Assembly: GCA_937896505.1 (NCBI GenBank)
Contig: CALBNP010000136.1
Location: 11,338 to 75,337, forward strand
Direction: 5' to 3'
From: an uncultured Bacteroidales bacterium
Lineage (GTDB): Bacteria; Bacteroidota; Bacteroidia; Bacteroidales; F082
DNA: 64,000 bases
Shown here: piece by piece, positions 1 through 64,000 of the stretch
Layout: each line of letters opens with the position of its first letter
Position numbering within the stretch: the stretch's first letter is position 1
Program-made: the position numbers and the translations under genes
The notes under the pieces: generated by a model
Databases searched by the model: none
The model's input: only the letters and a program-made list of their open reading frames with translations
Told to the model about the DNA's origin: nothing

Positions 1-342
1 GATGCCGATATGGAGGAGTTTTTTGACAATGTCATTGGCGTGACAGTTTATGAAAACAAACCTGTTCAGGAAGTCCGTCTAAGGATTTCGGAGAAGCGTT
101 ATCCTTATATAGAGACGAAGCCATTGCATTGGACGCAGACTGAATTAAAAGGAGAGTCAGGGAACGGATGGCGTGTGGTTCGGTTGCGTGTGAAGGTGAA
201 TAATGAACTTGAAGCGGCTATTCTGTATTTTGGTGATGATGTGGAGGTGCTTGCTCCTGAATCGTTAAGGAAGCAAATAGGAGAAAGAATAAAGTGTTTG
301 GCAAAAATGTATGGCTTTGCGGATACTTTGCAAAGTGAGTGA
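1..342 (+). CDS. WYL-domain transcriptional regulator, C-terminal part (5' end lies outside the window)
   Basis: The frame is open from base 1. The tail ...RLRISEKRYPYIETKPLHWTQ...WRVVRLRVKVNNELEAAILYFGDDVEVLAPESLRKQI resembles the WYL plus C-terminal extension region of YafY/BrxR/CapW-type regulators. Stop at 340-342. Confidence 0.55.
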   Translation, partial: DADMEEFFDNVIGVTVYENKPVQEVRLRISEKRYPYIETKPLHWTQTELKGESGNGWRVVRLRVKVNNELEAAILYFGDDVEVLAPESLRKQIGERIKCLAKMYGFADTLQSE

Positions 343-343
343 A

Positions 344-351
344 TACTTTTG
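344..351 (+). promoter_or_regulatory. Candidate Bacteroidota sigma-A -7 box (TACTTTTG) for the kinase-fusion gene
   Basis: Exact TAnnTTTG match directly after the WYL gene stop and 48 nt upstream of ATG 400. Confidence 0.45.
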
Positions 352-399
352 CAGCCGATTTAGGAATTGTTATTGTTTAACCAAATTAAGTTGTTGCTT

Positions 400-3300
400 A
401 TGACTAAGATTTTATCTTCACAGTTGGAACCGGAAATGATTATTGGCAGAGCCTTGAAGCAAGGCGAGACGTTGGTGCCTTTGAGAAACCTTATATCTAT
501 TATCCATAGTGAGGTTGAGGCCGAGGCCGTTGGTTATTTTATTCTGAATAGCTGTTACACCAAGAATTACAAGGAAAGCCTTTTGACATACGAGGATGAT
601 GTTGACGATAAAAAAAGGTTAGAGGCTTTGCGTCATGGGCCAGCAAAACGTGTCCCGTGGCGTAATAATATTTGTTTGGCAAGAATTGACACGAACTATT
701 ACCCAAGCGATGGAATTCATATCGTCAACATTGAGGACAATGAAGGCATTTTGATAGCTGGTTCGACAAAGTTTAATGAAGATGAGACTTTTGTTGGAAC
801 AGAGCCTGATGATGAATTGCCTGTTCATTGGGAAAGAAGAGGCACTTGTCCGAAACTTTACACCTATGGTGATGCTTTTGTGTTCCAAAATATCCGACCT
901 GATATTATCAATACTCAATATTTGCTTCGTGCCTTGACATCAGAAGAGGTGAATATGCAAGTGGAAAATATTTACAGACCTTCATTTGCAAATGGAACGG
1001 TTGGTTACACCGAAGAGGATTTCTTGTCTTTGGCGATTCCTGTACCGAGTCTGGAGGAACAAAAGTTTCTGGTGGATCTTGACTATAATCACATCAACAG
1101 TTCTGATTGTAAGATGGCTTTGAAGAAATATCTTCGGGTTAGAATGAAGAATGTTGAAATCATTGACGCCAAGATGGAATTGCTTTCCCTATTATATGGA
1201 TATGCGGGGGGATCTGATGAAAAGGTATCTAACAGTTTGCCGATTTTTTGTGATGGTATATTAACGGAAAGAGAAATGCTTGTAATAAAACATTTCTCAA
1301 AAGATGTCTTCGATTATATTTTCACTCCGTTAGTCGGTTCCAAAAATGAGTTTTTCGATGTTCCTAACGAATTATCTGATTTCATGTTCAATTTATTGAA
1401 TTTGAATAATGGTGGCAAAGAGGTCGTGTATAACCCATTTGTGAAATTTGGCTCACTAGCCCAGCATGATGCGATATTTGAAGGAGAAGAAATTGACGAA
1501 AAGGCTTGGGCGGTAGCCAAAGCAAGATTGTGTATTGCCGGTATAGAGAATAATTTGACATTGGGAAATCCATTGGATGATTATGGGAAGAGGTATAAGT
1601 ATATTCTAAGTATGCTTCCGTATGGAAGACAGGGAGAGGTGTCGTTGGAGTGCATTGTTTCAACCCTTTATGAAAAAATGGAATTAGGCGGCAGGATGGT
1701 TGTTGGTGTGCCATTTAGTTTCTTAAAAGGAACTGATAGACTTGGAATTAGACAAAGGCTATTGGCAGATGAGGCATTATGTGAAATTTATGTCTTACCA
1801 GAATATTTGATGAAACCAGCTACAGCAGTTCGTCTTGCCGTACTTGTTATAAATAAGGGAGGAACAAATTGTCATGGATACGATAAGGTGCGCATGATTG
1901 ATTTTTCATTTGCGAAAAAGATCAATTACGAGGGAAATGGGGCTAATGTTGACTTTGATATTAAAGCTGCTACAGAGGCCTATGAGCAATATTGTCTTGG
2001 ATTTGAAGACAGAAGTGGCTTAAGTGTGGTTGAAATTCCTTTTGCACAATTGTTGGATACGTCTTTTGAAAGAGAATATGTGATAAATCCTCTCGTCTAT
2101 TTTGCAACATCTCGGATTAAAAGAAAAAAGAAAGATGCAAATTTTGTCAGATTGGGAGATTTGGTCGAGCTGAATCATGAAAACAGGGCTACTGACCCTA
2201 TGAGAATCGTTGATTTAGCATGTTTTCCAAAAGAAGGTATAATTTTGGAAAGTGACTTTGAGAAATTGCCATTGACAAGTCCTGTAGGTCCTTGTAGAAT
2301 ATTGAATTGTGATGGTTTGTTGCTTTCAGGTGTAAAAAGGGGATTGAAATGTATTTGTTTCAAACGCAACGATAAGTTTCCTGTTGCTTATTCCAGTGAC
2401 CGAATTTTTTCTTTAAAGTTAAAGTCTAAAAATGTAGGTCTTGAATTTTTAGCATGTGAGTTAAACGGAGCTGATTATGTTAATGAACAGATAGATGCGC
2501 TGACGGCTGGTAGTGTTTTGCTAAGACTTCGTTCTTTTGAGTTGATGAATATTTTGGTCGATGTTCCTTCTCAGGAAGAACAGGTAAAAAGAGTTGAGTC
2601 ATATAAATCTGCCGAACTTGACAGATTGCTTGGAGAAAAGGGACGGGAAATCAAGATGCAGCATGAGGATTTTGTTCGTCGCGTGAGAAGCAGAAAACAT
2701 GCCATAGGCAATGTTATGGGTGAAGTTGTTCCGGCGTTTGATGGATTGGTTGACTGTTTCAATGAACATGGAGGCAAATTGACTGAATCAGATTTGGTTT
2801 GGAAGGGTTTTGACGACACAGTTGGCTCCGTGATTGCCAAGTTGCAGAAGGAGATCTGTAGAGTGGCTGAGATGGTTTCAAACATGACAAATGCGGTTGA
2901 TGTCGAATTTGGCACTCCTGATGAGTTTGTGGTAAAAGACTTAGTTGAGGATTATATCAGCAGCCATGTCTTCAACAGATGCACTGTCAGGATGAATTAT
3001 AACGAAGAAGCATTTGCTGAGGCTTTGGGTGAACGTAATGAGGTCGCTATAAAAGTTTGCAAGGATGATTTCAATAAAATCCTGGACAACATTGTGACCA
3101 ATGCGGTAAAGCATGGATTTACAGATGAAGGGAAGACATACTATATTGAGTTTGATGTCGCTCCGACTATAATTAATGGTTGTTTGGCTGTCGGAATATC
3201 TGTTCGCAATAATGGAAATCCATTGCCAAAAGGAATGACGGTAGAGAAGGTATTTCAAGAAGGCCAAAGTACTTCTGGCAGTTTTGGCATTGGAGGATGG

Positions 3301-3417
3301 TTCATTAAGAGTGCAGTTGAACAATTTGGAGGGGAGGTTGACATGGATTTGTTTGACCCTGAAGAAAATGATTTTTCGATTGAATATGTTTTGAAGTTTC
3401 CAATTAGTAATCTTTAA
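400..3417 (+). CDS. Fusion protein: HsdS-like TRD, degenerate N6-adenine-methyltransferase-like domain, second TRD, and histidine-kinase core (H-box plus HATPase_c)
   Basis: First ATG at 400; the ORF track starts at TTG 367. TRD-end signatures are AIPVPSLEEQ (1036-1062) and VDVPSQEEQ (2557-2583), the second TRD preceded by FVRLGDLVEL. MTase-like block: FFDVPNELSDFMFNLL, VYNPFVKFGS (1426-1455, where VYDPACGSG is expected), FEGEEID..AKARLCIAGIE, SMLPY (1609-1623, where NPPF/Y is expected), GGRMVVGVPFSFLKG...IYVLPEYLMKPATAVRLAVLVINKG. Kinase core: RSRKHAIGNVM (His codon 2698-2700), N-box NIVTNAVKHG (3100-3117), ISVRNNGNPLP, G2 box SFGIGGW (3286-3297). Confidence 0.8.
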   Translation: MTKILSSQLEPEMIIGRALKQGETLVPLRNLISIIHSEVEAEAVGYFILNSCYTKNYKESLLTYEDDVDDKKRLEALRHGPAKRVPWRNNICLARIDTNYYPSDGIHIVNIEDNEGILIAGSTKFNEDETFVGTEPDDELPVHWERRGTCPKLYTYGDAFVFQNIRPDIINTQYLLRALTSEEVNMQVENIYRPSFANGTVGYTEEDFLSLAIPVPSLEEQKFLVDLDYNHINSSDCKMALKKYLRVRMKNVEIIDAKMELLSLLYGYAGGSDEKVSNSLPIFCDGILTEREMLVIKHFSKDVFDYIFTPLVGSKNEFFDVPNELSDFMFNLLNLNNGGKEVVYNPFVKFGSLAQHDAIFEGEEIDEKAWAVAKARLCIAGIENNLTLGNPLDDYGKRYKYILSMLPYGRQGEVSLECIVSTLYEKMELGGRMVVGVPFSFLKGTDRLGIRQRLLADEALCEIYVLPEYLMKPATAVRLAVLVINKGGTNCHGYDKVRMIDFSFAKKINYEGNGANVDFDIKAATEAYEQYCLGFEDRSGLSVVEIPFAQLLDTSFEREYVINPLVYFATSRIKRKKKDANFVRLGDLVELNHENRATDPMRIVDLACFPKEGIILESDFEKLPLTSPVGPCRILNCDGLLLSGVKRGLKCICFKRNDKFPVAYSSDRIFSLKLKSKNVGLEFLACELNGADYVNEQIDALTAGSVLLRLRSFELMNILVDVPSQEEQVKRVESYKSAELDRLLGEKGREIKMQHEDFVRRVRSRKHAIGNVMGEVVPAFDGLVDCFNEHGGKLTESDLVWKGFDDTVGSVIAKLQKEICRVAEMVSNMTNAVDVEFGTPDEFVVKDLVEDYISSHVFNRCTVRMNYNEEAFAEALGERNEVAIKVCKDDFNKILDNIVTNAVKHGFTDEGKTYYIEFDVAPTIINGCLAVGISVRNNGNPLPKGMTVEKVFQEGQSTSGSFGIGGWFIKSAVEQFGGEVDMDLFDPEENDFSIEYVLKFPISNL

Positions 3418-3428
3418 CTTTAATAGAT

Positions 3429-4634
3429 ATGATGCATAAAGTCTTATGGATTGATGATGAATTAAATCAAGGCAGTTTTATCAGACAAGCAACCAAGTAT
3501 AATCTTGAAATAGAACAGGTTGAGTGTTATTTTGATGGCATCAACAAACTGAAAGGCGGAAAGACTGCTTGTAGTGCGGTTATTCTTGATGTGAACTGCA
3601 AGTATAAGTCGGATGAGGAAGTGACATCTGTTGAGGCAATTCGGGAGCATTTACATGAAATTACCGGATATTGTGAAAGTAAAGACGAAAGACTTGTTCC
3701 TTGGTTCGTTTATACGGCTGGCACAGGTGATGCTGAAGGTTATGTGAATAGTTTGCGAAAGAATAAACCGTGGGACGATGTCGCCTATTACAATAAGGGT
3801 GATGACTATAAGTTGCTTTTTGAGCATATTCAAAATGCAATTGAAAAGGTGCCTTTGAATATGATTCACAAAAAATATGAAGTTGTGTTCAGTGTCTGTC
3901 CAGACAAGAAAGATGAATTGGAGCGCGTGATGTTGGCCGTTGAAAACAACGATTTCAAGGATGCTTCGGCTTTCAATGATATGAGGAAAGTCTTGGGGTG
4001 GGTGAAAAAGAAGCTGGGGATTTTAGGTTTTCTTAGAGAAGATGTTAAGACTTTGCGTGATGTGTCTTATTTCATGAGGCAAATTAGCAAAAAAGATGCT
4101 CAATTTGTTCCGGAGTATATTAGCGGCTCTTTTTATTACGTAGAGGGAGCATCGCAGAATGGAAGCCATGGGGAAGATGATAAAGAGCCTGGCGCGGAGA
4201 ACAACTTGGTCGTTGATAGGGATGTTAAGACTGGTTGTGCGCCTTATTTGCTGAATGGCGTGTTTTATTCGTTGCTGACCTTGATTAATTGGTTGGGGAG
4301 TCTGTCGAATGAGGCTGGCGATGTTGAAGAAAGACGGAATAAAGTGCTGGCCATGAACATACCTTTCGACAAGAAGGATGGCAAAAAACAGGATGATACT
4401 GACCGTGAAGAAAGTGCGAGTAAGGCGATTGAGTTTCCTGAATACGAAGGGAAGGAATTTGTTTTAGAACAGGAAGATGGCATTTTGCATTGTGGGTATT
4501 GCTGTGTGCATGAAGCCCATGTGGGTAAAGTTGGAAAGGCTGTCCGTTTGGAAAATGTTGTTCCCAACACTTGGAAAAATAAATATGAGAAGTATAAATG
4601 CTTTGCAAAGAAAGTGACTGTTGTTGGAGAGTGA
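3429..4634 (+). CDS. REC-like response regulator with an uncharacterised ~260-aa output region
   Basis: Starts 11 nt after the kinase stop. N-terminus has VLWIDDE (D9, D10), AVILDVN (D54 as candidate phospho-acceptor), FVYTAG (T96) and YYNKG (K123), giving CheY-like spacing with one insertion. No motif recognised by eye from residue ~145 on. Cys/His-rich tail HCGYCCVHEAH...KYKCF. Confidence 0.6.
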   Translation: MMHKVLWIDDELNQGSFIRQATKYNLEIEQVECYFDGINKLKGGKTACSAVILDVNCKYKSDEEVTSVEAIREHLHEITGYCESKDERLVPWFVYTAGTGDAEGYVNSLRKNKPWDDVAYYNKGDDYKLLFEHIQNAIEKVPLNMIHKKYEVVFSVCPDKKDELERVMLAVENNDFKDASAFNDMRKVLGWVKKKLGILGFLREDVKTLRDVSYFMRQISKKDAQFVPEYISGSFYYVEGASQNGSHGEDDKEPGAENNLVVDRDVKTGCAPYLLNGVFYSLLTLINWLGSLSNEAGDVEERRNKVLAMNIPFDKKDGKKQDDTDREESASKAIEFPEYEGKEFVLEQEDGILHCGYCCVHEAHVGKVGKAVRLENVVPNTWKNKYEKYKCFAKKVTVVGE

Positions 4635-4798
4635 ATCGAATTATTGGGGAAAGGCATCTTGAACTTTTAGTCGGATTGGGGGCCGTACTGACGTGCTTTC
4701 GTGTTAACGATGGTTTTTTTTCGTGTGACTCAAAAATAAACAAATAAATATTTTTGGGTTGTAAGGTTGCTTTGTGTGATGTGATGTGGGAAAATGTT

Positions 4799-4806
4799 TA
4801 ATTTTG
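4799..4806 (+). promoter_or_regulatory. Candidate -7 box (TAATTTTG) for hsdM
   Basis: TAnnTTTG match 37 nt upstream of ATG 4844. A second match, TATTTTTG, lies at 4749-4756. Confidence 0.35.
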
Positions 4807-4843
4807 TGGGTTCTTTATTAATAGTTAATTCTAAATATATAGT

Positions 4844-6544
4844 ATGGCTAAGAAGGTGACTGACAAATCTATCAACATTGATAGTATTCTCTTCAATTGC
4901 CGCGACATTTTGCGGGCGGCGCGCAACTCGGGGTCTTTCTTTGAGAAGCGTGACATGATGCTTACTTTGGTGTTTCTCCGTTTCATTGGGGAGAAGTATG
5001 AGGATGGCGTTGCGAAACTGAAACAGCGTCTTAAAGATGAGGGGTTAGACCCAGAGGATGAGCAGATTGTGGCTGCTTTCTTCGAGGATGCTTCATTTGC
5101 GGATGGCACTTACAATTTGCCTCCCGAGGCGCGTTGGTCAACGATAATCAACACTCCGGCGCCAGGCTTGAATGTGGCTTTGGATGAGGCTTTGCGCAGT
5201 ATTGCCACTAACTCGAAACAACTGAAGGGATGCTTTGTGGAGGGTACTTTCATGACGCGCAATCTTGCCGCTAACGACATCAAGAAGCTTGTGGATGAGG
5301 TGAACAAGATTAGCCATAAGGCTTTTGGTGAAGAGAAGGACTTGATTGGCCATGTGTATGAATATTTCCTGAAGGCGTTTGCCGTGGAAGCCACCAAGGA
5401 GGAAGGTGAGTTTTATACGCCGCATGATGTTGTGCAGTTGATTGCCAATATGATTGAGCCTTTCGATGGAACTTTGTATGATCCTGCCTGTGGTTCGGGC
5501 GGTATGTTCATTCAAAGTGCCGACTTGGTGAAAGCACGCCAAGGCAATATCGAGAGGATTAACATTTACGGACAGGAGAAGGAGCCGGCGACATATCGTC
5601 TGGCGAAGATGAATCTTGCCTTGCGTGGCCTTAGCCATCATTTGGGCGAAGAGGCTGACTCGTCGTTTACCCACGACCTGCACAAAGGGCTTTACTTCAA
5701 CTATATCATGGCCAACCCGCCTTTTAACCTGAAGAGCTGGTATAACGACAATCTGCATGATGATGCACGCTGGGCTGATTATGCAACACCGCCAGAGAGC
5801 AATGCCAACTATGCCTGGATCCTGCACATGCTTTCGCACCTGAAGCCGAGTGATGGCGTTGCGGGTTTCCTGCTTGCCAATGGCGCTTTGAACGACGGCG
5901 ACACGCTAACCATACGGCAAAAGCTGATTGAAAACGACAAAGTGGAAGCCATCATCGTGTTGCCAAGAGAGCTTTTCTTTACAACCGATATTAGTGTGAC
6001 GCTTTGGATACTGAACCAAAACAAGAAGGGCGGCATGTACCATGAGCGCATGTTGCGCAACCGCGAGAAAGAAATACTCTTCATGGACTTGCGCCAATGG
6101 ACTGAGAACCCTGTGAAGGGCGAACAGAAGAAGAAGGTGCTTTTGAGTACCGAGCAGATTGAGAGAGCTGCCGAAATTTATCATACCTGGCAAGCCGAAG
6201 GGACGGATGGAGGCGATTATGCCGTGCCGGAGCTTTACCGCAGCGTGAAGTTTGACGAAATAGCGGCGAAAGGCTTTGCCTTGACGCCAAGCAAATACAT
6301 TGAGTTTGTTGACCACGACTTGGACATTGACTATGCCAAGGAGATGGCACGCATTCAAGAGGAAATGAGGCAGATACTTGCCGCTGAGAAGCAGTCGCAG
6401 AAAATGCTTGAAGAGGCTTTTAAGGGCATTGGCTATGAGATAGAGACCCGGAACACTGTGGTGGATTATGTTTGCGGCAACAGCCTCCCGCCAACCATGG
6501 CAGCGGAAGCGGAACATAAATTTCCTTGTTCAATGGATGAATAA
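4844..6544 (+). CDS. hsdM: Type I restriction-modification N6-adenine DNA methyltransferase subunit
   Basis: HsdM N-terminal helical domain (ILFNCRDILRAARNSGS..RDMMLTLVFLRFI), FYTPHDVV, motif I DPACGSGG (5480-5503), YGQEKEPATYRLAKMNLALRG, motif IV NPPF (5714-5725). The last 33 aa look foreign (see findings). Confidence 0.95.
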   Translation: MAKKVTDKSINIDSILFNCRDILRAARNSGSFFEKRDMMLTLVFLRFIGEKYEDGVAKLKQRLKDEGLDPEDEQIVAAFFEDASFADGTYNLPPEARWSTIINTPAPGLNVALDEALRSIATNSKQLKGCFVEGTFMTRNLAANDIKKLVDEVNKISHKAFGEEKDLIGHVYEYFLKAFAVEATKEEGEFYTPHDVVQLIANMIEPFDGTLYDPACGSGGMFIQSADLVKARQGNIERINIYGQEKEPATYRLAKMNLALRGLSHHLGEEADSSFTHDLHKGLYFNYIMANPPFNLKSWYNDNLHDDARWADYATPPESNANYAWILHMLSHLKPSDGVAGFLLANGALNDGDTLTIRQKLIENDKVEAIIVLPRELFFTTDISVTLWILNQNKKGGMYHERMLRNREKEILFMDLRQWTENPVKGEQKKKVLLSTEQIERAAEIYHTWQAEGTDGGDYAVPELYRSVKFDEIAAKGFALTPSKYIEFVDHDLDIDYAKEMARIQEEMRQILAAEKQSQKMLEEAFKGIGYEIETRNTVVDYVCGNSLPPTMAAEAEHKFPCSMDE

Positions 6545-6613
6545 TCTTAACGCTTTGAATGATAGGATTATATAAGGTGATAATCTTGCAACGGCAAATA
6601 AAGAAACATCAAA

Positions 6614-7474
6614 ATGGATTTGACTATGGAACCGAATATAGATATTAACCTTGCAAACGGTAACACCACATCTCCGCAGTTCAACGAAGTGCTGGAAATG
6701 ATTAAGGCAGCGAAGCAAAAGGTTTTTGCTGCCGTCAACACGTCATTGATAGACCTCTATTGGCAAATAGGTTGCTACATAAGCCAGCAAGTAGAAAAAT
6801 CCGGCTGGGGCAAGTCGGTAGTGGAGGAACTGGCCAACTACATACGTACTCAGGAGCCAAATTCCGAAGGTTTCTCCAAACAAAACCTATGGCGTATGAA
6901 GCAGTTTTACGAGACCTATAAAGATGCCGATGAAAAACTCTCAGCACTGCTGAGAGAAATTGCGCCAAAGGCAGAAAGCATTTTCCGCGACCACTACGTG
7001 ATGGAGTTTGTGGGCGAACAAAACGGCAAGCCTGAAAACACGTTCCGCAAAACTTTGATAGCCAGGATGCGTGATTTCATTCTCGAACTCGGAAAGGATT
7101 TCATCCATATTAAAGACGAATTTCATTTGCAGGTGGGGAACAGCGATTTTCGCATCGACCTGCTTTTCTACCATAGGGAATTGCAATGCTTGGTGGCTTT
7201 TGAGCTGAAAACAGAGAAGTTTAAGCCCGAACATTTGGGACAGCTCAACTTCTATCTCGAAGCGCTCGACCGCGATGTGAAGAAGCCCCACGAAAATCCC
7301 AGTATTGGGGTGCTGCTTTGCAAGAGCAAAGACGACGAAGTGGTGGAGTATGCACTTAGCCGCAGTCTTTCGCCAACAATGGTGGCCGAATACGAACTGA
7401 AACTGCCTGACAAGGCCTTGCTGCAACGCAAAATGCAGGAATTGGCAGAACTAATAGACGACGAACAAGAATAA
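6614..7474 (+). CDS. YhcG/DUF1016-family PD-(D/E)xK nuclease-like protein inserted between hsdM and hsdS
   Basis: SLIDLYWQIGCYI..WGKSVVEELANYI..GFSKQNLWRMKQFYETY in the N-terminal part, and FRIDLLFYHRELQCLVAFELKTEKFKPEHLGQLNFYLEALD..IGVLLCKSKDDEVVEYAL as the PD-(D/E)xK core. At 286 aa it looks shorter than I would expect for this family. Confidence 0.8.
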   Translation: MDLTMEPNIDINLANGNTTSPQFNEVLEMIKAAKQKVFAAVNTSLIDLYWQIGCYISQQVEKSGWGKSVVEELANYIRTQEPNSEGFSKQNLWRMKQFYETYKDADEKLSALLREIAPKAESIFRDHYVMEFVGEQNGKPENTFRKTLIARMRDFILELGKDFIHIKDEFHLQVGNSDFRIDLLFYHRELQCLVAFELKTEKFKPEHLGQLNFYLEALDRDVKKPHENPSIGVLLCKSKDDEVVEYALSRSLSPTMVAEYELKLPDKALLQRKMQELAELIDDEQE

Positions 7475-7486
7475 CACTTCAGAAGT

Positions 7487-8620
7487 ATGGCATTGAGTAA
7501 AATTAGATTAGGAGATATTGTAATTCCATATAAAAACAAATGTGGGAATCCCCATTTAACACCATACGAAGTCTCTGGCGTTAATAGAGATAAAGAGTTC
7601 TTCGAACCTTCTCACCAAGTCGGTGCAGATACTGAAAATTATCAAAACGTTCCACCCCATTTTTTCGCATGTAATTTGATGCATGTTGGTAGAGATGTTG
7701 TCTTGCCAATTGCATTTAATCATACGGATTCCATCAAACACGTAAGCCCTGCTTATACAGTCTTTTCCTTAAAAAAGAATGTTGGAATATTGGAAGAATA
7801 TTTCTTTTTATACTTAAAATCAGACGAACGTGATAGGTATTTTTGGTTCCATACAGATTCTTCAGTGCGGGATGGAATGTCTTGGGAAGATTTTTGCGAT
7901 ATTGAAATCGACCTTCCTTCGCTCGACATCCAGCAGAAGTACGTGGACGTATATAACGCGATGTTGGCCAACCAGCAGAACTACGAGCGCGGACTGGAGG
8001 ATTTGAAACTCGTGTGTCAAGGTCATTTTGATATTGCCAAAAAGGAACATTGTGTGAAGCTCGGTGAGATTATCGAAAAGGTTGACAAACGTAATAACGA
8101 TTTGGCCTATGGAAGTGAAGATGTTCGAGGAATAACAAATAAGAAACAATTCGATGATACGAAGGCTGATTTGATAGGAGTTGACATTTCCAAATTCAAA
8201 ATTATAGATAATGGCGTCTTCGCCTATAATAGTCGTACTGACGGTCGTGACATGCTTGTTGTTGCATTGAATAATACGCAGCAATCGTATATAGTAACTT
8301 TTAACTATAACGCATTTAGAATAAAAGAAGATTGCCGCAAGGTGATGAATTCAGACTATTTGTATTGTTATTTCTGCCGCCCTGAGTTTGATCGGTTGGT
8401 TAGGTTTAATTCTTGGGGCTCATCACAAGAACTACTTTCTTGGGATAATCTTTGTGATATTTCGGTTCCTTGTCCACCGTATGAGGAACAGATATCTATT
8501 GCTAATGCCTTTGATGTATACAAAGAAAGAATGTCTGTAAACGAGCAATTGAAAACACAGATAAAGGACATTTGTCCGATATTGATAAAAGGGAGTATTG
8601 AGGAAGGGAGAAAGAATTGA
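7487..8620 (+). CDS. hsdS: Type I restriction-modification specificity subunit with two TRDs
   Basis: IRLGDIV start, central conserved helix region IEIDLPSLDIQQKYVDVYNAMLANQQNYERGLEDLKL, second TRD ending ISVPCPPYEEQISIANAFDVYKERMSVNEQLK. Confidence 0.9.
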   Translation: MALSKIRLGDIVIPYKNKCGNPHLTPYEVSGVNRDKEFFEPSHQVGADTENYQNVPPHFFACNLMHVGRDVVLPIAFNHTDSIKHVSPAYTVFSLKKNVGILEEYFFLYLKSDERDRYFWFHTDSSVRDGMSWEDFCDIEIDLPSLDIQQKYVDVYNAMLANQQNYERGLEDLKLVCQGHFDIAKKEHCVKLGEIIEKVDKRNNDLAYGSEDVRGITNKKQFDDTKADLIGVDISKFKIIDNGVFAYNSRTDGRDMLVVALNNTQQSYIVTFNYNAFRIKEDCRKVMNSDYLYCYFCRPEFDRLVRFNSWGSSQELLSWDNLCDISVPCPPYEEQISIANAFDVYKERMSVNEQLKTQIKDICPILIKGSIEEGRKN

Positions 8621-8639
8621 AAAATAAAGGAGGTTGGTT

Positions 8640-11024
8640 ATGAAAGTTACTAAAATTAAAACGATTAAGAATCTTGCAGTATTTAAGGATTTTCAATGGG
8701 ATGACTGCGTTAAAGACAAGGATGGAAGAATCCAAACTTTTCAAGACATAAATATCATATATGGCAGAAATTATTCAGGAAAAACAACTTTGTCAAGAAT
8801 ATTTCGAGCATTTGAAACTGGGAAAATATCTGATAAATATGCAAATCCCGAATTCCAATTAGAATTCAAGGATGGAGGATGTGTTGGCCAAACTCAAATT
8901 AACAACAAGCAAGATTTCCGAGTCTTTAACTCTGATTTTATTGATGAAAATTTATCAATCCTTCGAGATTCAGATAGTGGTAAAATTCAGCCTTTCGCGA
9001 TATTAGGAGATGGTAATGCCACTTTAGCATCAGAGATAGAAAGCCTTCAAAATGAATTAGGCAAAAATGCAGAAGAAGAGAAAACTGGTTTATATAAAGA
9101 ACTGGGCGATAAAGAAAAAGCATACAAAGACGCTGACAAAAAGTATAACGACGCTGACAAATCGTTAAGCAAACGCCTGACTGATAAAGCCAGCCAAATG
9201 AAGAATCAAAATGGCAACTTTGTTTCTCCTAATTATGACAAAACAAAATTAAAGTCAGATATAGAACAACTTTCTAGCTTTACTTTTAAAACAGAACAAG
9301 AAATAACAGACTTAAAAAAACTGTTGCAAGAAGAAACAAAAGCGAGTATTCGAAAAGCCTCCGCTTCGCTACAGTATGACACTTTAGTTTCAGAAACAAA
9401 AATTTTGTTAGCCCGCAAAGTTGAAAGTGCAGATAAAATTCGAGAACTTGTAGAAAACTCTTTGTTGAATAACTGGGTAAAAGAAGGACTTGATTTACAT
9501 AAAGAAAGAAATACGTGTGCTTTCTGTGGTCAACCTCTTTCATCTGATAGATTGGAAATGTTGCAACATCATTTTAATGAAGAAATGGATGCTCTTCAAA
9601 ATGATTTGAGAACAGAGATAACAAAGATTGAGGACGAAAAGACGAATGCCAAGAAAATAGTTGAAAACATAAGTGAAACCAATTTATATGTTAAGTTTCA
9701 AAATGATGCAAAAGCAAGTTTGGAAAGCATTAAAAAGATAATTTCTAATTATTGTCAAGAGTTGGATAAGCTATCTACTCAATTAGAAAATAAAAAGAAA
9801 AATGTGTTTCATGAACTTGTTTTTGTGGAACCAGATGATTTTACACAACAGATTTTAGATGCACTTACGGATTTTAACAAAATTGTAGAGGACGCAATTA
9901 CATATGGGAATAATTTACAGAAGGAAAAGGATGAAGCAAAAAATACACTTCGGCTCAATGTGGTCAAACAATTTGTTGACGACATTAAATATTCGGATTT
10001 ATGTAAAGAAATAGACAATCTAAAAAAAGAAGCGGATCAGAAAAAAACTGAATTTGACAATTTTAAGAATGATGTTAATCAAAAAGAAAAAGAACTTGCA
10101 ATTAAGAAATCACAGTTGAATGACGAAGAAAAAGGTGCAATCAAAGTCAATGAATATTTAACAAATTTCTTTGGTCACGAATTTCTACAATTAGTTCCAA
10201 TAAAGGAAGAATCGGAAAACGCAGACGCAAAGCACTATCGTTTCGAAATCCAAAGAAATGGCAGTAAAGCGTATAATTTAAGTGAAGGAGAATGCAGGTT
10301 GGTTGCTTTCTCTTATTTTATGGCTAAACTCAACGACACAGAAACCGCAGGCAAAAAGCCATTAATTTGGATAGATGACCCGATTTGCTCTTTAGATGCA
10401 AACCATGTATTCTTTGTATACTCTTTGATTTCTTCAGAAATTGCAATAAAAGATAATTTTGAACAACTTTTCATCACAACTCATAACTTGGATTTTCTGA
10501 AGTATCTGAAAAGACTAAAAAGCAAATATGTTGATAACGACAGAGATCGTTCTAAAGGATATTTCATTATAGAAAGAAAAAATGATGATACGAATTTGAT
10601 GGTTATGCCAAAATATATGAAGGATTTCGTCACAGAGTTCAATTATTTATTCGATTCTATATATAAATGTGCGAATTCAGAATTAAGTGAAGAAACGTAT
10701 CCTCTATTCTATAATTTCAGCAATAATGCTCGCAAATTTTTAGAAATATACCTATTTTACAAATATCCAGATGATAGTGAAGATAGAGTAAAGCAAGAAA
10801 GCTTTTTTGGAGAAAAGATACCCGTTTTTTTGAATGAGAGGGTTACTAATGAATATTCTCATTTAAAAGGCGATATAGAACGAGCATCAAATCCTGTTGA
10901 ATATCCTGTTGAAACGATGAAAAAAGATGCACAAATGATTCTTGAATGTATACAACATCATGATCAAAAGCAATATGATGCCCTCCTTAATAGTATAGGT
11001 GTTAGTGTTTCACCAACAGAATAA
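8640..11024 (+). CDS. rloC: RloC-like anticodon nuclease (AAA_13/ABC-type ATPase head with coiled-coil CxxC hook and PrrC-like C-terminal nuclease region)
   Basis: ATG at 8640 (ORF track starts at TTG 8634). Walker A GRNYSGKT (8763-8786). A ~370-aa Lys/Glu-rich coiled-coil insert carries CAFC (9516-9527). ABC signature-like LSEGECRL, Walker B LIWIDDPICSLD, FITTHNLDF. C-terminal R-x3-E (ARKFLE, 10731-10745) plus NEYSH (His 10860-10862), matching the PrrC/RloC Arg-Glu-His triad pattern. Sits between hsdS and hsdR. Confidence 0.75.
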   Translation: MKVTKIKTIKNLAVFKDFQWDDCVKDKDGRIQTFQDINIIYGRNYSGKTTLSRIFRAFETGKISDKYANPEFQLEFKDGGCVGQTQINNKQDFRVFNSDFIDENLSILRDSDSGKIQPFAILGDGNATLASEIESLQNELGKNAEEEKTGLYKELGDKEKAYKDADKKYNDADKSLSKRLTDKASQMKNQNGNFVSPNYDKTKLKSDIEQLSSFTFKTEQEITDLKKLLQEETKASIRKASASLQYDTLVSETKILLARKVESADKIRELVENSLLNNWVKEGLDLHKERNTCAFCGQPLSSDRLEMLQHHFNEEMDALQNDLRTEITKIEDEKTNAKKIVENISETNLYVKFQNDAKASLESIKKIISNYCQELDKLSTQLENKKKNVFHELVFVEPDDFTQQILDALTDFNKIVEDAITYGNNLQKEKDEAKNTLRLNVVKQFVDDIKYSDLCKEIDNLKKEADQKKTEFDNFKNDVNQKEKELAIKKSQLNDEEKGAIKVNEYLTNFFGHEFLQLVPIKEESENADAKHYRFEIQRNGSKAYNLSEGECRLVAFSYFMAKLNDTETAGKKPLIWIDDPICSLDANHVFFVYSLISSEIAIKDNFEQLFITTHNLDFLKYLKRLKSKYVDNDRDRSKGYFIIERKNDDTNLMVMPKYMKDFVTEFNYLFDSIYKCANSELSEETYPLFYNFSNNARKFLEIYLFYKYPDDSEDRVKQESFFGEKIPVFLNERVTNEYSHLKGDIERASNPVEYPVETMKKDAQMILECIQHHDQKQYDALLNSIGVSVSPTE

Positions 11025-11035
11025 TAATTTTAACC

Positions 11036-14000
11036 ATGTCCAAACTCACCAATTACAACGGCCGTTACTGCGAAAGCGAGTTCGAGAATGCCTTCATTGC
11101 TTTCTTGGAGCAAGAAGGTTGGCACTATACATTAGGCAACAAGATAAAGCGCACCAACAAGACGGATGTGCTCATCGAGGAAGACTTCAAAGAGTTCATT
11201 GCCAACATGAATGATGACTTGACGGGCGAGGAAATCGACCGCCTGTTTGATATGGTTAGGCTTGTGGGTGCTGAGACTGATTTCGCCACGCTGCATAAGG
11301 TGTATTGCTGGATGGTGAACGGGGTGCAGTTCGTGCCAGAGAACGGACAGGCGCGAATGGTCAGCTTGATTGACTTTGACCCGGAGCATCCTGAAAAGAA
11401 CATTTTCAGGGCGGTGAACCAATTCACCGTGGAATATACCAACAATGGCCAGAAAGAGAACCGCCGTCCCGATGTGCTGCTGTATGTCAACGGTATGCCG
11501 CTTTGCATCGTCGAGCTGAAAAACCCTGCCGATGCCAATGCGACCGTGTTTGACGCATGGGAGCAGATTACGATTCGTTACTGGCGCGACATTCCGCATC
11601 TTTTGCACTATTGCCCATTGGCGTGCATCAGCGATGGCGTTCACACCCGATTGGGCACGGTGAAGACCCCCTACGAGCATTTCTATGCCTGGCGTCGTGT
11701 GAATGAAGGTGATAAGGTGACGACAATGCCGTTTGATGAGACGAAGAAGATGATACAGGGCGTTTATTCGCCAGCACGTTTCCTGGAGATTTTCCGTGAC
11801 TACATCTATTTCCGTGATGCAGAATATGACGGCGATGAGTTTGAGTTGGTTTGCCGTTATCCACAATTCTTCGCCACGAAGCTGCTGAAGCAAAGCGTCA
11901 TCGACTCGGTACAGCAAGGCAACGGGAAGGGAGGAACCTACTTTGGCGCTACGGGATGCGGGAAAACCTATACGATGGCTTTCCTTGCCCGCCAATTGGC
12001 GCTTCGCTGCACTGACATTATTGGCTCGCCAACCATCATCATGATTGTTGACCGCGACGACTTGCAGGAACAAGGTTCGAAACTCTTCACGAAGAGTTCG
12101 GAGTTTCTGAATTTGGGAGCGGTTGAAGTAGTGCCGACGCGCAAAGATTTGAGAAATGAACTGAAGAAAAGGGAAAGCGGCGGCTTCTACATCTGCACCA
12201 TTCAGAAATTTTGCGACCGAAGCGATGATGCCATGGGACTCATCAACGAGCGGAGGAACATCATCTGTTTTTCGGATGAGGCACACCGCACGCAACTGGA
12301 ACATAGCAAGCAAATCAGATTCTGCAAAGATGCTGATGAGAATATGAAAGCCGTGGTTTCGAAGCCCTACGCTAAGGTGTTGAAAGAGGCGTTTCCCCAT
12401 GCCACTTTCGTCGGCTTTACGGGCACGCCTATCGCAGAGACCTATCAGACTTTTGGCGAAGAGATAGACCGCTACACCATGGACCAGGCAGTGGCCGATG
12501 AAATCACAGTGCCGATAAAATACCATCCGCGCATCGCGAAGGTTCTTTTGGATCCAGAGAAGGTGAAAGAGATAGAGCGTTATTACGGCAAATGCGCCGA
12601 CGAAGGTGCAGATGAAAAGGAAATCAATGCCAGCAAAATGGCGATGAGTTCGATGGAGGTGATATTAGGGGAGCCATCGCGCTTGGCGCGCTTGGCGGAT
12701 GACATTCATTCGCATTATCTTTCAGCCTGTGAAAACGACCCTGAACGCATCCAAAAAGCAATGGTGGTATGCTCCAACAGGACTATCGCCTATAACCTTC
12801 TTTGCTTATTCAGAGAGAAATATCCTGAGTGGTTTGTGGAGAAAAAGACACCAGATGGCGTTGCTGTGACTGATGAAGAACTGAAGAAACTGAAGCCTAT
12901 GCCCTTTATGGCTATGGTGGCCAGCGTGGGAAGCAATGACCCGGCAGAGATGTATAACTATCTTGGCGGTGTCAAGAACAATGCCAGAAATAAGGACTAT
13001 GGAGAAGCCTTTAAGGCGGAAAAGTCCAATTTCCGTATTGTCGTGGTGGTGGATATGTGGATAACAGGTTTTGATGTTGAGCCATTGACCTACATGTATA
13101 ATGACAAGCCGTTGCAGAAGCATCTGCTCATCCAAACCATTAGCCGCGTGAACCGCAAGTACCCGGGCAAAAAATACGGCATGATCGTTGACTATATTGG
13201 CATCCGTGACAATATGCGTGTGGCCGTGAAGATGTATGGCGGCGACAACAGCGTTGCGCCTACGGCGGATGATGTTGAGCAAGGCACGATTATTTTCAGG
13301 GAGGAGCTGGAGATATTGAAGAGAATGTTTGCGGGTTATGACCTCGCGCCATTCCTGAACCCAGATACCGACCCGATTGACAGATATACCCTGCTGGCCA
13401 AGGCAGCCGAATTTGTGTTTTCTTCAACAGAAGAAATGAATTCGGAAGGTGAAAATGGCAAGGGACCTAAAAAGGTGACATTCAAGACATATTTCCTGCA
13501 ATCGGTCAAACGATTGCGGGTTGCTTACGACATTTGTCAGCCGTCGGGAGAGCTTGGTGAGGAAGAATCAGCACTGGCACAATGTTTCATGGCTATTGCA
13601 GGATTTGTCCGCAAGATGAATGGAACGAGCGATATAGATGCAGAGACAATGAACCGTAAGGTTGCGGTCATGGTTGAAGAGGCGTTGAAATACAATAAGG
13701 TTGAGAGCGTTCTCGAAGAGGGACAAACGGAAGACATCATTAGTCCGGAGTATTATGAATCGCTTGAAGATGTTCCGATGCCCGCATCGAAGCTGGAACT
13801 GCTTATCAAGTTGCTGAAGAAACAGATTCGGGAGTATGGCCGCACCAATGGCGTGGAGGCGAAGAAGTTCCAGGAGCTGTTGGAACAGACCATCAAACAA
13901 TACCACGAAAGGCGTAAGCACCTCAGTGCAAGTGAGGCAGGAAAGACACAGGAAGAAGCCGTGGAAGACATCGTGAAGAATGCCACCGAGCAAGCCTTGT

Positions 14001-14365
14001 CGATTCTGAAGTCACTGAACGAAAGCAAAGAGAGTTTCCGCAAATTAGGTCTTACCTTTGAGGAGAAATCGTTTTACGACATTTTGATGTCACTTCGAGA
14101 CCAGTATGATTTTGAGTATGGCGAAGACAAACTTGTTGACGGGGTTATGGTGAACGACAAATGCCGGATTCTGGCGAAGAAGGTGAAAGAGATTATCGAT
14201 ACGAAGTCGTCGTTTGCCGATTGGCTGAACAATCAGAATGTCAGAAACTCGCTGAAGTTGGATATTAAGATTTGCTTGGTGAAGAATGGCTATCCACCGC
14301 AATATAGTCCTGAGGTTTTCAACAAGGTGATGGAGCAGGTGGAGAATTTTGAGGAGAATGGGTGA
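11036..14365 (+). CDS. hsdR: Type I restriction enzyme R subunit (endonuclease/translocase)
   Basis: N-terminal PD-(D/E)xK (RPDVLLYVNGMPLCIVELKNP), Walker A GATGCGKT (11945-11968), DEAHR (12275-12289), FTGTP, helicase C motifs (VDMWITGFDVEPL, QTISRVNR), C-terminal HsdR tail (SFYDILMSL...). Confidence 0.95.
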   Translation: MSKLTNYNGRYCESEFENAFIAFLEQEGWHYTLGNKIKRTNKTDVLIEEDFKEFIANMNDDLTGEEIDRLFDMVRLVGAETDFATLHKVYCWMVNGVQFVPENGQARMVSLIDFDPEHPEKNIFRAVNQFTVEYTNNGQKENRRPDVLLYVNGMPLCIVELKNPADANATVFDAWEQITIRYWRDIPHLLHYCPLACISDGVHTRLGTVKTPYEHFYAWRRVNEGDKVTTMPFDETKKMIQGVYSPARFLEIFRDYIYFRDAEYDGDEFELVCRYPQFFATKLLKQSVIDSVQQGNGKGGTYFGATGCGKTYTMAFLARQLALRCTDIIGSPTIIMIVDRDDLQEQGSKLFTKSSEFLNLGAVEVVPTRKDLRNELKKRESGGFYICTIQKFCDRSDDAMGLINERRNIICFSDEAHRTQLEHSKQIRFCKDADENMKAVVSKPYAKVLKEAFPHATFVGFTGTPIAETYQTFGEEIDRYTMDQAVADEITVPIKYHPRIAKVLLDPEKVKEIERYYGKCADEGADEKEINASKMAMSSMEVILGEPSRLARLADDIHSHYLSACENDPERIQKAMVVCSNRTIAYNLLCLFREKYPEWFVEKKTPDGVAVTDEELKKLKPMPFMAMVASVGSNDPAEMYNYLGGVKNNARNKDYGEAFKAEKSNFRIVVVVDMWITGFDVEPLTYMYNDKPLQKHLLIQTISRVNRKYPGKKYGMIVDYIGIRDNMRVAVKMYGGDNSVAPTADDVEQGTIIFREELEILKRMFAGYDLAPFLNPDTDPIDRYTLLAKAAEFVFSSTEEMNSEGENGKGPKKVTFKTYFLQSVKRLRVAYDICQPSGELGEEESALAQCFMAIAGFVRKMNGTSDIDAETMNRKVAVMVEEALKYNKVESVLEEGQTEDIISPEYYESLEDVPMPASKLELLIKLLKKQIREYGRTNGVEAKKFQELLEQTIKQYHERRKHLSASEAGKTQEEAVEDIVKNATEQALSILKSLNESKESFRKLGLTFEEKSFYDILMSLRDQYDFEYGEDKLVDGVMVNDKCRILAKKVKEIIDTKSSFADWLNNQNVRNSLKLDIKICLVKNGYPPQYSPEVFNKVMEQVENFEENG

Positions 14366-14452
14366 GAGAGGGGAAATGTGAGTATGTGTGTGCAATGCCA
14401 CCATACTCAACGTGTTGTGCGTGTGGAAACCTTCCTGTGCGCAAAAGTAGCG

Positions 14453-14564
14453 ATTTATCGGAATTTAAAAATATAAAATTCAATATTTATCGGAGTTTAT
14501 AAGTGTAAAATCGACGATTTATCGGAATTTAAACGCAAAAAATCTTGTATTTATCGGAATTTAA
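14453..14564. repeat. Four phased copies of a 16-bp core ATTTATCGGA(A/G)TTTA(A/T), exact 32-bp period
   Basis: Cores start at 14453, 14485, 14517 and 14549. Three are identical and one has 2 changes. The three 16-bp spacers all carry AAAAT at offsets 7-11. Confidence 0.9.
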
Positions 14565-14596
14565 CTATCTTATGCACGGCATAAACGATTGCTGAT

Positions 14597-14809
14597 ATGG
14601 TTAATGAAAATGTTATATTTCAGGTACTTGCAGAGCAAAAGGAAGAAACAAAGAATTACGACACTCAAAAATGGGTTTCCCGCAAAGAGGAATCGTTGTT
14701 TGAGTTCGACAGCAAGTTGGCACTTGCGCAACAAACGTGGATATGTGGAAAGTCTGTTGGAAGCCATATAATTTCGCGAATTATTTGTTTGGATTTTGTC
14801 AGAAAATAG
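14597..14809 (+). pseudogene. Possible 5' fragment of an AAA_14/DUF4143-type ATPase gene
   Basis: The 70-aa ORF MVNENVIFQVLAEQKEE...SRKEESLFEFDSKLALAQQTWICGKSVG resembles the N-terminus and degenerate Walker A (cf. LLLRGARQTGKST in the intact gene at 14904). The frame then runs into the 33-bp repeats and stops. Confidence 0.3.
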
Positions 14810-14873
14810 CAAATTATTTGTTTGGATTTTGTCAGAAAATGGCGAATTATTTGTTTGGATTTTGTCAAAAAAC
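14779..14873. repeat. Three tandem 33-bp repeats (AATTATTTGTTTGGATTTTGTCAGAAAAT plus a 4-nt linker)
   Basis: Copies start at 14779, 14812 and 14845. Copies 1 and 2 share an identical 29-nt core; copy 3 differs at 2 positions near its 3' end. The array abuts the promoter of the ATPase gene. Confidence 0.9.
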
Positions 14874-14874
14874 G

Positions 14875-14882
14875 TATTTTTG
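14875..14882 (+). promoter_or_regulatory. Candidate -7 box (TATTTTTG), with a -33-like TTTG at 14850-14853 inside repeat copy 3
   Basis: TAnnTTTG lies 21 nt upstream of ATG 14904. The TTTG sits 21 nt upstream of the -7 box. Confidence 0.5.
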
Positions 14883-14903
14883 CAAAATCAAAATCAAGTA
14901 ATT

Positions 14904-16277
14904 ATGTATTACGAAAGGATAATTGACAAATATCTATGGGAATGGGCAGGCGCAGAAAGCCATAAACCGCTTCTGCTAAGAGGTGCCAGACAGACGGGAA
15001 AATCAACAGCCGTAAGGCATTTGGGCGAGCGTTTTGATACTTATGTGGAGATTAACTTTGAGAAGCGCCCAACTTACAAAGACCTGTTCGCCAAGGATCT
15101 CGACATCAAAAGAATCCTTCCGCTTTTGTCGGTGATGAGCAGGAAGACCATTGCCCCCGGCAAAACCTTGTTGTTCCTTGATGAAATACAAGAATGCCCT
15201 AATGCAATAATGGCGTTACGTTATTTTTGGGAGGACATGCCAGAACTCCATGTAGTGGCCGCTGGATCTCTCTTGGAATTTGCCTTGGACGAACTGCCAA
15301 CTTTCGGTGTCGGCCGCATCCATTCGATGTATATGTATCCAATGACATTCGACGAGTTTCTTATGGCCAATGGTGAACATTTGTTGCTGAATGAACGGAA
15401 CAACGCTTCCGCTTCCAATCCACTCGATGAAACTGTGTGCGTAGAGCTAATTGATTATTTGCGTACTTATATGCTTGTCGGTGGCATGCCTGAAAGTGTC
15501 GCTAAATGGGTTGAGACACACGATTTCAACCAATGCCAACAAGTTCAAGATGATATTTTGACTGGTTATGAGGATGATTTCCCAAAATATAGGAAAAAGG
15601 TTGATCCTCAACTGCTTCGCCAGACTTTGAGAAGTGTTGCAGTTCAGACATCTAGAAAGTTTGTGTATTCGCAGGTTCCTGGCGAATATAAATCTGCCGA
15701 TATCAAAAAAGCACTTGAACTGCTCATGAAGTCGGGTATCGTTATCCCCGTTACTCATTCAAATGCCAACGGATTGCCTTTGGGGAACGAAATCGAGCAA
15801 AGTTTCCGAAAAATGCTATTGCTTGACACGGGTCTGATGCTTCGTTTGATGAATATGGCGATGGGCAATACAGAGGAAATAACGACTCAAATCCTTACTT
15901 CGTCAGCGGCTGATTTGGTAAATAAAGGAGTCGTTTCGGAAATGTTGGTTGGCCTTGAATACCTTCATTATCAAACTCCCAACATGCGCCATGAGTTGTT
16001 CTATTGGGTGCGACAATCGAAGAATTCTTTGGCCGAAATTGATTATGTGATGCCATACAACTTAAAAGTGATTCCCGTGGAAGTGAAGGCGGGAGTGCAA
16101 GGTGGGATGAAAAGTCTATGGGAATTCATGCGTGAAAAGAATCTTACCTACGCCGTAAGGTGTTCGCTTGAGAACTTCGGCAAGTTTGAATACGTTGACT
16201 CCAAAGCAGATGATGCTGTCAGGCAAGTGACGATATGCCCAATTTATTCAATTTCGCAAATGGGTCGCCTGTTGTGA
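14904..16277 (+). CDS. AAA+ ATPase (AAA_14 plus DUF4143 type)
   Basis: Internal ATG at 14904 gives MYYERIIDKYLWEW...PLLLRGARQTGKST (Walker A) and LLFLDEIQ (Walker B). The upstream 36 codons of the ORF only translate the tandem repeats. Confidence 0.85.
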   Translation: MYYERIIDKYLWEWAGAESHKPLLLRGARQTGKSTAVRHLGERFDTYVEINFEKRPTYKDLFAKDLDIKRILPLLSVMSRKTIAPGKTLLFLDEIQECPNAIMALRYFWEDMPELHVVAAGSLLEFALDELPTFGVGRIHSMYMYPMTFDEFLMANGEHLLLNERNNASASNPLDETVCVELIDYLRTYMLVGGMPESVAKWVETHDFNQCQQVQDDILTGYEDDFPKYRKKVDPQLLRQTLRSVAVQTSRKFVYSQVPGEYKSADIKKALELLMKSGIVIPVTHSNANGLPLGNEIEQSFRKMLLLDTGLMLRLMNMAMGNTEEITTQILTSSAADLVNKGVVSEMLVGLEYLHYQTPNMRHELFYWVRQSKNSLAEIDYVMPYNLKVIPVEVKAGVQGGMKSLWEFMREKNLTYAVRCSLENFGKFEYVDSKADDAVRQVTICPIYSISQMGRLL

Positions 16278-16366
16278 TATAAAATTTGTCTTAACTTACT
16301 GACTAATATATCATGGCGACACATTTCATTTTAAATTTCGACTTTGATTGATTTTATTGGTGTCCG

Positions 16367-17530
16367 CTAAAAAAATGAGAATGAGTCTGCAAATCGAATG
16401 AGGTTGTCAATGCCTTGCGTCAGGACTTCTTTCGGCTGCGCGATGTTGATGCGTATGTAATTGTTCCATTCTTGGCCGAAATGCATGCCTGGGATGACGC
16501 CGGTTTGCGTGTTTTCGTAGAGCGCAAGACCGAAACGCAGGCCGTCGTTCCATTTTTCGGGCAATTTCGCCCAAATGAAATAGCCACCGTCGTTTTGCGG
16601 ACAATCGAATCCTGCCTTCGCAAGCCGTTGATTGGCAAAATCATAGTTTTCAATAATGGTGTTCCTCAATTCATTAATACAAGTCTCCGATTCAGGCAAA
16701 TCAAGGAATTCGGCAATGGCTTGCTGCTGTGGCGCGGCAGATGATAGTCCGATGTAATCGTGGATGAAACTGATTTGTGAAAAATGTTTTTCGTGGAAAA
16801 GAAAATAACCCACGCGCCAGCCTGTTATGGAAAATTTCTTCGAGAAACTGTTGACATAGAACACGTTGGGCGTAATTCGGTCAATAGGGTAGTAAGGGCG
16901 CTCTCCGTTGAAATATAATTCACTGTAAACGGAGTCTATAATCAGATATGAGCCGAACTCTTCGCACAAATCAATGAGGTAATTCAGTTTCTCCCTGCTG
17001 ATGGTCTTGCCGTAAGGGTTGCCGGGCGAAGCAATGAAAATCAGGTTTATCTTGTTGCTGATAAAGAATTTGCGGAAATCGTCGTCATCGAAATAATTGT
17101 TCGGATTGACTTTATAGGTGCAATATTTGTTGCCGAAAATACGCGGCAGGTTGCTGTACGATTCGTAGGCGGGCGAGAAACTCATGGCGGTGAAATCCTT
17201 GCCGTGAATTGATTGCAAATAGGTGTAAATCAGCGAGACGGCTTCGGTAGCACCGCTGGTAATGAAAATCTTGGTGGAGTCGGCACGTTGCGCATATTTC
17301 TTGTCCAATTGCTGTAGCAAAAGGTGATTGCCGCAGCCAGGAGCGTATTGGTGAACGTTGGTGCGGCTGATGACATCGGCGAAAATCTCCAATAGTTTCT
17401 CGGGTGGACGAAATCCGGGAATGCCTTGCGCAAGGTTCACGCCGCCTTTGAGTTTTATCATGTTGCTGAAATAGCTGATCATCGAACCGGTGATGACCGG
17501 CAACTGCGTTTTGGTGTCGAGATAACTCAT
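16367..17530 (-). CDS. Class I/II PLP-dependent aminotransferase (YbdL/methionine aminotransferase-like)
   Basis: NLAQGIPGFRPP, YAPGCGN, ASPGNPYG, SFSKKFSITGWRVGY (PLP lysine motif). Confidence 0.85.
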   Translation of the reverse strand: MSYLDTKTQLPVITGSMISYFSNMIKLKGGVNLAQGIPGFRPPEKLLEIFADVISRTNVHQYAPGCGNHLLLQQLDKKYAQRADSTKIFITSGATEAVSLIYTYLQSIHGKDFTAMSFSPAYESYSNLPRIFGNKYCTYKVNPNNYFDDDDFRKFFISNKINLIFIASPGNPYGKTISREKLNYLIDLCEEFGSYLIIDSVYSELYFNGERPYYPIDRITPNVFYVNSFSKKFSITGWRVGYFLFHEKHFSQISFIHDYIGLSSAAPQQQAIAEFLDLPESETCINELRNTIIENYDFANQRLAKAGFDCPQNDGGYFIWAKLPEKWNDGLRFGLALYENTQTGVIPGMHFGQEWNNYIRINIAQPKEVLTQGIDNLIRFADSFSFF

Positions 17531-17654
17531 AAAATGAAATGCTTATGTCGGGCAAAATTAGCAAAAATAGTTTGGAGTATGTCGTCTCAAATGTGGCCGA
17601 TGAATTAAAACTAAAATAATTGTCTGAATCAGTAAAAGTTACGAAAAAGTTTTG

Positions 17655-17662
17655 TATCTTTG
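17655..17662 (+). promoter_or_regulatory. Candidate -7 box (TATCTTTG) for rpsA, implying a ~125-nt leader
   Basis: TAnnTTTG match followed by GCAA. The leader contains the hairpin GAACCAC...GTGGTTC. Confidence 0.4.
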
Positions 17663-17790
17663 CAACCCGAAATGAACCACAGTCCGGAATGATGGCAAAC
17701 ATCAGTGGTTCAATGAGATAAAATAAGTTTAACCTCCTCGCGGAGTGGCGTCCGGAACACAACGCGGGTACAATCTTTTACAAAATTAAT

Positions 17791-19674
17791 ATGGCAGAAA
17801 ACGAAAACATCATCAACGAGGCTATGCCAGCAGAAGAAAAGCCAGTTGAAAAAGCCCCTAAGGCTCCTAAGCAAAAACCAGTTCCAGCAGCAGATTTCGA
17901 CTGGTCATCCTCACACAAGAAGTTCGACAACTACTCAGACGACGAGCGCGCTAAGCTCGAAGAAAAGTATGCCGGCACAATGAACCAAGTCGTCGATCAC
18001 GACGTCATCGAAGGTACCATCGTCGCCATCACTTCACGCGAAGTGGTTGTCAACATTGGCTTCAAGTCAGATGGTGTTATTCCGTCAGCAGAATTCCGTA
18101 CCGAACCTAACATCAAGGTTGGCGACAAGGTAGAGGTTTACGTTGAAAACCAAGAAGGTGTCAACGGCCAACTCGTGCTTTCACACAAGAAGGCTCGCCT
18201 CCTCAAGTCATGGGATCGCGTCAACGCAGCTTTCGAAAGCGGCGAAATCGTCAATGGTCTTGTCAAGAGCCGCACCAAGGGCGGTCTCATCGTCGATGTG
18301 TTTGGCCTCGAAGCCTTCCTTCCTGGCTCACAAATCGATGTCAAGCCTATCCGCGACTACGACGTATTCGTTGACAGCGTGATGGAATTCAAAGTCGTGA
18401 AGATCAACCAGGAATTCAAGAACGTGGTTGTCTCTCACAAAGCCCTCATCGAAGATGAACTCGAAGCCCAGAAGGCTGAAATCATCGGCAAGCTCGAAAA
18501 GGGTCAAGTCCTCGAAGGCGTGGTCAAGAACATCACCTCCTACGGCGTGTTCATCGACCTCGGTGGCGTTGATGGTCTCATCCACATCACCGACCTCAGC
18601 TGGGGCCGCATCAACCACCCAGAAGAAGTCGTCACCTTGGACGAAAAGATCAAGGTCGTCATCCTCGACTTCGACGACAACAAGAAGCGTATCGCCCTCG
18701 GCCTCAAGCAACTCACCCCACATCCATGGGAAGCTCTCGATGCTAACCTCAACGTTGGCGACACCGTTAAGGGTAAGGTCGTCGTCGTTGCCGATTACGG
18801 CGCATTCGTCGAAATCGCTCCTGGCGTTGAAGGCCTCATCCACGTTTCGGAAATGTCGTGGTCACAACACCTCCGCACCGCTCAGGACTTCCTGAAGGTT
18901 GGCGACGAAGTGGAAGCCAAGATTTTGACTCTCGACCGCGAAGAACGCAAGATGTCACTCGGCATGAAGCAACTCATGCCAGACCCATGGGCAAGCATCG
19001 CCGAACGTTATGCTATCGGTACCAAGCACACCGCTACCGTGCGTAACTTCACCAACTTCGGCATCTTCGTCGAACTCGAAGAAGGCGTCGATGGCCTGAT
19101 CCACATCAGCGACCTCAGCTGGTCGAAGAAGATCAAGCACCCGGCTGAATTCACTAAGGTTGGCGAAACCATCGAAGTCGTCGTCCTCGACGTCGATCAA
19201 GAAAACCGTCGCCTCAGCCTCGGCCACAAGCAACTCGAAGAAAATCCTTGGGATGTGTTTGAAACCGTGTTCACCGTCGGTTCGATGCAACAAGGCACCG
19301 TCATCAACGCTTCTGACAAGGGCGTTCTCGTCTCATTGCAATATGGCGTCGAAGGCTTCTGCCCAAGCCGCTACAGCAAGAAGGAAGATGGCAGCAACGC
19401 TAAGGTTGACGACACCCTCGAATTCAAGGTTCTTGAGTTCAACAAGGAATCGAAGAAGATCATCCTTGCTCTTCCACGCCCAGCAGCAGCCGAAGAGAAA
19501 GAAGCTCCTAAGTCAGCAGAAGAAAAGGCAGCCGACAAGGCCGCTAAGCAAGCCAAACGCGCTGTGAAACAAATCAATGACACCATTGAACGCAGCACCC
19601 TCGGCGACCTCGACATCCTCGCTGGCCTGAAGGAAAACCTCGAAAAGGAAGAACAAGCCGCTAAAGGCGAATAA
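17791..19674 (+). CDS. rpsA: 30S ribosomal protein S1
   Basis: Six S1 repeats (e.g. GTIVAITSREVVVNIGFKSDG, GLVKSRTKGGLIVDVFGLEAFLPGSQI, GVVKNITSYGVFIDLGGVDGLIHITDLSW). Confidence 0.97.
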   Translation: MAENENIINEAMPAEEKPVEKAPKAPKQKPVPAADFDWSSSHKKFDNYSDDERAKLEEKYAGTMNQVVDHDVIEGTIVAITSREVVVNIGFKSDGVIPSAEFRTEPNIKVGDKVEVYVENQEGVNGQLVLSHKKARLLKSWDRVNAAFESGEIVNGLVKSRTKGGLIVDVFGLEAFLPGSQIDVKPIRDYDVFVDSVMEFKVVKINQEFKNVVVSHKALIEDELEAQKAEIIGKLEKGQVLEGVVKNITSYGVFIDLGGVDGLIHITDLSWGRINHPEEVVTLDEKIKVVILDFDDNKKRIALGLKQLTPHPWEALDANLNVGDTVKGKVVVVADYGAFVEIAPGVEGLIHVSEMSWSQHLRTAQDFLKVGDEVEAKILTLDREERKMSLGMKQLMPDPWASIAERYAIGTKHTATVRNFTNFGIFVELEEGVDGLIHISDLSWSKKIKHPAEFTKVGETIEVVVLDVDQENRRLSLGHKQLEENPWDVFETVFTVGSMQQGTVINASDKGVLVSLQYGVEGFCPSRYSKKEDGSNAKVDDTLEFKVLEFNKESKKIILALPRPAAAEEKEAPKSAEEKAADKAAKQAKRAVKQINDTIERSTLGDLDILAGLKENLEKEEQAAKGE

Positions 19675-19696
19675 TCATCCTTGACGATAAATCAGG

Positions 19697-19727
19697 AAAC
19701 CGCTTCCGTTTGGAGGCGGTTTTTTTT
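19697..19727 (+). terminator. Rho-independent terminator after rpsA
   Basis: AAACCGCTTCC-GTTT-GGAGGCGGTTT stem-loop followed by a T7 run. Confidence 0.8.
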
Positions 19728-19728
19728 A

Positions 19729-19736
19729 TACCTTTG
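19729..19736 (+). promoter_or_regulatory. Candidate -7 box (TACCTTTG)
   Basis: TAnnTTTG 18 nt upstream of ATG 19755. Confidence 0.4.
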
Positions 19737-19754
19737 CCACGTAATTGACACGAC

Positions 19755-19979
19755 ATGAAAACGCAACGAATCATTTTCGAACTCCGTGAAGGCGACGAGT
19801 TCATCCCGCTCATCCAACTGCTGAAAGCCGCTGGCGTGGTCGATACGGGCAGCGAAGCGCAAGAAGTGGTGACCGCCGGCCTCGTGCTGCGCAATGGAGA
19901 GGTTGAAACACGCAAACGCGCCAAGATAACCACTGGAGAAATAATCCAACTGCAAAACATTGAAATCGAAGTAAAATAA
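19755..19979 (+). CDS. S4-domain RNA-binding protein (YbcJ-like)
   Basis: 74 aa; IPLIQLLKAAGVVDTGSEAQEVVTAGLVLRNGEVETRKRAKI. The stop overlaps the next ATG (TAATG). Confidence 0.75.
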   Translation: MKTQRIIFELREGDEFIPLIQLLKAAGVVDTGSEAQEVVTAGLVLRNGEVETRKRAKITTGEIIQLQNIEIEVK

Positions 19980-21058
19980 TGGAAACGAATACTTTACATA
20001 CACTTCTCGATGTGGTTTCGCATTTCGTGGAACGAAACCAGGTAGCCGAAATCACTCCGTTGGGAAATGGCTTGATTAACGACACCTTCAAGGTGATGGT
20101 GCATGGCGACGAGAAGCCCCGCTATGTGCTGCAACGCATCAACAATGCGGTCTTCACCGATGTGGAAATGCTGCAACGTAACATCGAATTGGTGACTGGT
20201 CACCTGCGCTCGAAAGGCATCCTGACCTTGCATTTTCTGACAGCCGACACGGGTAAGACCTACATAAAGGAAGATGACAAGTATTGGCGCGTAATGGATT
20301 ACATTCCTGATAGTTACACCTACGAGGCTATGACTCCGGAATATGCACGTTGTGCAGGACGGAAGTTCGGCGAATTTGAAGCCCAACTCACCGACTTGAA
20401 GGAACCCATCGGTGAAATCATTCCCGATTTCCACAACATCGAATTCCGTTTGCGTCAGCTCGACGAAGCCATCGCTGCCAATCCTGTTGGCCGCATGAAC
20501 AATCCGGAAGTGCAGTCGTATGTCGAAAAGATTAAGGCTGTTGCCGACGAAATGTGCATAGGAGAGAGGCTCTATCGTGAAGGCAAGTTGCCGAAACGCA
20601 TCTGCCATTGCGACACCAAGGTGAACAACATGCTTTTCGACAAGGATGGTAATGTAATGTGTATCATCGATTTGGATACCATCATGCCGAGTTTCGTCTT
20701 CTCCGACTTTGGCGATTTCTTGCGCTCGGCAGCCAATACGGGTGCCGAAGACGACCCCGATTTGGACAACGTGCATTTCGACATGTCCATTTTCGAGGCT
20801 TTTGCGCAAGGCTATCTCGAAGGCGCCAAGTCGTTCTTGCTTCCCGTTGAAATCGAGCACCTTCCGTATGCCGCCATGCTGTTTCCTTACATGCAAGCCG
20901 TGCGTTTCTTCGCCGATTACATCAATAGCGACACCTATTATAAAATAAGGTATCCCGAACACAACATGGTTCGTACCCGTGCACAATGGAAACTCTTCGA
21001 AGAAGCCAAAGCCAAAAGTGGTGAAATGGCTGAGATTGTTAAGCGTTTTGCACTTTAA
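19979..21058 (+). CDS. Aminoglycoside-phosphotransferase-fold kinase (APH/NahK-like)
   Basis: GNGLINDTFKV near the N-terminus, catalytic loop HCDTKVNNMLF, metal-binding IIDLDT. Confidence 0.75.
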   Translation: METNTLHTLLDVVSHFVERNQVAEITPLGNGLINDTFKVMVHGDEKPRYVLQRINNAVFTDVEMLQRNIELVTGHLRSKGILTLHFLTADTGKTYIKEDDKYWRVMDYIPDSYTYEAMTPEYARCAGRKFGEFEAQLTDLKEPIGEIIPDFHNIEFRLRQLDEAIAANPVGRMNNPEVQSYVEKIKAVADEMCIGERLYREGKLPKRICHCDTKVNNMLFDKDGNVMCIIDLDTIMPSFVFSDFGDFLRSAANTGAEDDPDLDNVHFDMSIFEAFAQGYLEGAKSFLLPVEIEHLPYAAMLFPYMQAVRFFADYINSDTYYKIRYPEHNMVRTRAQWKLFEEAKAKSGEMAEIVKRFAL

Positions 21059-21150
21059 ATAAAGGCGATTATTTACTATTTGACCCAGAAGCATATCATG
21101 TTAGTTAGCAAGTTATGTTGAACATTGACGAACTAGTTAGATTTAAGGAA

Positions 21151-21357
21151 AGATTTATGTCAAGATTTATCATGGATTCAAGCGTAGCGCCTTGATAAAC
21201 ATTCATATTCAATTTACGAAAAGATTTATCACTGATTTTGGCAGGATTTTGTAAATCCAATCGAAAATCCTTGATAAATCAAGCAAAAAGGATTTTTACG
21301 ATATGAAACAAGGCGTCACTTCGTTCCTTGAATCCGTGATAAATCCTTTATAAATCT
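21151..21357. repeat. ~207-bp nested imperfect palindrome rich in GATTTATC/GATAAATC
   Basis: Arm pairings: 21151-58/21350-57 (8 bp); 21164-82/21327-45 (19 bp, one G-U); 21188-94/21309-15 (7 bp); 21202-08/21301-07 (7 bp); 21223-39/21264-80 (15 of 17); central hairpin GGATTT-TGT-AAATCC at 21244-58. Confidence 0.85.
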
Positions 21358-21403
21358 GATGATAAAAGGTCTAATTGTATATAGTTGCCTTGTTTTTTTT
21401 GAT

Positions 21404-21961
21404 TTACACTATCTTCACATCAAAAACAGCGACCAGTCCAGGAAGGTTTTGAAGAGAGAATTTAGCCTTTTTCATCCGGTTGTCGTTGGGATTGATGATG
21501 AAGTTGAAGGCCGTGCTGAAATCGGTTTCTTCGAGGTTGCAATGTGAAATTATGGTGCGGTCGAGGTTGCAATCGGCAAATTGGGCTTTCTTCAAGTTGC
21601 AAGTCGTGAAGTCGGCTTCGGTCAGCTGGCATTTTGAAAACGAAAATCCTTGCAGGTTAAGTCCTTGAAATGAAACATATTGCATGAGGCATTCGCTAAA
21701 TTTTGCGCTGAAGGTGAATTTGTTGGCGTGGCTGAAGTTGGCTCCCGTAAGTTTGCATTGCTCGAAACTGACCTTGTTCCAAGAAGTACCGTTCGATTTG
21801 CAAAGGCTCAGGTTGCAAGCCACAAACCGACATTCCTCAAAATTGGTTTTCTGAAATAATATTTCTGTGAAGTCGCAATGCTCGAAAGTGCAGTGATAGT
21901 ATTCTTCTTCAAGTTCTATAACTCTGAAATCCAATTCTTTATAGGTCTTATTCTCTTTCAT
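21404..21961 (-). CDS. Pentapeptide-repeat protein
   Basis: Runs such as CDFTEILFQKTNFEECRFVACNLSLCKSNGTSWNKVSFEQCKLTGANFSHANKF. Confidence 0.85.
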   Translation of the reverse strand: MKENKTYKELDFRVIELEEEYYHCTFEHCDFTEILFQKTNFEECRFVACNLSLCKSNGTSWNKVSFEQCKLTGANFSHANKFTFSAKFSECLMQYVSFQGLNLQGFSFSKCQLTEADFTTCNLKKAQFADCNLDRTIISHCNLEETDFSTAFNFIINPNDNRMKKAKFSLQNLPGLVAVFDVKIV

Positions 21962-22740
21962 TGCAAAAACAGATTGATTTGGCTGGCCTTGATTTTCTTG
22001 GCGATAATGCGCTTTTGGCTATCAAGCACAAATATAATAGGTGTGGATTCGATGTCGTAGAGTTCAAACAGGTCGCTTTCGCTGTCTTTTGCGCTGATAT
22101 TGATGAAGTTGGCATCGGCAACTTGCGAATCGGGATGCGTATCGACAGCAACGATGGTGGTCTCGGGCAAAGCCGATTTCTTTAGTTCGCCGATTTCTTC
22201 GTTGCAGACGGAGCAGTCGTGGTCGAAGAAAACGAGCACCACATATCGGCTTCCGATTTCGTGCAAGTCGAAAGGTTGCCCATTAATGTCCTTGCCCTTG
22301 AAATCAGGCGCAATTTGGTTGATTTGCAATCGACGTAACCTTTCGGCCTTGTCGGCAATCATCGCAAGGTTTTCTTCTTTCAAGTCTTTGATTTCCAGCT
22401 TTGAAAAGTAATTGTCATAAAGATAGATGAAAACTTGGTCTTGCGTCATATACTCTGGATTTTGGTAACGTTCCAGCAGGTGCCAAAGGATGAAATCGCG
22501 AAGTTCGGTGCTTATGTTTCGTGCAAGAAGCCAGTCGATTTCGGTGCAGATAGAGTCGGGGAGGGGCGGCACCAACGAATCGAAATAATAGTCGATTTGC
22601 CGCTCCATCAAGGGATTGCGGTCGGTTGGACCGTCGAAATCCTCGATGCCGTCCCAGAAATGGTTCGCTTGTGCATGGCCTTGAATCGAAGCATACGCAA
22701 GGAAACATAAAAGCAGATATTTGATGAATCTTGTCTTCAC
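21958..22740 (-). CDS. Thioredoxin-fold (TlpA/redoxin-like) secreted protein
   Basis: Signal peptide MKTRFIKYLLLCFLAYASIQGHAQ; C-terminal VVLVFFDHDCSVCNEE thioredoxin-like CxxC. Its stop overlaps the start codon of the downstream pentapeptide-repeat gene (ATGA). Confidence 0.7.
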   Translation of the reverse strand: MKTRFIKYLLLCFLAYASIQGHAQANHFWDGIEDFDGPTDRNPLMERQIDYYFDSLVPPLPDSICTEIDWLLARNISTELRDFILWHLLERYQNPEYMTQDQVFIYLYDNYFSKLEIKDLKEENLAMIADKAERLRRLQINQIAPDFKGKDINGQPFDLHEIGSRYVVLVFFDHDCSVCNEEIGELKKSALPETTIVAVDTHPDSQVADANFINISAKDSESDLFELYDIESTPIIFVLDSQKRIIAKKIKASQINLFLQ

Positions 22741-22764
22741 GGCTGCAAAAATAACAACAATCCG

Positions 22765-22772
22765 TATATTTG
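22765..22772 (+). promoter_or_regulatory. Candidate -7 box (TATATTTG)
   Basis: TAnnTTTG 19 nt upstream of ATG 22792. Confidence 0.45.
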
Positions 22773-22791
22773 CAGTCTAAAATCATTTCAA

Positions 22792-23823
22792 ATGAAACGA
22801 TATTTGCTTATCACTTTGTCCATGATGGCTTTTGCCTTGATGCTGCCGGCGCAAAACTCGCGAAGCATCCGTGTGGCATTCTGGAACATGGAGAATTTCT
22901 TCGACCCTTTTGTGGATAGCACACGCGCCTACAACGAGTTCACGCCCGAGGGGATGCAACATTGGACCAAGTCGCGTTTCTACACCAAGCGCAACAACAT
23001 GTATAAGGCCATTCTCGCGATGTCGGAGAACCATCCCATCGGCATTTTCGGACTTTGCGAAGTGGAGAACGAATATGTGCTGAACTCGCTTTTTGCTCTG
23101 ACGCCGCTTAAGAAGCACAACTACCGCTGGGTGCATTACGAAGGTCCCGACCGTCGTGGCATCGACCCGGCCATCGTTTATTCCAAAGACTGGTTCACCT
23201 TGGTGGAAAGCGCCCCCATACCTTATTATAATCCTGAGGACACGGCCTATCACTCGCGCGATATTCTTTATGCGAAATTCATTGACAACGAGGATGATAC
23301 AATTCACGTTTTCGTCAACCACTGGCCATCTCGCTACAGTGGCGAGCTGGAAACGGTAGGTTCAAGGGCATGTTCGGCAGCCATCTTGCGTGCGAAGGTG
23401 GATTCCATTTGCCAGGCTATGCCCGAAGGCTATCACGCCAAAATCATCATGATGGGCGACTTGAACGACTGCCCGACCGACCCGTCGGTGCATGATGTGC
23501 TGAAAGCACGAAAAGCATCTGAATATGAAGATGGTATGCTGTATAACCTATTCGCCGAAAATGAAGGACTGGGGTTTGAAGGCACGTTGAAGCACCAAGC
23601 CGATTGGCAGATTTTCGACCAAATTATCGTCACGCCAGCTGTGATTGACGACAAGTCGGGACTGCATTTCAAGGAAGGCTCGGCACGCATATTCTGGATG
23701 GATTTCATGCTCGAAGACGACGACACCTATCACGGCAAGAAACTGTTCAGAACCTACATCGGTCCGCGCTATTTCGGAGGTTTCAGTGACCATCTGCCCG
23801 TTTTTATCGATTTAAGCAAGTAA
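22792..23823 (+). CDS. Endonuclease/exonuclease/phosphatase (EEP) family protein, secreted
   Basis: Signal peptide; IRVAFWNMENFFD, GLCEVEN, MGDLND, SDHLPV. Confidence 0.85.
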   Translation: MKRYLLITLSMMAFALMLPAQNSRSIRVAFWNMENFFDPFVDSTRAYNEFTPEGMQHWTKSRFYTKRNNMYKAILAMSENHPIGIFGLCEVENEYVLNSLFALTPLKKHNYRWVHYEGPDRRGIDPAIVYSKDWFTLVESAPIPYYNPEDTAYHSRDILYAKFIDNEDDTIHVFVNHWPSRYSGELETVGSRACSAAILRAKVDSICQAMPEGYHAKIIMMGDLNDCPTDPSVHDVLKARKASEYEDGMLYNLFAENEGLGFEGTLKHQADWQIFDQIIVTPAVIDDKSGLHFKEGSARIFWMDFMLEDDDTYHGKKLFRTYIGPRYFGGFSDHLPVFIDLSK

Positions 23824-23840
23824 CATCGGCCTTATTTTCC

Positions 23841-23848
23841 TATTTTTG
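23841..23848 (+). promoter_or_regulatory. Candidate -7 box (TATTTTTG)
   Basis: TAnnTTTG 22 nt upstream of ATG 23871. Confidence 0.45.
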
Positions 23849-23870
23849 CGGCTGCAAATCGCAAACAATC

Positions 23871-24776
23871 ATGTGGGTCATTTTATCGCTGACTTCAGCC
23901 TTTCTCTTAGGCTTTTACGACATTTTCAAAAAGAAATCGGTCACGGCTAATGCCATTGCACCCGTGCTGTTTTATAGCACCATGGTCAGTGCCCTCATTT
24001 TCATACCTATCATTCTGATTTCCAAGTTCAATCCATCTGCTTTGTCAGATGGTATCCTTGCGCATTTCATGGTGGAGGATATTCCATTGAAGAGTCATTT
24101 GCTTATTCTTGGCAAGACCCTTATGGTGTTGTGTTCGTGGATGTTCAGTTACACGGCGATGAAAAATCTGCCTATCACCGTCGTCGGGCCAGTCAATCAG
24201 CTGCGGCCAGCCATATCGTTGATTTTACTGCTAATTGTGTTTCAAGAACACTTGACTGCAAATCAATGGATTGGAGTTGTTTTGGCTATCATTTCCTTCT
24301 ATCTGATGAATCGGTCGGGCAAGAAGGAAGGCATCCAGTTCAAGTCGAACAAATGGGTATTCATGCTGTTGGCTTCGGCTTTCATCGTGGCTTTCAGCGG
24401 CATTTACGACAAATATCTTCTCAGCAAGCAGCAGATTTCGCCCGTCACCGTGCAGGCATGGTATGCGATTTACCAATTTTTGCTCATGTTCCTTTTCATG
24501 GCTGTGGTGTGGTGGCGCCGCCGCAGGGAGCATCCATTCGAGTGGCGTTGGAGCATCATCGTCATGGCCATATTTGTATCGGTGGCCGACTGCATTTATC
24601 TTTCAGGACTTGATCAAGAAGCCGCTGTTATCGTACTTATTCCATTGATTCTGAATGGAGTGAGATTGATTATTTCATTTACGTATGGTGCCTTGTGCTT
24701 CAAGGAGAAGAACATCCGCAGCAAGATTATCCCATTGATGATGGTCTTGGCCGCTCTGGTGTTTATGTGCATCTAA
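23871..24776 (+). CDS. EamA/DMT-family membrane transporter
   Basis: ~10 predicted hydrophobic helices in two halves; typical 300-aa DMT layout. Confidence 0.65.
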   Translation: MWVILSLTSAFLLGFYDIFKKKSVTANAIAPVLFYSTMVSALIFIPIILISKFNPSALSDGILAHFMVEDIPLKSHLLILGKTLMVLCSWMFSYTAMKNLPITVVGPVNQLRPAISLILLLIVFQEHLTANQWIGVVLAIISFYLMNRSGKKEGIQFKSNKWVFMLLASAFIVAFSGIYDKYLLSKQQISPVTVQAWYAIYQFLLMFLFMAVVWWRRRREHPFEWRWSIIVMAIFVSVADCIYLSGLDQEAAVIVLIPLILNGVRLIISFTYGALCFKEKNIRSKIIPLMMVLAALVFMCI

Positions 24777-24830
24777 GAATGTTTTTTTTACATTTCGCAA
24801 ATAAAAAATTTGACTTTAACGAAAAAGTCC

Positions 24831-24838
24831 TATTTTTG
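24831..24838 (+). promoter_or_regulatory. Candidate -7 box (TATTTTTG)
   Basis: TAnnTTTG 28 nt upstream of ATG 24867. Confidence 0.45.
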
Positions 24839-24866
24839 TCGGATTATTGAACGAGCATTCTATCTT

Positions 24867-26642
24867 ATGGAAATAAAACGAGTATTTGACTTGCTTCATT
24901 ATTATGTGGAGCGATACCCTCGCCAAAACATTGCCCTTGCTGGCAAAAAGGATGGTGAATGGGTGAAATACAGCATTCAAGACTATCAGGAATATGCCGA
25001 TATATTGAGTTATGCCCTCATCGAATTGGGCATAGTAAAAGGCGATAAAGTGGCCATGATTCTTACCAATCGTCCTGAATGGAACATGATTGACATGGCT
25101 GTGAATCAGGTGGGAGCCATTACGGTTCCGATTTATCCGACCATCAGCGAAGAAGATTACCGTTACATCTTGTCGCAATGTGATGCGAAAATGGTCATCA
25201 TTGATGGCTTGGCCGTGATGAATAAGGTAACCGCCATCTTGCCTGACGCGCCAAATGTGAAGATGGTCTATACCATGATTGACCGCGAGATTTATCCGTA
25301 TTACGACCAGTTGGTTCAGCTGGGAAGAGAGCATCCACATCCTGAGGAACTGAAAGCGCGAGAGGAACAGGTTTTCGAAACCGATTGTGCCACAATTATT
25401 TATACTTCAGGAACGACTGGGACGCCTAAAGGTGTCATGCTGTCGAACAAGAACCTGATGAGCCAATTCAAGTGCTTCTGCCACACGCCTTCACCCGATT
25501 CGAAGGTGGCTTTCAGTTTCCTACCCGTCTGCCACGCCTACGAGCGCGCCTTGATTTACATGTACCAATACAATGGCATGTCAATCTATTACGCTGAAAG
25601 TCTGGCAACTATTGCTGATAACATGAAGGAAGTGCAACCCAATATGATGTGTGCTGTGCCTCGTGTGCTTGAGCGTTTTTACGAGTCAATCTACCAAGCG
25701 GGTAAGAAGATGAAAGGGATGTCGAGGACCATTTATTTTTGGGCTTTGCATCTCGGTGAGAAATACAAGGTTAGCCAACAGAAACGCGGATGGTTCTTTG
25801 ATTTCAAGTTAAGAATTGCTGATAAATTGGTTTACAGTAAGATACGTGAAAAATTGGGTGCCGAGCATTTCGACATTATCGTGTCGGGAGCCGCTTCCAT
25901 TTCGCAAAAGATGTCGGGATTTTTCTCGGCCATCGGAATGCCGGTTTTTGAAGGTTATGGCCTTACCGAAACATCACCAGTTATCTCTGTCAGCAACCGT
26001 TCTGAACATGGCCGTGAAGTGGGTTATGTAGGTCAACCGATTGAAGGTGTGCAAGTTAAGATTACTAACGAAGGCGAAATCATTTGTAAAGGCCACAATG
26101 TGATGATGGGTTATTACAAGAATCCAGAACTCACTGCCGAAGTCATCGACAAGGATGGCTGGTTCCATACAGGCGACATGGGCCGCTTCAATGATTATGG
26201 AATGCTGCAAATCACGGGTCGTATCAAGAGCCTGTTCAAGACTTCGGGCGGAAAATACATCAATCCGGAGGTGATTGAAGCCAAGTTCTGCTCCTCAAAA
26301 ATGATTGACCAGGTTTTGGTGGTTGGCGAAAACCAGAAATTTGCCGGTGCACTTATTGTGCCGAGTTTCACCTATTTGAAATCGTGGTGCAAGAGCCAGA
26401 AAATCAAATTCACCGCCCCGGAAGAAATCATCCAAAACAAGGATGTCATCAAGATGTATTCGCGTGAAGTGAATCGTTTGAATTCAGGCTTGGGCGAAAC
26501 CGAAAAGGTGAAGAAACATGTGCTCGTTGCCGACGAATGGACAGTTGCCAACGGAATGCTCACCCCAACCCTCAAGGTTAGGAGAAAAGTAGTGATGCAG
26601 CACTACAATGAATTGATTGACAGTTTGTTCGAACAAAAATAA
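24867..26642 (+). CDS. Long-chain-fatty-acid--CoA ligase (AMP-binding family)
   Basis: ATG at 24867 (MEIKRVFDLL...). AMP-binding motif IIYTSGTTGTPKGV, YGLTETSP, GWFHTGDMG, GGKYINPE. Confidence 0.9.
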   Translation: MEIKRVFDLLHYYVERYPRQNIALAGKKDGEWVKYSIQDYQEYADILSYALIELGIVKGDKVAMILTNRPEWNMIDMAVNQVGAITVPIYPTISEEDYRYILSQCDAKMVIIDGLAVMNKVTAILPDAPNVKMVYTMIDREIYPYYDQLVQLGREHPHPEELKAREEQVFETDCATIIYTSGTTGTPKGVMLSNKNLMSQFKCFCHTPSPDSKVAFSFLPVCHAYERALIYMYQYNGMSIYYAESLATIADNMKEVQPNMMCAVPRVLERFYESIYQAGKKMKGMSRTIYFWALHLGEKYKVSQQKRGWFFDFKLRIADKLVYSKIREKLGAEHFDIIVSGAASISQKMSGFFSAIGMPVFEGYGLTETSPVISVSNRSEHGREVGYVGQPIEGVQVKITNEGEIICKGHNVMMGYYKNPELTAEVIDKDGWFHTGDMGRFNDYGMLQITGRIKSLFKTSGGKYINPEVIEAKFCSSKMIDQVLVVGENQKFAGALIVPSFTYLKSWCKSQKIKFTAPEEIIQNKDVIKMYSREVNRLNSGLGETEKVKKHVLVADEWTVANGMLTPTLKVRRKVVMQHYNELIDSLFEQK

Positions 26643-26658
26643 ACATTTCATTGCCGCA

Positions 26659-27996
26659 ATGAAACACAAGATTCTTGTGGTTGAAGACGATGCCTCGTTT
26701 GGCATGATGTTGCTGACTTGGCTGAAAAAGAATGGTTATGATGCTGTTCTCGCCTCGCGTTACGAACAAGCTAAAATCGAGATTTCATCAAAGGGTTTCA
26801 GCTTGATAATCACCGATTTGCGTTTGCCAGATGGAGACGGCATTCTGCTCATGACTTGGGTGCGCGAAAAGATGAAAAGCCATGTGCCCATCATCGTGAT
26901 GACAGGTTATGCCGAAGTGCAAACGGCTGTCTCGGCCATGAAGCTTGGCGCTTTCGATTATCTGAAGAAACCCATCAATCCAAGCGTGCTCCAAGAAAAG
27001 ATAGAGGCAGCCTTGGCTGTTTCTGGAGAAGAGATGGTGGAGGAGTTTATTCCACAACGCAAGCAGTTCGTCCGCGGCTCAAGCCCTGTGATGCAACGAC
27101 TTTACAAACATGTCGAGTTGGTTGCACCTACGCGTTTCTCCGTACTTATCCTTGGCGAAAGCGGAACGGGGAAGGAATACATCGCCCGTATGATTCACGA
27201 TTGCAGCCCGCGCAAAAATGCTCCTTTCATTCCTGTGGATTGCGGAAGTTTGTCGAAGGAATTGGCTCCGTCTGAATTGTTTGGCCACCTGAAAGGCTCT
27301 TTCACGTCGGCCATTTCCGACAAGAAAGGTGTCTTCGAACAAGCCAAGGGCGGAACGGTGTTTTTGGACGAAGTAGGCAATTTGCCCTACGAGGTTCAGA
27401 TGCAAATGCTTCGCGCTTTGCAGGAACAAAAAGTACGTCCTGTTGGCTCGGCCACCGATGTCAATGTGGATGTGCGCATTGTGGCTGCTACTAACGAAAA
27501 TATTGAAAAAGCCATCAGCGAAGGTCGTTTCCGCCAGGATTTATACCACCGCATCAACGAGTTTGCCCTCGAAGTTCCGCCTTTGCGTGAGCGTCTTGAA
27601 GATTTTGACGAGCTGATAGCGTTTTTCATTGAGCAAGCTAACCTTGAATTGGGCAAGAATGTGAAAGGCATTTCGGAAGAAGCCTTGCGCGTGATGAAAC
27701 TCCAGCCTTGGAATGGCAATCTCCGCGAATTGCGCAATGTGGTGCGCCGTTGCGTGTTGTTCTCTGAAAGCGAGAGGATTGAATTGGATGATTTGCCCGT
27801 TTTCACTCAACCGACAAAAACAGCATTGCAAACGACTGTAGATGAAGATTTTGCCTTGCGTCCTGGCGATGAAAAAGAGCAAATCGAAACGGCACTGCGC
27901 AAAGTTCGTGGCAACAAGACCGTGGCTGCCAAATTGCTTCAAATCGACCGCAAGACCTTATATAATAAGATGCACTTATATGGAATCGATTTGTAG
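26659..27996 (+). CDS. Sigma-54-dependent response regulator (NtrC family)
   Basis: ATG at 26659 (MKHKILVVEDD). REC (IITDLRLPDGDG, GAFDYLKKP), AAA+ (GESGTGKE, GGTVFLDEV, GAFTGA-like GSFTSA), C-terminal Fis-type HTH (NKTVAAKLLQIDRKTLYNKM). Confidence 0.92.
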   Translation: MKHKILVVEDDASFGMMLLTWLKKNGYDAVLASRYEQAKIEISSKGFSLIITDLRLPDGDGILLMTWVREKMKSHVPIIVMTGYAEVQTAVSAMKLGAFDYLKKPINPSVLQEKIEAALAVSGEEMVEEFIPQRKQFVRGSSPVMQRLYKHVELVAPTRFSVLILGESGTGKEYIARMIHDCSPRKNAPFIPVDCGSLSKELAPSELFGHLKGSFTSAISDKKGVFEQAKGGTVFLDEVGNLPYEVQMQMLRALQEQKVRPVGSATDVNVDVRIVAATNENIEKAISEGRFRQDLYHRINEFALEVPPLRERLEDFDELIAFFIEQANLELGKNVKGISEEALRVMKLQPWNGNLRELRNVVRRCVLFSESERIELDDLPVFTQPTKTALQTTVDEDFALRPGDEKEQIETALRKVRGNKTVAAKLLQIDRKTLYNKMHLYGIDL

Positions 27997-28021
27997 GATA
28001 TTCGATAAGTGTTGCGGCAAT

Positions 28022-30457
28022 TCATCCTATCATTGTACCTTCAATATCTTCTAGCAACTTATCAGTTTGCCCCATAAACTTCATGGCGTCTTCAACCCAA
28101 TCGGGGTAGGTTTCGGCTGAGTCGGCCTTGCCTCTCATTTCATTCATCTTTGAGAGGAAAGTGATGTCTTGCCCGAGTTGCGTAAACATGGGTAACATTT
28201 TATGACACAGTGCTTGTGCACCGATGAAATCGTTGTTGTCAATGCAATTGTTAAAGGCGAGCAAATCGTTGGCAGTGGAAGATGAAAAGACTTCCAGGAT
28301 GGAACGGATGGATTCGTTGTCGTACCCCATCATCTCGCAAAAGATAGGAAATTTTTCCTTGAAAGGTGATTCTGCAGTTTCGATTATTTGATCGTTTGCT
28401 CGACCAAATATTTTCTCTAAGTCAATCAGATTGAATGGTTTGTGAATGAAACCGTCGAAACCTTCCTCTTTAGCTTTTTCGTTGTTGTATTCCATACGGG
28501 CAGTCATGAGAATCACAGGCTTCTCTGGGTCTATCTTCTTGAACAATTGTAGGATATCGTTCCCGCTTACGGCACCCATTTCGCGGTCAGTAAGGATGTA
28601 GTCGAAGGCATCTATCTGATGCAAGGCATATTCAACGTCGTTTTTCGAACTGCACGGAATGCCGATATGTCCGAGTTTTTCCAAAAGTCCTTCCAAAACT
28701 GACAATAAGGTGTTATCGTCGTCGATTATCAAAATATTGAGAGGCAGGAAATTATGTTGGAGAATCGTACCTTGTTCCTCGTTTTCCTCATGTGCAATTT
28801 CGATAGGTATCGTGACATTGAAATGGCTTCCTTTCCCGACTTCCGACTCGACCTTGATTTCGCCTTCCAGCAAATCAACGAGACCTTTCACAACGGACAA
28901 ACCGTAACCGCTGCCTTCGGCAAATTGGTTGTAGGTGTCGATGCGGGCAAAAGGCTTGAAAACCTCATCAATCTTGTCTTGTGGAATGCCCATACCGCTG
29001 TCAATGATGTCGATGACAAGCCTTGAATCGTCAACCTTTGCCTTAAACTCCACGGAGCCTTCTAAGGTGTATTTAATGCCGTTTGAAATCAAGTTACTTA
29101 TTATCTGCTTGATTTTCAGCTTGTCAGAAACGATTATGGTTTCTTCAGAAATGTCGGAGTTGAAAGCGAATAGAAGTCGTTTCTGCTGTGCAATAGGTTC
29201 GAACATGGCGACAGTTTCCTGACAGAGCGTCAACGCGTCGAAAGGCGTCTTTTCTGCTTTTAGCTTGCCTTGTTCAAGACTTGAGAACTCCAACAGGTTG
29301 GTGAGCAAGTTTAGAATGTGGTCGGCAGACTGTTCTATCGATTTGATTTCCTTTTCGTTAACCGACTTGTCCATAAGTTCGGCATTGCCAAGAATGGAAG
29401 TCAGAGGAGTTTTGATGTCGTGCGAAACGGAGAGTAACAGTTTATGACGGCTTTCCAACACTTCTTCGGTCCGCTTCTGAGCATCCTCGGCAGCGAGACG
29501 CATTTTTGCAATTTTATTTACATCGTTGACAATCAATATGATGAATATAATTATTAAAAGCAAAGTCACAAAGCCAATCAAGGATGAAATCTTGGTGTTT
29601 TCTTTGATTAAGGCCTCGCTTTTCGAAATTTCAGCCACCGTTGAGTCGAGAATTTCCTGGTTGAGTTGAAGCAACATAGTAGAGATTTTCTCCGATAGTT
29701 GGTTGTCGTCGGCAATCAGTTGGCTGGCTTGCTTTTCGTATTCCTTTATTTTGGCTTTGTATTCGTTTTTAGCCTGGTCGGATAAGGAACGTAGGTCGTA
29801 AAGTATTGGAAGACTATCTGTTTCGTGCTTTACTAACGTGTCGTGTCGTACAATTGAAACTTGCACGATGCTGTCTTCTTCAGGACTGAAAACGTTGCCA
29901 ATCCGTTGCCAAAAGTTGAGTCTCTTTTTCTGATGAACGATTGTGTCTTTGATGGTTGTCGTAACGAAAGTGGGTTCTTCGCGTTTAATAGGTTGATAGT
30001 CATCGATGGTGCGGTCAAATTCGACTAACGGATTGAAGTTGTAGAACTGCATTGATAAGGTATAGCTGATTTTTCCCTTCTTTTCGATAAGTGCTGCAAT
30101 TTCGTTGATTCTCTGCTTGTTTTGTTCGCTGAAATCGGTTCTTGATATGGAATCGGCTATGCTGTAAAGTTCATCGCGCTGTTGTGCAAACTGATTGATG
30201 AGTAGTGGATTGTTTGAAAAAGCTATGAGATTGGAAGTGTTTTGTGCGGTATGGACTTTTTGCGTGAATTGGCTTGCCCATTCAAGGGTCGTGTTTTTTG
30301 ATTTGATGTTAGTCCTTTGATTTTCAATGGAATGGCGCATGTCGAAAATATAATAGAACATGGCGTAACACAATGCTATAACGAACAGATAGGTTGCAAC
30401 TATCTTCCAGTTCGTGTTCCGTTCAACGGAATTCCTATTTTTTTCTTCTTTTGTCAT
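28022..30457 (-). CDS. Hybrid sensor histidine kinase / response regulator with C-terminal HPt-like region
   Basis: Start at the MTKEEK Met (30457). Two TM segments, H-box SHDIKTPLTSILG, NLISNGIKYT, DSGMGIP, GSGYGLSVV, REC (ILIIDDD...ILTDREMG...KP). Confidence 0.9.
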   Translation of the reverse strand: MTKEEKNRNSVERNTNWKIVATYLFVIALCYAMFYYIFDMRHSIENQRTNIKSKNTTLEWASQFTQKVHTAQNTSNLIAFSNNPLLINQFAQQRDELYSIADSISRTDFSEQNKQRINEIAALIEKKGKISYTLSMQFYNFNPLVEFDRTIDDYQPIKREEPTFVTTTIKDTIVHQKKRLNFWQRIGNVFSPEEDSIVQVSIVRHDTLVKHETDSLPILYDLRSLSDQAKNEYKAKIKEYEKQASQLIADDNQLSEKISTMLLQLNQEILDSTVAEISKSEALIKENTKISSLIGFVTLLLIIIFIILIVNDVNKIAKMRLAAEDAQKRTEEVLESRHKLLLSVSHDIKTPLTSILGNAELMDKSVNEKEIKSIEQSADHILNLLTNLLEFSSLEQGKLKAEKTPFDALTLCQETVAMFEPIAQQKRLLFAFNSDISEETIIVSDKLKIKQIISNLISNGIKYTLEGSVEFKAKVDDSRLVIDIIDSGMGIPQDKIDEVFKPFARIDTYNQFAEGSGYGLSVVKGLVDLLEGEIKVESEVGKGSHFNVTIPIEIAHEENEEQGTILQHNFLPLNILIIDDDNTLLSVLEGLLEKLGHIGIPCSSKNDVEYALHQIDAFDYILTDREMGAVSGNDILQLFKKIDPEKPVILMTARMEYNNEKAKEEGFDGFIHKPFNLIDLEKIFGRANDQIIETAESPFKEKFPIFCEMMGYDNESIRSILEVFSSSTANDLLAFNNCIDNNDFIGAQALCHKMLPMFTQLGQDITFLSKMNEMRGKADSAETYPDWVEDAMKFMGQTDKLLEDIEGTMIG

Positions 30458-30464
30458 GGGACTG

Positions 30465-30472
30465 CAAATGTA
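30465..30472 (-). promoter_or_regulatory. Candidate -7 box (TACATTTG on the minus strand) for the hybrid kinase
   Basis: Reverse complement of CAAATGTA; only 7 nt upstream of ATG 30457. Confidence 0.35.
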
Positions 30473-30483
30473 GTTTTTTTTCT

Positions 30484-30491
30484 TATTTTTG
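30484..30491 (+). promoter_or_regulatory. Candidate -7 box (TATTTTTG)
   Basis: TAnnTTTG 16 nt upstream of ATG 30508. Confidence 0.4.
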
Positions 30492-30507
30492 CGCAAATTA
30501 TTTAGCC

Positions 30508-30699
30508 ATGAAAGTTTTTGTCAATGATGTAGAAGTCAATATTTTCGAGGGTGCTCGCGTGATTGATGCGGCTCATAAGTTCATACAGCAGTTCGAGTTA
30601 TTCGAAAAATTAAAGCATTTGACGGCACGAGATGCTTTCCACAACCGCATCGACCTTGACGGTGCTTTGCGCGATGGCAGCAGAATTTATCTAGATTAA
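30508..30699 (+). CDS. Small hypothetical protein (63 aa)
   Basis: ATG at 30508 (MKVFVNDVEVNIFEGARVIDA...GSRIYLD). No motif recognised. The upstream part of the ORF is antisense to the kinase start. Confidence 0.45.
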   Translation: MKVFVNDVEVNIFEGARVIDAAHKFIQQFELFEKLKHLTARDAFHNRIDLDGALRDGSRIYLD

Positions 30700-30711
30700 A
30701 ACATCAGACTT

Positions 30712-32151
30712 ATGAAACATTTCTATTTTTCTGTATTAACTATTTGCTTGATAGTTTTTTATGGCTGCAATTCTAATCCTGCTACCCAGAAAAAAGCCAA
30801 CAGCTCCGAAGTAACCGAAGTGGCTATTTTGGCGGTGAACGACATTCATGCCAACATCGACTTATTCCCGCAATTCGGTGCCTTGGTTGACAGCTTGAGA
30901 GGCGTTTATCCTGATTTGCTGGTGTTTTCGGCTGGCGACAACCGCACGGGAAATCCGGTCAACGACCAATACAATCCTGTAAACTTTCCTATGATTGACC
31001 TGATGAATAAGGTGGGTTTCGATGTTTCGACGGTTGGCAACCACGAATGGGATGCCAATGTGGAGAATTTGCAAAACAACATCGAGCAGGCCAACTTCCC
31101 ATTTCTTTGTGCTAATGTATTTATTCCTAATACGTTAAATCTTGATATCAAACCTTATACCATCATTGAAAATCAAGGCATTAAGATTGCCGTTGTGGGC
31201 TTGATAGAGTTGCGCCATGATGGCATTCCGGGCGCGCATCCTAAGAATCTGACCGAAGTGAACTTCAAGCCTGCCTCGGTCGTTCTTCCTGATTACAAAT
31301 ATCTTAGCAATGAAAACGACTTGATGGTTTTGCTCTCGCATTGCGGTTTCGAGGACGATATGGAACTCGCCCAAGCCAATCCTTATTTGGATGTGATTAT
31401 CGGCGGCCATTCGCATACCTTGATAGAAAACCCGCATGAGGTGAATGGAGTTTTGGTCACTCAGTCGGGTTCTCATCTCGAATATGCCACTTTGCACCTA
31501 TTTGATATTAAGGACGGGAATGTGATCAAAAAGGGTGCTACTGTGCTGAATGTGAAAGATTTTAATAAAAAATCCGCCGAATTGCAGACCATGATTGAAG
31601 AATACAACAATTCGCCGAGTTTGAACGAAGCCATCGCTGTTGCCACGACGAAATTTGAGAATAGGGAAGAGTTGGGCTGCATGATGACAGATGCCATCCG
31701 CGAAATAAGCAAAGCCGATTTTGCTTTCCAAAATACAGGCGGTGTGCGCGTCAACTACTTGAAAAAAGGACCGATTACGGTGAAGGATGTCTATATGATT
31801 GACCCATTTAACAATGAGATTGTGGCCTATCAGATGACTGGCGCACAAGTCGAGAAATTCATTATCAACTCGTATAAGAAGAATGGTCGTTATCCGTCGC
31901 ATGTTTCAGGCATGAGATATGAGGTTGTCGGAAATGGTAACAAACTGAAAGCCAATATTATTACCGATAAAGGAAAGTTTTCTAAGAGTGCGACATACAA
32001 GGTCGCGATGAACAGTTATATGGCCTCGACGGTCAACATCGAGAGTCTTGACGATGGCCAAAGCCAATACATGACTTCGGAAGAAATGATGATAGAATTT
32101 TTAAGGAAACAAAAAACTGTTGATTATAAAGGAGTTGCAAGAGTTAAATAA
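30712..32151 (+). CDS. Bifunctional metallophosphatase / 5'-nucleotidase (UshA-like) lipoprotein
   Basis: Lipobox FYGC; ILAVNDIHAN, AGDNRTGNP, GNHEWD, GGHSHT; C-terminal 5'-nucleotidase domain. Confidence 0.88.
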   Translation: MKHFYFSVLTICLIVFYGCNSNPATQKKANSSEVTEVAILAVNDIHANIDLFPQFGALVDSLRGVYPDLLVFSAGDNRTGNPVNDQYNPVNFPMIDLMNKVGFDVSTVGNHEWDANVENLQNNIEQANFPFLCANVFIPNTLNLDIKPYTIIENQGIKIAVVGLIELRHDGIPGAHPKNLTEVNFKPASVVLPDYKYLSNENDLMVLLSHCGFEDDMELAQANPYLDVIIGGHSHTLIENPHEVNGVLVTQSGSHLEYATLHLFDIKDGNVIKKGATVLNVKDFNKKSAELQTMIEEYNNSPSLNEAIAVATTKFENREELGCMMTDAIREISKADFAFQNTGGVRVNYLKKGPITVKDVYMIDPFNNEIVAYQMTGAQVEKFIINSYKKNGRYPSHVSGMRYEVVGNGNKLKANIITDKGKFSKSATYKVAMNSYMASTVNIESLDDGQSQYMTSEEMMIEFLRKQKTVDYKGVARVK

Positions 32152-32181
32152 ATTTCCTTTGTGTAGTTCAATACAATTTTG

Positions 32182-32189
32182 TATTTTTG
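32182..32189 (+). promoter_or_regulatory. Candidate -7 box (TATTTTTG)
   Basis: TAnnTTTG 33 nt upstream of ATG 32223. Confidence 0.45.
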
Positions 32190-32222
32190 CCGCCTAATTT
32201 TGACAGATTGAAATCGAAAGAA

Positions 32223-33368
32223 ATGAAAAAAGCATTATCGATTTTCGCAATGGCTTTGTTATTAGTCAGTTGCGGTCCAAAGAGAAAAGAAGTCCAATTG
32301 CTTGACCCTTCTAACTTCAACACCCAGATAGATGGAAAGCAAGTGTCGCTTTACACTATGCACAATGGTGACATCACCATGCAAGTCACCAATTATGGTG
32401 GCCGCATCGTTTCGTTGTGGGTGCCTGACCGCAGAAAAAGTTTCGAAGACATAGTTCTGGGTTACGAAAACATCGACAAGTATGTGAACAACACGGGTGA
32501 ACGCTATCTTGGTGCCGTCGTAGGTCGTTGCGCCAACCGTATCAGTAATGGTTCTTTCACTCTGAATGGTCAAACCTATCAACTTACAAAGAATGATGGC
32601 GAAAACACGCTTCACGGCGGTCTCATTGGTGCCGACAAGATGGTTTGGGACGTGGTTTCAACCAACGACAGCGTCATCGAGATGCACACCGTTTTCGTTG
32701 ACGGTCAAGATGGTTTCCCTGGCAATCTGGAAGTCAACATGAGTTACACCTTAACGGCGGCCAACACTCTGGAAATCCGTTATTCTGCCATCACCGATTC
32801 CACCACGTTGTGCAATCTCTCCAACCACTCGTTCTTCAACCTGAAAGGCGAAGGCAATGGCACCGTCCTCGATCATGAAATGCAAATCCACTCAAGATAC
32901 ATGACCACCATCAACGATCAGATTCTTACTGATGGCAAGTTCTCGGGCGTGAAGAATACACCTTTCGATTTCCGCGAAAAGCACACCATTGGCGAACGCA
33001 TCAATGCTGAAGATGAGCAACTTGCCAACGGTCATGGCTATGACCATAACTGGATTCTCGACAAGAGTGCTCCTGACGAATACACATGGGCGGCTATCGT
33101 GTCAGACCCTAAATCAGGGCGTCAGATGGAAGTGTGGACAGACCAAGTCGGTTTGCAGTTCTATAGCGGCAACTTCTTCGATGGCAAGTGTAACGGCAAG
33201 TATGGCCATCCTTTGTGCTATCGCGAAGGTTTTGCTTTGGAAACCCAATATTTCCCGGATGCCATCAACCATTCAACCTTGGCACCTATGCCAATCCTTA
33301 ACCCAGGCGAGGAATACCATCAACTCACTATCTATAAGTTCGGTGTGCTTCCTAAAGAGAAGAAATAA
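32223..33368 (+). CDS. galM: Aldose 1-epimerase (galactose mutarotase) lipoprotein
   Basis: ATG at 32223 (MKKALSIFAMALLLVSCG). GRCANRISNGSFTLNGQTYQLTKNDGENTLHGG, GFPGNLEV, HSFFNL, ETQYFPDA. Confidence 0.9.
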   Translation: MKKALSIFAMALLLVSCGPKRKEVQLLDPSNFNTQIDGKQVSLYTMHNGDITMQVTNYGGRIVSLWVPDRRKSFEDIVLGYENIDKYVNNTGERYLGAVVGRCANRISNGSFTLNGQTYQLTKNDGENTLHGGLIGADKMVWDVVSTNDSVIEMHTVFVDGQDGFPGNLEVNMSYTLTAANTLEIRYSAITDSTTLCNLSNHSFFNLKGEGNGTVLDHEMQIHSRYMTTINDQILTDGKFSGVKNTPFDFREKHTIGERINAEDEQLANGHGYDHNWILDKSAPDEYTWAAIVSDPKSGRQMEVWTDQVGLQFYSGNFFDGKCNGKYGHPLCYREGFALETQYFPDAINHSTLAPMPILNPGEEYHQLTIYKFGVLPKEKK

Positions 33369-33387
33369 CTAACGTTCAAAAAACAAT

Positions 33388-33419
33388 AGCCTCGTGTCGG
33401 GAGATGCGAGGCTTTTTTT
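33388..33419 (+). terminator. Rho-independent terminator after galM
   Basis: AGCCTCG ... CGAGGCT stem (33388-94 / 33407-13) followed by a T7 run. Confidence 0.75.
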
Positions 33420-33426
33420 ATCTTTG
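33419..33426 (+). promoter_or_regulatory. Candidate -7 box (TATCTTTG) abutting the terminator T-run
   Basis: TAnnTTTG ends 4 nt before ATG 33431, implying a leaderless or near-leaderless mRNA. Confidence 0.4.
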
Positions 33427-33430
33427 CAGA

Positions 33431-35188
33431 ATGAATTACTTATCCGTAAACGGAATCTCCAAGTCGTTCGGTATCAAGACCTTGTTTGACAATGTCACTT
33501 TCGGCATCGAAAAAGGCGACAAGACGGCTTTGATAGCTGCCAATGGTTCGGGAAAATCAACAATGCTTAAAATCCTTGTCGGGAAAGAAAGTCCCGACAC
33601 GGGCACGATTGTTTATGCCAACGACTTAAAAGTCGGTTATTTGGAACAACTTCCTGTATATCCCGTTGGAAGTACCATTGCTGATTTGTTGGAAGATCTG
33701 AGCGATGAACAGCATTTGAAGGCGCGTCAGTTTCTTTCGCGTTTCGAGTTGCAAGACCTTACGCAATGCGTCGATACGCTTTCAGGCGGACAGGTCAAGC
33801 GTTTAGCCTTGGCTTTGGTGCTGCTTCACGAGCCTGATTTCCTTATTATGGACGAACCCACCAACCACCTTGACGTAGAAATGGTGGAATGGCTTGAAAA
33901 ATACCTCACGCAATCCACGATGACGCTCTTGATGGTGACGCACGACCGCTATTTCCTCGACCGCGTGTGCAATAAGATTTTCGAGTTGTACCAAGGCGTA
34001 ATGTACACCCATAACGGCAATTTCGACTATTATGTCGAGAAAAGCCGCGAACGTGAGGAAGTGAAACGAGCCACAGCCGAAAAAGCAGGTCAACTACTGA
34101 AACACGAACTGGAATGGATGCGCAGCACGCCACAAGCCAGAACGGGCAAGTCGAAAAGCCGCATTGATGCCTTCTACGACCTGAAAGACAAGGCTAAGAT
34201 ACAACAGGTGGAAGACAAACTTCAGTTTGGACTGAACATGCAACGCCTCGGCGGCAAGATTCTGGAACTCAGTAACGTAACCAAATCGTATGGCGACACT
34301 ACCGTACTCAAGGATTTCGACTACGTCTTCAAGCGTGGCGAGCGCATCGGCTTGATTGGAAAGAATGGCGTCGGCAAGTCGTCGTTCCTTAACCTCATAA
34401 CGGGTTCCGTCACGCCCGACAAAGGACAAGTCAAGACGGGCGAGACCGTCACCTATGGCTATTACCGTCAGGAAGGCATCCAGTTCGACGAAAGCAAGAC
34501 GGTGTTGAGTACCATTCGCGACATCGCCGAAGTGGTGTGTTACGGCAAAGACAAGGTATATACTGCCGACCAACTGTTGGCGCATTTCATGTTTCCATAT
34601 AAAATGCATCGCCAACCCGTTTCGCTGTTGAGTGGCGGCGAGAAACGACGGCTCTACATGCTTACCGTACTCATCAGCAACCCCAACTTCCTCATTTTGG
34701 ATGAACCAACTAACGACCTCGATTTGCTTACGCTCCAGAAACTTGAGGATTTCCTCCAAGGCTACAAAGGTTGCCTTTTAGTGGTATCGCACGACCGCTA
34801 TTTCATGGATGAGGTTGTTGACCAACTCTTTGTCTTCCAAGGTGATGGCGCAGTGAAAGGCTTCATGGGAAACTACTCGCAATATAAGGATTACCTAGAT
34901 GCCAGACTCAAGGAAGAACGCAAGGAGCAGAACGCGCAAAAGAGGGAAGAAATGAAGCCCGCAAAACCACGCGAGAAGACTAAACGCTCATTCAAGGAAG
35001 AACGCGAATATAAGCAACTCGCTGCCGAGATTGCAGCTTTGGAAGACGAGAAGGTACAGATAACCCAAACTTTGAACACTGAATGTGACTATCAGAAACT
35101 CCAGCAGATGGGCAACCGCCTTCAGGAAATCAATGATTTGTTGGATGGAAAGGAGTTGCGCTGGCTCGAGCTGGATGAGATTGGTTAA
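33431..35188 (+). CDS. ABC-F family ATPase (two ABC cassettes, no TM domain)
   Basis: ATG at 33431 (MNYLSVNGISKSF). GSGKST / LSGGQVKRLALA / IMDEPTNHLD, then GKNGVGKSS / LSGGEKRRL / ILDEPTNDLD, and a C-terminal coiled coil. Confidence 0.92.
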   Translation: MNYLSVNGISKSFGIKTLFDNVTFGIEKGDKTALIAANGSGKSTMLKILVGKESPDTGTIVYANDLKVGYLEQLPVYPVGSTIADLLEDLSDEQHLKARQFLSRFELQDLTQCVDTLSGGQVKRLALALVLLHEPDFLIMDEPTNHLDVEMVEWLEKYLTQSTMTLLMVTHDRYFLDRVCNKIFELYQGVMYTHNGNFDYYVEKSREREEVKRATAEKAGQLLKHELEWMRSTPQARTGKSKSRIDAFYDLKDKAKIQQVEDKLQFGLNMQRLGGKILELSNVTKSYGDTTVLKDFDYVFKRGERIGLIGKNGVGKSSFLNLITGSVTPDKGQVKTGETVTYGYYRQEGIQFDESKTVLSTIRDIAEVVCYGKDKVYTADQLLAHFMFPYKMHRQPVSLLSGGEKRRLYMLTVLISNPNFLILDEPTNDLDLLTLQKLEDFLQGYKGCLLVVSHDRYFMDEVVDQLFVFQGDGAVKGFMGNYSQYKDYLDARLKEERKEQNAQKREEMKPAKPREKTKRSFKEEREYKQLAAEIAALEDEKVQITQTLNTECDYQKLQQMGNRLQEINDLLDGKELRWLELDEIG

Positions 35189-35226
35189 GTGTGAAGGCAG
35201 GTTCCATCCTTCCCCCTAAAACAACT

Positions 35227-35250
35227 AAAGAGACGCTTTTGTGTCTCTTT
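35227..35250 (+). terminator. Possible terminator hairpin after the ABC-F gene
   Basis: AAAGAGAC-GCTTTTGT-GTCTCTTT; only a weak T tract follows. Confidence 0.45.
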
Positions 35251-35371
35251 CTGCTATAATTCTGAATTGATTTTAGTCAATAACGAAGGGGGCTGACGAT
35301 TCACCACTAATTCAAAAATAGATGGATTATTTATTGTTCTTGTGAAAAGAGCTAATGTGCAGTATAAATCG

Positions 35372-35379
35372 TATCTTTG
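35372..35379 (+). promoter_or_regulatory. Candidate -7 box (TATCTTTG)
   Basis: TAnnTTTG 24 nt upstream of ATG 35404. Confidence 0.45.
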
Positions 35380-35403
35380 CAGTCTAATTTAGAATGTATC
35401 TAT

Positions 35404-37032
35404 ATGAAAAAGTATTTGTTCCTTTTTGTGGCCGCTGTGCTTTCCTTCGCATCGGCCTTTGCTCAAGAAAAGACTAATGTGGCACGCGAATGTGTCTTGT
35501 TCGAAATCTTCACCGGTGTGCGCTGTCCATATTGCCCAGCCGCTGCCAACGGCATTGCCCAACTGCTTGAAGAAGGCAAAGCCATCGCTCCTGTGGCTTA
35601 TCACACCAATGCTTTCTCTACTGCTGAATACTACACAGCAGAGACGAATGCACGTGCAAGCTATTATAACATAGATGGTTATCCTACCCTGAAAGCGGAC
35701 GGCCTCCTTACCTATGCAAATGGCGGCGATGCTTCGCAAACCAATTATCCCCAATACCTGAGCCGTTACAACCAACGCATCAGCCAAGCCAGTCCTTTCA
35801 CCATCGACCTTAGCTATGAGCCTGCCGAGGGCAATCTCTGCCGTGTGAACTGCACCGTGAACAAGGTGGGCGACTGCGCTGGCAACGACGTGCGCGTGTT
35901 CATCGCTCTCACCCAATGCAACATCGACGTGAGTTGGCAAGGCATGCAAGGCCTACACCACGTTTGCCGCGATATGATTCCTACACAACTGGGAACACCT
36001 TTCACTGGAACGTCAATGACGATTAGCGAAACTTTCGAGATGAAATATCCAAAAGAAGACTGCTACCTTACCGCTTGGGTGCAGAACTATAGTGGTACCA
36101 AAGAAGTGTATCAAGCTGTACGCCTTTCTATGGTTTTAGATCTCGATTATGACCTCGTAATGAAGTCGGTGTCGCAAATGATAACCCAAAATTGCTCGGG
36201 CTATATAAATCCTATCGTGACGGTAAAATACTGTGGCAACGAGACGGTCACCACCTTCGATGTAGTTGCGTCTGTGGAAGGCCAGGAAGTGAATCGCTAT
36301 TCATGGAACGGCAGTCTCAATAAAGACGAGTCGGTTGATGTCTCTCTTCCGGAATTCAATTTCGGTCAGGCAGAGAACCTGATTTTTAGTGCTGTTATGC
36401 CTAATGGACATGAAGATGATTTTCCCGCGGACAACAGCATCTCTGTCGCCTTGGAGGAAGTGCCAGTTGTCAATGGCTATTTGAAAATACAAGTTAAGTC
36501 GGGAAAAAACAACGAAAACGAATCGATGGTGATTACTGACATGGAAACGCTCGAAGTTTTCAAAGTCATTACTTTTGAACTTCCAAGTCATGTCTATACC
36601 ACTGAAGTTATTCTGCCTAATTCTTCATGCTATCGCATAACAGCAATAGACACAGAAGGCGAAGGATGGGGCACTGGTTTCTTCCAAGTCACCGATGCTG
36701 ACAACCATGTTGTAATGCAATGCGGTGGTTCGGACAATAAATTCACCTACGAGATGTCGGTAGAAGTGGATTGCGATGGCGAACTTAACGTTGGCGAAAC
36801 CGCAGAAAAGGAATTTATGGTTTATCCTAACCCAAATAATGGTGTCTTCAGCATGGATTTGTGTGAAGGCCAATGGCAAGTGACGGTTTACGACGTGGCT
36901 GGCCGTCTGGTTTATGAAAGCGCACAATTTACCGAAGGCCAAATCGACCTGCGCCAATATGGAAACGGTGTCTATTTCGTGAAGGCGAAGAACGGTTCCG
37001 ACGAATTGGTGAAGAAGGTCGTCGTCTTGTAG
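35404..37032 (+). CDS. Secreted protein with T9SS C-terminal sorting domain
   Basis: Signal peptide MKKYLFLFVAAVLSFASAFAQ; N-terminal CPYCP thioredoxin-like motif; C-terminus FMVYPNPNNGVFSMDL...GVYFVKAKNG...KKVVVL is typical of the type A sorting domain. Confidence 0.8.
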   Translation: MKKYLFLFVAAVLSFASAFAQEKTNVARECVLFEIFTGVRCPYCPAAANGIAQLLEEGKAIAPVAYHTNAFSTAEYYTAETNARASYYNIDGYPTLKADGLLTYANGGDASQTNYPQYLSRYNQRISQASPFTIDLSYEPAEGNLCRVNCTVNKVGDCAGNDVRVFIALTQCNIDVSWQGMQGLHHVCRDMIPTQLGTPFTGTSMTISETFEMKYPKEDCYLTAWVQNYSGTKEVYQAVRLSMVLDLDYDLVMKSVSQMITQNCSGYINPIVTVKYCGNETVTTFDVVASVEGQEVNRYSWNGSLNKDESVDVSLPEFNFGQAENLIFSAVMPNGHEDDFPADNSISVALEEVPVVNGYLKIQVKSGKNNENESMVITDMETLEVFKVITFELPSHVYTTEVILPNSSCYRITAIDTEGEGWGTGFFQVTDADNHVVMQCGGSDNKFTYEMSVEVDCDGELNVGETAEKEFMVYPNPNNGVFSMDLCEGQWQVTVYDVAGRLVYESAQFTEGQIDLRQYGNGVYFVKAKNGSDELVKKVVVL

Positions 37033-37054
37033 AGACGCGCCATGGCACGTCTCT
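37031..37054 (+). terminator. Hairpin overlapping the stop of the T9SS cargo gene
   Basis: AGAGACG-CGCCATGGCA-CGTCTCT; no T-run. Confidence 0.4.
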
Positions 37055-37060
37055 GACAAA

Positions 37061-37116
37061 TAAAATGACCATGTCATTCCGAAGGGTTTTGCCCGAAAGA
37101 ATCTATGGTCATTTTA
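37061..37116. repeat. 12-bp-stem hairpin carrying the ATGTCATTCCGAAGGG motif (REP-like family)
   Basis: TAAAATGACCAT (37061-72) pairs with ATGGTCATTTTA (37105-16). The motif starts at 37071, sharing 2 nt with the stem end and extending into the loop. The right arm covers the esterase stop codon. Confidence 0.7.
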
Positions 37117-38005
37117 TTTTTTGCACGATTTCCTTGAGTGCCTGAAAACCTTGTGGAACGGGAAACAAAGGGAAGGTGTGGAACATGCCTTCGTATTCGT
37201 GGATTTCAGCCGTCTTGCCTATCTTTTTCAAGGCTTCACGAAACAGTTCGACATCCACTTTCAGGATTTCGTTGGTGCCGTAATACACACTGATGTTGTT
37301 GAGGCATTGCAAGTCGCCGAATATCGGGCTGACCCACGGATGGCTGGCGGGCAGTTCGCCACGCCACACGTCGGTAATCATCTTGATGCGGTCGAACTGG
37401 AGCATCGGGTCATTGTCTTGCAAGGCTTTCATCTCTTTCTCGTGGGCGTAGGTGAGGTCGAGGCAAGGGGAGAGGAGGGTCAATGAAGTGTGCTCTTGCC
37501 AACCGCGCTTGTGCATCTCTTGGGCTATCACTATGGCGAGGCAAGCGCCAGCCGAATCACCCATGAGGTGAATCTCATCGTAATGCAATGGCTCGACGAC
37601 GCTATGAAGATAGTCTAGCACCATCGCTACAGAGAAACTGGTGTGGTATTCGGGCGACTTCGGATAAATCGGCATCACGATGTCGGCTTTGGTGCGCAGG
37701 CCGAGGTCGTGCAGGAAACGCCAATGGAAAAACACGGGCTGGTAGATGGTGGCACCGCCGTGCAGATAGAATATCAGCTTGTGCGAGTGGTTGTCGCGCT
37801 TGAAGACCTGCATCTCGAAACCGTCGCCGGAGTGGAATTTTTCTTCCGAAAAGTAATCGCGGAACATCCGTGGCACCCTGACGGGACGTAGGTTGTCGCG
37901 GCGGCAATGCTCAAGTTCTTGCTCCACTTGCTCGGGAGTGGCATCGCGTAGGCCCTTGAACATCAAGCTAAGGTACCGCTTGGTTAATTCAATACCTGCA
38001 TTCAT
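37109..38005 (-). CDS. Alpha/beta hydrolase (family IV / HSL-like esterase)
   Basis: HGG oxyanion motif (FYLHGGA), nucleophile elbow GDSAGA. Confidence 0.85.
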   Translation of the reverse strand: MNAGIELTKRYLSLMFKGLRDATPEQVEQELEHCRRDNLRPVRVPRMFRDYFSEEKFHSGDGFEMQVFKRDNHSHKLIFYLHGGATIYQPVFFHWRFLHDLGLRTKADIVMPIYPKSPEYHTSFSVAMVLDYLHSVVEPLHYDEIHLMGDSAGACLAIVIAQEMHKRGWQEHTSLTLLSPCLDLTYAHEKEMKALQDNDPMLQFDRIKMITDVWRGELPASHPWVSPIFGDLQCLNNISVYYGTNEILKVDVELFREALKKIGKTAEIHEYEGMFHTFPLFPVPQGFQALKEIVQKIK

Positions 38006-39225
38006 TACGGTCTCTGATAGAGTTTAAGGTCGAACATCTCGGTGGCGGCCAGGATGTGGTCGAAGAGGTCGCTTTGTATCTTTTCGTATGATTCCCAATC
38101 CTTGATGCTGCTGAAAGTGTAAATCTGGATCGGCACACCAAATTCGGTTGGCTGAAGTTGTCGGACCATCATGGTCATGTTGTGGTTGAGCTTCGGGTTG
38201 TTTTTGAGGTAGGCCATCAGGTAGGCGCGATAGATGCCCAAGTTGGTCTGTTGCCGTCCGTTGATGATGCAGCTGGTGTCGATGCGGTTGGCCTTGTTGT
38301 ATTCGAGAATCTCTTCTTCGCGCTCGGCGACATAGTCGGAGATGAGGCTGTAGTGCTTGAATTTCTCCATCATCTCGGGCGTGCAGAACCGGATGGTGTT
38401 GATGTCGATGTTGATGCTGCGCGAGATGCGTCGCCCGCCCGATTCGCTCATGCCGCGCCAGTTGGTGAATGGATTCGAGACCAGCGAATAGGTCGGTATC
38501 GTGGTGATGGTGTTGTCCCAATTCTGAACCTTCACGGTGGTGAGGTTGATTTCGAGGACGTTGCCATCTGCGTTGCCCATGACAATCCAGTCGCCGATGC
38601 GGAGCATGTCGTTGACCGAGAGCTGGATGCCGCCTACAAAGCCCTTGATGGTGTCTTGGAACACGAGCATCAGCACGGCCGAAATGGTTCCTAAGCCGAT
38701 GAGTATCTTGCTGACCTTGGTGTGCAGGAGGAAGGCGACAATCAGCAAGAAACAGATGATATAAATGAAGATCTTGATGAATTGCACCAGTCCTTTGATG
38801 GGCTTGGCCTTTGAATATTGTAGCGACTCATAATAGTCTGATATTGTATTTATTACTGATATTATGATGAGTACGAAAATAATGATTTCGTATATGGTGT
38901 TCATCTTTAGGAGTGTATTTTGGGCACCCACAAAATGATGTAAGACATCAGTCGCGTAAGTTTTGATTAGTATGGCGGGGATGAGCAGACAGATGCGTAT
39001 CAATACCCTGTTTTTGATGAGTAGGTCGTCGGCTTTTGTCTTGGTTTTGGTAATGGTTTTGTAGATGAAATGGGTGATGATGAACTTGGTGAGGAAAATC
39101 AACAAGATGCTCAATACGAGGAGTGAAAGCGTTGCCAATCCTTCAGCAATGGCCAACGAGGCTTGGTTGCTGAGGTTCATGTTGTGGCCGATGTTTTTCA
39201 GTATTTCGATGTATTTCTTGATCAT
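38005..39225 (-). CDS. Mechanosensitive ion channel (MscS family)
   Basis: Start at the MIKKYIEIL Met (39225; ATGA overlap with the SUI1 stop). TM helices, then IGDWIVMGNADGNVLEINLTTVKVQNWDNTITTIPTYSL. Confidence 0.85.
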   Translation of the reverse strand: MIKKYIEILKNIGHNMNLSNQASLAIAEGLATLSLLVLSILLIFLTKFIITHFIYKTITKTKTKADDLLIKNRVLIRICLLIPAILIKTYATDVLHHFVGAQNTLLKMNTIYEIIIFVLIIISVINTISDYYESLQYSKAKPIKGLVQFIKIFIYIICFLLIVAFLLHTKVSKILIGLGTISAVLMLVFQDTIKGFVGGIQLSVNDMLRIGDWIVMGNADGNVLEINLTTVKVQNWDNTITTIPTYSLVSNPFTNWRGMSESGGRRISRSINIDINTIRFCTPEMMEKFKHYSLISDYVAEREEEILEYNKANRIDTSCIINGRQQTNLGIYRAYLMAYLKNNPKLNHNMTMMVRQLQPTEFGVPIQIYTFSSIKDWESYEKIQSDLFDHILAATEMFDLKLYQRP

Positions 39226-39563
39226 ATTCCGCTGATTTTTGTTTTTGTGTAACCTTTTTCGATAAGCATGTCGCGTATTTTCTCGCGAAAGTCGCCTTGC
39301 AGGATGATTTCGCCGTCTTTGGCGCTGCCGCCTACGCCGCAAGCGGTCTTCAGTTCCTTGCCGAGAAGGGCCAAGTCGAGGTCGGAGCCTTGAAAACCAG
39401 TGATGAGGGTGACTTTCTTTCCGGCGCGTTGTTTCTTGTCGAGCATTACGCGGAGGTTTTGCTTGGCGGGTTCGAGGGTCGCGACTTCTGCTTCGTCATA
39501 TTCGAATTGGAAGTTCGGATTGGTGGAATAGACGGTTCCGTTGTTGTCGGCTTTATTTTTCAT
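39222..39563 (-). CDS. Translation initiation factor SUI1/YciH family
   Basis: LRVMLDKKQRAGKKVTLITGF...CGVGGSAKDGEIILQGDFREKI. Confidence 0.88.
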   Translation of the reverse strand: MKNKADNNGTVYSTNPNFQFEYDEAEVATLEPAKQNLRVMLDKKQRAGKKVTLITGFQGSDLDLALLGKELKTACGVGGSAKDGEIILQGDFREKIRDMLIEKGYTKTKISGI

Positions 39564-40437
39564 TGCAGATGATGTTAAGGCTCAATGGGTTAACTTTCAG
39601 GTGGAGGTCTTTTCCCATGATGATGGATTCGCCGTCGAGGTTGATGACGTCGGCTTGTGGGCGGATGATGTTGACTTCGGGTGTCTGTATGATGTTGACT
39701 TTGGGTGCCTTGTCCATCAGACCGTTAAGCATGAAACCGCCCATGATAGGCAGCTCCAGCGGGTTGGGTTTTTCGACGATGCAGAGGTCAACCAAGCCGT
39801 CCCACAGCGAGGCCTTGGGCGAGATGGGCACGTCATAGCCCATCTGGTTCGAGTTGGCGAACGAAATGAAGAAGGCATTGACTTCGATGGTCTTGTCGGG
39901 GAGCTGAAGCGTGTAGTTCTGGCCTTTCAAGGCAAAGAAATCGCGGACGATATATTTGAAATAGGTGTCGAAACCGCGACGCTTGTCGTTGCTGTAGTCT
40001 TCGGCAACCTTGGCGTCGTAGCCGGTTCCCGCAATGCTGATGAAAGTACGGTCGTTGATGTCAACCGTGTCGATTTTGCGGATATGGCAGTTGTTGATGA
40101 CTTCAATGGCCTTAACGGGATTGAGTGGTATGTTCAGGCAGCGCGAAAGGCCGTTGCCCGAACCGCATGGGATGATAGCCAAGGCGATGTCGGTTCCGAT
40201 GAGTTTTGTGCCCACTTCGTTGATGCTGCCGTCGCCACCAGCTACCGCTACGATGTCGCATCCGCCGTCGATGGCTTCTTGCGCCAACACCTTGGAATGC
40301 CCTGCATATTCCGAAATGGCAATCTCGTAGTCGAACAATTCTTTGTTGAGATGCCCTTCAATCTGTTGGGGTAGGTTCTTCCTGTGCAGCTTGCCCGATA
40401 TTGGGTTGATGATGAAGCGAATCTTCTTCTTGCTCAT
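39553..40437 (-). CDS. Diacylglycerol/lipid kinase family protein (YegS-like)
   Basis: IRFIINPISG, VAVAGGDGSINEV, IIPCGSGNG. Confidence 0.88.
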   Translation of the reverse strand: MSKKKIRFIINPISGKLHRKNLPQQIEGHLNKELFDYEIAISEYAGHSKVLAQEAIDGGCDIVAVAGGDGSINEVGTKLIGTDIALAIIPCGSGNGLSRCLNIPLNPVKAIEVINNCHIRKIDTVDINDRTFISIAGTGYDAKVAEDYSNDKRRGFDTYFKYIVRDFFALKGQNYTLQLPDKTIEVNAFFISFANSNQMGYDVPISPKASLWDGLVDLCIVEKPNPLELPIMGGFMLNGLMDKAPKVNIIQTPEVNIIRPQADVINLDGESIIMGKDLHLKVNPLSLNIICNEK

Positions 40438-42373
40438 ATCTTAATTTGTTGTTTATCATTCTGTTGTTATACTCTTGGATGAACTGGTACAGTTTCTCGA
40501 AAATATCGTTGCATTGCAGATATTTGATGAGGTTGTTGTTGAGTTCAGGGTCGTTGTTCGGACGATAGATGCCGAATGGGGTGGTGCCGTCAGACTGAAC
40601 GAGATATTCGCCATTGAAATATTCGTAGGTCAGGTTGAAGTAGTTGACATAGGCTTGGTCGCTGAGGCTGTCGAAGAGGTTGCGGCCAAAGGAAAATAGC
40701 GTATCATTGACGTGCAGGGCCGACAAAATGGAGGGTCCAAGGTCGATTTGCTGAGCAATTTCCTTGTTGCGATGCGCGAGTATGCAGTTGGGATGGTAGA
40801 AGGCGAGTGGAATGGCTTTCGAACCCCATACGTTGTTGTATTCTGTTTGGAAATGCTCGCTGTTCGAGAAGTCCGAGGTGATGACGAACAGCGTATGGTC
40901 GAACCAATCGGTTGTGGCGGCTTTGGCGAAGAAATCCCTTAAGGCGCAGTCGGTGTAATATACGGTCTTTTCGAAGCCGGTCCAGAAATAGCTTTTATCG
41001 GGCAGCTTGAAATCCTTGGGGACTCTATATGGATGGCGCGACGACAAAGTGTAGATGGCGCTGGCAAAAGGCTCTTGGGTGTAGGTTAGCGTCCGCGCGG
41101 CATATTGAAGGAAAGGCCCGTCGTAGATGCCCCATTGCTTGTCGTAATCGCAGTCATCGTCATATTCGGTGCGCCCGTAATAGTTCTTGAACCCCGACTT
41201 GTAGGAGAAGGCATCGAAATCCATGGCGCCGTTGTTGCCGCCGTGCATGAAAATGGTCTTGTAGCCATGCTGATGCAAATGTTGGGCGAAAGCATCGAAG
41301 TCGTTGTCGGCATAGTTTGAGGTGGCGAAATCGTCGTCCATTAGGTCAGGAATGCTGGCTAAGATGGCGGGCAGTGACTGGACGGTGCGTTGTGCGTTGG
41401 CACGACCGTCGAAAGTGAGGCTTTGGCTGAGCAAAGTGTCCAAAAACGGGGTCAATGAAAAGCGGTGACTTGGGTTGTAGTATCCAATCATTTCTTGCCC
41501 GATGCCTTTCAAGATAATGAGTACCAGATTGTTAGGAACAGTGTCACAGATGGTGCTGTCGTTGATGAATCGGTTGGGACGTAGGTCGAAATGGATAGGG
41601 GAGAATGGATTGTTGTCGTAACGATGCCATTCTTCAAGCGTGAGGTCGTAGGTAAAGGCTAGACTGAATGGCGTGTTGAGAAGGATAGGCGCATTTTGCG
41701 AGTCGGCAATTTCGATTGCAGTTTCCTTGCTGATAGGCTCTTTCTGGAAACCGCCACGCATGGCGATTATTGAGAAGATAAGAGCTATTGGTAAAGAAAT
41801 CAATTGGTTGCGTTTCCATCGGGCTAAGTCTTCTTCTTTGGGTGTCTTGATGCGCGTGTGTTGCGCAACGACGATGATAAGTAGAATGAAAAGGGTGAAA
41901 AGTACAGGAATATACCAATAGTCGAAGAAGATTTGCCTCATTAAACCGCCAGTTACTTCGTCGGAATTGCGAAGGAATTCAGGCGAATGCAAGGTGAGGT
42001 GTTCGCCGATGTAATGGAAATAGACAATGTCGGCAAAGTTGAGCGCGATGGCGATGCCGTTTACGATGATGAAAAGTAAGTCAATAATCCATTGTGGGAT
42101 CTTGTTCGAGATGAATCGCGCTGGAAGACAATAATATAGGATAAGCGGCAGGTTGAGCGCAACGGTGATGACCATGTCGAAACGCATACCTGAGACATAG
42201 AGCCTCATGGCTTCGCGAAGGTCAAGGTGATGGAAGAATTGGATGTTGAAAAGATAAAGCAACCATCGGCTTATGCTGAGGGTCAAAATAATGGCTAAAA
42301 TTCTATAAACCAATAACATTGGCGGTGAAGTCAGCCATGCGGTCTTCTTCTTTTTCCTTGCGTAGTAGCTCAC
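40358..42373 (-). CDS. LTA-synthase/sulfatase-family membrane protein (phosphoglycerol-transferase-like)
   Basis: N-terminal block of ~5 TM helices, then an extracytoplasmic alkaline-phosphatase-superfamily domain (IFMHGGNNG, VITSDFSN). The 3' end overlaps the next gene by 80 nt. Confidence 0.7.
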   Translation of the reverse strand: MSYYARKKKKTAWLTSPPMLLVYRILAIILTLSISRWLLYLFNIQFFHHLDLREAMRLYVSGMRFDMVITVALNLPLILYYCLPARFISNKIPQWIIDLLFIIVNGIAIALNFADIVYFHYIGEHLTLHSPEFLRNSDEVTGGLMRQIFFDYWYIPVLFTLFILLIIVVAQHTRIKTPKEEDLARWKRNQLISLPIALIFSIIAMRGGFQKEPISKETAIEIADSQNAPILLNTPFSLAFTYDLTLEEWHRYDNNPFSPIHFDLRPNRFINDSTICDTVPNNLVLIILKGIGQEMIGYYNPSHRFSLTPFLDTLLSQSLTFDGRANAQRTVQSLPAILASIPDLMDDDFATSNYADNDFDAFAQHLHQHGYKTIFMHGGNNGAMDFDAFSYKSGFKNYYGRTEYDDDCDYDKQWGIYDGPFLQYAARTLTYTQEPFASAIYTLSSRHPYRVPKDFKLPDKSYFWTGFEKTVYYTDCALRDFFAKAATTDWFDHTLFVITSDFSNSEHFQTEYNNVWGSKAIPLAFYHPNCILAHRNKEIAQQIDLGPSILSALHVNDTLFSFGRNLFDSLSDQAYVNYFNLTYEYFNGEYLVQSDGTTPFGIYRPNNDPELNNNLIKYLQCNDIFEKLYQFIQEYNNRMINNKLRYEQEEDSLHHQPNIGQAAQEEPTPTD

Positions 42374-42415
42374 TTTGTTGTGTCAAATAATGCGGCAAAT
42401 TTAGGAAAATTTGCC

Positions 42416-42423
42416 TATTTTTG
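42416..42423 (+). promoter_or_regulatory. Candidate -7 box (TATTTTTG)
   Basis: TAnnTTTG 18 nt upstream of ATG 42442. Confidence 0.45.
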
Positions 42424-42441
42424 CGCAACAATTCTATCAAT

Positions 42442-44145
42442 ATGAAAATACGTTTTTTCAATGTCGTTCTTTTTTGCTTCTTGGCGGTCTCTTTGTCGGC
42501 TCAAGAAGCCTTCCCTAAGTATGGTAAACCTGTTGACATTCCGATTTATCTTTCGGCCACTTTTGCCGAATTGCGTCCTAACCATCTCCATTCGGGCATC
42601 GACATCAAGACGCAAGGCGTGGAAGGTAAGGCGGTGTATGCCGTGGCTGATGGTTATGTGAGTCGCATCGGGGTGTCGCCCTACGGCTATGGATTGGCTT
42701 TGTATATCACTCATTATGATGGTTTTACTTCGGTTTACGGGCATTTGCAGCGTTTCGCGCCCGAGATAGCAAAGTATGTGAAAAACTACCAGTATAGCCA
42801 TAAGACTTTCACTTCGCAGATTTATCCATCCAAAGACAAGTTCAAGGTGAAAAAAGGTGATTTGATTGCCTATTCGGGTAACTCGGGTGGCTCGGGCGGA
42901 CCGCATCTTCATTTCGAAATCCGTCACACCGAAAGCGAGAAACCTGTTAATCCTCTGTATTTTGGCTACAAGATTGCCGATGATGTGAAACCGAAAATCA
43001 TTGGCGCGGCGGTCTATCCCGTGAACGATGCCACCGTTGAAGGAAAACCGAATCCGATGTTTTTCTCTTTGACGGGCGATAACGGGAAGTATGGTTTGAA
43101 AGACAGAAATATCGTCCACGCCAACGGCGAAGTGGCTTTTGGCGTTTGTGCCTACGACCAAGTCGGGACATCAACGAATAAGAATGGCCCCTATCTTTAT
43201 GAGCTTTATCTCGATGGAACGTTGGCCTATCAGGTGGAATGCGATAGCTTCTCGTTCGACGAGCAGCGTTATGTGAACAGCCTCTTGGATTATCGCCATT
43301 ATAAGGAAAAGAAATCGAGTTATGTGCGTACTGAGGTGGATCCTTTCAACAGGATTTCGGTGATTTCGCGAAAGAACGGAATCGTTGAGGTGGCTGAAGG
43401 CGACACGGTGGCTGTCACATTCAAGATTATCGATCATGTGGGCAATGCTTCGAGGTTGAGTTTCAGCTTGGTAGGCACGGCTCCTGTCGAAGTAGAGCTT
43501 CCTTCGCATCGTCGGAGCGAGTATTTCGTGAAAGCTGACGGCTCAATGAATGCGAATATTGATATTGAAGCGTTCAGCGTGAAGACCACCAAAGGCACCT
43601 TCTTCCGCGACGAGTGGGTGCAGACGGGCCAGCGCGACCGCTCGGATTGCTGCTCGCGCATCTATCGTTTTGGCGATGAGGGTCTTGCCGTGTTCAAGAA
43701 TATCAAGGTGAGCATCACGCCTGATGAAAAGTGGAAAAAGCAAAAGGGTTTGTTTATCGCTTCTATTGGCAAAGACGGTAAGGTCTCGTCTCTTGGTGGT
43801 TCGATGACGGATGGCCGCATGGTGACCGAAACGCGCACTTTGGGCGAATATGCCATCATGGTGGATTCGGTTGCCCCAAAAGTGACGTCTTTCAATTTCA
43901 AGACGGGTCAGTCGATAAAGGAACTCAAGTCGTTGCGTTTCAAGATTTCTGACGACATGACGGGCATCGATTCCTACAATATCTACCTCAACGACGAGTG
44001 GGTGTTGGGAAAATTTGATGCCAAGAACAACCTCTTGTATTATGAGTTCGACGAGCATCTGCCCGCAGGAAACATCAATGTGAAAGTGGTGGTCAAGGAT
44101 GCCGTTGGTAACGAGAAGACCTTGAAAGCCAAGGTGGTCAATTAG
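42442..44145 (+). CDS. M23-family metallopeptidase, secreted
   Basis: ATG at 42442 (MKIRFFNVVLFCFLAVSLSAQ). HLHSGIDIKT, GNSGGSGGPHLHFEI. Confidence 0.88.
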   Translation: MKIRFFNVVLFCFLAVSLSAQEAFPKYGKPVDIPIYLSATFAELRPNHLHSGIDIKTQGVEGKAVYAVADGYVSRIGVSPYGYGLALYITHYDGFTSVYGHLQRFAPEIAKYVKNYQYSHKTFTSQIYPSKDKFKVKKGDLIAYSGNSGGSGGPHLHFEIRHTESEKPVNPLYFGYKIADDVKPKIIGAAVYPVNDATVEGKPNPMFFSLTGDNGKYGLKDRNIVHANGEVAFGVCAYDQVGTSTNKNGPYLYELYLDGTLAYQVECDSFSFDEQRYVNSLLDYRHYKEKKSSYVRTEVDPFNRISVISRKNGIVEVAEGDTVAVTFKIIDHVGNASRLSFSLVGTAPVEVELPSHRRSEYFVKADGSMNANIDIEAFSVKTTKGTFFRDEWVQTGQRDRSDCCSRIYRFGDEGLAVFKNIKVSITPDEKWKKQKGLFIASIGKDGKVSSLGGSMTDGRMVTETRTLGEYAIMVDSVAPKVTSFNFKTGQSIKELKSLRFKISDDMTGIDSYNIYLNDEWVLGKFDAKNNLLYYEFDEHLPAGNINVKVVVKDAVGNEKTLKAKVVN

Positions 44146-45608
44146 TTCTTCGGAACATATTGGTAGGCTCCCATGTCGGGAATGCCTATGCGCGAAACGC
44201 CGTCCAAGTCGTATGGTATTTCGTTGCCATACAGGGGATTGCCTGTCCCAATGACGGGTGATGCGATGCTGTCGATATGGAAATTGTTGCGGTTGACGTC
44301 AACGAACAGCGGCTCCTCGTTGAAGATGCAATGGCTGAAACCACTGGTCGAGTGGGTGAATCGGTTGCTTTTTAGCAAGCAATTGTTGAAGATGAAAGTG
44401 GAATCGGCACCGCCGTCGAAGCCTGTGACGAATTCGTTTTCGAGCGATCCGGTGATGATACAGTTGTTCATCTCCATGTTGAAAGGATAGTAGTAAACGT
44501 TGTACTCATTGTCCATTTGGTAGTTGCCAACTTGGATGGAGCCTGTCTTGCGTGCCGTGGTGCTGGCGTGCCAATGGTTGTCGAGGGTGCAGTGCACGAA
44601 GCGGTAGCTGCCGCCCAAGGCGAAGAAGGTGCTGTAGCCGCAATTGGCTATCACACTGTTTTTGACATCGATAGGGTAGATGAGGGAGAACAGTCCATAG
44701 CTGGAGTGGTTCTCGATGATAGTGTTGTCGATGTGCATGGAGCATTCCGTGACTTTCAACGACGACTGGCAGTTGACGCCAATCAGCGCATTCTTGATGA
44801 TGGCATGACTGATGCGGTGGTCGGCACCTGAGCGACCGTCCATTAGGATGATTTGCTCCCATTGTCCGGGCAAGTCCTTGTAGTTGGCTTCGAGGCGGTC
44901 GCCTTGGATGACGACTGGGTTGGCCTCGCTGCCGTCGATGATGAGTTGCCCGTCGCTCCACGAGAAGATGCCGCTGCCTTGGTGGCAATACACGCGTGTG
45001 CCTTCTTCGATGCGCAAGGTGCCGTATGAGTTGATGAGCGCGTAACCGTAGATGACATAAGGGAGTTCGTTGGTCCAAACGGTGGTTTCGAGGCTGTCGG
45101 CGACGATGGTGTATTTATAAGGTGTGTCGCCAAGCGTAATGACTTTGTCGGCCACAATGTAGTGTGCGTTTTGCCCCCAGGCCATCAGTTTGATAGTCTG
45201 AGTGTTGCCGTTGGTTACAAATTCGAGTTCGTCTTCCACCACAAAAGGCGTGTTGGCATCGGTTGGGTCGATGGTGACGCGCAAGAAGCCGTAAAGACTA
45301 TCGGTGGCAGGAATGACTTTGTCGTAAAGCTCGGTGACAGCCTCACCGTCCAGGTTGAGACGGAAAGGCGAAGATTCACCTCTTGCAAGTCGTACAGAAC
45401 TGATTTTCAGTGGGTCGGAATGCCTGTTATAGACCATCAGATGATGTGTGGCCGAACCCAAAGAAGTGAAAACGGTGTCGAACAGAATGGTGTCGGTCGA
45501 AAATTCCAGCTTGAGGTTCGAGTCGGGATTGATATGATTATCCTTCTTGCACGAATAAGCCACGATGAGCAAGGCTGCTGCTATGATGAATGCGATTCTG
45601 CTTTTCAT
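44142..45608 (-). CDS. Lipoprotein with right-handed beta-helix-like repeats
   Basis: Start at the MKSRIAFIIAAALLIVAYSC Met (45608). Repetitive N/G/I-rich segments and a C-terminal PDMGAYQY typical of parallel beta-helix proteins. Its stop overlaps the M23 stop (TTAG). Confidence 0.6.
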   Translation of the reverse strand: MKSRIAFIIAAALLIVAYSCKKDNHINPDSNLKLEFSTDTILFDTVFTSLGSATHHLMVYNRHSDPLKISSVRLARGESSPFRLNLDGEAVTELYDKVIPATDSLYGFLRVTIDPTDANTPFVVEDELEFVTNGNTQTIKLMAWGQNAHYIVADKVITLGDTPYKYTIVADSLETTVWTNELPYVIYGYALINSYGTLRIEEGTRVYCHQGSGIFSWSDGQLIIDGSEANPVVIQGDRLEANYKDLPGQWEQIILMDGRSGADHRISHAIIKNALIGVNCQSSLKVTECSMHIDNTIIENHSSYGLFSLIYPIDVKNSVIANCGYSTFFALGGSYRFVHCTLDNHWHASTTARKTGSIQVGNYQMDNEYNVYYYPFNMEMNNCIITGSLENEFVTGFDGGADSTFIFNNCLLKSNRFTHSTSGFSHCIFNEEPLFVDVNRNNFHIDSIASPVIGTGNPLYGNEIPYDLDGVSRIGIPDMGAYQYVPKN

Positions 45609-45678
45609 GTGTGTGATTTTGGGCTGCAAAGTTACAAATTTATCGTTTTACGGACTTTTCTCCTTTTTATTGTGTTTC

Positions 45679-45890
45679 CAAAAAAAGCCTATGTCATACC
45701 GACGAAGAAGGGTATTTCGTCCAACAGCAAAGACTTGCCAACGAATGTCATACCGACGAAGGAGGATATCTATTCGTTGGCAAGCCTTTGCAAGAAAGAG
45801 TATGTTTTCCTCCTATGAACCAAATAACAATAGATTTCTTCCCTACGGTCGAAATGACATTGTTATTTGCTTCACTTAAATCAAAACAGA
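45679..45890. repeat. Intergenic repeat element, copy A (two ATGTCATACCGACGAAG cores plus an AAATAACAAT...ATTGTTATTT hairpin)
   Basis: Its ends match the reverse complement of 55851-55978 (CCTATGTCATACCGACGAAGGAG... and ...AAATAACAATAGATTTCTTCCCTACGGTCGAAATGACATTGTTATTT..TTCAC.TAAATCAAAACAGA). Cores at 45691-45707 and 45745-45761. Confidence 0.85.
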
Positions 45891-45932
45891 TTCTAAATTT
45901 CATATTTCATCTTTAGCAAAAGTAATTATGCT

Positions 45933-45940
45933 TACTTTTG
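45933..45940 (+). promoter_or_regulatory. Candidate -7 box (TACTTTTG)
   Basis: TAnnTTTG 40 nt upstream of ATG 45981. Confidence 0.45.
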
Positions 45941-45980
45941 CATCCGAGAAATCACTAATTGTTGAATTAAAACCTTGAAA

Positions 45981-46679
45981 ATGAGAAGATTTTTATTGAC
46001 AATCTCTTTCTTGGCGATGGTCGGATTTGCGCAGGCACAATGGACTTTGCGCTCTTATGGAGAGTATGGATACACTCGCACGGGAGGAAATCGTTGTTCG
46101 TTGGCATTGCTTGCTGATTATCAGTTTAATGACTATTTTAAAGGTGGCGTGAGTCTGCAAGGTACCTTGAGCTATCCTTTGTCTATGAACCTTTATTGGC
46201 AAGCCGATTTGCTTCAGGCGAAGTGTGGAACGCTTTATTTAGAGAACCGCTATCTCTATCGCTTGTTTCCAAATTACAAGTTGCAGGAATTCAATGGTGT
46301 GTTTGACCTTGGATGGAAAAACCGCCATTTCAATTTCCAGTTAGGTTTGTGTAACCGTTTCATCGCCGAGATTCCACTTCGTAAGGATGGAGGAATGGGA
46401 ACCATTTTTGAACCTATGAATGTTGTTTTTTCTGTTGAGGGTAATGTTTTCGACCAGTCGCATCCTTGGAACATTGGCGGTCGCATTTCCAATTTTGATG
46501 ATTTCTTAATTGAACGCGTATCCATTTTCATTTACTGTATTAAAGGCTATTACGAGTTGGACGATGGCCTGCGCCTCACTGGCGAAGTCTGCATCCATCC
46601 GTGCAGCTCGTTGAATCTGTCGGCACAACCGAATGGTGTTGCCGCACGTGTTGGCATCAGTTGGACTCCAAAAAAATGA
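45981..46679 (+). CDS. Hypothetical secreted protein, possibly an outer-membrane beta-barrel
   Basis: Signal peptide MRRFLLTISFLAMVGFAQA; alternating hydrophobic pattern with Y/G-rich strands. Stop overlaps the next ATG (ATGA). Confidence 0.55.
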   Translation: MRRFLLTISFLAMVGFAQAQWTLRSYGEYGYTRTGGNRCSLALLADYQFNDYFKGGVSLQGTLSYPLSMNLYWQADLLQAKCGTLYLENRYLYRLFPNYKLQEFNGVFDLGWKNRHFNFQLGLCNRFIAEIPLRKDGGMGTIFEPMNVVFSVEGNVFDQSHPWNIGGRISNFDDFLIERVSIFIYCIKGYYELDDGLRLTGEVCIHPCSSLNLSAQPNGVAARVGISWTPKK

Positions 46680-47605
46680 ACACTATGAAAAAGAGAAATT
46701 TATACTTTCTTGCAGCTGCAACAGCTATGATTCTTGCAACAAGTTGCAACCACCTTGATATCCCTGGCATGGTCATCAACCGCAGCGACACGGAAGAACG
46801 CGTGAACGACTGGATTGACTACAACGTGCAAAATGGCGAACCAGTCATCGAGAATGTGCCTGATACATATCTCGTGTATTCCTCATCAGATCCGCATTAT
46901 TGCGCTTCAGACAGCATTATCCCGCAAGGCGAAAACGACCGCCTTTACCATTACATCACAGCCGAACGCAACGACCCGCAAGCCGTTTTTTCAATCCTTA
47001 TCGGTGATTTGGCTAACGAAAAAGGAGAAAATCCATATAATATGGTTGATGCATCTATGCGGTATAATGCTGAAACACAGGCGAAAAACGACCCATGTTT
47101 CCCGACAGTCGGCAACCATGACGTTTATTTCGATTGCGCAAAATGGTTTAAAAAGCATTATCATACCTCTACCTACACCGTCACTGTGAAGACCGTCAGT
47201 GGTTTCAAGGACTTGTTCATTTTCCTCGATTCGGGCAACGGAACGCATGGTAAGCGCCAGATGGATTGGCTGAAGGAAAAGTTGTCGCATCGCAATGAAT
47301 ATCGTAATTGCGTGGTTATCAGCCACTGCTGGCTGTTCCGCACGAGCTACAATTACACGACGACTCCGGCTGCCAATCTTCCTTTGGATGAGCAATATGC
47401 CTTCATGGACTTGATGAGCCAAAACAATGTCTCGTTGGTCGTCATGGGCCATTTCCACATGCGCGAACATCGCGAGTTTAACGGCATCGAATACGTTATG
47501 ACGGATAACCTGAATGAAGGAGCGCTGAAGCCAAGCTATATGGTGATGACTTGCGGCGACAAGGTGAGCTACGAATATCGTGAACTTGCTTCTTCGGCGT
47601 TATAA
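46676..47605 (+). CDS. Metallophosphoesterase lipoprotein
   Basis: ATG at 46676 (MNTMKKRNLYFLAAATAMILATSC). GDLANEKGE, GNHDVYFD, VMGHFHM. Confidence 0.75.
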   Translation: MNTMKKRNLYFLAAATAMILATSCNHLDIPGMVINRSDTEERVNDWIDYNVQNGEPVIENVPDTYLVYSSSDPHYCASDSIIPQGENDRLYHYITAERNDPQAVFSILIGDLANEKGENPYNMVDASMRYNAETQAKNDPCFPTVGNHDVYFDCAKWFKKHYHTSTYTVTVKTVSGFKDLFIFLDSGNGTHGKRQMDWLKEKLSHRNEYRNCVVISHCWLFRTSYNYTTTPAANLPLDEQYAFMDLMSQNNVSLVVMGHFHMREHREFNGIEYVMTDNLNEGALKPSYMVMTCGDKVSYEYRELASSAL

Positions 47606-47679
47606 TCAATTTACCGTCAAGTTTGCTACTGTAACTTGGGAGAACGATGCCGATTTTGCACCGGAATATCTCTATGACA

Positions 47680-48795
47680 TCAGTATCGCCACTTGATGAT
47701 TTCAAACTCCAAAACATTATCATAATCCCGTGCCATGCAGATTTTTACGGTTTTCCTGGTGAGGTTGTAAACCGCTGACCATTGTGTGTTGCTGGTCTTT
47801 TCTGCCGATGCGGTTTGCGACACTTCTTTCAGTAGTTGCATGGCTTCCTCTTCGGTGAAAACACCGTTTTTTGCTTCGTAAACATCCCTTACTTTTTCAT
47901 AGCGGTCGAAGCCGTGGCCGATGTGTTGCCATCCTTCGTTGAGATAGGCGTTTGTGACATATCTTGCTTCAATAGGACTCATTGTCCACGATTTATCACC
48001 TTCATTATGAATGTATTCCAGCACAACGGAATGTCCTTTTGCATCGGAAATCAGGAAATGGTAACTGTGCGAAATCTCGCTTTTCGTTTTGTCGGCAAAC
48101 ATATTGTATTGCTGCATCAAGGCAAGGGCTTCATCGGTGTCGGCAGCTTTGTCTAACATGATGCGCATGGCGGAAAGCGTCATAATGTCGTGTTTATCAG
48201 GGTCGTATTGTTCCGTTCCTTCGCCATCGAGATACAACACGCTGACGGCCAACCCCTTTTCGTTCATGCCGTCCATCAAAAGATAAGGTGCAACGATGAG
48301 CAGTGAATTGTCTGATTTCCCGTCATCCAAATCGCCTTGCTTTTTACCAACCAATGAAAAAGGTGCCATGGAAATGGAAGCGTAGCCATTTTCGGGTTGC
48401 GTCCTCACCAAAACCGAAGCCGATGGCTCGGAAAAAGTGAAATCGAAGTTACGGGCATAAATGATGTCGCCATCGGGAGTAATGGCTTGAAATGCGCTGC
48501 AGGCTGGCAAAAGGCTTTTGATGTGAAAGACGGCCTTGAAAGGATTCATCATTTTTGTGACCGCATACTTGACAAATGACGGAACGGAAGTGACATCGTT
48601 TTCAATCAAGCGGTCTAAATCGTAATCATATTGATAATCAAGCTCGTAGAGTAATCCTTCATCGACGTTTTTCAGACCGGAAAGCATTTCAGCCTGCGCC
48701 TTTTTTAAGGCACAGGCTGGATTTCTGTTTTGAGCGTTTGCTGTCATTGCAAACAGCAAAACGCTGAATATTAAGAATTTCTGTAAAAAATTCAT
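47680..48795 (-). CDS. Ntn-hydrolase superfamily protein (C45 / choloylglycine-hydrolase-like)
   Basis: Signal peptide. Candidate nucleophile Cys in LLPACSAFQAITPDGDIIYARNFDF after a ~95-aa pro-region. Confidence 0.6.
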   Translation of the reverse strand: MNFLQKFLIFSVLLFAMTANAQNRNPACALKKAQAEMLSGLKNVDEGLLYELDYQYDYDLDRLIENDVTSVPSFVKYAVTKMMNPFKAVFHIKSLLPACSAFQAITPDGDIIYARNFDFTFSEPSASVLVRTQPENGYASISMAPFSLVGKKQGDLDDGKSDNSLLIVAPYLLMDGMNEKGLAVSVLYLDGEGTEQYDPDKHDIMTLSAMRIMLDKAADTDEALALMQQYNMFADKTKSEISHSYHFLISDAKGHSVVLEYIHNEGDKSWTMSPIEARYVTNAYLNEGWQHIGHGFDRYEKVRDVYEAKNGVFTEEEAMQLLKEVSQTASAEKTSNTQWSAVYNLTRKTVKICMARDYDNVLEFEIIKWRY

Positions 48796-50933
48796 TCTGT
48801 TGGTTTATATTCCAATCCCATATTGTAAAGGATGAAAGAGTAGATGTCGGCTTGTTCTTCCAAGACCTTTGAAATAGGTTTGCCACCACCGTGACCAGCT
48901 TTCGAGTCGATGCGGATAATCTTAGGTTCATTACCGGTTTGGGCAGCCTGAAGCGTAGCGGCATATTTGAAGGAGTGTGCCGGAACAACGCGGTCGTCGT
49001 GGTCGGCAGTCGTGACCATAATTGCTGGATAGTGAACATCTTCGCCACTCTTGATGGTGTGCAATGGTGAATAGGCATACAGTGCCTTGAACATTTCTTC
49101 GTTATCTTCGCTAGTGCCGTAGTCGCTGGCCCAGTTCCAACCAATGGTGAACAGATGATAACGCAGCATGTCCATCACGCCGACTTGAGGAACGGCAACG
49201 CGGAACAAATCAGGGCGCTGATTGACGACAGCACCGACCAAAAGACCACCGTTTGAACCGCCATTCAGGGCGAGATAATCGGCTGAGGTGTAATTGTTTG
49301 CAATCAGATATTCAGCGCAGGCGATGCAGTCGTCGAAGACATTCTGTTTCTGGAGTTTCGTGCCGGCCAAATGCCATTCTTCGCCGTATTCGTTACCGCC
49401 ACGCAGGTTCATCTGTGCATAGATGCCGCCGTTTTCCATGAAAGGAAGGCGTGAGGTCGAGAAGCCAGGATTCAGCGTGATGTTGAAACCGCCGTAACCA
49501 TAAAGCAGGGTAGGGTTGGTGCCATCTTTCACAAGGTCTTTCTTGTAAGTCAGGAACATAGGAACTTTTGTGCCGTCTTTCGATTCGACAAAAACTTGTT
49601 CGGTGGTGAAGTCTTCTGGCACGAAATCGACTGCTGGAGCGCGGAAAACGGTCGAGGTGTTGCTCTCGATGTCGTAGCTGTAAATCGTGGTTGGGAAAGC
49701 GAAAGATGTGAAGGAATAGAACACTTCCTGGTCATCGTAGCGAGTGCTGAAGCCGACAGCGCCAAAGGTCGGGAACTCGATTTCGTGAACGAGCTGTCCA
49801 TCCATGGTATAGACGAAGGAGTGGTTGGCGGCATCTTGGTCGTAAGTGGCAATCATCTTGCCGGCAGCAAGGTTGATGCCAGCAATGACGTTTTCGCTTT
49901 CAGGAATGACGGTTTCCCAATTTTCCATTTGCGGAGCCTTGGCCGAAACGCGGCAGATACGGCCCTTTGGCGCATCGTAGTTGGTGTAGATGTAAAGCAC
50001 ATCGTCGATGACATCCATAGGGCTATACGAATAGTTCATGTCGCTGGCGATTTGGACGAACTTGCCGTTTGGGTCTTGCATGTCGCGAATCCAGAGGGTG
50101 TGGCCTGCGCCTTGACCGCTTTCGAAGAGGAACATATAATGCTCGTCTTCAGTCAAATCGACTTGGTGGAAATAGCGTGGCTGTGCCGGATTTTCGTAGA
50201 AGAGCTGGTCTTGGTCTTGCGGTGTGCCAAGCTTGTGGTAATAAATCTTATGGTTTTCGTTGACATTCGAGAATTCCTTGCCTTCTTCCGGACGGTCGTA
50301 GGCGGCATAGAAGAAGCCATCCTGATACCATGATGCGCCCGTGAACTTGGCCCATTCGATATGGTCGGGTAATAATTCTTTGGTGGCAATGTCCATCACA
50401 TAGATTTCGACCCAGTCGGAACCGCTGCGCTGAATGGTGTAGGCGTAGTATTTCCCATCGTTGGAGAGAGAGCCACCGCCAAAGGCGACTGTGCCGTCTT
50501 CCGAAAGCTTGTTCGGGTCGAGAAGCACTTCGGCTTCTGCGTCAAGTGCTGACTGGATGTAAATCACGTTCTGGTTCTGCAAACCGTCGTTCTTCGAGAA
50601 CATGTAACGTCCAAAGCGCTTCGATGGCGCGCTGTAGCGTTCGTAGTTGACAATTTGCGTGAGGCGGTCCTTGATGGCGCCACGGAAAGGAATGTGACTC
50701 AGATAATCCTGAGTGACAGCCCTTTGTGCTTCAACCCAAGCCGATGTCTCAGCGCAGGTGTCGTTTTCCAACCAACGGTAAGGGTCGGCGACTTGTGTTC
50801 CGAAGTAGTCGTCAACCACGGTGGTGTCTTTTCTGGTTTCGGGATATTCATTGACGGAATAACGCTCAGGCTGCTGGTTGCAGCCCAACAGGGTAATCAT
50901 GCTTCCCATAATCAATAAGGTGGATTTTTTCAT
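48792..50933 (-). CDS. Prolyl oligopeptidase (S9A) lipoprotein
   Basis: Start at the MKKSTLLIMGSMITLLGC Met (50933). DPYRWLE, beta-propeller region, catalytic GGSNGGLL, ...DHDDRV..HS. Confidence 0.92.
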   Translation of the reverse strand: MKKSTLLIMGSMITLLGCNQQPERYSVNEYPETRKDTTVVDDYFGTQVADPYRWLENDTCAETSAWVEAQRAVTQDYLSHIPFRGAIKDRLTQIVNYERYSAPSKRFGRYMFSKNDGLQNQNVIYIQSALDAEAEVLLDPNKLSEDGTVAFGGGSLSNDGKYYAYTIQRSGSDWVEIYVMDIATKELLPDHIEWAKFTGASWYQDGFFYAAYDRPEEGKEFSNVNENHKIYYHKLGTPQDQDQLFYENPAQPRYFHQVDLTEDEHYMFLFESGQGAGHTLWIRDMQDPNGKFVQIASDMNYSYSPMDVIDDVLYIYTNYDAPKGRICRVSAKAPQMENWETVIPESENVIAGINLAAGKMIATYDQDAANHSFVYTMDGQLVHEIEFPTFGAVGFSTRYDDQEVFYSFTSFAFPTTIYSYDIESNTSTVFRAPAVDFVPEDFTTEQVFVESKDGTKVPMFLTYKKDLVKDGTNPTLLYGYGGFNITLNPGFSTSRLPFMENGGIYAQMNLRGGNEYGEEWHLAGTKLQKQNVFDDCIACAEYLIANNYTSADYLALNGGSNGGLLVGAVVNQRPDLFRVAVPQVGVMDMLRYHLFTIGWNWASDYGTSEDNEEMFKALYAYSPLHTIKSGEDVHYPAIMVTTADHDDRVVPAHSFKYAATLQAAQTGNEPKIIRIDSKAGHGGGKPISKVLEEQADIYSFILYNMGLEYKPTE

Positions 50934-51168
50934 TTTGATTTGTATTGTTTGTGTAATTCGTTCAATTCGTAGTTCCTTTTTCAGCAAACAAAAGTACAAC
51001 ATTTTTTGGAAGGGATTTGAAAAATGGTCACTAATCAATATTTTTTGAAGTTTTACATCAAATTTGATTTTTTTTTCGTTTCTTTGCCAGGTCAATCGCT
51101 GATAATTCGACAAGTTCAGTAATCAGCGCTTGGCAGACATACTTAAAGAAAGGCGTTGTTCTAACGCT

Positions 51169-51358
51169 TTATCTGCGGAACTCAGAATCTCGCAAATTCA
51201 AAATCTTCCACACGGTAAAGCAATGGCCAACGCCCATAATGGTAGTTTATACATTTCTCAAATTGTATATGCTAACAGCGTGGGCTTCGGCATTGCTTAT
51301 CTCTGGAAGATGGGCAATGCGAGAGCCTCTGAGTTCGGGATGAGCAATAGTTCAGATA
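51169..51358. ncRNA. Candidate structured RNA or palindromic element: ~160-190-nt rod-like imperfect hairpin in a 520-bp intergenic region
   Basis: Nested helices: 51170-75/51353-58 (6 bp); 51178-86/51328-36 (9 bp); 51189-94/51318-23 (6 bp); 51203-10/51304-11 (8 bp); 51218-28/51289-98 (10 bp, one bulge); 51232-36/51281-85 (5 bp); apical 51243-53/51264-74. A T-rich run (CTTCTTTTTTTT) at 51366-76 follows on the plus strand. Strand undetermined. Confidence 0.3.
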
Positions 51359-51457
51359 CCCGCGCTTCTTTTTTTTGGTGTGTTTTGATAGCAACTAATC
51401 AAATTCAAAATGGATTAGGCGTTATGGGTGTCACGCCACCGAAAAAAGTAGTCATTT

Positions 51458-53035
51458 ATGAGAAAGAGACTTTTACTAACAGCAATTTGCGCCCTGTCGA
51501 TGATGATGACAATCGCACAAAACCGTACCAATCCAGATGTGGCCGATTATTTCATCAAAGGCTATCTTTCGATTGAGCGAGGCAACGATGGAAAACCAGT
51601 CTACAAACTGAGTGATATCCAAAAGCGAGGCATCAACTTCGACGATCCTGGGGCTGTGGTTCGTGGTCGTTTTGAGACTGATTTAGAAAATGTTAAATTC
51701 CAATTTTCACATTATACCACGGATTATCCTGGTGGAATTGGCACCCCTTTGGATTTTTGGCGTTATGACGAGTCCATAAACGAATGGCAACCCGATGTGG
51801 AGACAATGCAGGGTAGTGCAGGTGTATTAGAAAAGAAATCCATGGTGCTGATGTTGGTACTCGACTGTAGTTCATCCCTGTCAAATGATTTCAGTTTTGT
51901 GCAACAAGCAGCCAAAGAGTTTATCAAAAGTTTGCTTGATGCCTCAAACTCAGGTAACATAAAGATTGGTATCGTGGGGTTCTCGAAAATCAGTGCAACT
52001 GAGTTTTTCCCGATAACAAGACTTACCAATGATTCTTATTATGATATGTGCCGATTCATCAATGGGCGCAACGTGCAAAATGGAACTGCTTTGTACTATG
52101 CTATGGATAAGGCCATTGATGCTATGGAGTCATATTGCTCCGCTTCAATCCCGTCTGATGAGCCGCTTTCATCGGCCATGATGGTGACCTTTACCGATGG
52201 TCTTGACCAAACTTCTCGTGATGAAAACAAAGGCATCTATACTGCTGACGATTATTATGTCGAATTACAACGCAAGATGAACAACAAAAGGTTTAATGGC
52301 GTGCCGCTTCAGTCGAAAATGCGAGGTGTCCGTGGTGTTGACATTGCTACGGACGCCCAATTAGGCAAGTTCTCTCAGATTGGCAACAGCCTGGCCGATT
52401 TCAAGTTGCTGAGCAATATGTCTGAATTGGGACAAGAATTCAAGTATATTGCGGAGGGCTTAATTAACGAATGGCGTGTATTGAATTGCTATGTGCCCAA
52501 TTCGTTCAAGGGCAGAGTGGCTTGGACTTATCCTTCGAAGAAGCAGGTGGTGGTTGAGAAGCCGAAGGAACCGAGGAAAAAAGGAAGGTGGTTCGTCGGT
52601 TTGAATGCAGGATTGGGACTTAGCAACTATTTTCTATATGAAGAGAATTATTACCAACAAGAACATGGTGGCACTGTATATTATGATACTCAATACGATG
52701 ACAATCTCGGCTTGGCTTTTTCCGGAGGTTTTGATATAGCATTTCCAATCGGACGAGCAGCTAACCTGGGTTTGTTCTCGTCCATCGGAATTGAAACTGC
52801 AACTGAAACATTCTTGTTAAGTGCAGGCCCGCTATTACTTATTAATATTAGGAATGGCTCTTCGTTATATTTTGGGGGAGGTATGTCTTCCGCCTATTTT
52901 GATGCTTTTGGAACCGATTGGAGAGCCGGTTATAAATTCAAAAATGGACTATATCTTTTTGCTGAATTGTTATCGATTTCAGATTCTTGGTCGCAAGAGA
53001 GAAGTTTTCTTTTTCACATAGGCTATAGCTTTTGA
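51458..53035 (+). CDS. von Willebrand factor A domain protein with a C-terminal beta-barrel-like region
   Basis: Signal peptide MRKRLLLTAICALSMMMTIAQ; MIDAS LVLDCSSSLS; C-terminal Gly/aromatic-rich strands ending ...FHIGYSF. Confidence 0.7.
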   Translation: MRKRLLLTAICALSMMMTIAQNRTNPDVADYFIKGYLSIERGNDGKPVYKLSDIQKRGINFDDPGAVVRGRFETDLENVKFQFSHYTTDYPGGIGTPLDFWRYDESINEWQPDVETMQGSAGVLEKKSMVLMLVLDCSSSLSNDFSFVQQAAKEFIKSLLDASNSGNIKIGIVGFSKISATEFFPITRLTNDSYYDMCRFINGRNVQNGTALYYAMDKAIDAMESYCSASIPSDEPLSSAMMVTFTDGLDQTSRDENKGIYTADDYYVELQRKMNNKRFNGVPLQSKMRGVRGVDIATDAQLGKFSQIGNSLADFKLLSNMSELGQEFKYIAEGLINEWRVLNCYVPNSFKGRVAWTYPSKKQVVVEKPKEPRKKGRWFVGLNAGLGLSNYFLYEENYYQQEHGGTVYYDTQYDDNLGLAFSGGFDIAFPIGRAANLGLFSSIGIETATETFLLSAGPLLLINIRNGSSLYFGGGMSSAYFDAFGTDWRAGYKFKNGLYLFAELLSISDSWSQERSFLFHIGYSF

Positions 53036-53108
53036 ATGAAAAATGAGCAAATAAACACACTTATTAACCCCGATGCGCTTAATGGGATATAACTAGGCAA
53101 AAAAGAAA

Positions 53109-53552
53109 ATGAAGAAAATATTTTTAATCTGTTTAGCAGTGTTTGGATTTGCATTTGCTGCAAATGCACAAGTTGGAACAACGACAAAAGCTGTTCCGAT
53201 TTCAAATGGATGTGGTTCGGAAACCGTTCCTGGTTCACGTACATTAGGTAAAGTAGGAACAGTGGTTGATGCAGTAAGAACAGGAACGAGTGTACAGTCA
53301 CAAAGGGAAAGTTGTGATCAGCATGATAAAGACTACTATAACGGAGTTGACAAAAACAAAGCAGATAGTGATTTTAAACAACGTTCTCCTACTATGGGTG
53401 GTGTCGTGACATCATTTAAAGAAAGTAGCAAGAATTCCTACAGAGAAGCCCAAAAGGATAGAGAAACAAGCAAGCAATTTCAGCCTTCTTGGGAAAGTGA
53501 ACATAAACAATGTTTGGATGGAAACAATTATCGAGTTACTCCAAATAAGTAA
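53109..53552 (+). CDS. Small secreted hypothetical protein
   Basis: Signal peptide MKKIFLICLAVFGFAFAANAQ; no recognisable domain. Confidence 0.5.
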   Translation: MKKIFLICLAVFGFAFAANAQVGTTTKAVPISNGCGSETVPGSRTLGKVGTVVDAVRTGTSVQSQRESCDQHDKDYYNGVDKNKADSDFKQRSPTMGGVVTSFKESSKNSYREAQKDRETSKQFQPSWESEHKQCLDGNNYRVTPNK

Positions 53553-53780
53553 AACGTTAATCATGATAATTGACAAGCCATCATGGCAAACAATAGACCA
53601 GATTGGCTTTTTTTCAAATGACACAAGCGTTGTTCCCAAGTTGGAAATAACTGAAAGAGATGACTATTGCAAAATGCAATAGTCATCTCTGTTCTTCCGT
53701 ATTGGCATTGTGAAGTATATGCAGCTGTCCTTAGAAAGTGGCATCCGTGAACCGCTCTTTGTATAGGGTGGATTTATTAT

Positions 53781-53816
53781 CCCTTACATCCCTTACATCC
53801 TTTACATCCCTTACAT
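53781..53816. repeat. Four tandem 9-bp units CCCTTACAT (ATGTAAGGG on the minus strand) including the parE stop
   Basis: Units at 53781, 53790, 53799 (one substitution) and 53808. The last unit supplies the final Met codon and TAA of the topoisomerase gene. Confidence 0.9.
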
Positions 53817-55742
53817 CTTATCCATCTCCGAATCATCTTCGATTCTCAAATTGCTGATGATGAATTTCTGCCTTTCCATGGTGTTCTTGCCCATGTAGTA
53901 TTCCAGCAGTTCCTTGATTCCGAAGTCGTTGTGCAAAATCACAGGTTCCAGACGGATGTTCTGCCCGATGAAGCCACGGAACTCGTCGGGTGAGATTTCG
54001 CCCAGACCTTTGAATCGGGTGATTTCGGCTTGCGCGCCGCATTTTTCCTTGGCGGCAACGCGTTCTTCATCGCTGTAGCAGTAATAGGTTTCCTTCTTGT
54101 TGCGGACGCGGAACAGGGGAGTCTGAAGGATATAGACGTGGCCGTTGCGCACGAGGTCGGGATAGAACTGCAAGAAGAAGGTGAGCAGTAGCAGACGGAT
54201 GTGCATGCCATCGACATCGGCATCGGTAGCGATGACGATGTTGTTGTAGCGCAGGTTTTCCATGTCTTCTTCGATGTTCAAGGCAGCTTGCAGAAGGTTG
54301 AACTCTTCGTTCTCATAGCACACTTTTTTGCTCATTCCCAAGCAGTTGAGCGGTTTGCCGCGCAAGCTGAATACGGCCTGTGTCTGCACATCGCGACTCT
54401 TGGTGATGCTTCCCGATGCTGAATCGCCCTCGGTGATGAAGATGGTGCTGTCCAAACGATTTTCGTGGTTCGTGTTCAAGTGGACACGGCAGTCGCGCAG
54501 TTTCCGGTTGTTCAGGCTGACTTTTTTCGCACTTTCGCGGGCGGCCTTTTTGATGCCTGCAATGTCCTTGCGTTCCTTTTCGTTGATGAGAATCTTCTGC
54601 TGTAAAGCCGTCACAGTCTGCGGATTCATGTGCAGATAGTTGTCGAGATGGCGTTTCAGGATGTCGAAGACGTATGTCTTTAGGAAAGGACTGTCGTTGG
54701 TCCCGTCGGGATTGTTGGGGGCAAGGTGGGTCGAACCTAACTTGGTCTTTGTTTGTGCCTCAAACACAGGCTCTTGTATGCGGACGCAAAGCGCGCACAC
54801 CAAGCCCTGACGGATGTCGGCGGGTTCGTATTCCTTTTGGAAGAACTCGCGCACCACGCGGGCGTAGCCTTCGCGGAAAGCGGATTGGTGGGTGCCGCCT
54901 TCGGTGGTGTGCTGACCGTTGACGAAGGAATAGAAATAGTCGCTCGATTGACCGTTCACATGTGTGAAAGCTGCCTCGAAATCGTCATCCTTGATGTGGA
55001 TGATAGGGTAGAGGCCTTCGCCTTCCATGTTGTTCTCCAAGAGGTCGAGCAAGCCGTTTTTCGAATAGTAGCGTTTGTCGTTATAGACCAGACTGAGGCC
55101 ACGGTTGAGGTAGGCATAGTTCCACACGCGTCTCTCGATATATTCATCCACATAGTGGTAGTTGCCAAACAAAGCCGTGTCGGGGATGAACTCGATCAGA
55201 GTACCTGTCTCGCCATCGGAGGCGATGATGCCCGTGTCGCTGGTCAGCTTGCCTTGCGCGAACTCGGCAATGCGGGTCTTGCCCTCGCGGATGGCTTGCA
55301 CCTTGAAATACGAGGAGAGTGCGTTGACGGCCTTCGTACCGACACCATTCAAACCGACTGATTTCTGGAACACCTTGCTGTCGTATTTGGCACCCGTGTT
55401 CAGCTTCGAGACGGCGTCCACAATCTTTCCCAACGGGATGCCTCGGCCATAGTCGCGGATGGTGACTTTCTTCTCCACCTTGTTGACGGTGATTTCAATC
55501 TTCTTGCCGAAGCCCGAAGTGAACTCGTCAATGGAGTTGTCAATCACTTCCTTGATAAGCACATAGATGCCGTCGTCTTGCGAGGCACCGTCGCCTAGTT
55601 TGCCGATATACATACCTGGGCGGCGACGTATGTGCTCCATGTCTTCGAGGTGCACGATGCTGTCGTCGTTGTAGTTCTCTGTGTTTGGTGCGGGATTCTC
55701 GACTTGCGAGAAAATATCTTTCTCTTCGTATTCGTGGTCCAT
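53811..55742 (-). CDS. parE: Type IIA topoisomerase subunit B (topoisomerase IV ParE-like)
   Basis: Start at the MDHEYEEKD Met (55742). [50 protein letters not shown]-like [20 protein letters not shown]. The ParE versus GyrB assignment is tentative. Confidence 0.85.
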
Positions 55743-55850
55743 AAAAGCCAATTTAATGCGTTGAATATACGTTTTGCCGCAAAAATACGAAAAATTGGTG
55801 GATTTCTTGACAATTGCTGTTTCTATTATTAATTCCATCCGACCTTTGGG

Positions 55851-55978
55851 TCTGTTTTGATTTAGGTGAAATAAATAACAATGTCATTTCGACCGTAGGG
55901 AAGAAATCTATTGTTATTTGTTTCACTAAGAAAAGCCTATAGATACACTCCTTCGTCGGTATGACATAGGTTTTTTTG
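55851..55978. repeat. Intergenic repeat element, copy B (inverted relative to copy A)
   Basis: Its reverse complement aligns end to end with 45679-45890, except for a ~85-bp internal duplication in A. The core, in inverted orientation (CTTCGTCGGTATGACAT), is at 55951-55967. Confidence 0.85.
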
Positions 55979-55996
55979 AAAAATCAAAACAGACAG

Positions 55997-57289
55997 TTAG
56001 TCTTTCTTGAAAATCCTTGTGGTTTCTTCCTTGACCCAATTCCAATCGTCACTATTCGGAACGAGTTGGCACAGCCTAATGCCTGTCATCCGGTGGAAAA
56101 CAATCCATTGGTAAACGAAGATGGCTGCAAAAGTGATTGAAGTGGAAATGGCAGCACCGGCAATGCCAAGCCGTGGTATGAGAATGTAAACGCTTGGTAA
56201 TGTGACGGCTAATCCGATTATTGAAGCGTAGAGGTTGTATTTTGGCATACCCGTCCCTTGAAAATGGTTGGCTAAGATGTTGTTTGCCGAAAAGAATACG
56301 ATACCTGGCGCCAAAAGGATGATGACGGAGCGTATTCCGCTGAATTCTTCCGAGAAAAGCCACTCGAAAAGTGAGGTGGGCAGCAGCGAAACGACAATCA
56401 TTGCCACTAAGGTGAACATGACCGAGATTTTGATGAACCGCAAGGTCAGCAGGTTGGCGCGTTCTTGGTCATCGGTGTTGCTTAGGGCGGAGAACTGAAC
56501 CAAACCGATGCTGTTGCCAATGATTTTCACGCCCTCGGTGACTTGGGCTCCCGTACCATAAACGCCAGCCGACGACGGAGTGCTATTGCCTTGAAGGACA
56601 TAGAGATTCAGACGTTTGTTGATGGTAGCCACGATGTTCGAAAGCTGCATGAGGGCACCATAGCCAAACATTTCTTTTAGTGTTGGTCCGATGGGGTCGA
56701 GACCTTCGCGTTTCAAGGTGGGCAAAAGCAAAATCCAACCGGCGACTAAAGCTAAGGTGTAACCGCATAGTTGCGAATAGAGGAATGCACGTGCATCGGC
56801 CATGTCGAGGATAAGGATGAACAATGCCATCGCGCTGACTTGTGTGAGTATCTGTAAGAGGAACAAGCAGTTGAATGTCTTCACCTTTTCTTTCCCGAGG
56901 AAATGGTTGAGGTTGAACTCGTGAAGGCTATAGGTGAGGGTCTGCAGCAATAGGATGGAGGCGTAACCTTCGGGAACGACGCGATGATAGAACTCGGGGA
57001 AGAACGACAAGCCTTTGAAAAGCAATAGGTAGAAGCACATCACGAGGCCAATCCAAGCGTAGGAGAGGGTCATCAGCGTGGAGAGCTTCTTGCGAGGGGT
57101 GAAATACACTAGCCCGCTGCCAGCCAGCAATTCGATGCCAATCAGCAAAAAGGTGTTATCGACTTGGACGGTATAGGCAATGCCCCATTCGGCGGCGCCG
57201 AGGAACTTGGTTCCCATGATGAGCGTCGCGAATTGCGTCAGCAGGTTGACGAGACGCACTGCACCGGTGCCAAGTATCTTCTTGAACAT
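55997..57289 (-). CDS. MOP-superfamily flippase (Wzx/polysaccharide biosynthesis protein-like)
   Basis: ~12-14 hydrophobic helices; 430 aa; no soluble domain. Confidence 0.6.
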   Translation of the reverse strand: MFKKILGTGAVRLVNLLTQFATLIMGTKFLGAAEWGIAYTVQVDNTFLLIGIELLAGSGLVYFTPRKKLSTLMTLSYAWIGLVMCFYLLLFKGLSFFPEFYHRVVPEGYASILLLQTLTYSLHEFNLNHFLGKEKVKTFNCLFLLQILTQVSAMALFILILDMADARAFLYSQLCGYTLALVAGWILLLPTLKREGLDPIGPTLKEMFGYGALMQLSNIVATINKRLNLYVLQGNSTPSSAGVYGTGAQVTEGVKIIGNSIGLVQFSALSNTDDQERANLLTLRFIKISVMFTLVAMIVVSLLPTSLFEWLFSEEFSGIRSVIILLAPGIVFFSANNILANHFQGTGMPKYNLYASIIGLAVTLPSVYILIPRLGIAGAAISTSITFAAIFVYQWIVFHRMTGIRLCQLVPNSDDWNWVKEETTRIFKKD

Positions 57290-57778
57290 CTACTTGCGCT
57301 CCCAGACTTCAAAACGGTAAGTGAAATCGACTTGCGGGTCTTCGTCAACGACATTGACGTCAATCAGGTTCCATTCGTCGAAATCGATGTAGGGGAAATA
57401 GGTGTCGGCCTCAAATTCTTTGTCGATGCGGGTCAGATAGAGCTTGTCGGCATGGGGCAGAAACTGCTCGTAGATGCTGCCGCCACCTATGACGAAGGTC
57501 TCTTCTTCGTCGTGCACCATGTTGACGGCTTCCTGAATGGAATGGGCAAGCTCGAAGCCTTCTGGAGCCTGTTCTAAGTGTGAAGAAATGATGATATTGC
57601 GACGGTTGGGCAATGCGCGTTGGTTCGGCAAGGAAAGGAAGGTCTTGTAGCCCATGATGACGGTATGTCCCGTGGTGACGCGCTTGAAATATTTCAAGTC
57701 AGCCGACAGGTGCCAAATCAAATTGCCATTCAGTCCAATGGCCCGATTCCTTGCTAATGCAACAATGATGGATATCAT
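57290..57778 (-). CDS. folA: Dihydrofolate reductase
   Basis: MISIIVALARNRAIGLNGNLIWHL..DLKYFKRVTTGHTVIMGYKTF...FVIGGGSIYEQFL. Confidence 0.95.
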   Translation of the reverse strand: MISIIVALARNRAIGLNGNLIWHLSADLKYFKRVTTGHTVIMGYKTFLSLPNQRALPNRRNIIISSHLEQAPEGFELAHSIQEAVNMVHDEEETFVIGGGSIYEQFLPHADKLYLTRIDKEFEADTYFPYIDFDEWNLIDVNVVDEDPQVDFTYRFEVWERK

Positions 57779-57848
57779 AATTTCTTTGTATTTATGTATT
57801 TCTCAATTCTTTGAGACGCGATAAATCGACGTCTCTATTGCCGTTTCA

Positions 57849-57946
57849 CTCAACTTTCATCTTTCAACTTTCAACTTTCAACTCTCAACTTTCAACTCTC
57901 AACTTTCATCTTTCAACTTTCAACTCTCAACTTTCAACTCTCAACT
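57849..57946. repeat. 14 tandem heptamers (YTCAWCT; AGWTGAR on the coding strand) between thyA and folA
   Basis: 98 bp of CTCAACT / TTCAACT / TTCATCT units with no spacer. A GAGACG...CGTCTC hairpin at 57823-57845 lies between the array and the folA start. Confidence 0.9.
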
Positions 57947-57960
57947 CTAAAACTCTCCCT

Positions 57961-58788
57961 CTAAACCGATACCTCTCCTTTGATTGCTGGGTAGGGGTCG
58001 TAATTTTCCAATGTGAAATCTTCGTATTTAAACGCAAAGATGTCTTTTACTTCCGGATTGATTCTCATGGTTGGCAGTTGACGCGGCTCACGCGAAAGTT
58101 GCGTCTTCACTTGCTCAATCAGGTTATTATAGATATGGACATCGCCGAAGGTGTGGACAAATTCGCCCGGTTTGAGGCCGCACACCTGCGCCACCATCAT
58201 GGTGAGGAGCGCGTAGGATGCGATGTTGAAGGGCACGCCAAGGAACACGTCGGCACTGCGCTGGTAGAGCTGGCACGACAGTTTCCCGTCGGCCACATAG
58301 AATTGGAAGAAGGCATGGCAGGGGGGAAGTGCAGCCTTGCCAGCGGCTACGTTGGCCGCAAAGTCTTTCTCGTGCTCGTCGGGCAAGACGGATGGGTTCC
58401 AGGCGGTTACGATGTGGCGACGGCTATTGGGATTCGTCTTGATGCTCTCAATCACGGCCTTGATTTGGTCGATGCCTTCGTTGTTCCAGTTGCGCCATTG
58501 TGCGCCGTAAACGGGACCCAAGTCGCCGTTGGCATCAGCCCACTCGTCCCAAATGCTCACTTTGTTATCGTGCAGATACTTGATGTTCGTGTCGCCGCTC
58601 AAGAGCCAAAGCAACTCGTGGATGATGGATTTCAGATGGACTTTTTTGGTGGTCACCAACGGAAAACCTTCGGCAAGGTCGAAACGCATCTGGTAGCCAA
58701 ACACGCTGATAGTGCCGGTTCCCGTGCGGTCGCCTTTCTGGACGCCGTGGTCGAGGATGTATTGAAGTAGGTCGAGATATTGCTTCAT
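57961..58788 (-). CDS. thyA: Thymidylate synthase
   Basis: [42 protein letters not shown]. Confidence 0.97.
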
Positions 58789-58864
58789 ACTTGGTGTAAT
58801 TATGAATTAAGAATGAAAAATGCAGAATAAGGCGAAGCCCAGAAACGGATAGCCGCATCGCGAC

Positions 58865-58940
58865 ATTCTCAATTCTCAAAATTCTCAATTCTCAATTCTC
58901 AATTCTCAATTCTTAATTCTCAATTCTAAATTCTTAATTC
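58865..58940. repeat. ~10 tandem heptamers (ATTCTCA/ATTCTTA; GAGAATT on the coding strand) between nupG and thyA
   Basis: 76 bp with one 2-nt insertion. The last units overlap the nupG stop codon (58934-58936). Confidence 0.9.
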
Positions 58941-60208
58941 ACTTCGTGCTTGTATTTGAACAGAATGGCGAACAAGATGCCTACCACAAAAGCGAAGCCT
59001 GCGAAGATGTACCATGCCGTTGACCAGCCTGTCATCAGTTGGTCGAATTGGTTGATGGGGTCGATGCCCCCTGTGAAGCGGTTGACGATAGCGCCGGCGC
59101 AGAACGAACCGACCGTGGCACCCAAACCATTGGTCATCATCATGAACACGCCTTGGGCGCTGCTGCGGATGCTGATGTCGGTGTTTTGGTCAACGAAGAG
59201 CGAGCCGCTGATATTGTAGAAGTCGAAAGCGACGCCATAGACTATCATCGAAAGGATGAAGAGGACGAGGCCGAAACCTGTAGGGCTTCCGGCACCCAAC
59301 AGGGCGAAACGCAGGAACCAAGCCATGAAGGCGATAATCATCACTTTCTTGATGCCGAATTTGCGCAGGAAGAAAGGAATGAGCAAGATGCAGAGCGTTT
59401 CTGACACTTGTGAGATAGAGGAAAGGAACACGCTGTTCTTCACGGCAAAGGCGTTGGCGTATTCTTCCACGTTCTTGAAAGCATCCAGATATGGAGTGCA
59501 GAAACCGTTGGTCACTTGCAGACACATGCCCAAAAGGAAAGAGAAGATGAAGAAAATGCACATCTTCGGGTCTTTGAACAATGTGAAGGCGCGCAGGCCT
59601 AAAGCATCGACAAACGAAGCGTTTTCTTGCTTCTTGCTGATAGGGCATTCCGGCAAAGTGAAAGCATAGATGCCCAAGATAAGACTCCAACCGGCCGAGA
59701 CGAACAGCTGCATGTAGCTATCCTTGAAGCCAGTGAAGTTGACAATCCACATGGAAACGATGAAACCGATGGTACCGAAAACACGAATAGGTGGATATGC
59801 CTTGACGGTATCCAGACCAGCCTTGTTCAATGCATTGTACGACACAGAGTTACCTAATGCAATGGTAGGCATGAAGAAAGCCACGCTTAATGCGTAAAAT
59901 GGAAATATCCTTCCGAAAGTAATGCCATTACCATATTTCATGCCTATGAAACCGGCAAGGCCTATAAACAACGCTGACAGCAGATGGCAGATGCCCAACA
60001 GCTTTTGGGCAGGAATCCAACGGTCGGCAACGATGCCCATCAAGGCGGGCATGAAAAGTGAGACGATGCCTTGAATGGCGAAAAACGAGCCGATGTTGGC
60101 ACCCATGCCGACATTGCCCAAATAAATTCCCAATGAACACAGATAAGCTCCCCATGAAGCAAAGATGAGGAAATTCATCACGATTAAACGTGTCTTGATA
60201 CCTTTCAT
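58934..60208 (-). CDS. nupG: Nucleoside permease (MFS, NupG/XapB family)
   Basis: MKGIKTRLIVMNFLIFASWGAYLCSLGIYL start, 12 TM helices, 424 aa. Confidence 0.7.
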   Translation of the reverse strand: MKGIKTRLIVMNFLIFASWGAYLCSLGIYLGNVGMGANIGSFFAIQGIVSLFMPALMGIVADRWIPAQKLLGICHLLSALFIGLAGFIGMKYGNGITFGRIFPFYALSVAFFMPTIALGNSVSYNALNKAGLDTVKAYPPIRVFGTIGFIVSMWIVNFTGFKDSYMQLFVSAGWSLILGIYAFTLPECPISKKQENASFVDALGLRAFTLFKDPKMCIFFIFSFLLGMCLQVTNGFCTPYLDAFKNVEEYANAFAVKNSVFLSSISQVSETLCILLIPFFLRKFGIKKVMIIAFMAWFLRFALLGAGSPTGFGLVLFILSMIVYGVAFDFYNISGSLFVDQNTDISIRSSAQGVFMMMTNGLGATVGSFCAGAIVNRFTGGIDPINQFDQLMTGWSTAWYIFAGFAFVVGILFAILFKYKHEVN

Positions 60209-60227
60209 TATGATGTGATTTTATTGA

Positions 60228-60848
60228 TTATTTCATTGCATTGATCTTGTCGCGAAGCAAGGCGGCTCTCTCATAGTCCTCGTTTTCGATGGCCTCACGC
60301 AGTTGCTCTTCGAGTTCTTCGATATTCTGGGTGCTGAGCGGAGCCGAAGCACTACTCTCTACATCCATCTTCCCACTTTCCACTTCCCACTTTTCACTTT
60401 CATCTTTCAACTCTCCACTGTCTTCACTTTCCACTTCATCTTCCATCTCGATTCCTGCTTCTTCCATGACAGTTTCGTAGGCGAAGATTTCGCAGTTGAG
60501 CCTGACGGCCAAGGCAATGGCATCGGAAGGACGCGCGTCAACCATGGTGAGTTGGCCATTGTGTTCGCAAACCAGCATGGCATAGAAAACGCCGTCGCGG
60601 AAACGGTTGATGACGACTTCCCTTATATTAATATTAAAGGTGTCGGCGAACTTGATGAACAGGTCGTGGGTGAGGGGACGACTATTCCTTTGTCTTTCAA
60701 TACCCACTGCAATTGACTGTGCTTCAGCACCACCGATGACGATAGGAAGGCGTAAGTGTGAGTTGCGGTCGCCCAAAATGAGCACGTAAGCACCGGTTGA
60801 TGACTCGCTGTAGGTCATCCCGACGATTTCAAGTCTGACTTTGTTCAT
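60228..60848 (-). CDS. Bifunctional nuclease (DUF151) family protein with C-terminal UVR motif
   Basis: VRLEIVGMTYSESSTGAYVLILGD...RLPIVIGGAEAQSI..RPLTHDL, then an acidic heptad-repeat linker, then EELEEQLREAIENEDYERAALLRDKI. Confidence 0.75.
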   Translation of the reverse strand: MNKVRLEIVGMTYSESSTGAYVLILGDRNSHLRLPIVIGGAEAQSIAVGIERQRNSRPLTHDLFIKFADTFNINIREVVINRFRDGVFYAMLVCEHNGQLTMVDARPSDAIALAVRLNCEIFAYETVMEEAGIEMEDEVESEDSGELKDESEKWEVESGKMDVESSASAPLSTQNIEELEEQLREAIENEDYERAALLRDKINAMK

Positions 60849-60931
60849 CTCGTTTTCAATTTCGGAGGCAATCTGCTGAAAACTCGTCCGTTATGACATG
60901 GTTTAGCAAAAAAACCTTCTTCCTCAATCGC

Positions 60932-60939
60932 CAAAAATA
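60932..60939 (-). promoter_or_regulatory. Candidate -7 box (TATTTTTG on the minus strand) for the nuclease-nupG unit
   Basis: Reverse complement of CAAAAATA, 83 nt upstream of ATG 60848. Confidence 0.35.
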
Positions 60940-61022
60940 CGGACATTTTTCCAATCTGCCAAAAAAAGTTGCTGTTTGGGAAAAATCTTACCTCAAACTT
61001 AAAATCCGTTTTATTTTGTTCT

Positions 61023-61030
61023 TATTTTTG
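61023..61030 (+). promoter_or_regulatory. Candidate -7 box (TATTTTTG) for hppA
   Basis: TAnnTTTG 54 nt upstream of ATG 61085. Confidence 0.4.
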
Positions 61031-61084
61031 CACACTTAAAACACGATTGAAAGTAAATTTAATAATAACTAAAATTAATCGCTT

Positions 61085-63307
61085 ATGAATCTTTCAGTAG
61101 TTTATTGGGTGCTTGCGGCCTCTATCTTGGCTCTGGCATTCGCCTTCTTCTTCTACAAGCAAATGATGAAGGAAGACGAGGGTACGGATTTGATGAAAAA
61201 GATTGCGGCTCACGTCCGTAAAGGTGCTATGGCTTACCTGAAACAGCAGTACAAGGTGGTCATCATCGTGTTTGTTGTTTTGGCTGCCATCTTTGGCATC
61301 ATGGCCTATTTCAAGCTGCAAAATGGCATCGTCTGGTTCGCTTTCCTGACGGGTGGTTTCTTCTCGGGCTTGGCTGGCTTCTTCGGCATGAAGACCGCCA
61401 CTTACGCTTCGGCACGTACAGCCAATGCTGCCCGTAAGTCACTGAACAGCGGCCTGCAAGTGGCTTTCCGCTCGGGCGCCGTCATGGGTCTGGTCGTGGT
61501 TGGCCTGGCTCTTCTCGATGTTTCGGTTTGGTTCCTCGTCTTGAAAGGCACTAACCTCCTGAATTTTGTCGGCGCCAATGCTGACTTGGTCACCATCACC
61601 ACTACCATGCTGACCTTCGGTATGGGTGCTTCCACTCAGGCATTGTTTGCCCGTGTGGGTGGCGGTATCTACACCAAGGCTGCCGATGTCGGTGCCGACC
61701 TCGTTGGTAAGACCGAATACAACATCCCTGAAGACGACCCGCGCAATCCTGCTACCATCGCCGATAACGTTGGCGACAACGTCGGTGACGTGGCTGGTAT
61801 GGGTGCCGACCTTTATGAATCATACGCCGGTTCCATCTTGGCTACCATGGCTTTAGGCGCTTCGGCTTTCGCTACCGCAGCTGCCGAATCGGCCGCTGGC
61901 GAAGCCATGCAGATGAAGGCTGTCATCGCTCCAATGCTGATTGCCGCTGTGGGCGTGTTGCTCTCTTTGATTGGTATTTTCATGGTCCGCACCAAGGAAA
62001 ACGCAGGCATGAAACAGTTGCTGGGTGCCCTTTCGCGTGGTACTAACACTGCCGCCATCCTTATCGCTGCTGCCACTTTCGGCATCTTCGCATTCCTGTT
62101 TGGAACCGAAACAAACCAATGGTGGCACGTCTCCATGTCGGTCGTCGTCGGTCTGTTGGCTGGCGTCATCATCGGCAAGGCTACCGAATATTACACTTCG
62201 CAATCCTATAAGCCTACCCAAAAGGTGGCCGAAAGCTCAAAGACGGGTCCTGCTACTGTAATCATTTCTGGTCTGGGTCTCGGTATGCTTTCCACTGCCA
62301 TCCCTGTTATCACCGTGGGTGTGGCCATTATCCTGGCTTATCTCTGTGCCAATGGCTTCAGCCTCGAATTCAATGCACAGAACCTTTCGATGGGTCTCTA
62401 TGGTATCGGCATCGCTGCCGTGGGTATGCTCTCCACTTTGGGCATCACCTTGGCTACCGACGCTTACGGTCCAATCGCCGACAACGCTGGTGGTAACGCC
62501 GAAATGAGCGGCCTCGATCCTGAAGTGCGTCAACGCACCGATGCTCTCGATGCTCTCGGCAACACCACTGCCGCTACCGGTAAGGGTTTCGCCATCGGCT
62601 CGGCTGCTCTGACAGCTCTTGCTCTTCTGGCTTCATACGTTGAGGAAATCAAGATCGCCTTGGTGCGTGTCGGTCAAGACCTGCCGAATGGCGTTGAAGC
62701 TGCAAAGGCTACCCTCATCGACTTCATGGAAGCCTACAACGTGAACCTGATGAACCCTGTCGTCCTCGTGGGCGTGTTCATCGGTGCCATGATGGCCTTC
62801 GTATTCTGCGGCATGACCATGAATGCCGTGGGTCGCGCTGCACAGAAGATGGTTGAAGAAGTGCGCCGCCAGTTTGCCACCATCAAGGGTATCCTCGAAG
62901 GCAAGGCTGAACCTGACTACGAGCGTTGCGTGGCCATCTCCACAAAGGGCGCTCAGCACGAAATGCTGGTTCCTTCCATCCTCGCTATCGTAGTTCCTAT
63001 CCTTACGGGTGTCATCCTTGGCGTTCCTGGCGTGCTGGGTCTGCTCATCGGCGGCCTCTCATGCGGCTTCGTCATGGCTGTGTTCATGGCCAACTCGGGC
63101 GGCGCTTGGGACAATGCCAAGAAGTATGTCGAAGAAGGCAACTTCGGTGGCAAGGGCTCTGACAACCACAAGGCTACCGTCGTCGGCGACACCGTCGGTG
63201 ACCCATTCAAAGATACATCAGGTCCTTCGCTGAACATCCTCATCAAGCTGATGAGCATGGTGAGCATCGTGATGGCTGGCCTTACCGTCAGCTGCCACCT
63301 GCTGTAA
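61085..63307 (+). CDS. hppA: Membrane-bound proton/sodium-translocating pyrophosphatase
   Basis: GGGIYTKAADVGADLVGK, DNVGDNVGD, DAYGPIADNAGG, GDTVGDPFKDTSGPSLN. Confidence 0.97.
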   Translation: MNLSVVYWVLAASILALAFAFFFYKQMMKEDEGTDLMKKIAAHVRKGAMAYLKQQYKVVIIVFVVLAAIFGIMAYFKLQNGIVWFAFLTGGFFSGLAGFFGMKTATYASARTANAARKSLNSGLQVAFRSGAVMGLVVVGLALLDVSVWFLVLKGTNLLNFVGANADLVTITTTMLTFGMGASTQALFARVGGGIYTKAADVGADLVGKTEYNIPEDDPRNPATIADNVGDNVGDVAGMGADLYESYAGSILATMALGASAFATAAAESAAGEAMQMKAVIAPMLIAAVGVLLSLIGIFMVRTKENAGMKQLLGALSRGTNTAAILIAAATFGIFAFLFGTETNQWWHVSMSVVVGLLAGVIIGKATEYYTSQSYKPTQKVAESSKTGPATVIISGLGLGMLSTAIPVITVGVAIILAYLCANGFSLEFNAQNLSMGLYGIGIAAVGMLSTLGITLATDAYGPIADNAGGNAEMSGLDPEVRQRTDALDALGNTTAATGKGFAIGSAALTALALLASYVEEIKIALVRVGQDLPNGVEAAKATLIDFMEAYNVNLMNPVVLVGVFIGAMMAFVFCGMTMNAVGRAAQKMVEEVRRQFATIKGILEGKAEPDYERCVAISTKGAQHEMLVPSILAIVVPILTGVILGVPGVLGLLIGGLSCGFVMAVFMANSGGAWDNAKKYVEEGNFGGKGSDNHKATVVGDTVGDPFKDTSGPSLNILIKLMSMVSIVMAGLTVSCHLL

Positions 63308-63328
63308 CCAATATCACATTTGGAAACA

Positions 63329-63358
63329 GAAAAGCGCCTCGAACGGGGCGCTTTTCTT
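63329..63358. terminator. Bidirectional terminator hairpin between convergent hppA and the PPTase gene
   Basis: AAAAGCGCC-TCGAACGG-GGCGCTTTT, flanked by an A run on the left and a T run on the right. Confidence 0.8.
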
Positions 63359-63360
63359 TG

Positions 63361-63915
63361 TTATATGCTGTAGGCAACCGTGACGACATACTGCTTTCCG
63401 CGGTTCACTTGCGTTTCCAGCCGATAGCCTTTGCCGTCGAGGACGGTGTGCAAGTCATCGACGATTCCGGTGCCGCGTAGTTTCAGCACGGCTTCTTTCA
63501 TGGTCCAAAAGCGAATGAAGTCTTCGGTGCTGTGGATTTGTGCGGCTTCCGTCTCGTTCATGGTCTTTTGTACCAAGGCTGGAGTAGGCTCGCGAAAGCT
63601 CTCTATGTCGATGCCGATGGGTTTGTCGTCAACGACAACGGCGAGGCCGTTCTTGCAATGGCTGATGTTGAAATGGACGTCGGGATAATGCAGCAACGAT
63701 GGTTTCCCATGCTCGTTGTGCTGAAGCTCGAAGTTGGTGACACCCATGCTTTTGAGCATCTCGACCAGCATCAGCCAGGTCTTGAGGTGCTCGAATCGGC
63801 CGGCAAGGTGCTTGAAGCGGAGTGCCTCTGAGCGTTGCGGCTCACCGACGATGTTGAGCATCCTTTCTACCTCAGTTTCTGTAACTTGGGTCATGTCGTC
63901 GAAAACTGTTATCAT
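63361..63915 (-). CDS. 4'-phosphopantetheinyl transferase (Sfp type)
   Basis: GKPSLLHYPDVHFNISHCKNGLAVVV, IGIDIE, FWTMKEAVLKLRGTG. Confidence 0.85.
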   Translation of the reverse strand: MITVFDDMTQVTETEVERMLNIVGEPQRSEALRFKHLAGRFEHLKTWLMLVEMLKSMGVTNFELQHNEHGKPSLLHYPDVHFNISHCKNGLAVVVDDKPIGIDIESFREPTPALVQKTMNETEAAQIHSTEDFIRFWTMKEAVLKLRGTGIVDDLHTVLDGKGYRLETQVNRGKQYVVTVAYSI

Positions 63916-63942
63916 GCTAATTTAATGTCTTGAATTTTGATG

Positions 63943-63950
63943 CAAAAATA
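63943..63950 (-). promoter_or_regulatory. Candidate -7 box (TATTTTTG on the minus strand) for the PPTase gene
   Basis: Reverse complement of CAAAAATA, 27 nt upstream of ATG 63915. Confidence 0.4.
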
Positions 63951-64000
63951 CTGCTTTATGTCGAATGGGTATTAAAATATCGTAGATAAACAAATAATTC

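Follow-up and report, generated by a model that had tools for sequence, protein, structure and literature searches.

A putative two-component immune module of Bacteroidales with a sensor kinase apparently derived from a restriction-modification complex

INTRODUCTION

His-Asp signaling serves phage defense in Detocs and Ambrosia (10.1101/2023.01.24.525353; 10.1101/2025.09.30.679545). Detocs is the defensive two-component system DtcA-DtcB-DtcC (bioRxiv 10.1101/2023.01.24.525353), and Ambrosia is the phage defense cluster AbrR-AbrA-AbrB-AbrC-AbrD of Pseudomonadales, in which the Asp of the receiver (REC) protein is required for defense (bioRxiv 10.1101/2025.09.30.679545). These two are the closest precedents for the locus described here, which lies in a window of 64,000 nucleotides (the whole stretch of DNA that was analyzed) from an uncultured gut Bacteroidales bacterium. 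A sequence-only reading of this DNA had named Detocs as the precedent; the His-Asp logic is indeed the same, but Ambrosia, absent from that reading, is closer than Detocs alone.

The sensor-partner pair at this locus has the appearance of a two-component immune module not described before, and we consider it fairly probable that it belongs to a self-contained, WYL-controlled defensive two-component system whose sensor derives from restriction-modification (R-M) components.

RESULTS

Domain architecture of the sensor

The sensor open reading frame (367/400..3417, + strand) encodes 1005 amino acids from the ATG at 400. It is real as first proposed, as judged from its translation and from a 99%-identical protein of another sample (P0001) that has the same start Met. 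Its product runs from an N-terminal target-recognition domain (TRD) through a degenerate HsdM-like domain, a second TRD and a coiled coil with a His helix to a HATPase_c domain:

400..3417, + strand: predicted sensor histidine kinase, 1005 aa (Pfam, PADLOC and PDB profile matches)
457..1077, + strand: TRD1, about residues 20-226, ending in IPVPSLEEQ (Pfam Methylase_S, residues 153-222; PADLOC Specificity_I, residues 57-226)
1267..2079, + strand: HsdM-like gamma-class methyltransferase domain, about residues 290-560 (Pfam N6_Mtase, residues 432-542; PADLOC mad2 and MTase_I)
2134..2604, + strand: TRD2, about residues 579-735, VRLGDL to VDVPSQEEQ (PADLOC Specificity_I, residues 579-756)
2617..2979, + strand: coiled-coil/DHp-like region with the H-box R-K-H767-A-I-G-N (H767 invariant in 137/137)
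3037..3399, + strand: HATPase_c (catalytic ATP-binding) domain (Pfam HATPase_c, residues 890-983; invariant columns; PDB matches)

All motif coordinates quoted in the sequence-only reading were confirmed from the translation: IPVPSLEEQ at residues 213-221 (nt 1036-1062), NPFVKFGS at 345-352, MLPY at 405-408, VRLGDL at residue 583, VDVPSQEEQ at 720-728 (nt 2557-2583), KHAIGN with H767 (nt 2698-2700), NAVKHG at 901-906 and GIGGW at 963-967. The boxes of the HATPase_c domain are an N-box DNIVTNAVKHGF (N901), a G1-like RNNGNP (N937, N938, G939) and the G2 GIGGW (G963, G965).

The Pfam matches to Methylase_S, N6_Mtase and HATPase_c are all only just over their gathering scores, and the remaining evidence comes from other profiles. 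PADLOC Type I specificity models match both of the HsdS-type TRDs that had been claimed (about residues 57-226 and 579-756), and the HsdM-like domain claimed between them is recovered by Pfam N6_Mtase and, at E 2e-50, by comparison of a 56-member family profile with HsdM in the PDB. The same profile matches HsdS (E 3e-16), co-linear with the HsdM match, and histidine kinases (1e-10 to 1e-5), and 55 of the 56 members match HATPase_c. With the single sensor sequence, the best PDB matches are the histidine kinases WalK/YycG, and the HATPase_c domain matches WalK, VicK, HK853 and VanS. We read the input module as derived from the methyltransferase-specificity (M-S) complex of a Type I R-M system, that is, an HsdM-like domain plus HsdS-type TRDs. 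TRD2 is the one common to the whole family, while TRD1 is an extra domain, found besides at full length only in protein P0123, whose alignment covers sensor residues 1-1003, and partially in the sensor of one further locus (L029; S_TRD1 match).

A hydropathy scan found no transmembrane segment in the sensor (19-residue maximum of 1.3). We read the protein as probably cytoplasmic, with the helix after the TRD apparently continuing into the helix that bears the predicted phospho-acceptor His767.

Kinase conservation and methyltransferase decay

The family, so far without a name, is large: a threshold of E<=1e-3 gives 1219 representatives, and one of E<=1e-10 gives 771 clusters (50% identity). 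Its members mostly have 780-860 aa, covering the methyltransferase, TRD and histidine kinase regions, and every member with a named organism belongs to Bacteroidales. Across 137 family sequences, H767, N901, N937, G939, G963 and G965 are invariant, K766 is kept in 111, and the position H+4 is Q or N. H767 (codon 2698-2700), the putative autophosphorylation site, sits 134 residues before the N-box Asn (N901). In the G1 box, an invariant Asn replaces the adenine-binding Asp of canonical kinases, and no Pfam HisKA-type model matches the sensor His region, so that kinase activity is not guaranteed.

The methyltransferase domain has fared differently. Motifs I-III are mostly kept within the family, the motif I Gly in 124 of 137 relatives, and the window copy has Lys349 at this position (NPFVKFGS, nt 1432-1455), retains the motif II Glu364 and has Asn390 as motif III. 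Motif IV keeps a P-P-aromatic core in 86 of 137 sequences, distributed over (D/N)PP-aromatic (19), (S/T)PP-aromatic (45) and xPP-aromatic (22) classes; it is thus canonical in 19/137 and degenerate beyond recognition in 51/137. The window copy, with MLPY (nt 1612-1623), falls into this most eroded class, and some sensors (L011, L035) lack the methyltransferase domain entirely. Across the family, decay of the catalytic motif is unrestrained, yet the kinase residues are fixed; judging from these motifs, methyltransferase catalysis appears dispensable in the family and lost in the window copy. The claim of dead catalytic motifs therefore stands for the window copy (Lys349, MLPY), and it does not extend to the family, in which motif IV ranges from NPPF to nothing.

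These data bear on whether the protein could simply be an ordinary Type I/IIG-like M-S methyltransferase with a non-kinase GHKL ATPase of the MORC/MutL kind, or else a decaying pseudogene, which we regard as hardly credible. MORC-type GHKL ATPases do occur beside R-M systems, and relatives of the sensor are publicly annotated as 'N-6 DNA methylase'. However, loss of the motif I Gly and of motif IV rules out an intact ordinary M-S fusion for the window copy. The invariant His about 134 residues before the N-box Asn and a co-evolving REC partner argue for a kinase core, as the sequence-only reading had it, over a MORC/MutL-type GHKL, and the PDB profile matches of the C terminus are histidine kinases throughout, with no MORC, MutL, GyrB or Hsp90 among them. 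A pseudogene is at odds with an open reading frame intact at 1005 aa, with the copy from another sample (99% identical), and with a 37% identical full-length homologue that was found in the same gene order. The lost motifs, the invariant His, the REC partner and the intact frame thus largely refute this explanation in both its forms.

The TRDs of close relatives show no HsdS-like swapping and no mosaic hypervariability and evolve at the pace of the rest of the protein, which makes an evolving sequence specificity less plausible. That the sensor may read DNA sequence or methylation state is suggested by homology alone.

The partner protein

The gene that follows encodes a receiver domain, a helical output domain and a small beta domain:

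3429..4634, + strand: partner protein, 401 aa, starting 11 nt past the sensor stop (AlphaFold model, pLDDT 90)
3429..3848, + strand: divergent REC domain, residues 1-140 (invariant acceptor residues; Foldseek)
3852..4358, + strand: all-helical output domain, residues 142-310 (domain model, pLDDT 91)
4455..4622, + strand: small C-terminal beta domain, residues 343-398 (secondary structure of the model; alignment)

The partner has more than 130 homologues, which no Pfam, NCBIfam or PADLOC family matches; Pfam Response_reg, too, gives no match to the partner. Foldseek nevertheless aligns the REC domain with PmrA, ArlR, CheY, PorX and RssB (TM 0.6-0.74). Asp54 (codon 3588-3590), proposed earlier as the phospho-acceptor, is invariant in 117 homologues together with D9, D10 and K123, and T/S96 is conserved (T96 here); the same residue set is conserved in 32 locus-encoded partners. 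D54 is thus the predicted acceptor, and D9/D10 the predicted acidic pair.

In the output domain, H247 (codon 4167-4169) and W288 are invariant, and R186, G245, S246 and P272 nearly so. No significant sequence or structural relative was found for this domain, Foldseek searches against PDB and BFVD giving nothing better than E 0.9. DUF4145 matches occur in 4 of 30 partner members (best E 0.0019) and in 0 of 10 further partners, the arginine of the HEPN Rx4-6H motif is absent, and the fold is only weakly HEPN-like. The beta domain is present in long partners (about 365-400 aa) and missing from short ones (about 290-330 aa).

Response regulators are mostly transcription factors, and there is a small chance that the partner is one as well, with an unrecognized DNA-binding domain through which a sensor of foreign DNA would induce the neighboring R-M and defense genes or the cassette itself. 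The module often lies immediately upstream of hsdM, and in Ambrosia an N6A-methyltransferase, a HATPase kinase and a REC-wHTH protein act together, the two-component part controlling transcription (10.1101/2025.09.30.679545). However, the confident model of the output domain shows no HTH or wHTH similarity in Foldseek, and the residues conserved in it (His, Arg, Ser, Trp) point to catalysis more than to DNA binding. Homologues of the partner are found, too, in unrelated conflict-type loci, with AAA+ ATPases and phosphatases. The lack of HTH or wHTH similarity, the invariant His with a near-invariant Arg, and these other loci lead us to favor an effector over a transcription factor. Two features of the genomic context, described below, also count against a regulatory partner: the cassette already has a dedicated WYL regulator, and at one locus it stands alone among housekeeping genes.

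Gene pairing and genomic context

The sensor and its partner lie between the end of a regulator gene and a Type I R-M system:

10..342, + strand: C-terminal end (WCX domain) of a WYL-family regulator (Pfam WCX, E 5.6e-17; PADLOC WYL, 2e-13)
4844..14365, + strand: complete Type I R-M system with two inserted genes, context rather than core (Pfam)
4844-6544, + strand: hsdM (Pfam)
6614-7474, + strand: DUF1016/YhcG nuclease (Pfam)
7487-8620, + strand: hsdS (Pfam)
8634-11024, + strand: AAA_13 RloC/PrrC-like ATPase (Pfam)
11036-14365, + strand: hsdR (Pfam)

The Pfam assignments of hsdM, DUF1016, hsdS, AAA_13 and hsdR agree with the earlier placement of the module at the head of a Type I R-M/RloC island. 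In all 28 distinct loci, which are from Bacteroidales, mostly metagenome-assembled genomes with some short contigs, and not phylogenetically independent, the partner gene directly follows the sensor, with gaps of -20 to +53 bp (measured for 25 sensors). Among these same nonindependent loci, 25 have a full-length HTH-WYL-WCX gene directly upstream of the sensor and 12 a stand-alone HsdM adjoining the module. The fusion is thus conserved beside both a REC gene and a defense-type WYL regulator, which in the window is the first gene of a three-gene cassette, its 5' part lying outside. BrxR/CapW-type WYL regulators head diverse defense systems (PMC9122601, PMC11662680).

Kinase core and REC domain co-diverge: their identities correlate at r=0.93 (Mantel p=0.0005), above the values for the kinase core and its own TRD (0.77) or its own methyltransferase domain (0.83). 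At one locus (L047), the three genes lie alone between panB/upp and argS, housekeeping genes, and L006-L008 and L036-L038 are further loci at which no R-M system lies near the cassette. The cassette of WYL regulator, sensor kinase and REC-effector is autonomous and self-contained.

Phage anti-restriction proteins, rather than DNA, are an unlikely trigger: the eroded M-S module would then be a decoy that mimics a Type I methyltransferase and sets off kinase and effector when engaged, possibly by Ocr/ArdA-type DNA mimics or Stp-like peptides, by analogy with PrrC/RloC and PARIS. PrrC/RloC and PARIS respond to inhibition of restriction. Retention of the HsdM/HsdS scaffold despite dispensable catalysis is consistent with such a guard, as are TRDs that are not swapped and keep pace with the rest of the protein, as would be predicted for a module in which sequence specificity does not matter. 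Moreover, the module often heads Type I R-M operons (the 12 of 28 loci above), and in the window another guard-type gene, the AAA_13 RloC/PrrC-like ATPase, lies beside it. On the other hand, some cassettes lie far from any R-M system, the sensor TRDs and those of the neighboring HsdS are unrelated (23% identity), and we know of no anti-restriction trigger in Bacteroidales.

In PADLOC, only generic R-M parts match the sensor or partner, with no defense-system model beyond these, as anticipated in the sequence-only reading. This result would also suit a signaling role outside defense, in which physiology would be tuned to the state of the cell's own DNA (methylation, replication, uptake or ICE transfer), the island location being incidental. 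DNA methylation regulates genes in many bacteria (for example PMC10810217). We nonetheless find such a role quite improbable given the consistent surroundings, with WYL/WCX, often Type I R-M, DUF1016, TOTE and integrase genes at module loci. The patchy, island-like distribution, the tandem duplicated pairs in one genome (L017) and the rapid turnover of sensor domains are, likewise, all typical of conflict systems.

DISCUSSION

Under the reading that we favor, a defensive two-component system, the operon would be repressed by the WYL regulator until infection or DNA damage. The M-S-like module would engage a nucleic-acid ligand, most simply invading DNA, and might do so without needing to methylate it, since the family can do without the catalytic motif and this copy has lost it. 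A conformational change would then travel down the coiled coil and turn on autophosphorylation at His767, from which the phosphoryl group would pass to Asp54 of the partner. Phosphorylation would activate the helical output domain, probably through dimerization, and the most likely output would be a toxic or growth-arresting activity, possibly that of a HEPN-like RNase. We infer DNA as the ligand, phosphotransfer, the effector activity and the defense phenotype.

The input module resembles Type I HsdM2-HsdS1 complexes and single-chain Type IIG/IIB M-S fusions in its HsdM/HsdS profile matches and in the conserved helix after the TRD. In the family, however, motif IV is mostly noncanonical or lost and the TRDs are not mosaic, and where those enzymes end or carry a nuclease, the C terminus here is a histidine kinase. 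PrrC/RloC anticodon nucleases are likewise second-line modules lying within a Type I hsd operon, but they share no homology with the module: they are not His-Asp phosphorelays but ABC-type fusions of ATPase and nuclease that the R-M complex restrains.

DUF4145 HEPN-superfamily effectors have been linked to R-M systems (PMC3710099). The partner shares its domain order with sensor-plus-HEPN effectors such as Csm6, a Rossmann-like sensor domain coming first and then an all-helical one in which a His is conserved; Csm6 is among the Foldseek matches of the whole partner model (rank 21), and among the matches of the output domain, the HEPN toxin HpeT and MtlR superpose best. Unlike in these effectors, no Arg precedes the partner's His by 4-6 residues, and none of the similarities is significant.

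Detocs differs in its parts: the TPR-repeat sensing of DtcA, the PNP ATP-nucleosidase carried by DtcC and the buffer REC protein DtcB are all missing here, and PADLOC gives no Detocs-type matches in sensor or partner. The logic is alike, in that a sensor kinase phosphorylates a REC protein with an effector domain replacing the usual DNA-binding domain, and in Detocs these effector domains are swappable.

The comparison with Ambrosia draws on its published description. Ambrosia is a gammaproteobacterial system of five separate genes with methyltransferase and kinase unfused and no TRD reported among its domains, whereas in the Bacteroidales cassette the M-S module, often catalytically dead, is the kinase's own input domain. 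Its REC protein has a wHTH and regulates transcription, in contrast to the helical output domain without an assigned fold found here, and it has an HNH nuclease and an XRE regulator where this cassette has no nuclease and a WYL regulator. What the two have in common is R-M parts (in Ambrosia, an N6-adenine methyltransferase), a HATPase sensor kinase and a REC protein within one defense cluster, headed in both cases by a transcriptional regulator.

Domain architecture of the sensor

The sensor gene and its protein were recovered much as the sequence-only reading had described them. The open reading frame runs over 367/400..3417 on the plus strand with an ATG at 400, encodes the 1005 aa claimed for it, and begins with the same methionine as a 99%-identical protein from another sample. 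All of the motifs quoted in that reading were found where it had placed them when the frame was translated, and one further motif, the G1-like box, was located in the family alignment (A3).

Residues 213-221: TRD1 (target recognition domain 1) end motif, IPVPSLEEQ
Residues 345-352: counterpart of methyltransferase motif I, NPFVKFGS
Residues 405-408: counterpart of methyltransferase motif IV, MLPY
Residue 583: TRD2 start motif, VRLGDL
Residues 720-728: TRD2 end motif, VDVPSQEEQ
Nucleotides 2698-2700: His767 of the H-box, KHAIGN
Residues 901-906: N-box, NAVKHG
Nucleotides 3208-3216, plus strand: G1-like box, N937-G939
Residues 963-967: G2 box, GIGGW

Its domain calls were likewise reproduced, as Pfam places Methylase_S at residues 153-222, N6_Mtase at 432-542, and HATPase_c at 890-983, each barely above its gathering score (for N6_Mtase, 21.6 bits against a cutoff of 20.4). 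PADLOC matches both TRD regions to its Type I specificity model (Specificity_I) and residues 364-503 to the methyltransferase model mad2, and the top PDB sequence matches of the sensor are the histidine kinases WalK/YycG. A search for a hydrophobic segment in the sensor found none, and we read the protein as cytoplasmic.

A word-indexed search for relatives returned two only, and an exhaustive HMMER search was then used, which gave 1219 representative clusters at E<=1e-3, 771 of them at E<=1e-10. Since most relatives are 780-860 aa long and align to query residues ~300-1002 only, the common family architecture is an HsdM-like domain, one TRD, and a kinase; the extra N-terminal TRD1 of the window sensor has a full-length counterpart only in a homologue of 37% identity (P0123). 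When a profile of 56 family members was searched against the PDB, structures of HsdM (E 2e-50) and HsdS (~3e-16) were matched, as were, at 1e-10 to 1e-5, bona fide histidine kinases (YycG/WalK, VicK, HK853, VanS, and ThkA). Pfam finds HATPase_c in 55 of these 56 members, N6_Mtase in 53 (best 1.8e-38), and Methylase_S in 22. The only labels that public databases give the relatives are "N-6 DNA methylase" and "signal transduction histidine kinase," and the named hosts are all Bacteroidales (Prevotella, Segatella copri, Xylanibacter brevis ATCC 19188, Paludibacteraceae, Rikenellaceae, and Bacteroides).

The kinase core and the eroding methyltransferase domain

The only invariant columns in an alignment of 137 sequences are H767, N901, N937, G939, G963, and G965, that is, the H-box histidine, the N-box asparagine, a G1-like N-N-G, and the G2 glycines. 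The predicted phospho-acceptor H767 is present in 137/137, with N901 134 residues further on, and the N-box and G2 box are canonical as well as invariant, while G1 is an invariant N-N-G where canonical kinases have DxGxG. None of the 56 family members matches HisKA, HisKA_2, HisKA_3, HWE, or His_kinase of Pfam at E<=0.01, and the sensor kinase is possibly a distinct kinase subclass. Across the family, position H+1 is Ala, Thr, or Asn, not Glu or Asp, and H+4 is Gln or Asn.

The sequence-only reading had preferred a kinase core to a MORC-type GHKL protein, a preference borne out by the PDB profile search, in which MORC, MutL, and GyrB entries are absent from the matches of the 56-member profile, and by a HATPase_c domain that is C-terminal with nothing after it (Pfam). 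A MORC/MutL-type protein would join GHKL to an S5-fold transducer and have neither a phospho-His nor a REC (receiver) domain; it is ruled out by the end position of HATPase_c together with the invariant histidine and the REC partner.

The methyltransferase domain had been called dead-looking, which holds for the window copy, where the motif I glycine and motif IV are gone, but not for the family, which forms a graded series. The glycine of the motif I SAM loop (xPxxGxG) is kept in 124/137 relatives and replaced by Lys349 in the window sensor; the motif II Glu is kept in 119/137; and motif III is Asp or Asn in 117/137, with Asn in the window sensor. Motif IV reads (D/N)PP-aromatic in 19 of the 137, (S/T)PP-aromatic in 45, and xPP-aromatic in 22, and is unrecognizable in 51. 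With MLPY in place of the canonical (D/N)PP(Y/F/W), the window sensor falls into the most eroded class (11/137), without the motif I Gly and motif IV and with Asn at motif III. As judged by the failure of motifs I and IV, it probably no longer works as a member of the N6A-methyltransferase family.

Because the kinase columns are invariant while motif IV decays or the whole domain is missing, selection keeps the kinase and not methyl transfer. The family offers a natural series, from NPPF through SPPF/TPPF and a dead motif to no methyltransferase domain, that lets one ask what a methyltransferase fold does after methylation stops. Minimal sensors of 445-448 aa, which consist of a TRD and a kinase and are followed by the partner gene, occur at 5131-6468 in loci L011/L034 and at 7689-9035 in L035 (L numbers denote loci collected from other genomes).

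Gene neighborhood and pairing with the partner

The window island contains hsdM, a DUF1016/YhcG nuclease gene, hsdS, an AAA_13 RloC/PrrC-like ATPase gene, and hsdR, in line with the Type I restriction-modification/RloC island read from sequence alone, and three of its genes are placed as follows.

6614-7474, plus strand: DUF1016/YhcG PD-(D/E)XK nuclease gene, between hsdM and hsdS
8634-11024, plus strand: AAA_13 ATPase gene of the RloC/PrrC anticodon-nuclease type, between hsdS and hsdR (Pfam E 6e-135)
14796-16277, plus strand: AAA_14/DUF4143 ATPase gene, which closes the island

After the last of these come housekeeping genes (an aminotransferase gene and an rpsA-like gene with six S1 domains). 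The AAA_13 gene is a second, independent guard-type gene of the island. Over window positions 1-14365, GC content is 0.38-0.41 in the sensor and partner genes, 0.47-0.50 in hsdM/DUF1016, 0.31-0.35 in the 3' part of hsdS together with the RloC-like gene, and 0.48-0.50 in hsdR, a mosaic which suggests that cassettes may have been inserted into an older hsd operon. No tRNA or Rfam family was found in the window, and no notable terminator or promoter signal bearing on the module.

Further loci were gathered by exact-protein look-up and by partner- and sensor-baited scans of GTDB species genomes, with one match from a phage collection, and were annotated with profiles built for this analysis; baiting with a single protein turned up no close relative among the reference genomes. 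The 28 nonredundant sensors counted come from a sample biased toward Bacteroidales, as the baits were narrow alignments. The proposed pairing of the fusion with a REC gene is conserved elsewhere in Bacteroidales, since the partner gene lies directly after the sensor on the same strand in 28/28 distinct loci, with gaps that, where measured, range from -20 to +53 bp. Pairwise identities of the kinase core and of the partner REC domain are strongly correlated (r=0.93, Mantel p about 0.0005, 28 pairs), more so than those of the kinase core and its own TRD (r 0.77) or its own methyltransferase domain (0.83). Cognate kinase-regulator pairs behave in this way, although simple co-inheritance contributes to the correlation.

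A WYL/WCX regulator gene stands immediately upstream of the sensor in 25/28 loci; WYL regulators of the BrxR/CapW type head diverse defense operons, including Type I restriction-modification (R-M) systems, and respond to single-stranded DNA or DNA damage (PMC9122601; PMC11662680). A stand-alone HsdM adjoins the module in 12/28 loci and a DUF1016 nuclease lies near it in 8/28, and further neighbors are TOTE-type conflict genes and integrases. In locus L047, the three cassette genes (WYL regulator, sensor, and partner) stand alone between panB/upp and argS, so the cassette is independent of an R-M system.

Several loci show variations on this arrangement. DUF1016/YhcG is also found beside the module in L006, L009, L012, L013, L016, L019, and L032, in some cases separating the WYL gene from the sensor gene. 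Two tandem sensor-partner pairs (912 plus 309 aa and 871 plus 309 aa) with one WYL gene ahead of them occupy 7244-14643 of a Prevotella metagenome-assembled genome locus (L017). A typical HsdM has about 500-570 aa, and the long stand-alone HsdM-like genes directly after the partner in L009, L010, L012, L013, L025, and L030, which often encode 682-1069 aa, likely carry extra fused domains. No plasmid match for the module was found. The single phage-collection match (L045; MT835483.1, "UNVERIFIED: Bacteriophage sp.," from human feces) carries WYL, sensor (790 aa), partner (453 aa), HsdM, and HsdS genes in the usual order at 4524-12028, and represents either the module on a phage or mobile element or a mis-binned bacterial contig.

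The partner as a candidate effector

The partner gene begins 11 nt downstream of the sensor (3429-4634, 401 aa), and its product has no match in Pfam, NCBIfam, or PADLOC, with Pfam Response_reg giving none at E<=1 for the window partner or 10 homologues. More than 130 homologues exist. The receiver acceptor set is intact among 117 aligned sequences, where D9, D10, D54, and K123 never vary and position 96 is occupied by Thr or Ser; these residues are also kept in 32 partners encoded by the collected loci. In the AlphaFold model (pLDDT 90), residues 1-140 form an alpha/beta domain with a (beta-alpha)5 fold, which Foldseek superposes on the stand-alone REC domains PmrA, ArlR, and CheY at TM 0.6-0.74 and also on PorX and RssB. 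This part of the protein is a real but divergent receiver domain.

The output domain (residues 142-310) is all-helical and, when modeled by itself, reaches a pLDDT of 91; H247 and W288 are invariant in it, and R186, G245, S246, and P272 are nearly so. It has no significant structural match in the PDB or BFVD (Foldseek best E ~0.9), its profile finds only designed helical bundles among PDB sequences, and the same profile in a word-indexed homologue search finds four proteins, all of partner length and with no Pfam domain. Since the fold is confident, unmatched, and equipped with an invariant histidine, we regard the output domain as a candidate for a new class of effector. Only the long forms of the partner carry a small beta domain (343-398).

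An origin from HEPN proteins was also considered. DUF4145, a family of the HEPN superfamily with links to R-M systems (PMC3710099), is matched by 4/30 partner-family members (best E 0.0019) and by 0/10 further partners. The best superpositions of the output domain are on the HEPN toxin HpeT (TM 0.36/0.46) and MtlR, at Foldseek E values that are not significant, and Csm6 appears among the structural matches of the whole model, a weak hint. The HEPN Rx4-6H motif is absent, positions -4 to -6 before H247 being S/T/C, Q/N, and N/E/D, and the near-invariant R186 sits 61 residues before H247; some HEPN families have a conserved H and no R (PMC3710099). Given the PDB and BFVD nulls, the few proteins in the homologue search, and the ten extra partners lacking DUF4145, we treat HEPN ancestry as a weak lead only.

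Partner homologues with an intact REC acceptor set and no sensor or histidine kinase within 10 kb occur in L020-L024, L026, and L027, from Paludibacteraceae and other Bacteroidales genomes. The partner lies there at about 10000-11100, and its neighbors encode a 1030-aa multi-AAA+ ATPase, a low-molecular-weight phosphotyrosine phosphatase, a calcineurin-like phosphoesterase, and an ATPase_2/DUF234 protein.

What the sensor may recognize

By homology, the input module should bind DNA like an M2S1 methyltransferase, and the motifs I-III and P-P-aromatic platform that survive in most members would fit SAM binding and base inspection without transfer. The TRDs of the window sensor have only 23% identity (E 0.003) to the adjacent HsdS, and its methyltransferase domain gives a short match only to the adjacent HsdM. 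The sensor is therefore not a plain copy of its neighbor's specificity, and a specificity shared with the neighboring Type I system is ruled out by this TRD divergence. No HsdS-like swapping of TRDs was seen in 8 close pairs, a small sample, with identities of, for example, 0.93-0.96 for the TRD against 0.90-0.97 for the methyltransferase and kinase domains; this is unlike classical HsdS and weakens a model of rapidly evolving specificity.

An adjacent HsdM accompanies 8/10 sensors with an xPP-aromatic motif IV versus 4/18 eroded ones (Fisher p=0.005, with kinship ignored and some contigs short), which is suggestive of two forms, one embedded in R-M loci and more enzyme-like, the other autonomous and eroded. 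Unusually, the window copy lies inside a complete Type I system although its motifs are fully eroded. Taken together, the TRDs unrelated to HsdS, the lack of swapping, and the motif IV/HsdM association keep alive a rival explanation, that the dead methyltransferase-specificity (M-S) scaffold serves as a decoy for anti-restriction DNA mimics.

Proposed mechanism and significance

With the architecture, conservation pattern, pairing, co-divergence, and genomic context as observed, we infer how a ligand, phosphotransfer, effector chemistry, and a defense phenotype might be connected. The WYL regulator would gate expression of the cassette, and the cytoplasmic sensor would use its M-S-like module to engage foreign nucleic acid or something that mimics it. 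The post-TRD helix, homologous to the HsdS conserved-region helix, would run into the His767 helix and transmit the change, upon which the kinase would autophosphorylate and pass the phosphate to Asp54 of the partner. The phosphorylated REC domain, probably by dimerizing, would then activate the helical output domain with its catalytic-looking His/Arg/Ser set. We favor an effector over a transcription factor because the cassette is autonomous, no helix-turn-helix (HTH) is detectable, a separate regulator is present, and partner homologues occur without a kinase.

These considerations lead us to speculate about a "restriction without a nuclease," in which Type I recognition hardware, freed from catalysis, serves as direct histidine-kinase input, so that foreign DNA or an anti-restriction mimic triggers a His-Asp relay to a REC-fused effector of a new helical, possibly HEPN-derived fold, the whole being an autonomous, WYL-gated, abortive-infection-type module widespread in gut and rumen Bacteroidales. 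We hold this full picture tentatively, with somewhat more doubt than belief.

If the module works as proposed, the recognition machinery of R-M systems can be turned from DNA cleavage to signaling, with a direct physical link between nucleic-acid recognition and a two-component phosphorelay, for which, to our knowledge, the signals studied so far have nearly always been small molecules or envelope signals. It would be the third, architecturally distinct defensive two-component system, after Detocs and Ambrosia, on what is as far as we know a very short list, and the first in Bacteroidales, a group dominant in the gut and rumen in which we know of few characterized defense systems. A DNA-gated kinase with swappable TRDs would also be an attractive biosensor scaffold.

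Comparison with known systems

Full-text literature searches for a methyltransferase/HsdS-histidine kinase fusion, REC-HEPN, or WYL with a histidine kinase did not find the architecture described, in agreement with the earlier statement that no such family was known; the DefensePredictor paper names HATPase and REC in a figure legend only, without detail. The sensor/partner architecture is real, conserved, and apparently undescribed.

In Detocs, His-Asp signaling is itself the immune system, and a REC-effector replaces the transcription factor; its parts are a TPR-sensor kinase (DtcA), a buffer REC protein (DtcB), and a REC-PNP nucleosidase effector (DtcC) (10.1101/2023.01.24.525353). The sequence-only reading had cited it as a precedent with an unrelated sensor. 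Identity with Detocs is rejected, as the cassette has no TPR or PNP domain (Pfam), no second REC-only gene, and no such match in PADLOC.

Ambrosia consists of five genes, for an XRE regulator, a separate N6A-methyltransferase, a HATPase kinase, a REC-wHTH protein, and an HNH nuclease, and its authors state that no cluster integrating R-M with two-component parts in this way had previously been described (10.1101/2025.09.30.679545). By gene content the two are not identical, since the present module comprises WYL, a fused sensor, and a REC-helical protein, with no wHTH similarity and no HNH in the cassette. Both combine R-M with two-component parts. In contrast to Ambrosia, however, the module described here fuses methyltransferase and specificity domains into the kinase as its input, and it is set apart by dispensable catalysis, a new helical REC output, the lack of a nuclease, a WYL regulator, and its Bacteroidales hosts.

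Follow-up and report, generated by a model that had tools for sequence, protein, structure and literature searches.

A response regulator with a divergent HEPN-like output domain, encoded beside a restriction-methylase-like histidine kinase in gut Bacteroidales

The window, by which we mean the whole 64,000-nt stretch of Bacteroidales DNA analysed here, opens on three consecutive genes of the forward strand. The first, of which only the 3' end is present (positions 1–342) because it is cut by the window edge, encodes a WYL-WCX regulator resembling BrxR and CapW (Pfam WCX, E = 5.6e-17). In homologous loci, full-length WYL+WCX genes occupy the equivalent position. Between this gene and the next lies a Bacteroidetes-type −7 promoter box, TACTTTTG (344–351, forward strand), which had already been proposed to stand 5' of the kinase gene; a TAnnTTTG box is found at the equivalent place, within the WYL-to-kinase spacer, in eight of the nine loci examined. 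The second gene (367–3417, forward strand) encodes a histidine kinase, listed at 1,016 aa. The third (3429–4634, forward strand) encodes a 401-aa response regulator composed of a receiver (REC), a HEPN-like domain and a small beta-barrel. As the kinase ORF ends at 3417, the two genes are separated by 11 nt, and the ORF listing agrees exactly with the original prediction on the limits of the third gene, the length of its product and this gap. The gene has an ATG start and its product begins MMHKVLWIDD. It is certainly coding, since it has 135 homologues at E ≤ 1e-3 (best 2.9e-265) and its middle domain alone retrieves 760 clusters at 50% identity. The AF2 model of the protein has a mean pLDDT of 88.8.

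The kinase is built of a target recognition-like domain (TRD), a pseudo-N6-methyltransferase, a second TRD, and the DHp and CA domains, according to matches to Pfam Methylase_S, N6_Mtase and HATPase_c. PADLOC Type I specificity-subunit models match two of its regions. The best 25 of its 29 PADLOC matches comprise methylase, specificity-subunit and mad models only; the mad2 match is limited to residues 375–514, within the methylase-like region, and a literature search for MADS returned nothing relevant. Judging from sequence comparison, translation of the kinase probably begins at the ATG at 400, which would give a protein of 1,005 aa, the length at which the orthologue of locus L030 was called. 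These two kinases are 98.7% identical, and no TRD swapping was seen between such near-identical cassettes. The methyltransferase-like module (1384–2025, forward strand) has degenerate motifs when aligned with the HsdM protein of the window, motif I reading VVYNPFVKFGS and motif IV SMLPY, not NPPF. None of the 12 module-bearing kinase homologues included in this alignment retains the catalytic N/D of motif IV; the thirteenth kinase, that of locus L005, has no such module. To judge by these substitutions, the module is catalytically dead. The predicted phospho-acceptor is H778 (codon 2698–2700, forward strand; numbering of the 1,016-aa form), in an H-box RSRKHAIGN that conforms to R-x-[RSK]-[KQ]-H in all 13 aligned kinases. 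The HATPase_c catalytic domain (3067–3348, forward strand) matches PF02518 above the cut-off (E = 9.5e-07) and has invariant N and G boxes. The H-box and the N, G1 and G2 boxes are thus conserved and the kinase and regulator genes are translationally coupled in 13 loci, the intergenic distance ranging from −29 to +24 nt, which bears out the predicted pairing of kinase and receiver protein. A hybrid kinase is also encoded in the window, at 28022–30496.

Residues 1–140 of the 401-aa protein (3429–3848, forward strand) had been read as a receiver from five residues, and all are present: the acidic pair D9/D10, the phospho-acceptor D54 (AVILDV), T96 (WFVYT) and K123 (YYNK). D9, D10, D54 and K123 are invariant in an alignment of 45 sequences. 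Among 126 representatives at 50% identity, the signature residues are kept in 87–97% of the proteins (D9 in 109, D10 in 112, D54 in 118, T or S at 96 in 122, and K123 in 117). In the AF2 model, strands 3–8, 26–31, 50–53 and 92–96 and a beta-bridge at 121–122 are connected by helices. Using the whole model as a query, Foldseek retrieved the receivers of PmrA, CheY and PorX with a probability of 1.00, with TM scores (target) of 0.70–0.73 for PmrA receiver domains and 0.61–0.64 for CheY. EutV was also among these matches, through its receiver; the search returned receivers only. Pfam Response_reg does not match the 401-aa protein at E ≤ 0.1; it matches four of the 126 members weakly (best E = 0.0085) and scores 17 bits against the family consensus, below the cut-off of 30.2. 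On the strength of the modelled fold and of the conserved residues, this region is a CheY-like receiver with a (beta-alpha)5 fold.

The rest of the protein had been described as matching nothing recognizable. This holds for routine tools, as the 401-aa protein has no match in Pfam, NCBIfam or PADLOC. When the PDB was searched by sequence, using the protein or profiles of its domains as query, designed helical repeats and coiled coils of chemoreceptors were all that was recovered. Likewise, the Foldseek comparison that had been suggested for the output region, performed with an output-only model, gave no match in PDB or BFVD at E < 0.2, and the RAZR entries 9Y9C and 9Y6U were absent from the top 50 PDB matches. 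The matches of best probability, all non-significant (probability ≤ 0.35), were the HEPN proteins HepT and Csm6. It is by profile comparison that the region, first considered unassignable, can be assigned. DUF4145, a member of the HEPN clan, does not match the 401-aa protein itself; it is the most frequent Pfam family among the 126 representatives, with 13 members matched (best E = 3.9e-4). It also matches the domain consensus (E = 5.7e-4) over a stretch containing R186 and H247, with a score of 20.3 bits, below the Pfam gathering cut-off of 23.1. With hhalign, the family aligns with the HEPN domain of the RloC-like protein of the window with a score of 28.1 (P = 5.7e-4, probability 29.5%). 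Reversed controls score about 14, and 119 column-shuffled controls have a mean of 12.2 ± 1.8 and a maximum of 16.9. All these homology signals lie below curated database thresholds. Based on this similarity to DUF4145 and to RloC/PrrC profiles, we conclude that residues ~141–312 (3849–4364, forward strand; AF2 pLDDT ~91) form a divergent, helical HEPN-like domain akin to DUF4145 and the nuclease domains of PrrC and RloC. No DNA-binding output was found, a result that would have spoken for a routine regulator.

The predicted structure and the conserved residues agree with this assignment. Helix 2 carries the motif N183-x2-R186-K187-x-L-G190, in which position 190 is E or D in 82% of the family; helix 3 terminates in Q243-N-G-S-H247, and helix 4 bears A271-P-Y-L...W288. 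H247 and W288 are found in 126 of 126 representatives, R186 in 125 and E/D190 in 103. The hhalign alignment puts the motifs N-x2-R-K-x-L-E and N-E-x-S-H in register with those of the RloC-like HEPN domain. In HEPN domains, helix 3 ends with a conserved His, before the loop leading to helix 4, and inserts may occur between helices 2 and 3 (PMC3710099). In the AF2 model, the helix 229–246 ends in GSH247 and is followed by a loop, and the helix 209–222 forms an insert between helices 2 and 3. The secondary structure, compared without coordinate superposition, thus fits the HEPN arrangement (PMC3710099).

Two features set the family apart from canonical HEPN nucleases. Although the His is invariant, the Rx4-6H motif is not recovered: throughout the family, no subgroup has an Arg at positions −5 to −8 from it, and position −7 is often acidic. 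In addition, the 401-aa protein and its subclade have G, A or S at position 190 (20 of 45 sequences in alignment A1); with G190 where PrrC has its catalytic Glu, the PrrC-type triad is incomplete in the 401-aa protein. HEPN families with a conserved His but no Arg have been described, and HEPN folds such as that of MtlR may be non-catalytic (PMC3710099). These features would suit a protein whose RNase-dead HEPN-like domain and barrel bind specific RNA upon phosphorylation, thereby controlling the translation or transcript stability of neighboring defence genes without killing the cell. Response regulators with RNA-binding outputs exist, EutV being one, and the tail described below resembles an RNA-binding module. 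However, the conservation of H247, W288 and R186 is more like that of an active site than that of a binding surface, the tail is missing in many members, and the genes that follow the cassette vary from locus to locus, which implies that there is no fixed regulatory target. We consider such a non-catalytic role unlikely.

The C-terminal tail, residues ~340–401 (4446–4631, forward strand), is modelled by AF2 as a small beta-barrel with the topology b1-b2-b3, short helix, b4-b5. Strands are predicted at 343–345, 347–349, 352–355, 358–360, 371–379 and 391–398 and a helix at 362–367, with pLDDT values of 83–97 except for the last few residues. The tail is optional, as homologues of ~300–330 aa are devoid of it. 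It had been noted as Cys/His-rich and possibly metal binding. The 401-aa protein does contain these residues, in HCGYCCVHEAH; among the rows shown of the 45-sequence alignment, many homologues with a tail share only the Cys of HCG, the other Cys and His being variable or absent. As the putative ligands are not conserved, we rejected a metal site. Tail-type Pfam matches were obtained for few of the 126 members, S1CSD-TOTE-2 in two (4.8e-4) and OB_RNB in one. The tail consensus has no Pfam match, PDB and BFVD searches gave no significant fold match, and hhalign against the S1 repeats of the rpsA product of the window (P = 0.56) did not support homology to canonical S1. From its predicted topology, an OB-like fold is plausible.

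The family is concentrated in Bacteroidales of the human and animal gut. A GTDB scan with the single protein retrieved no relatives, which were recovered with a trimmed alignment; none were found in IMG/VR or in plasmids, and a faecal phage gave one weak match restricted to the receiver. The WYL-WCX regulator, the kinase with dead methylase and TRDs and the REC-HEPN-like protein are encoded together in 13 further loci. In every locus examined, a WYL-WCX regulator of the BrxR/CapW type stands first in the cassette, whose distribution over variable islands is patchy. These are defence islands: in the window, the cassette is accompanied by a Type I restriction–modification (R-M) system into which RloC-like and DUF1016 genes are inserted, and other loci carry TOTE, GmrSD, colicin-DNase or Zeta toxin genes. 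The original view of the C-terminal region as the likely output of a defence pair is in keeping with this context. An ordinary housekeeping two-component system lying beside restriction genes, and regulating for instance methylation or phase variation, is by comparison distinctly improbable. Bacteroidales are rich in two-component genes, among them the hybrid kinase gene at 28022–30496, and one clade of orphan homologues is 65–78% identical across Paludibacteraceae species, as core genes would be. But the output is not DNA binding, the sensor derives from a dead restriction-type methylase, and both the constant WYL-WCX head and the patchy spread argue against it.

The genomic context also bears on whether the protein is itself the effector. 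Once phosphorylated, it might instead act as an adaptor switching on a separate effector, such as the Type I enzyme, the RloC-like nuclease or a GIY-YIG-like protein. The Type I R-M locus with its RloC-like gene lies directly 3' of the cassette in the window. However, no gene downstream of the kinase-regulator cassette is conserved across the loci examined: L005 and L007 are without R-M genes, and the HAD-PRTase and DprA-like genes found 3' in L005 are not conserved elsewhere. Some homologues are orphans with no adjacent kinase. In three loci of the orphan clade, the genes immediately upstream differ, coding for an AAA ATPase with a low-molecular-weight phosphatase, a TIR protein and a kinase-AAA fusion, respectively, and a TPR-CHAT gene lies downstream at one of them, a diversity that an adaptor could explain. 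In a few rare relatives, the methylase-like/TRD sensor is fused straight to the helical domain, without kinase core or receiver. Two such fusions (P0216 and P0243) follow a WYL-WCX gene, and P0224 and P0227 have the same architecture at the protein level. We count these Rosetta-stone fusions as support for the effector reading. These direct-fusion variants are always followed by a gene for a ~160-aa GIY-YIG-like protein, possibly the real effector there, an assignment that reaches only E = 0.06–0.09. As the conserved R/E/H motifs of the family mirror a catalytic site, we judge an adaptor role unlikely.

The direct fusions are informative on H247 as well. The residue is invariant, exposed to solvent and located on a helical bundle that comes after a receiver, which could suggest a phosphorelay intermediate, H247 serving as an HPt-like phospho-acceptor that passes the D54 phosphate to a terminal regulator, and a rice HPt protein occurs far down the fold list, with a probability of 0.04. 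Yet the invariant His is kept in proteins having neither kinase core nor receiver, and the HPt reading was rejected for this reason. Moreover, none of the cassettes examined contains a stand-alone receiver gene that could provide a second receiver, and the motifs match those of HEPN nucleases and not HPt HxxKG. A relay function is therefore extremely improbable.

From the gene, its fold, the conserved residues, synteny and profile similarity, we infer that the 401-aa protein is the effector response regulator, a phospho-activated RNase, of a Detocs-like defensive two-component system, a reading to which we give a probability of about one half. The WYL-WCX regulator, the cytoplasmic histidine kinase and the REC-HEPN-like protein would form a three-gene defence-type cassette. 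The kinase would sense its stimulus through the dead Type-I-restriction-like module, two TRDs around a pseudo-methyltransferase, autophosphorylate on H778 and transfer the phosphate to D54 of the receiver. Phosphorylation of D54 would then switch on the HEPN-like domain, probably by driving its dimerization. This domain is predicted to cut RNA, either tRNA or another single-stranded RNA, possibly with the help of the beta-barrel as an RNA-binding module, which would result in growth arrest or abortive infection. A sensor made of a disabled restriction methylase suggests that a histidine kinase may read DNA or anti-restriction proteins directly. Taken as a whole, the kinase and REC-HEPN cassette is probably an undescribed phage-defence switch, common in gut Bacteroidales. 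The joining of a phospho-receiver to a HEPN RNase is an output class that we did not find in full-text literature searches, and, as the family of 760 clusters is wholly unannotated, the HEPN assignment would give a domain to hundreds of "hypothetical proteins".

Several known systems resemble the cassette in part. As in BrxR/CapW operons, a WYL+WCX regulator is encoded directly upstream, and the regulated genes have their own promoter box. However, a cargo of kinase and REC-HEPN is not among the systems named in the literature searched or in PADLOC. Pairs of cytoplasmic kinase-like and receiver-like proteins, Response_reg_2/HEF_HK, occur preferentially next to R-M systems, in Bacteroides among others (PMC8011034). 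They belong to different families, HEF_HK kinases being related to paraMORC (HATPase_c_3); neither PF19192 nor PF19191 matches the receiver protein or the kinase in Pfam, and the 25 families listed for the 126 representatives include neither.

DUF4145 (PF13643), the best Pfam match, aligns from helix 2 through the invariant His, below threshold. It is a divergent HEPN RNase domain of phage defence, often linked to restriction systems (PMC13017515, PMC3710099), and its RNase function in defence is proven in RAZR / PD-T7-4 (PMC13017515). Unlike the REC-HEPN-like family, in which the equivalent Arg is absent, RAZR requires R146 and H154 (R-x7-H), and it is activated by assembly on phage rings and not by phosphorylation. 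Within the DUF4145-like group, the c2405 family has a conserved H and no R (PMC3710099).

The likeness to PrrC and RloC extends to the order of the motifs (helix 2 carrying N-x2-R-K-x-L-E and helix 3 ending in N-E-x-S-H) and to a logical link with Type-I-restriction-like proteins. The residues R186-x3-E/D190...H247 of the family match the triad Arg320-Glu324-His356 of EcoPrrC, which was defined by mutagenesis (PMC1484252). In contrast to these nucleases, the regulatory module is a phospho-receiver and not an N-terminal ABC ATPase, the motif RxxNEYSH is without its Arg, and the 401-aa protein has a Gly at the position of the catalytic Glu, a long helical insert between the motifs and three extra N-terminal helices. 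A bolder version of the model, which we hold to be unlikely, is that the dead Type I methylase/specificity module is a decoy or guard, His-Asp phosphotransfer activating a PrrC-type anticodon nuclease domain. The trigger would be either foreign DNA lacking methylation or the DNA mimics (Ocr/ArdA/Stp-like) with which phages counter restriction. If true, the cassette would recast the EcoprrI-PrrC "second-strike" logic as a self-contained phosphorelay, and its response regulator, widespread in gut Bacteroidales, would be the first to have a HEPN RNase as its output.

The logic of the phospho-activated RNase reading is closest to that of Detocs, where a kinase together with a REC-effector protein can protect against phages, with swappable effector domains and with a requirement for the His and Asp phospho-sites (10.1101/2023.01.24.525353). 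In both cases, a cytoplasmic sensor kinase is encoded beside a response regulator with an effector domain in place of a DNA-binding output, and in the cassette the kinase and REC-effector genes are likewise adjacent and coupled. The two differ in that the cassette has no gene for a DtcB buffer receiver, its operon is headed by a WYL-WCX regulator, its sensor is a TRD/pseudo-methyltransferase (Methylase_S/N6_Mtase-like) where that of DtcA is TPR, and its effector is HEPN-like where those of Detocs are PNP, REase, TOPRIM or membrane hydrolase domains. In PADLOC, no family, of Detocs or otherwise, matches the 401-aa protein or the family consensus. If our reading is correct, Detocs would not be the only family of defensive two-component systems, the cassette representing a second one unrelated to it.

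The regulator gene is clearly real. The ORF listing places it at 3429–4634 on the forward strand, with an ATG start and a product of 401 aa, and the 1016-aa kinase ORF upstream ends at 3417, leaving the 11 nt between the two genes given in the original prediction. We found 135 homologs at E ≤ 1e-3 (best 2.9e-265); no Pfam domain is recorded for any of them, and every named one is a "hypothetical protein." Scans of the protein itself against Pfam, NCBIfam, and PADLOC returned no match and a sequence search of the PDB gave nothing meaningful; the earlier statement that the output region matches nothing thus holds as far as routine tools go.

An AlphaFold2 model of the whole protein, built from a 45-sequence alignment (mean pLDDT 88.8), has alternating strands and helices in residues 1–140, an all-helical domain in 142–330, and a beta-rich tail in 343–398. 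In the PDB, Foldseek matched it with probability 1.00 to PorX, PmrA, CheY, RssB, and other receiver domains, with target-normalized TM-scores of 0.61–0.73 for PmrA and CheY. The receiver residues named from the sequence were all found: D9, D10, D54 (AVILDV), T96 (WFVYT), and K123 (YYNK). Among 126 representatives at 50% identity, they are kept in 109 (D9), 112 (D10), 118 (D54), 122 (T or S at 96), and 117 (K123), and the receiver is wholly absent from four. Because the receiver sequence is very divergent, Pfam Response_reg matched weakly, in 4 of the 126. By predicted fold and active-site residues, the N-terminus is a functional-looking receiver. The receiver only (residues 1–154) also has a weak tblastn match in an unannotated human fecal phage contig (MT835483.1, 18443–18952; E 4e-4, 25.6% identity).

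Modeled alone, residues 141–401 (pLDDT 90.9) gave no significant structural match, the best E being 0.59 in the PDB and 0.24 in BFVD. HEPN was the only recurring theme of the higher-probability weak matches, with HepT/MntA-HepT (target TM-score 0.45–0.49) and Csm6. Searched against 1.84 billion representative proteins, a profile restricted to the helical domain recovered 760 clusters, nearly all with the domain behind a receiver-sized N-terminus; this large output-domain family has no annotation, and gut Bacteroidales are well represented in it. Three lines of evidence, from Pfam, profile–profile comparison, and topology, converge on HEPN. First, DUF4145, a HEPN-clan family, is the commonest Pfam match among the 126 representatives (13/126, best E 3.9e-4); the consensus of the helical-domain HMM matches it at E 5.7e-4 and 20.3 bits, below the cut-off of 23.1, from the R186 helix to just beyond H247. 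Second, the profile was aligned with the C-terminal nuclease domain of a protein encoded in the window itself, a 796-aa AAA_13 protein (8634–11024, forward strand) that PADLOC assigns to PDC-S06 and PrrC. Its gene lies between hsdS and hsdR, as does prrC in the EcoprrI locus, the name "wobble nucleotide-excising tRNase" (RloC) is given to homologs of its C-terminal domain, and this domain carries the motifs NNxRKFLE and RxxNEYSH; judged by sequence, the protein is RloC/PrrC-like. Using hhalign, a 26-sequence profile aligned with this domain at P 0.0024 and the 126-sequence profile at P 5.7e-4 (score 28.1), pairing fNxiRKiLE with NNxRKFLE and NeGSH with NEYSH. Reversed profiles scored about 14, and 119 column-shuffled templates scored 12.2 ± 1.8 on average, with a maximum of 16.9. 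Third, the AlphaFold2 model predicts a long helix that ends in H247 and leads into a loop, with an extra helix separating the two motif-bearing helices; this predicted secondary structure fits the description of HEPN helices 2–3 and of the position of the catalytic histidine (Anantharaman et al.; PMC3710099). Each of these homology signals is sub-threshold, yet they are mutually consistent, and there is a good probability that the helical domain is HEPN-like.

Conservation is centered on the same residues: H247 and W288 are found in all 126 representatives and R186 in 125, followed by S246 (113), G245 (109), N183 (103), and E or D at 190 (103). An all-helical domain with an invariant histidine behind a receiver might also be read as an HPt-like relay; as the motifs match those of HEPN nucleases, we regard this as very improbable. 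In EcoPrrC, mutagenesis and chemical rescue implicate an Arg320-Glu324-His356 triad in catalysis (PMC1484252), which the family reproduces as R186-x3-E190...H247. The whole family lacks the arginine of the classical Rx4-6H motif, which is R117 in the RloC-like alignment. The window protein is without one residue of the PrrC-type triad: position 190 is G, A, or S in this protein and its subclade (20/45 sequences), 18 of which are acidic at 184.

The last ~60 residues are predicted to form a small barrel that opens with a short beta-meander and continues with a short helix and two long strands. They are absent from homologs of 300–330 aa, and some homologs carry other modules instead, such as an LRR in P0135. 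The tail had been proposed as a metal-binding or OB-like module. A metal site is unlikely because the tail Cys and His residues vary; among the homologs listed, a single Cys recurs in many of those with a tail. As to the OB-like proposal, two members of the family match S1CSD-TOTE-2 (2/126, 4.8e-4) and one OB_RNB (1/126); the consensus built from the common type of tail matches nothing in Pfam and does not resemble the S1 repeats in ribosomal protein S1 of the window. An OB-like RNA-binding barrel is a reasonable but unproven reading of the model. A noncatalytic regulator that binds RNA would fit such a tail and the substitution at position 190; given the near-invariance of R186 and H247, we consider it unlikely, though the strongest of the alternatives.

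The partner kinase begins with a TRD (Type I specificity) region, followed by an N6-methylase-like region (1384–2025, residues ~340–553) and another TRD. Next come a helical region, in which the motif R-x-[RSK]-[KQ]-H is conserved and contains the predicted phospho-acceptor H778, and a HATPase_c domain whose N, G1, and G2 boxes are invariant. Motif I of the methylase-like region reads VVYNPFVKFGS, where HsdM of the window has LYDPACGSGG, and the SAM loop is degenerate. Motif IV is SMLPY instead of the reference NPPF; homologs have [STV]PPF, EVPW, or a wholly degraded sequence at this place, and the catalytic Asn/Asp of the motif is lost in 12 of 12 kinases that have this module. We infer a catalytically dead methylase serving as sensor, which looks like a pseudo-enzyme kept for reading DNA or bases. 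In the ORF listing, the kinase begins with a TTG (367), only 16 nt past the −7 box (344–351). As this box lies so close and a 98.7% identical ortholog in L030 was called at 1005 aa from an ATG equivalent to position 400, the ATG at 400 is the more probable start. The hybrid sensor kinase encoded at 28022–30496 on the reverse strand (HisKA, HATPase_c, and Response_reg) is of the conventional kind and unrelated to the cassette.

Synteny was compared in the window and the 26 loci fetched by then. The order WYL-WCX regulator, kinase, regulator protein was found in the window and 13 further loci, with kinase-to-regulator gaps of −29 to +24 nt, and a TAnnTTTG box lies between the WYL-WCX and kinase genes in eight of nine loci. 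Two loci fetched later, L030 and L031, agree with this pattern, L030 being a contig without the WYL-WCX regulator. Apart from one Geobacteraceae contig, all species-level loci come from metagenome-assembled genomes of Bacteroidales. In some loci, defense genes are inserted between the WYL-WCX and kinase genes: a Type I R-M system in L001, and DUF1016 with a TOTE system in L003, where a DUF1016_N + YhcG_C gene of 409 aa comes next after the WYL gene. A shorter DUF1016_N + YhcG PD-(D/E)XK nuclease gene (PADLOC PDC-S02) occurs in the window between Type I hsdM and hsdS (6614–7474, forward strand). The island ends with an AAA_14 + DUF4143 ATPase gene (14796–16277, forward strand), and from ~16.3 kb on the genes look housekeeping, among them an aminotransferase and ribosomal protein S1 (17791–19674). 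L005 represents an abundant short-kinase clade, with a 454-aa kinase of unassigned N-terminus and a 299-aa regulator protein. Its cassette is followed, at gaps of 9–14 nt, by a HAD/phosphoribosyltransferase-like and a DprA/DNA_processg_A-like gene (10915–13212), a pair found among the fetched loci only there and in the near-duplicate L006 (same protein, P0113).

Four proteins of 519–575 aa (P0216, P0224, P0227, and P0243) join a methylase-like/TRD sensor directly to the helical domain; they have neither kinase core nor receiver and retain the conserved R, H, and W. The two looked up on their contigs are complete genes directly behind the same WYL-WCX regulator. These fusions link the sensor functionally to the helical domain and argue for the kinase–receiver pair as a relay that was inserted between the two. 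The fusion genes are followed by a ~160-aa gene (L027 3039–3530, L028 2267–2758, L029 5922–6401) with GIY-YIG-like spacing by eye (GVY...YIGKA...R...E...N); Pfam GIY-YIG matched one of two scanned, at E 0.06–0.09, and not the other. Conversely, in a Paludibacteraceae clade (L014–L020, metagenome-assembled genomes, 65–78% mutual identity) the regulator, at ~8000–9130, has no kinase or WYL gene. The gene just upstream differs across the three loci scanned for neighbors: a triple-AAA ATPase together with a low-molecular-weight phosphatase, a TIR protein of 955 aa, or, in L019, a Ser/Thr-kinase-AAA fusion, with a TPR-CHAT protease gene downstream of the orphan regulator. Such variety suggests a defense hotspot or alternative sensors. 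That the regulator is an adaptor for another effector would suit these changing partners; with no constant gene downstream of the kinase–regulator cassettes, we hold it to be rather improbable.

In sequence and model, the phospho-site of the receiver and the phospho-His and ATP-binding motifs of the coupled kinase are intact, and the HEPN-like output has a near-invariant Arg and His. The setting is a defense island, in which an apparently dead sensor of restriction type is combined with a regulator like BrxR/CapW. A housekeeping two-component system is a further reading; in this setting we rate it a slim prospect. We favor, at roughly even odds, a phospho-switched HEPN-like RNase effector following the logic of Detocs. 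The sensor would recognize DNA or an anti-restriction signal, the kinase would phosphorylate D54, and receiver dimerization would pair two HEPN-like domains; as a general rule, the composite sites of HEPN RNases arise where two monomers meet (PMC13017515, PMC3710099). RNA would then be cleaved, followed by growth arrest.

With PADLOC v2, the regulator matches nothing, and the 25 best of 29 kinase matches are to methylase, specificity-subunit, and mad models; beyond these, neither protein matches Detocs or another named system. The Response_reg_2/HEF_HK pairs found near R-M systems belong to different families from this kinase and regulator (PMC8011034). A full-text literature search for response regulators with a HEPN output domain returned a single paper, whose title concerns another subject. 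HATPase and REC appear in the DefensePredictor paper as domains of predicted, unvalidated systems, with no detail traceable to the regulator family. As these comparisons yielded no equivalent of the kinase and its REC–HEPN-like partner, the cassette may be classed as a defensive two-component system, a known kind, with a putative HEPN effector, which would be new. It would share with Detocs a validated logic (10.1101/2023.01.24.525353), here with another sensor, another effector, and no buffer receiver.
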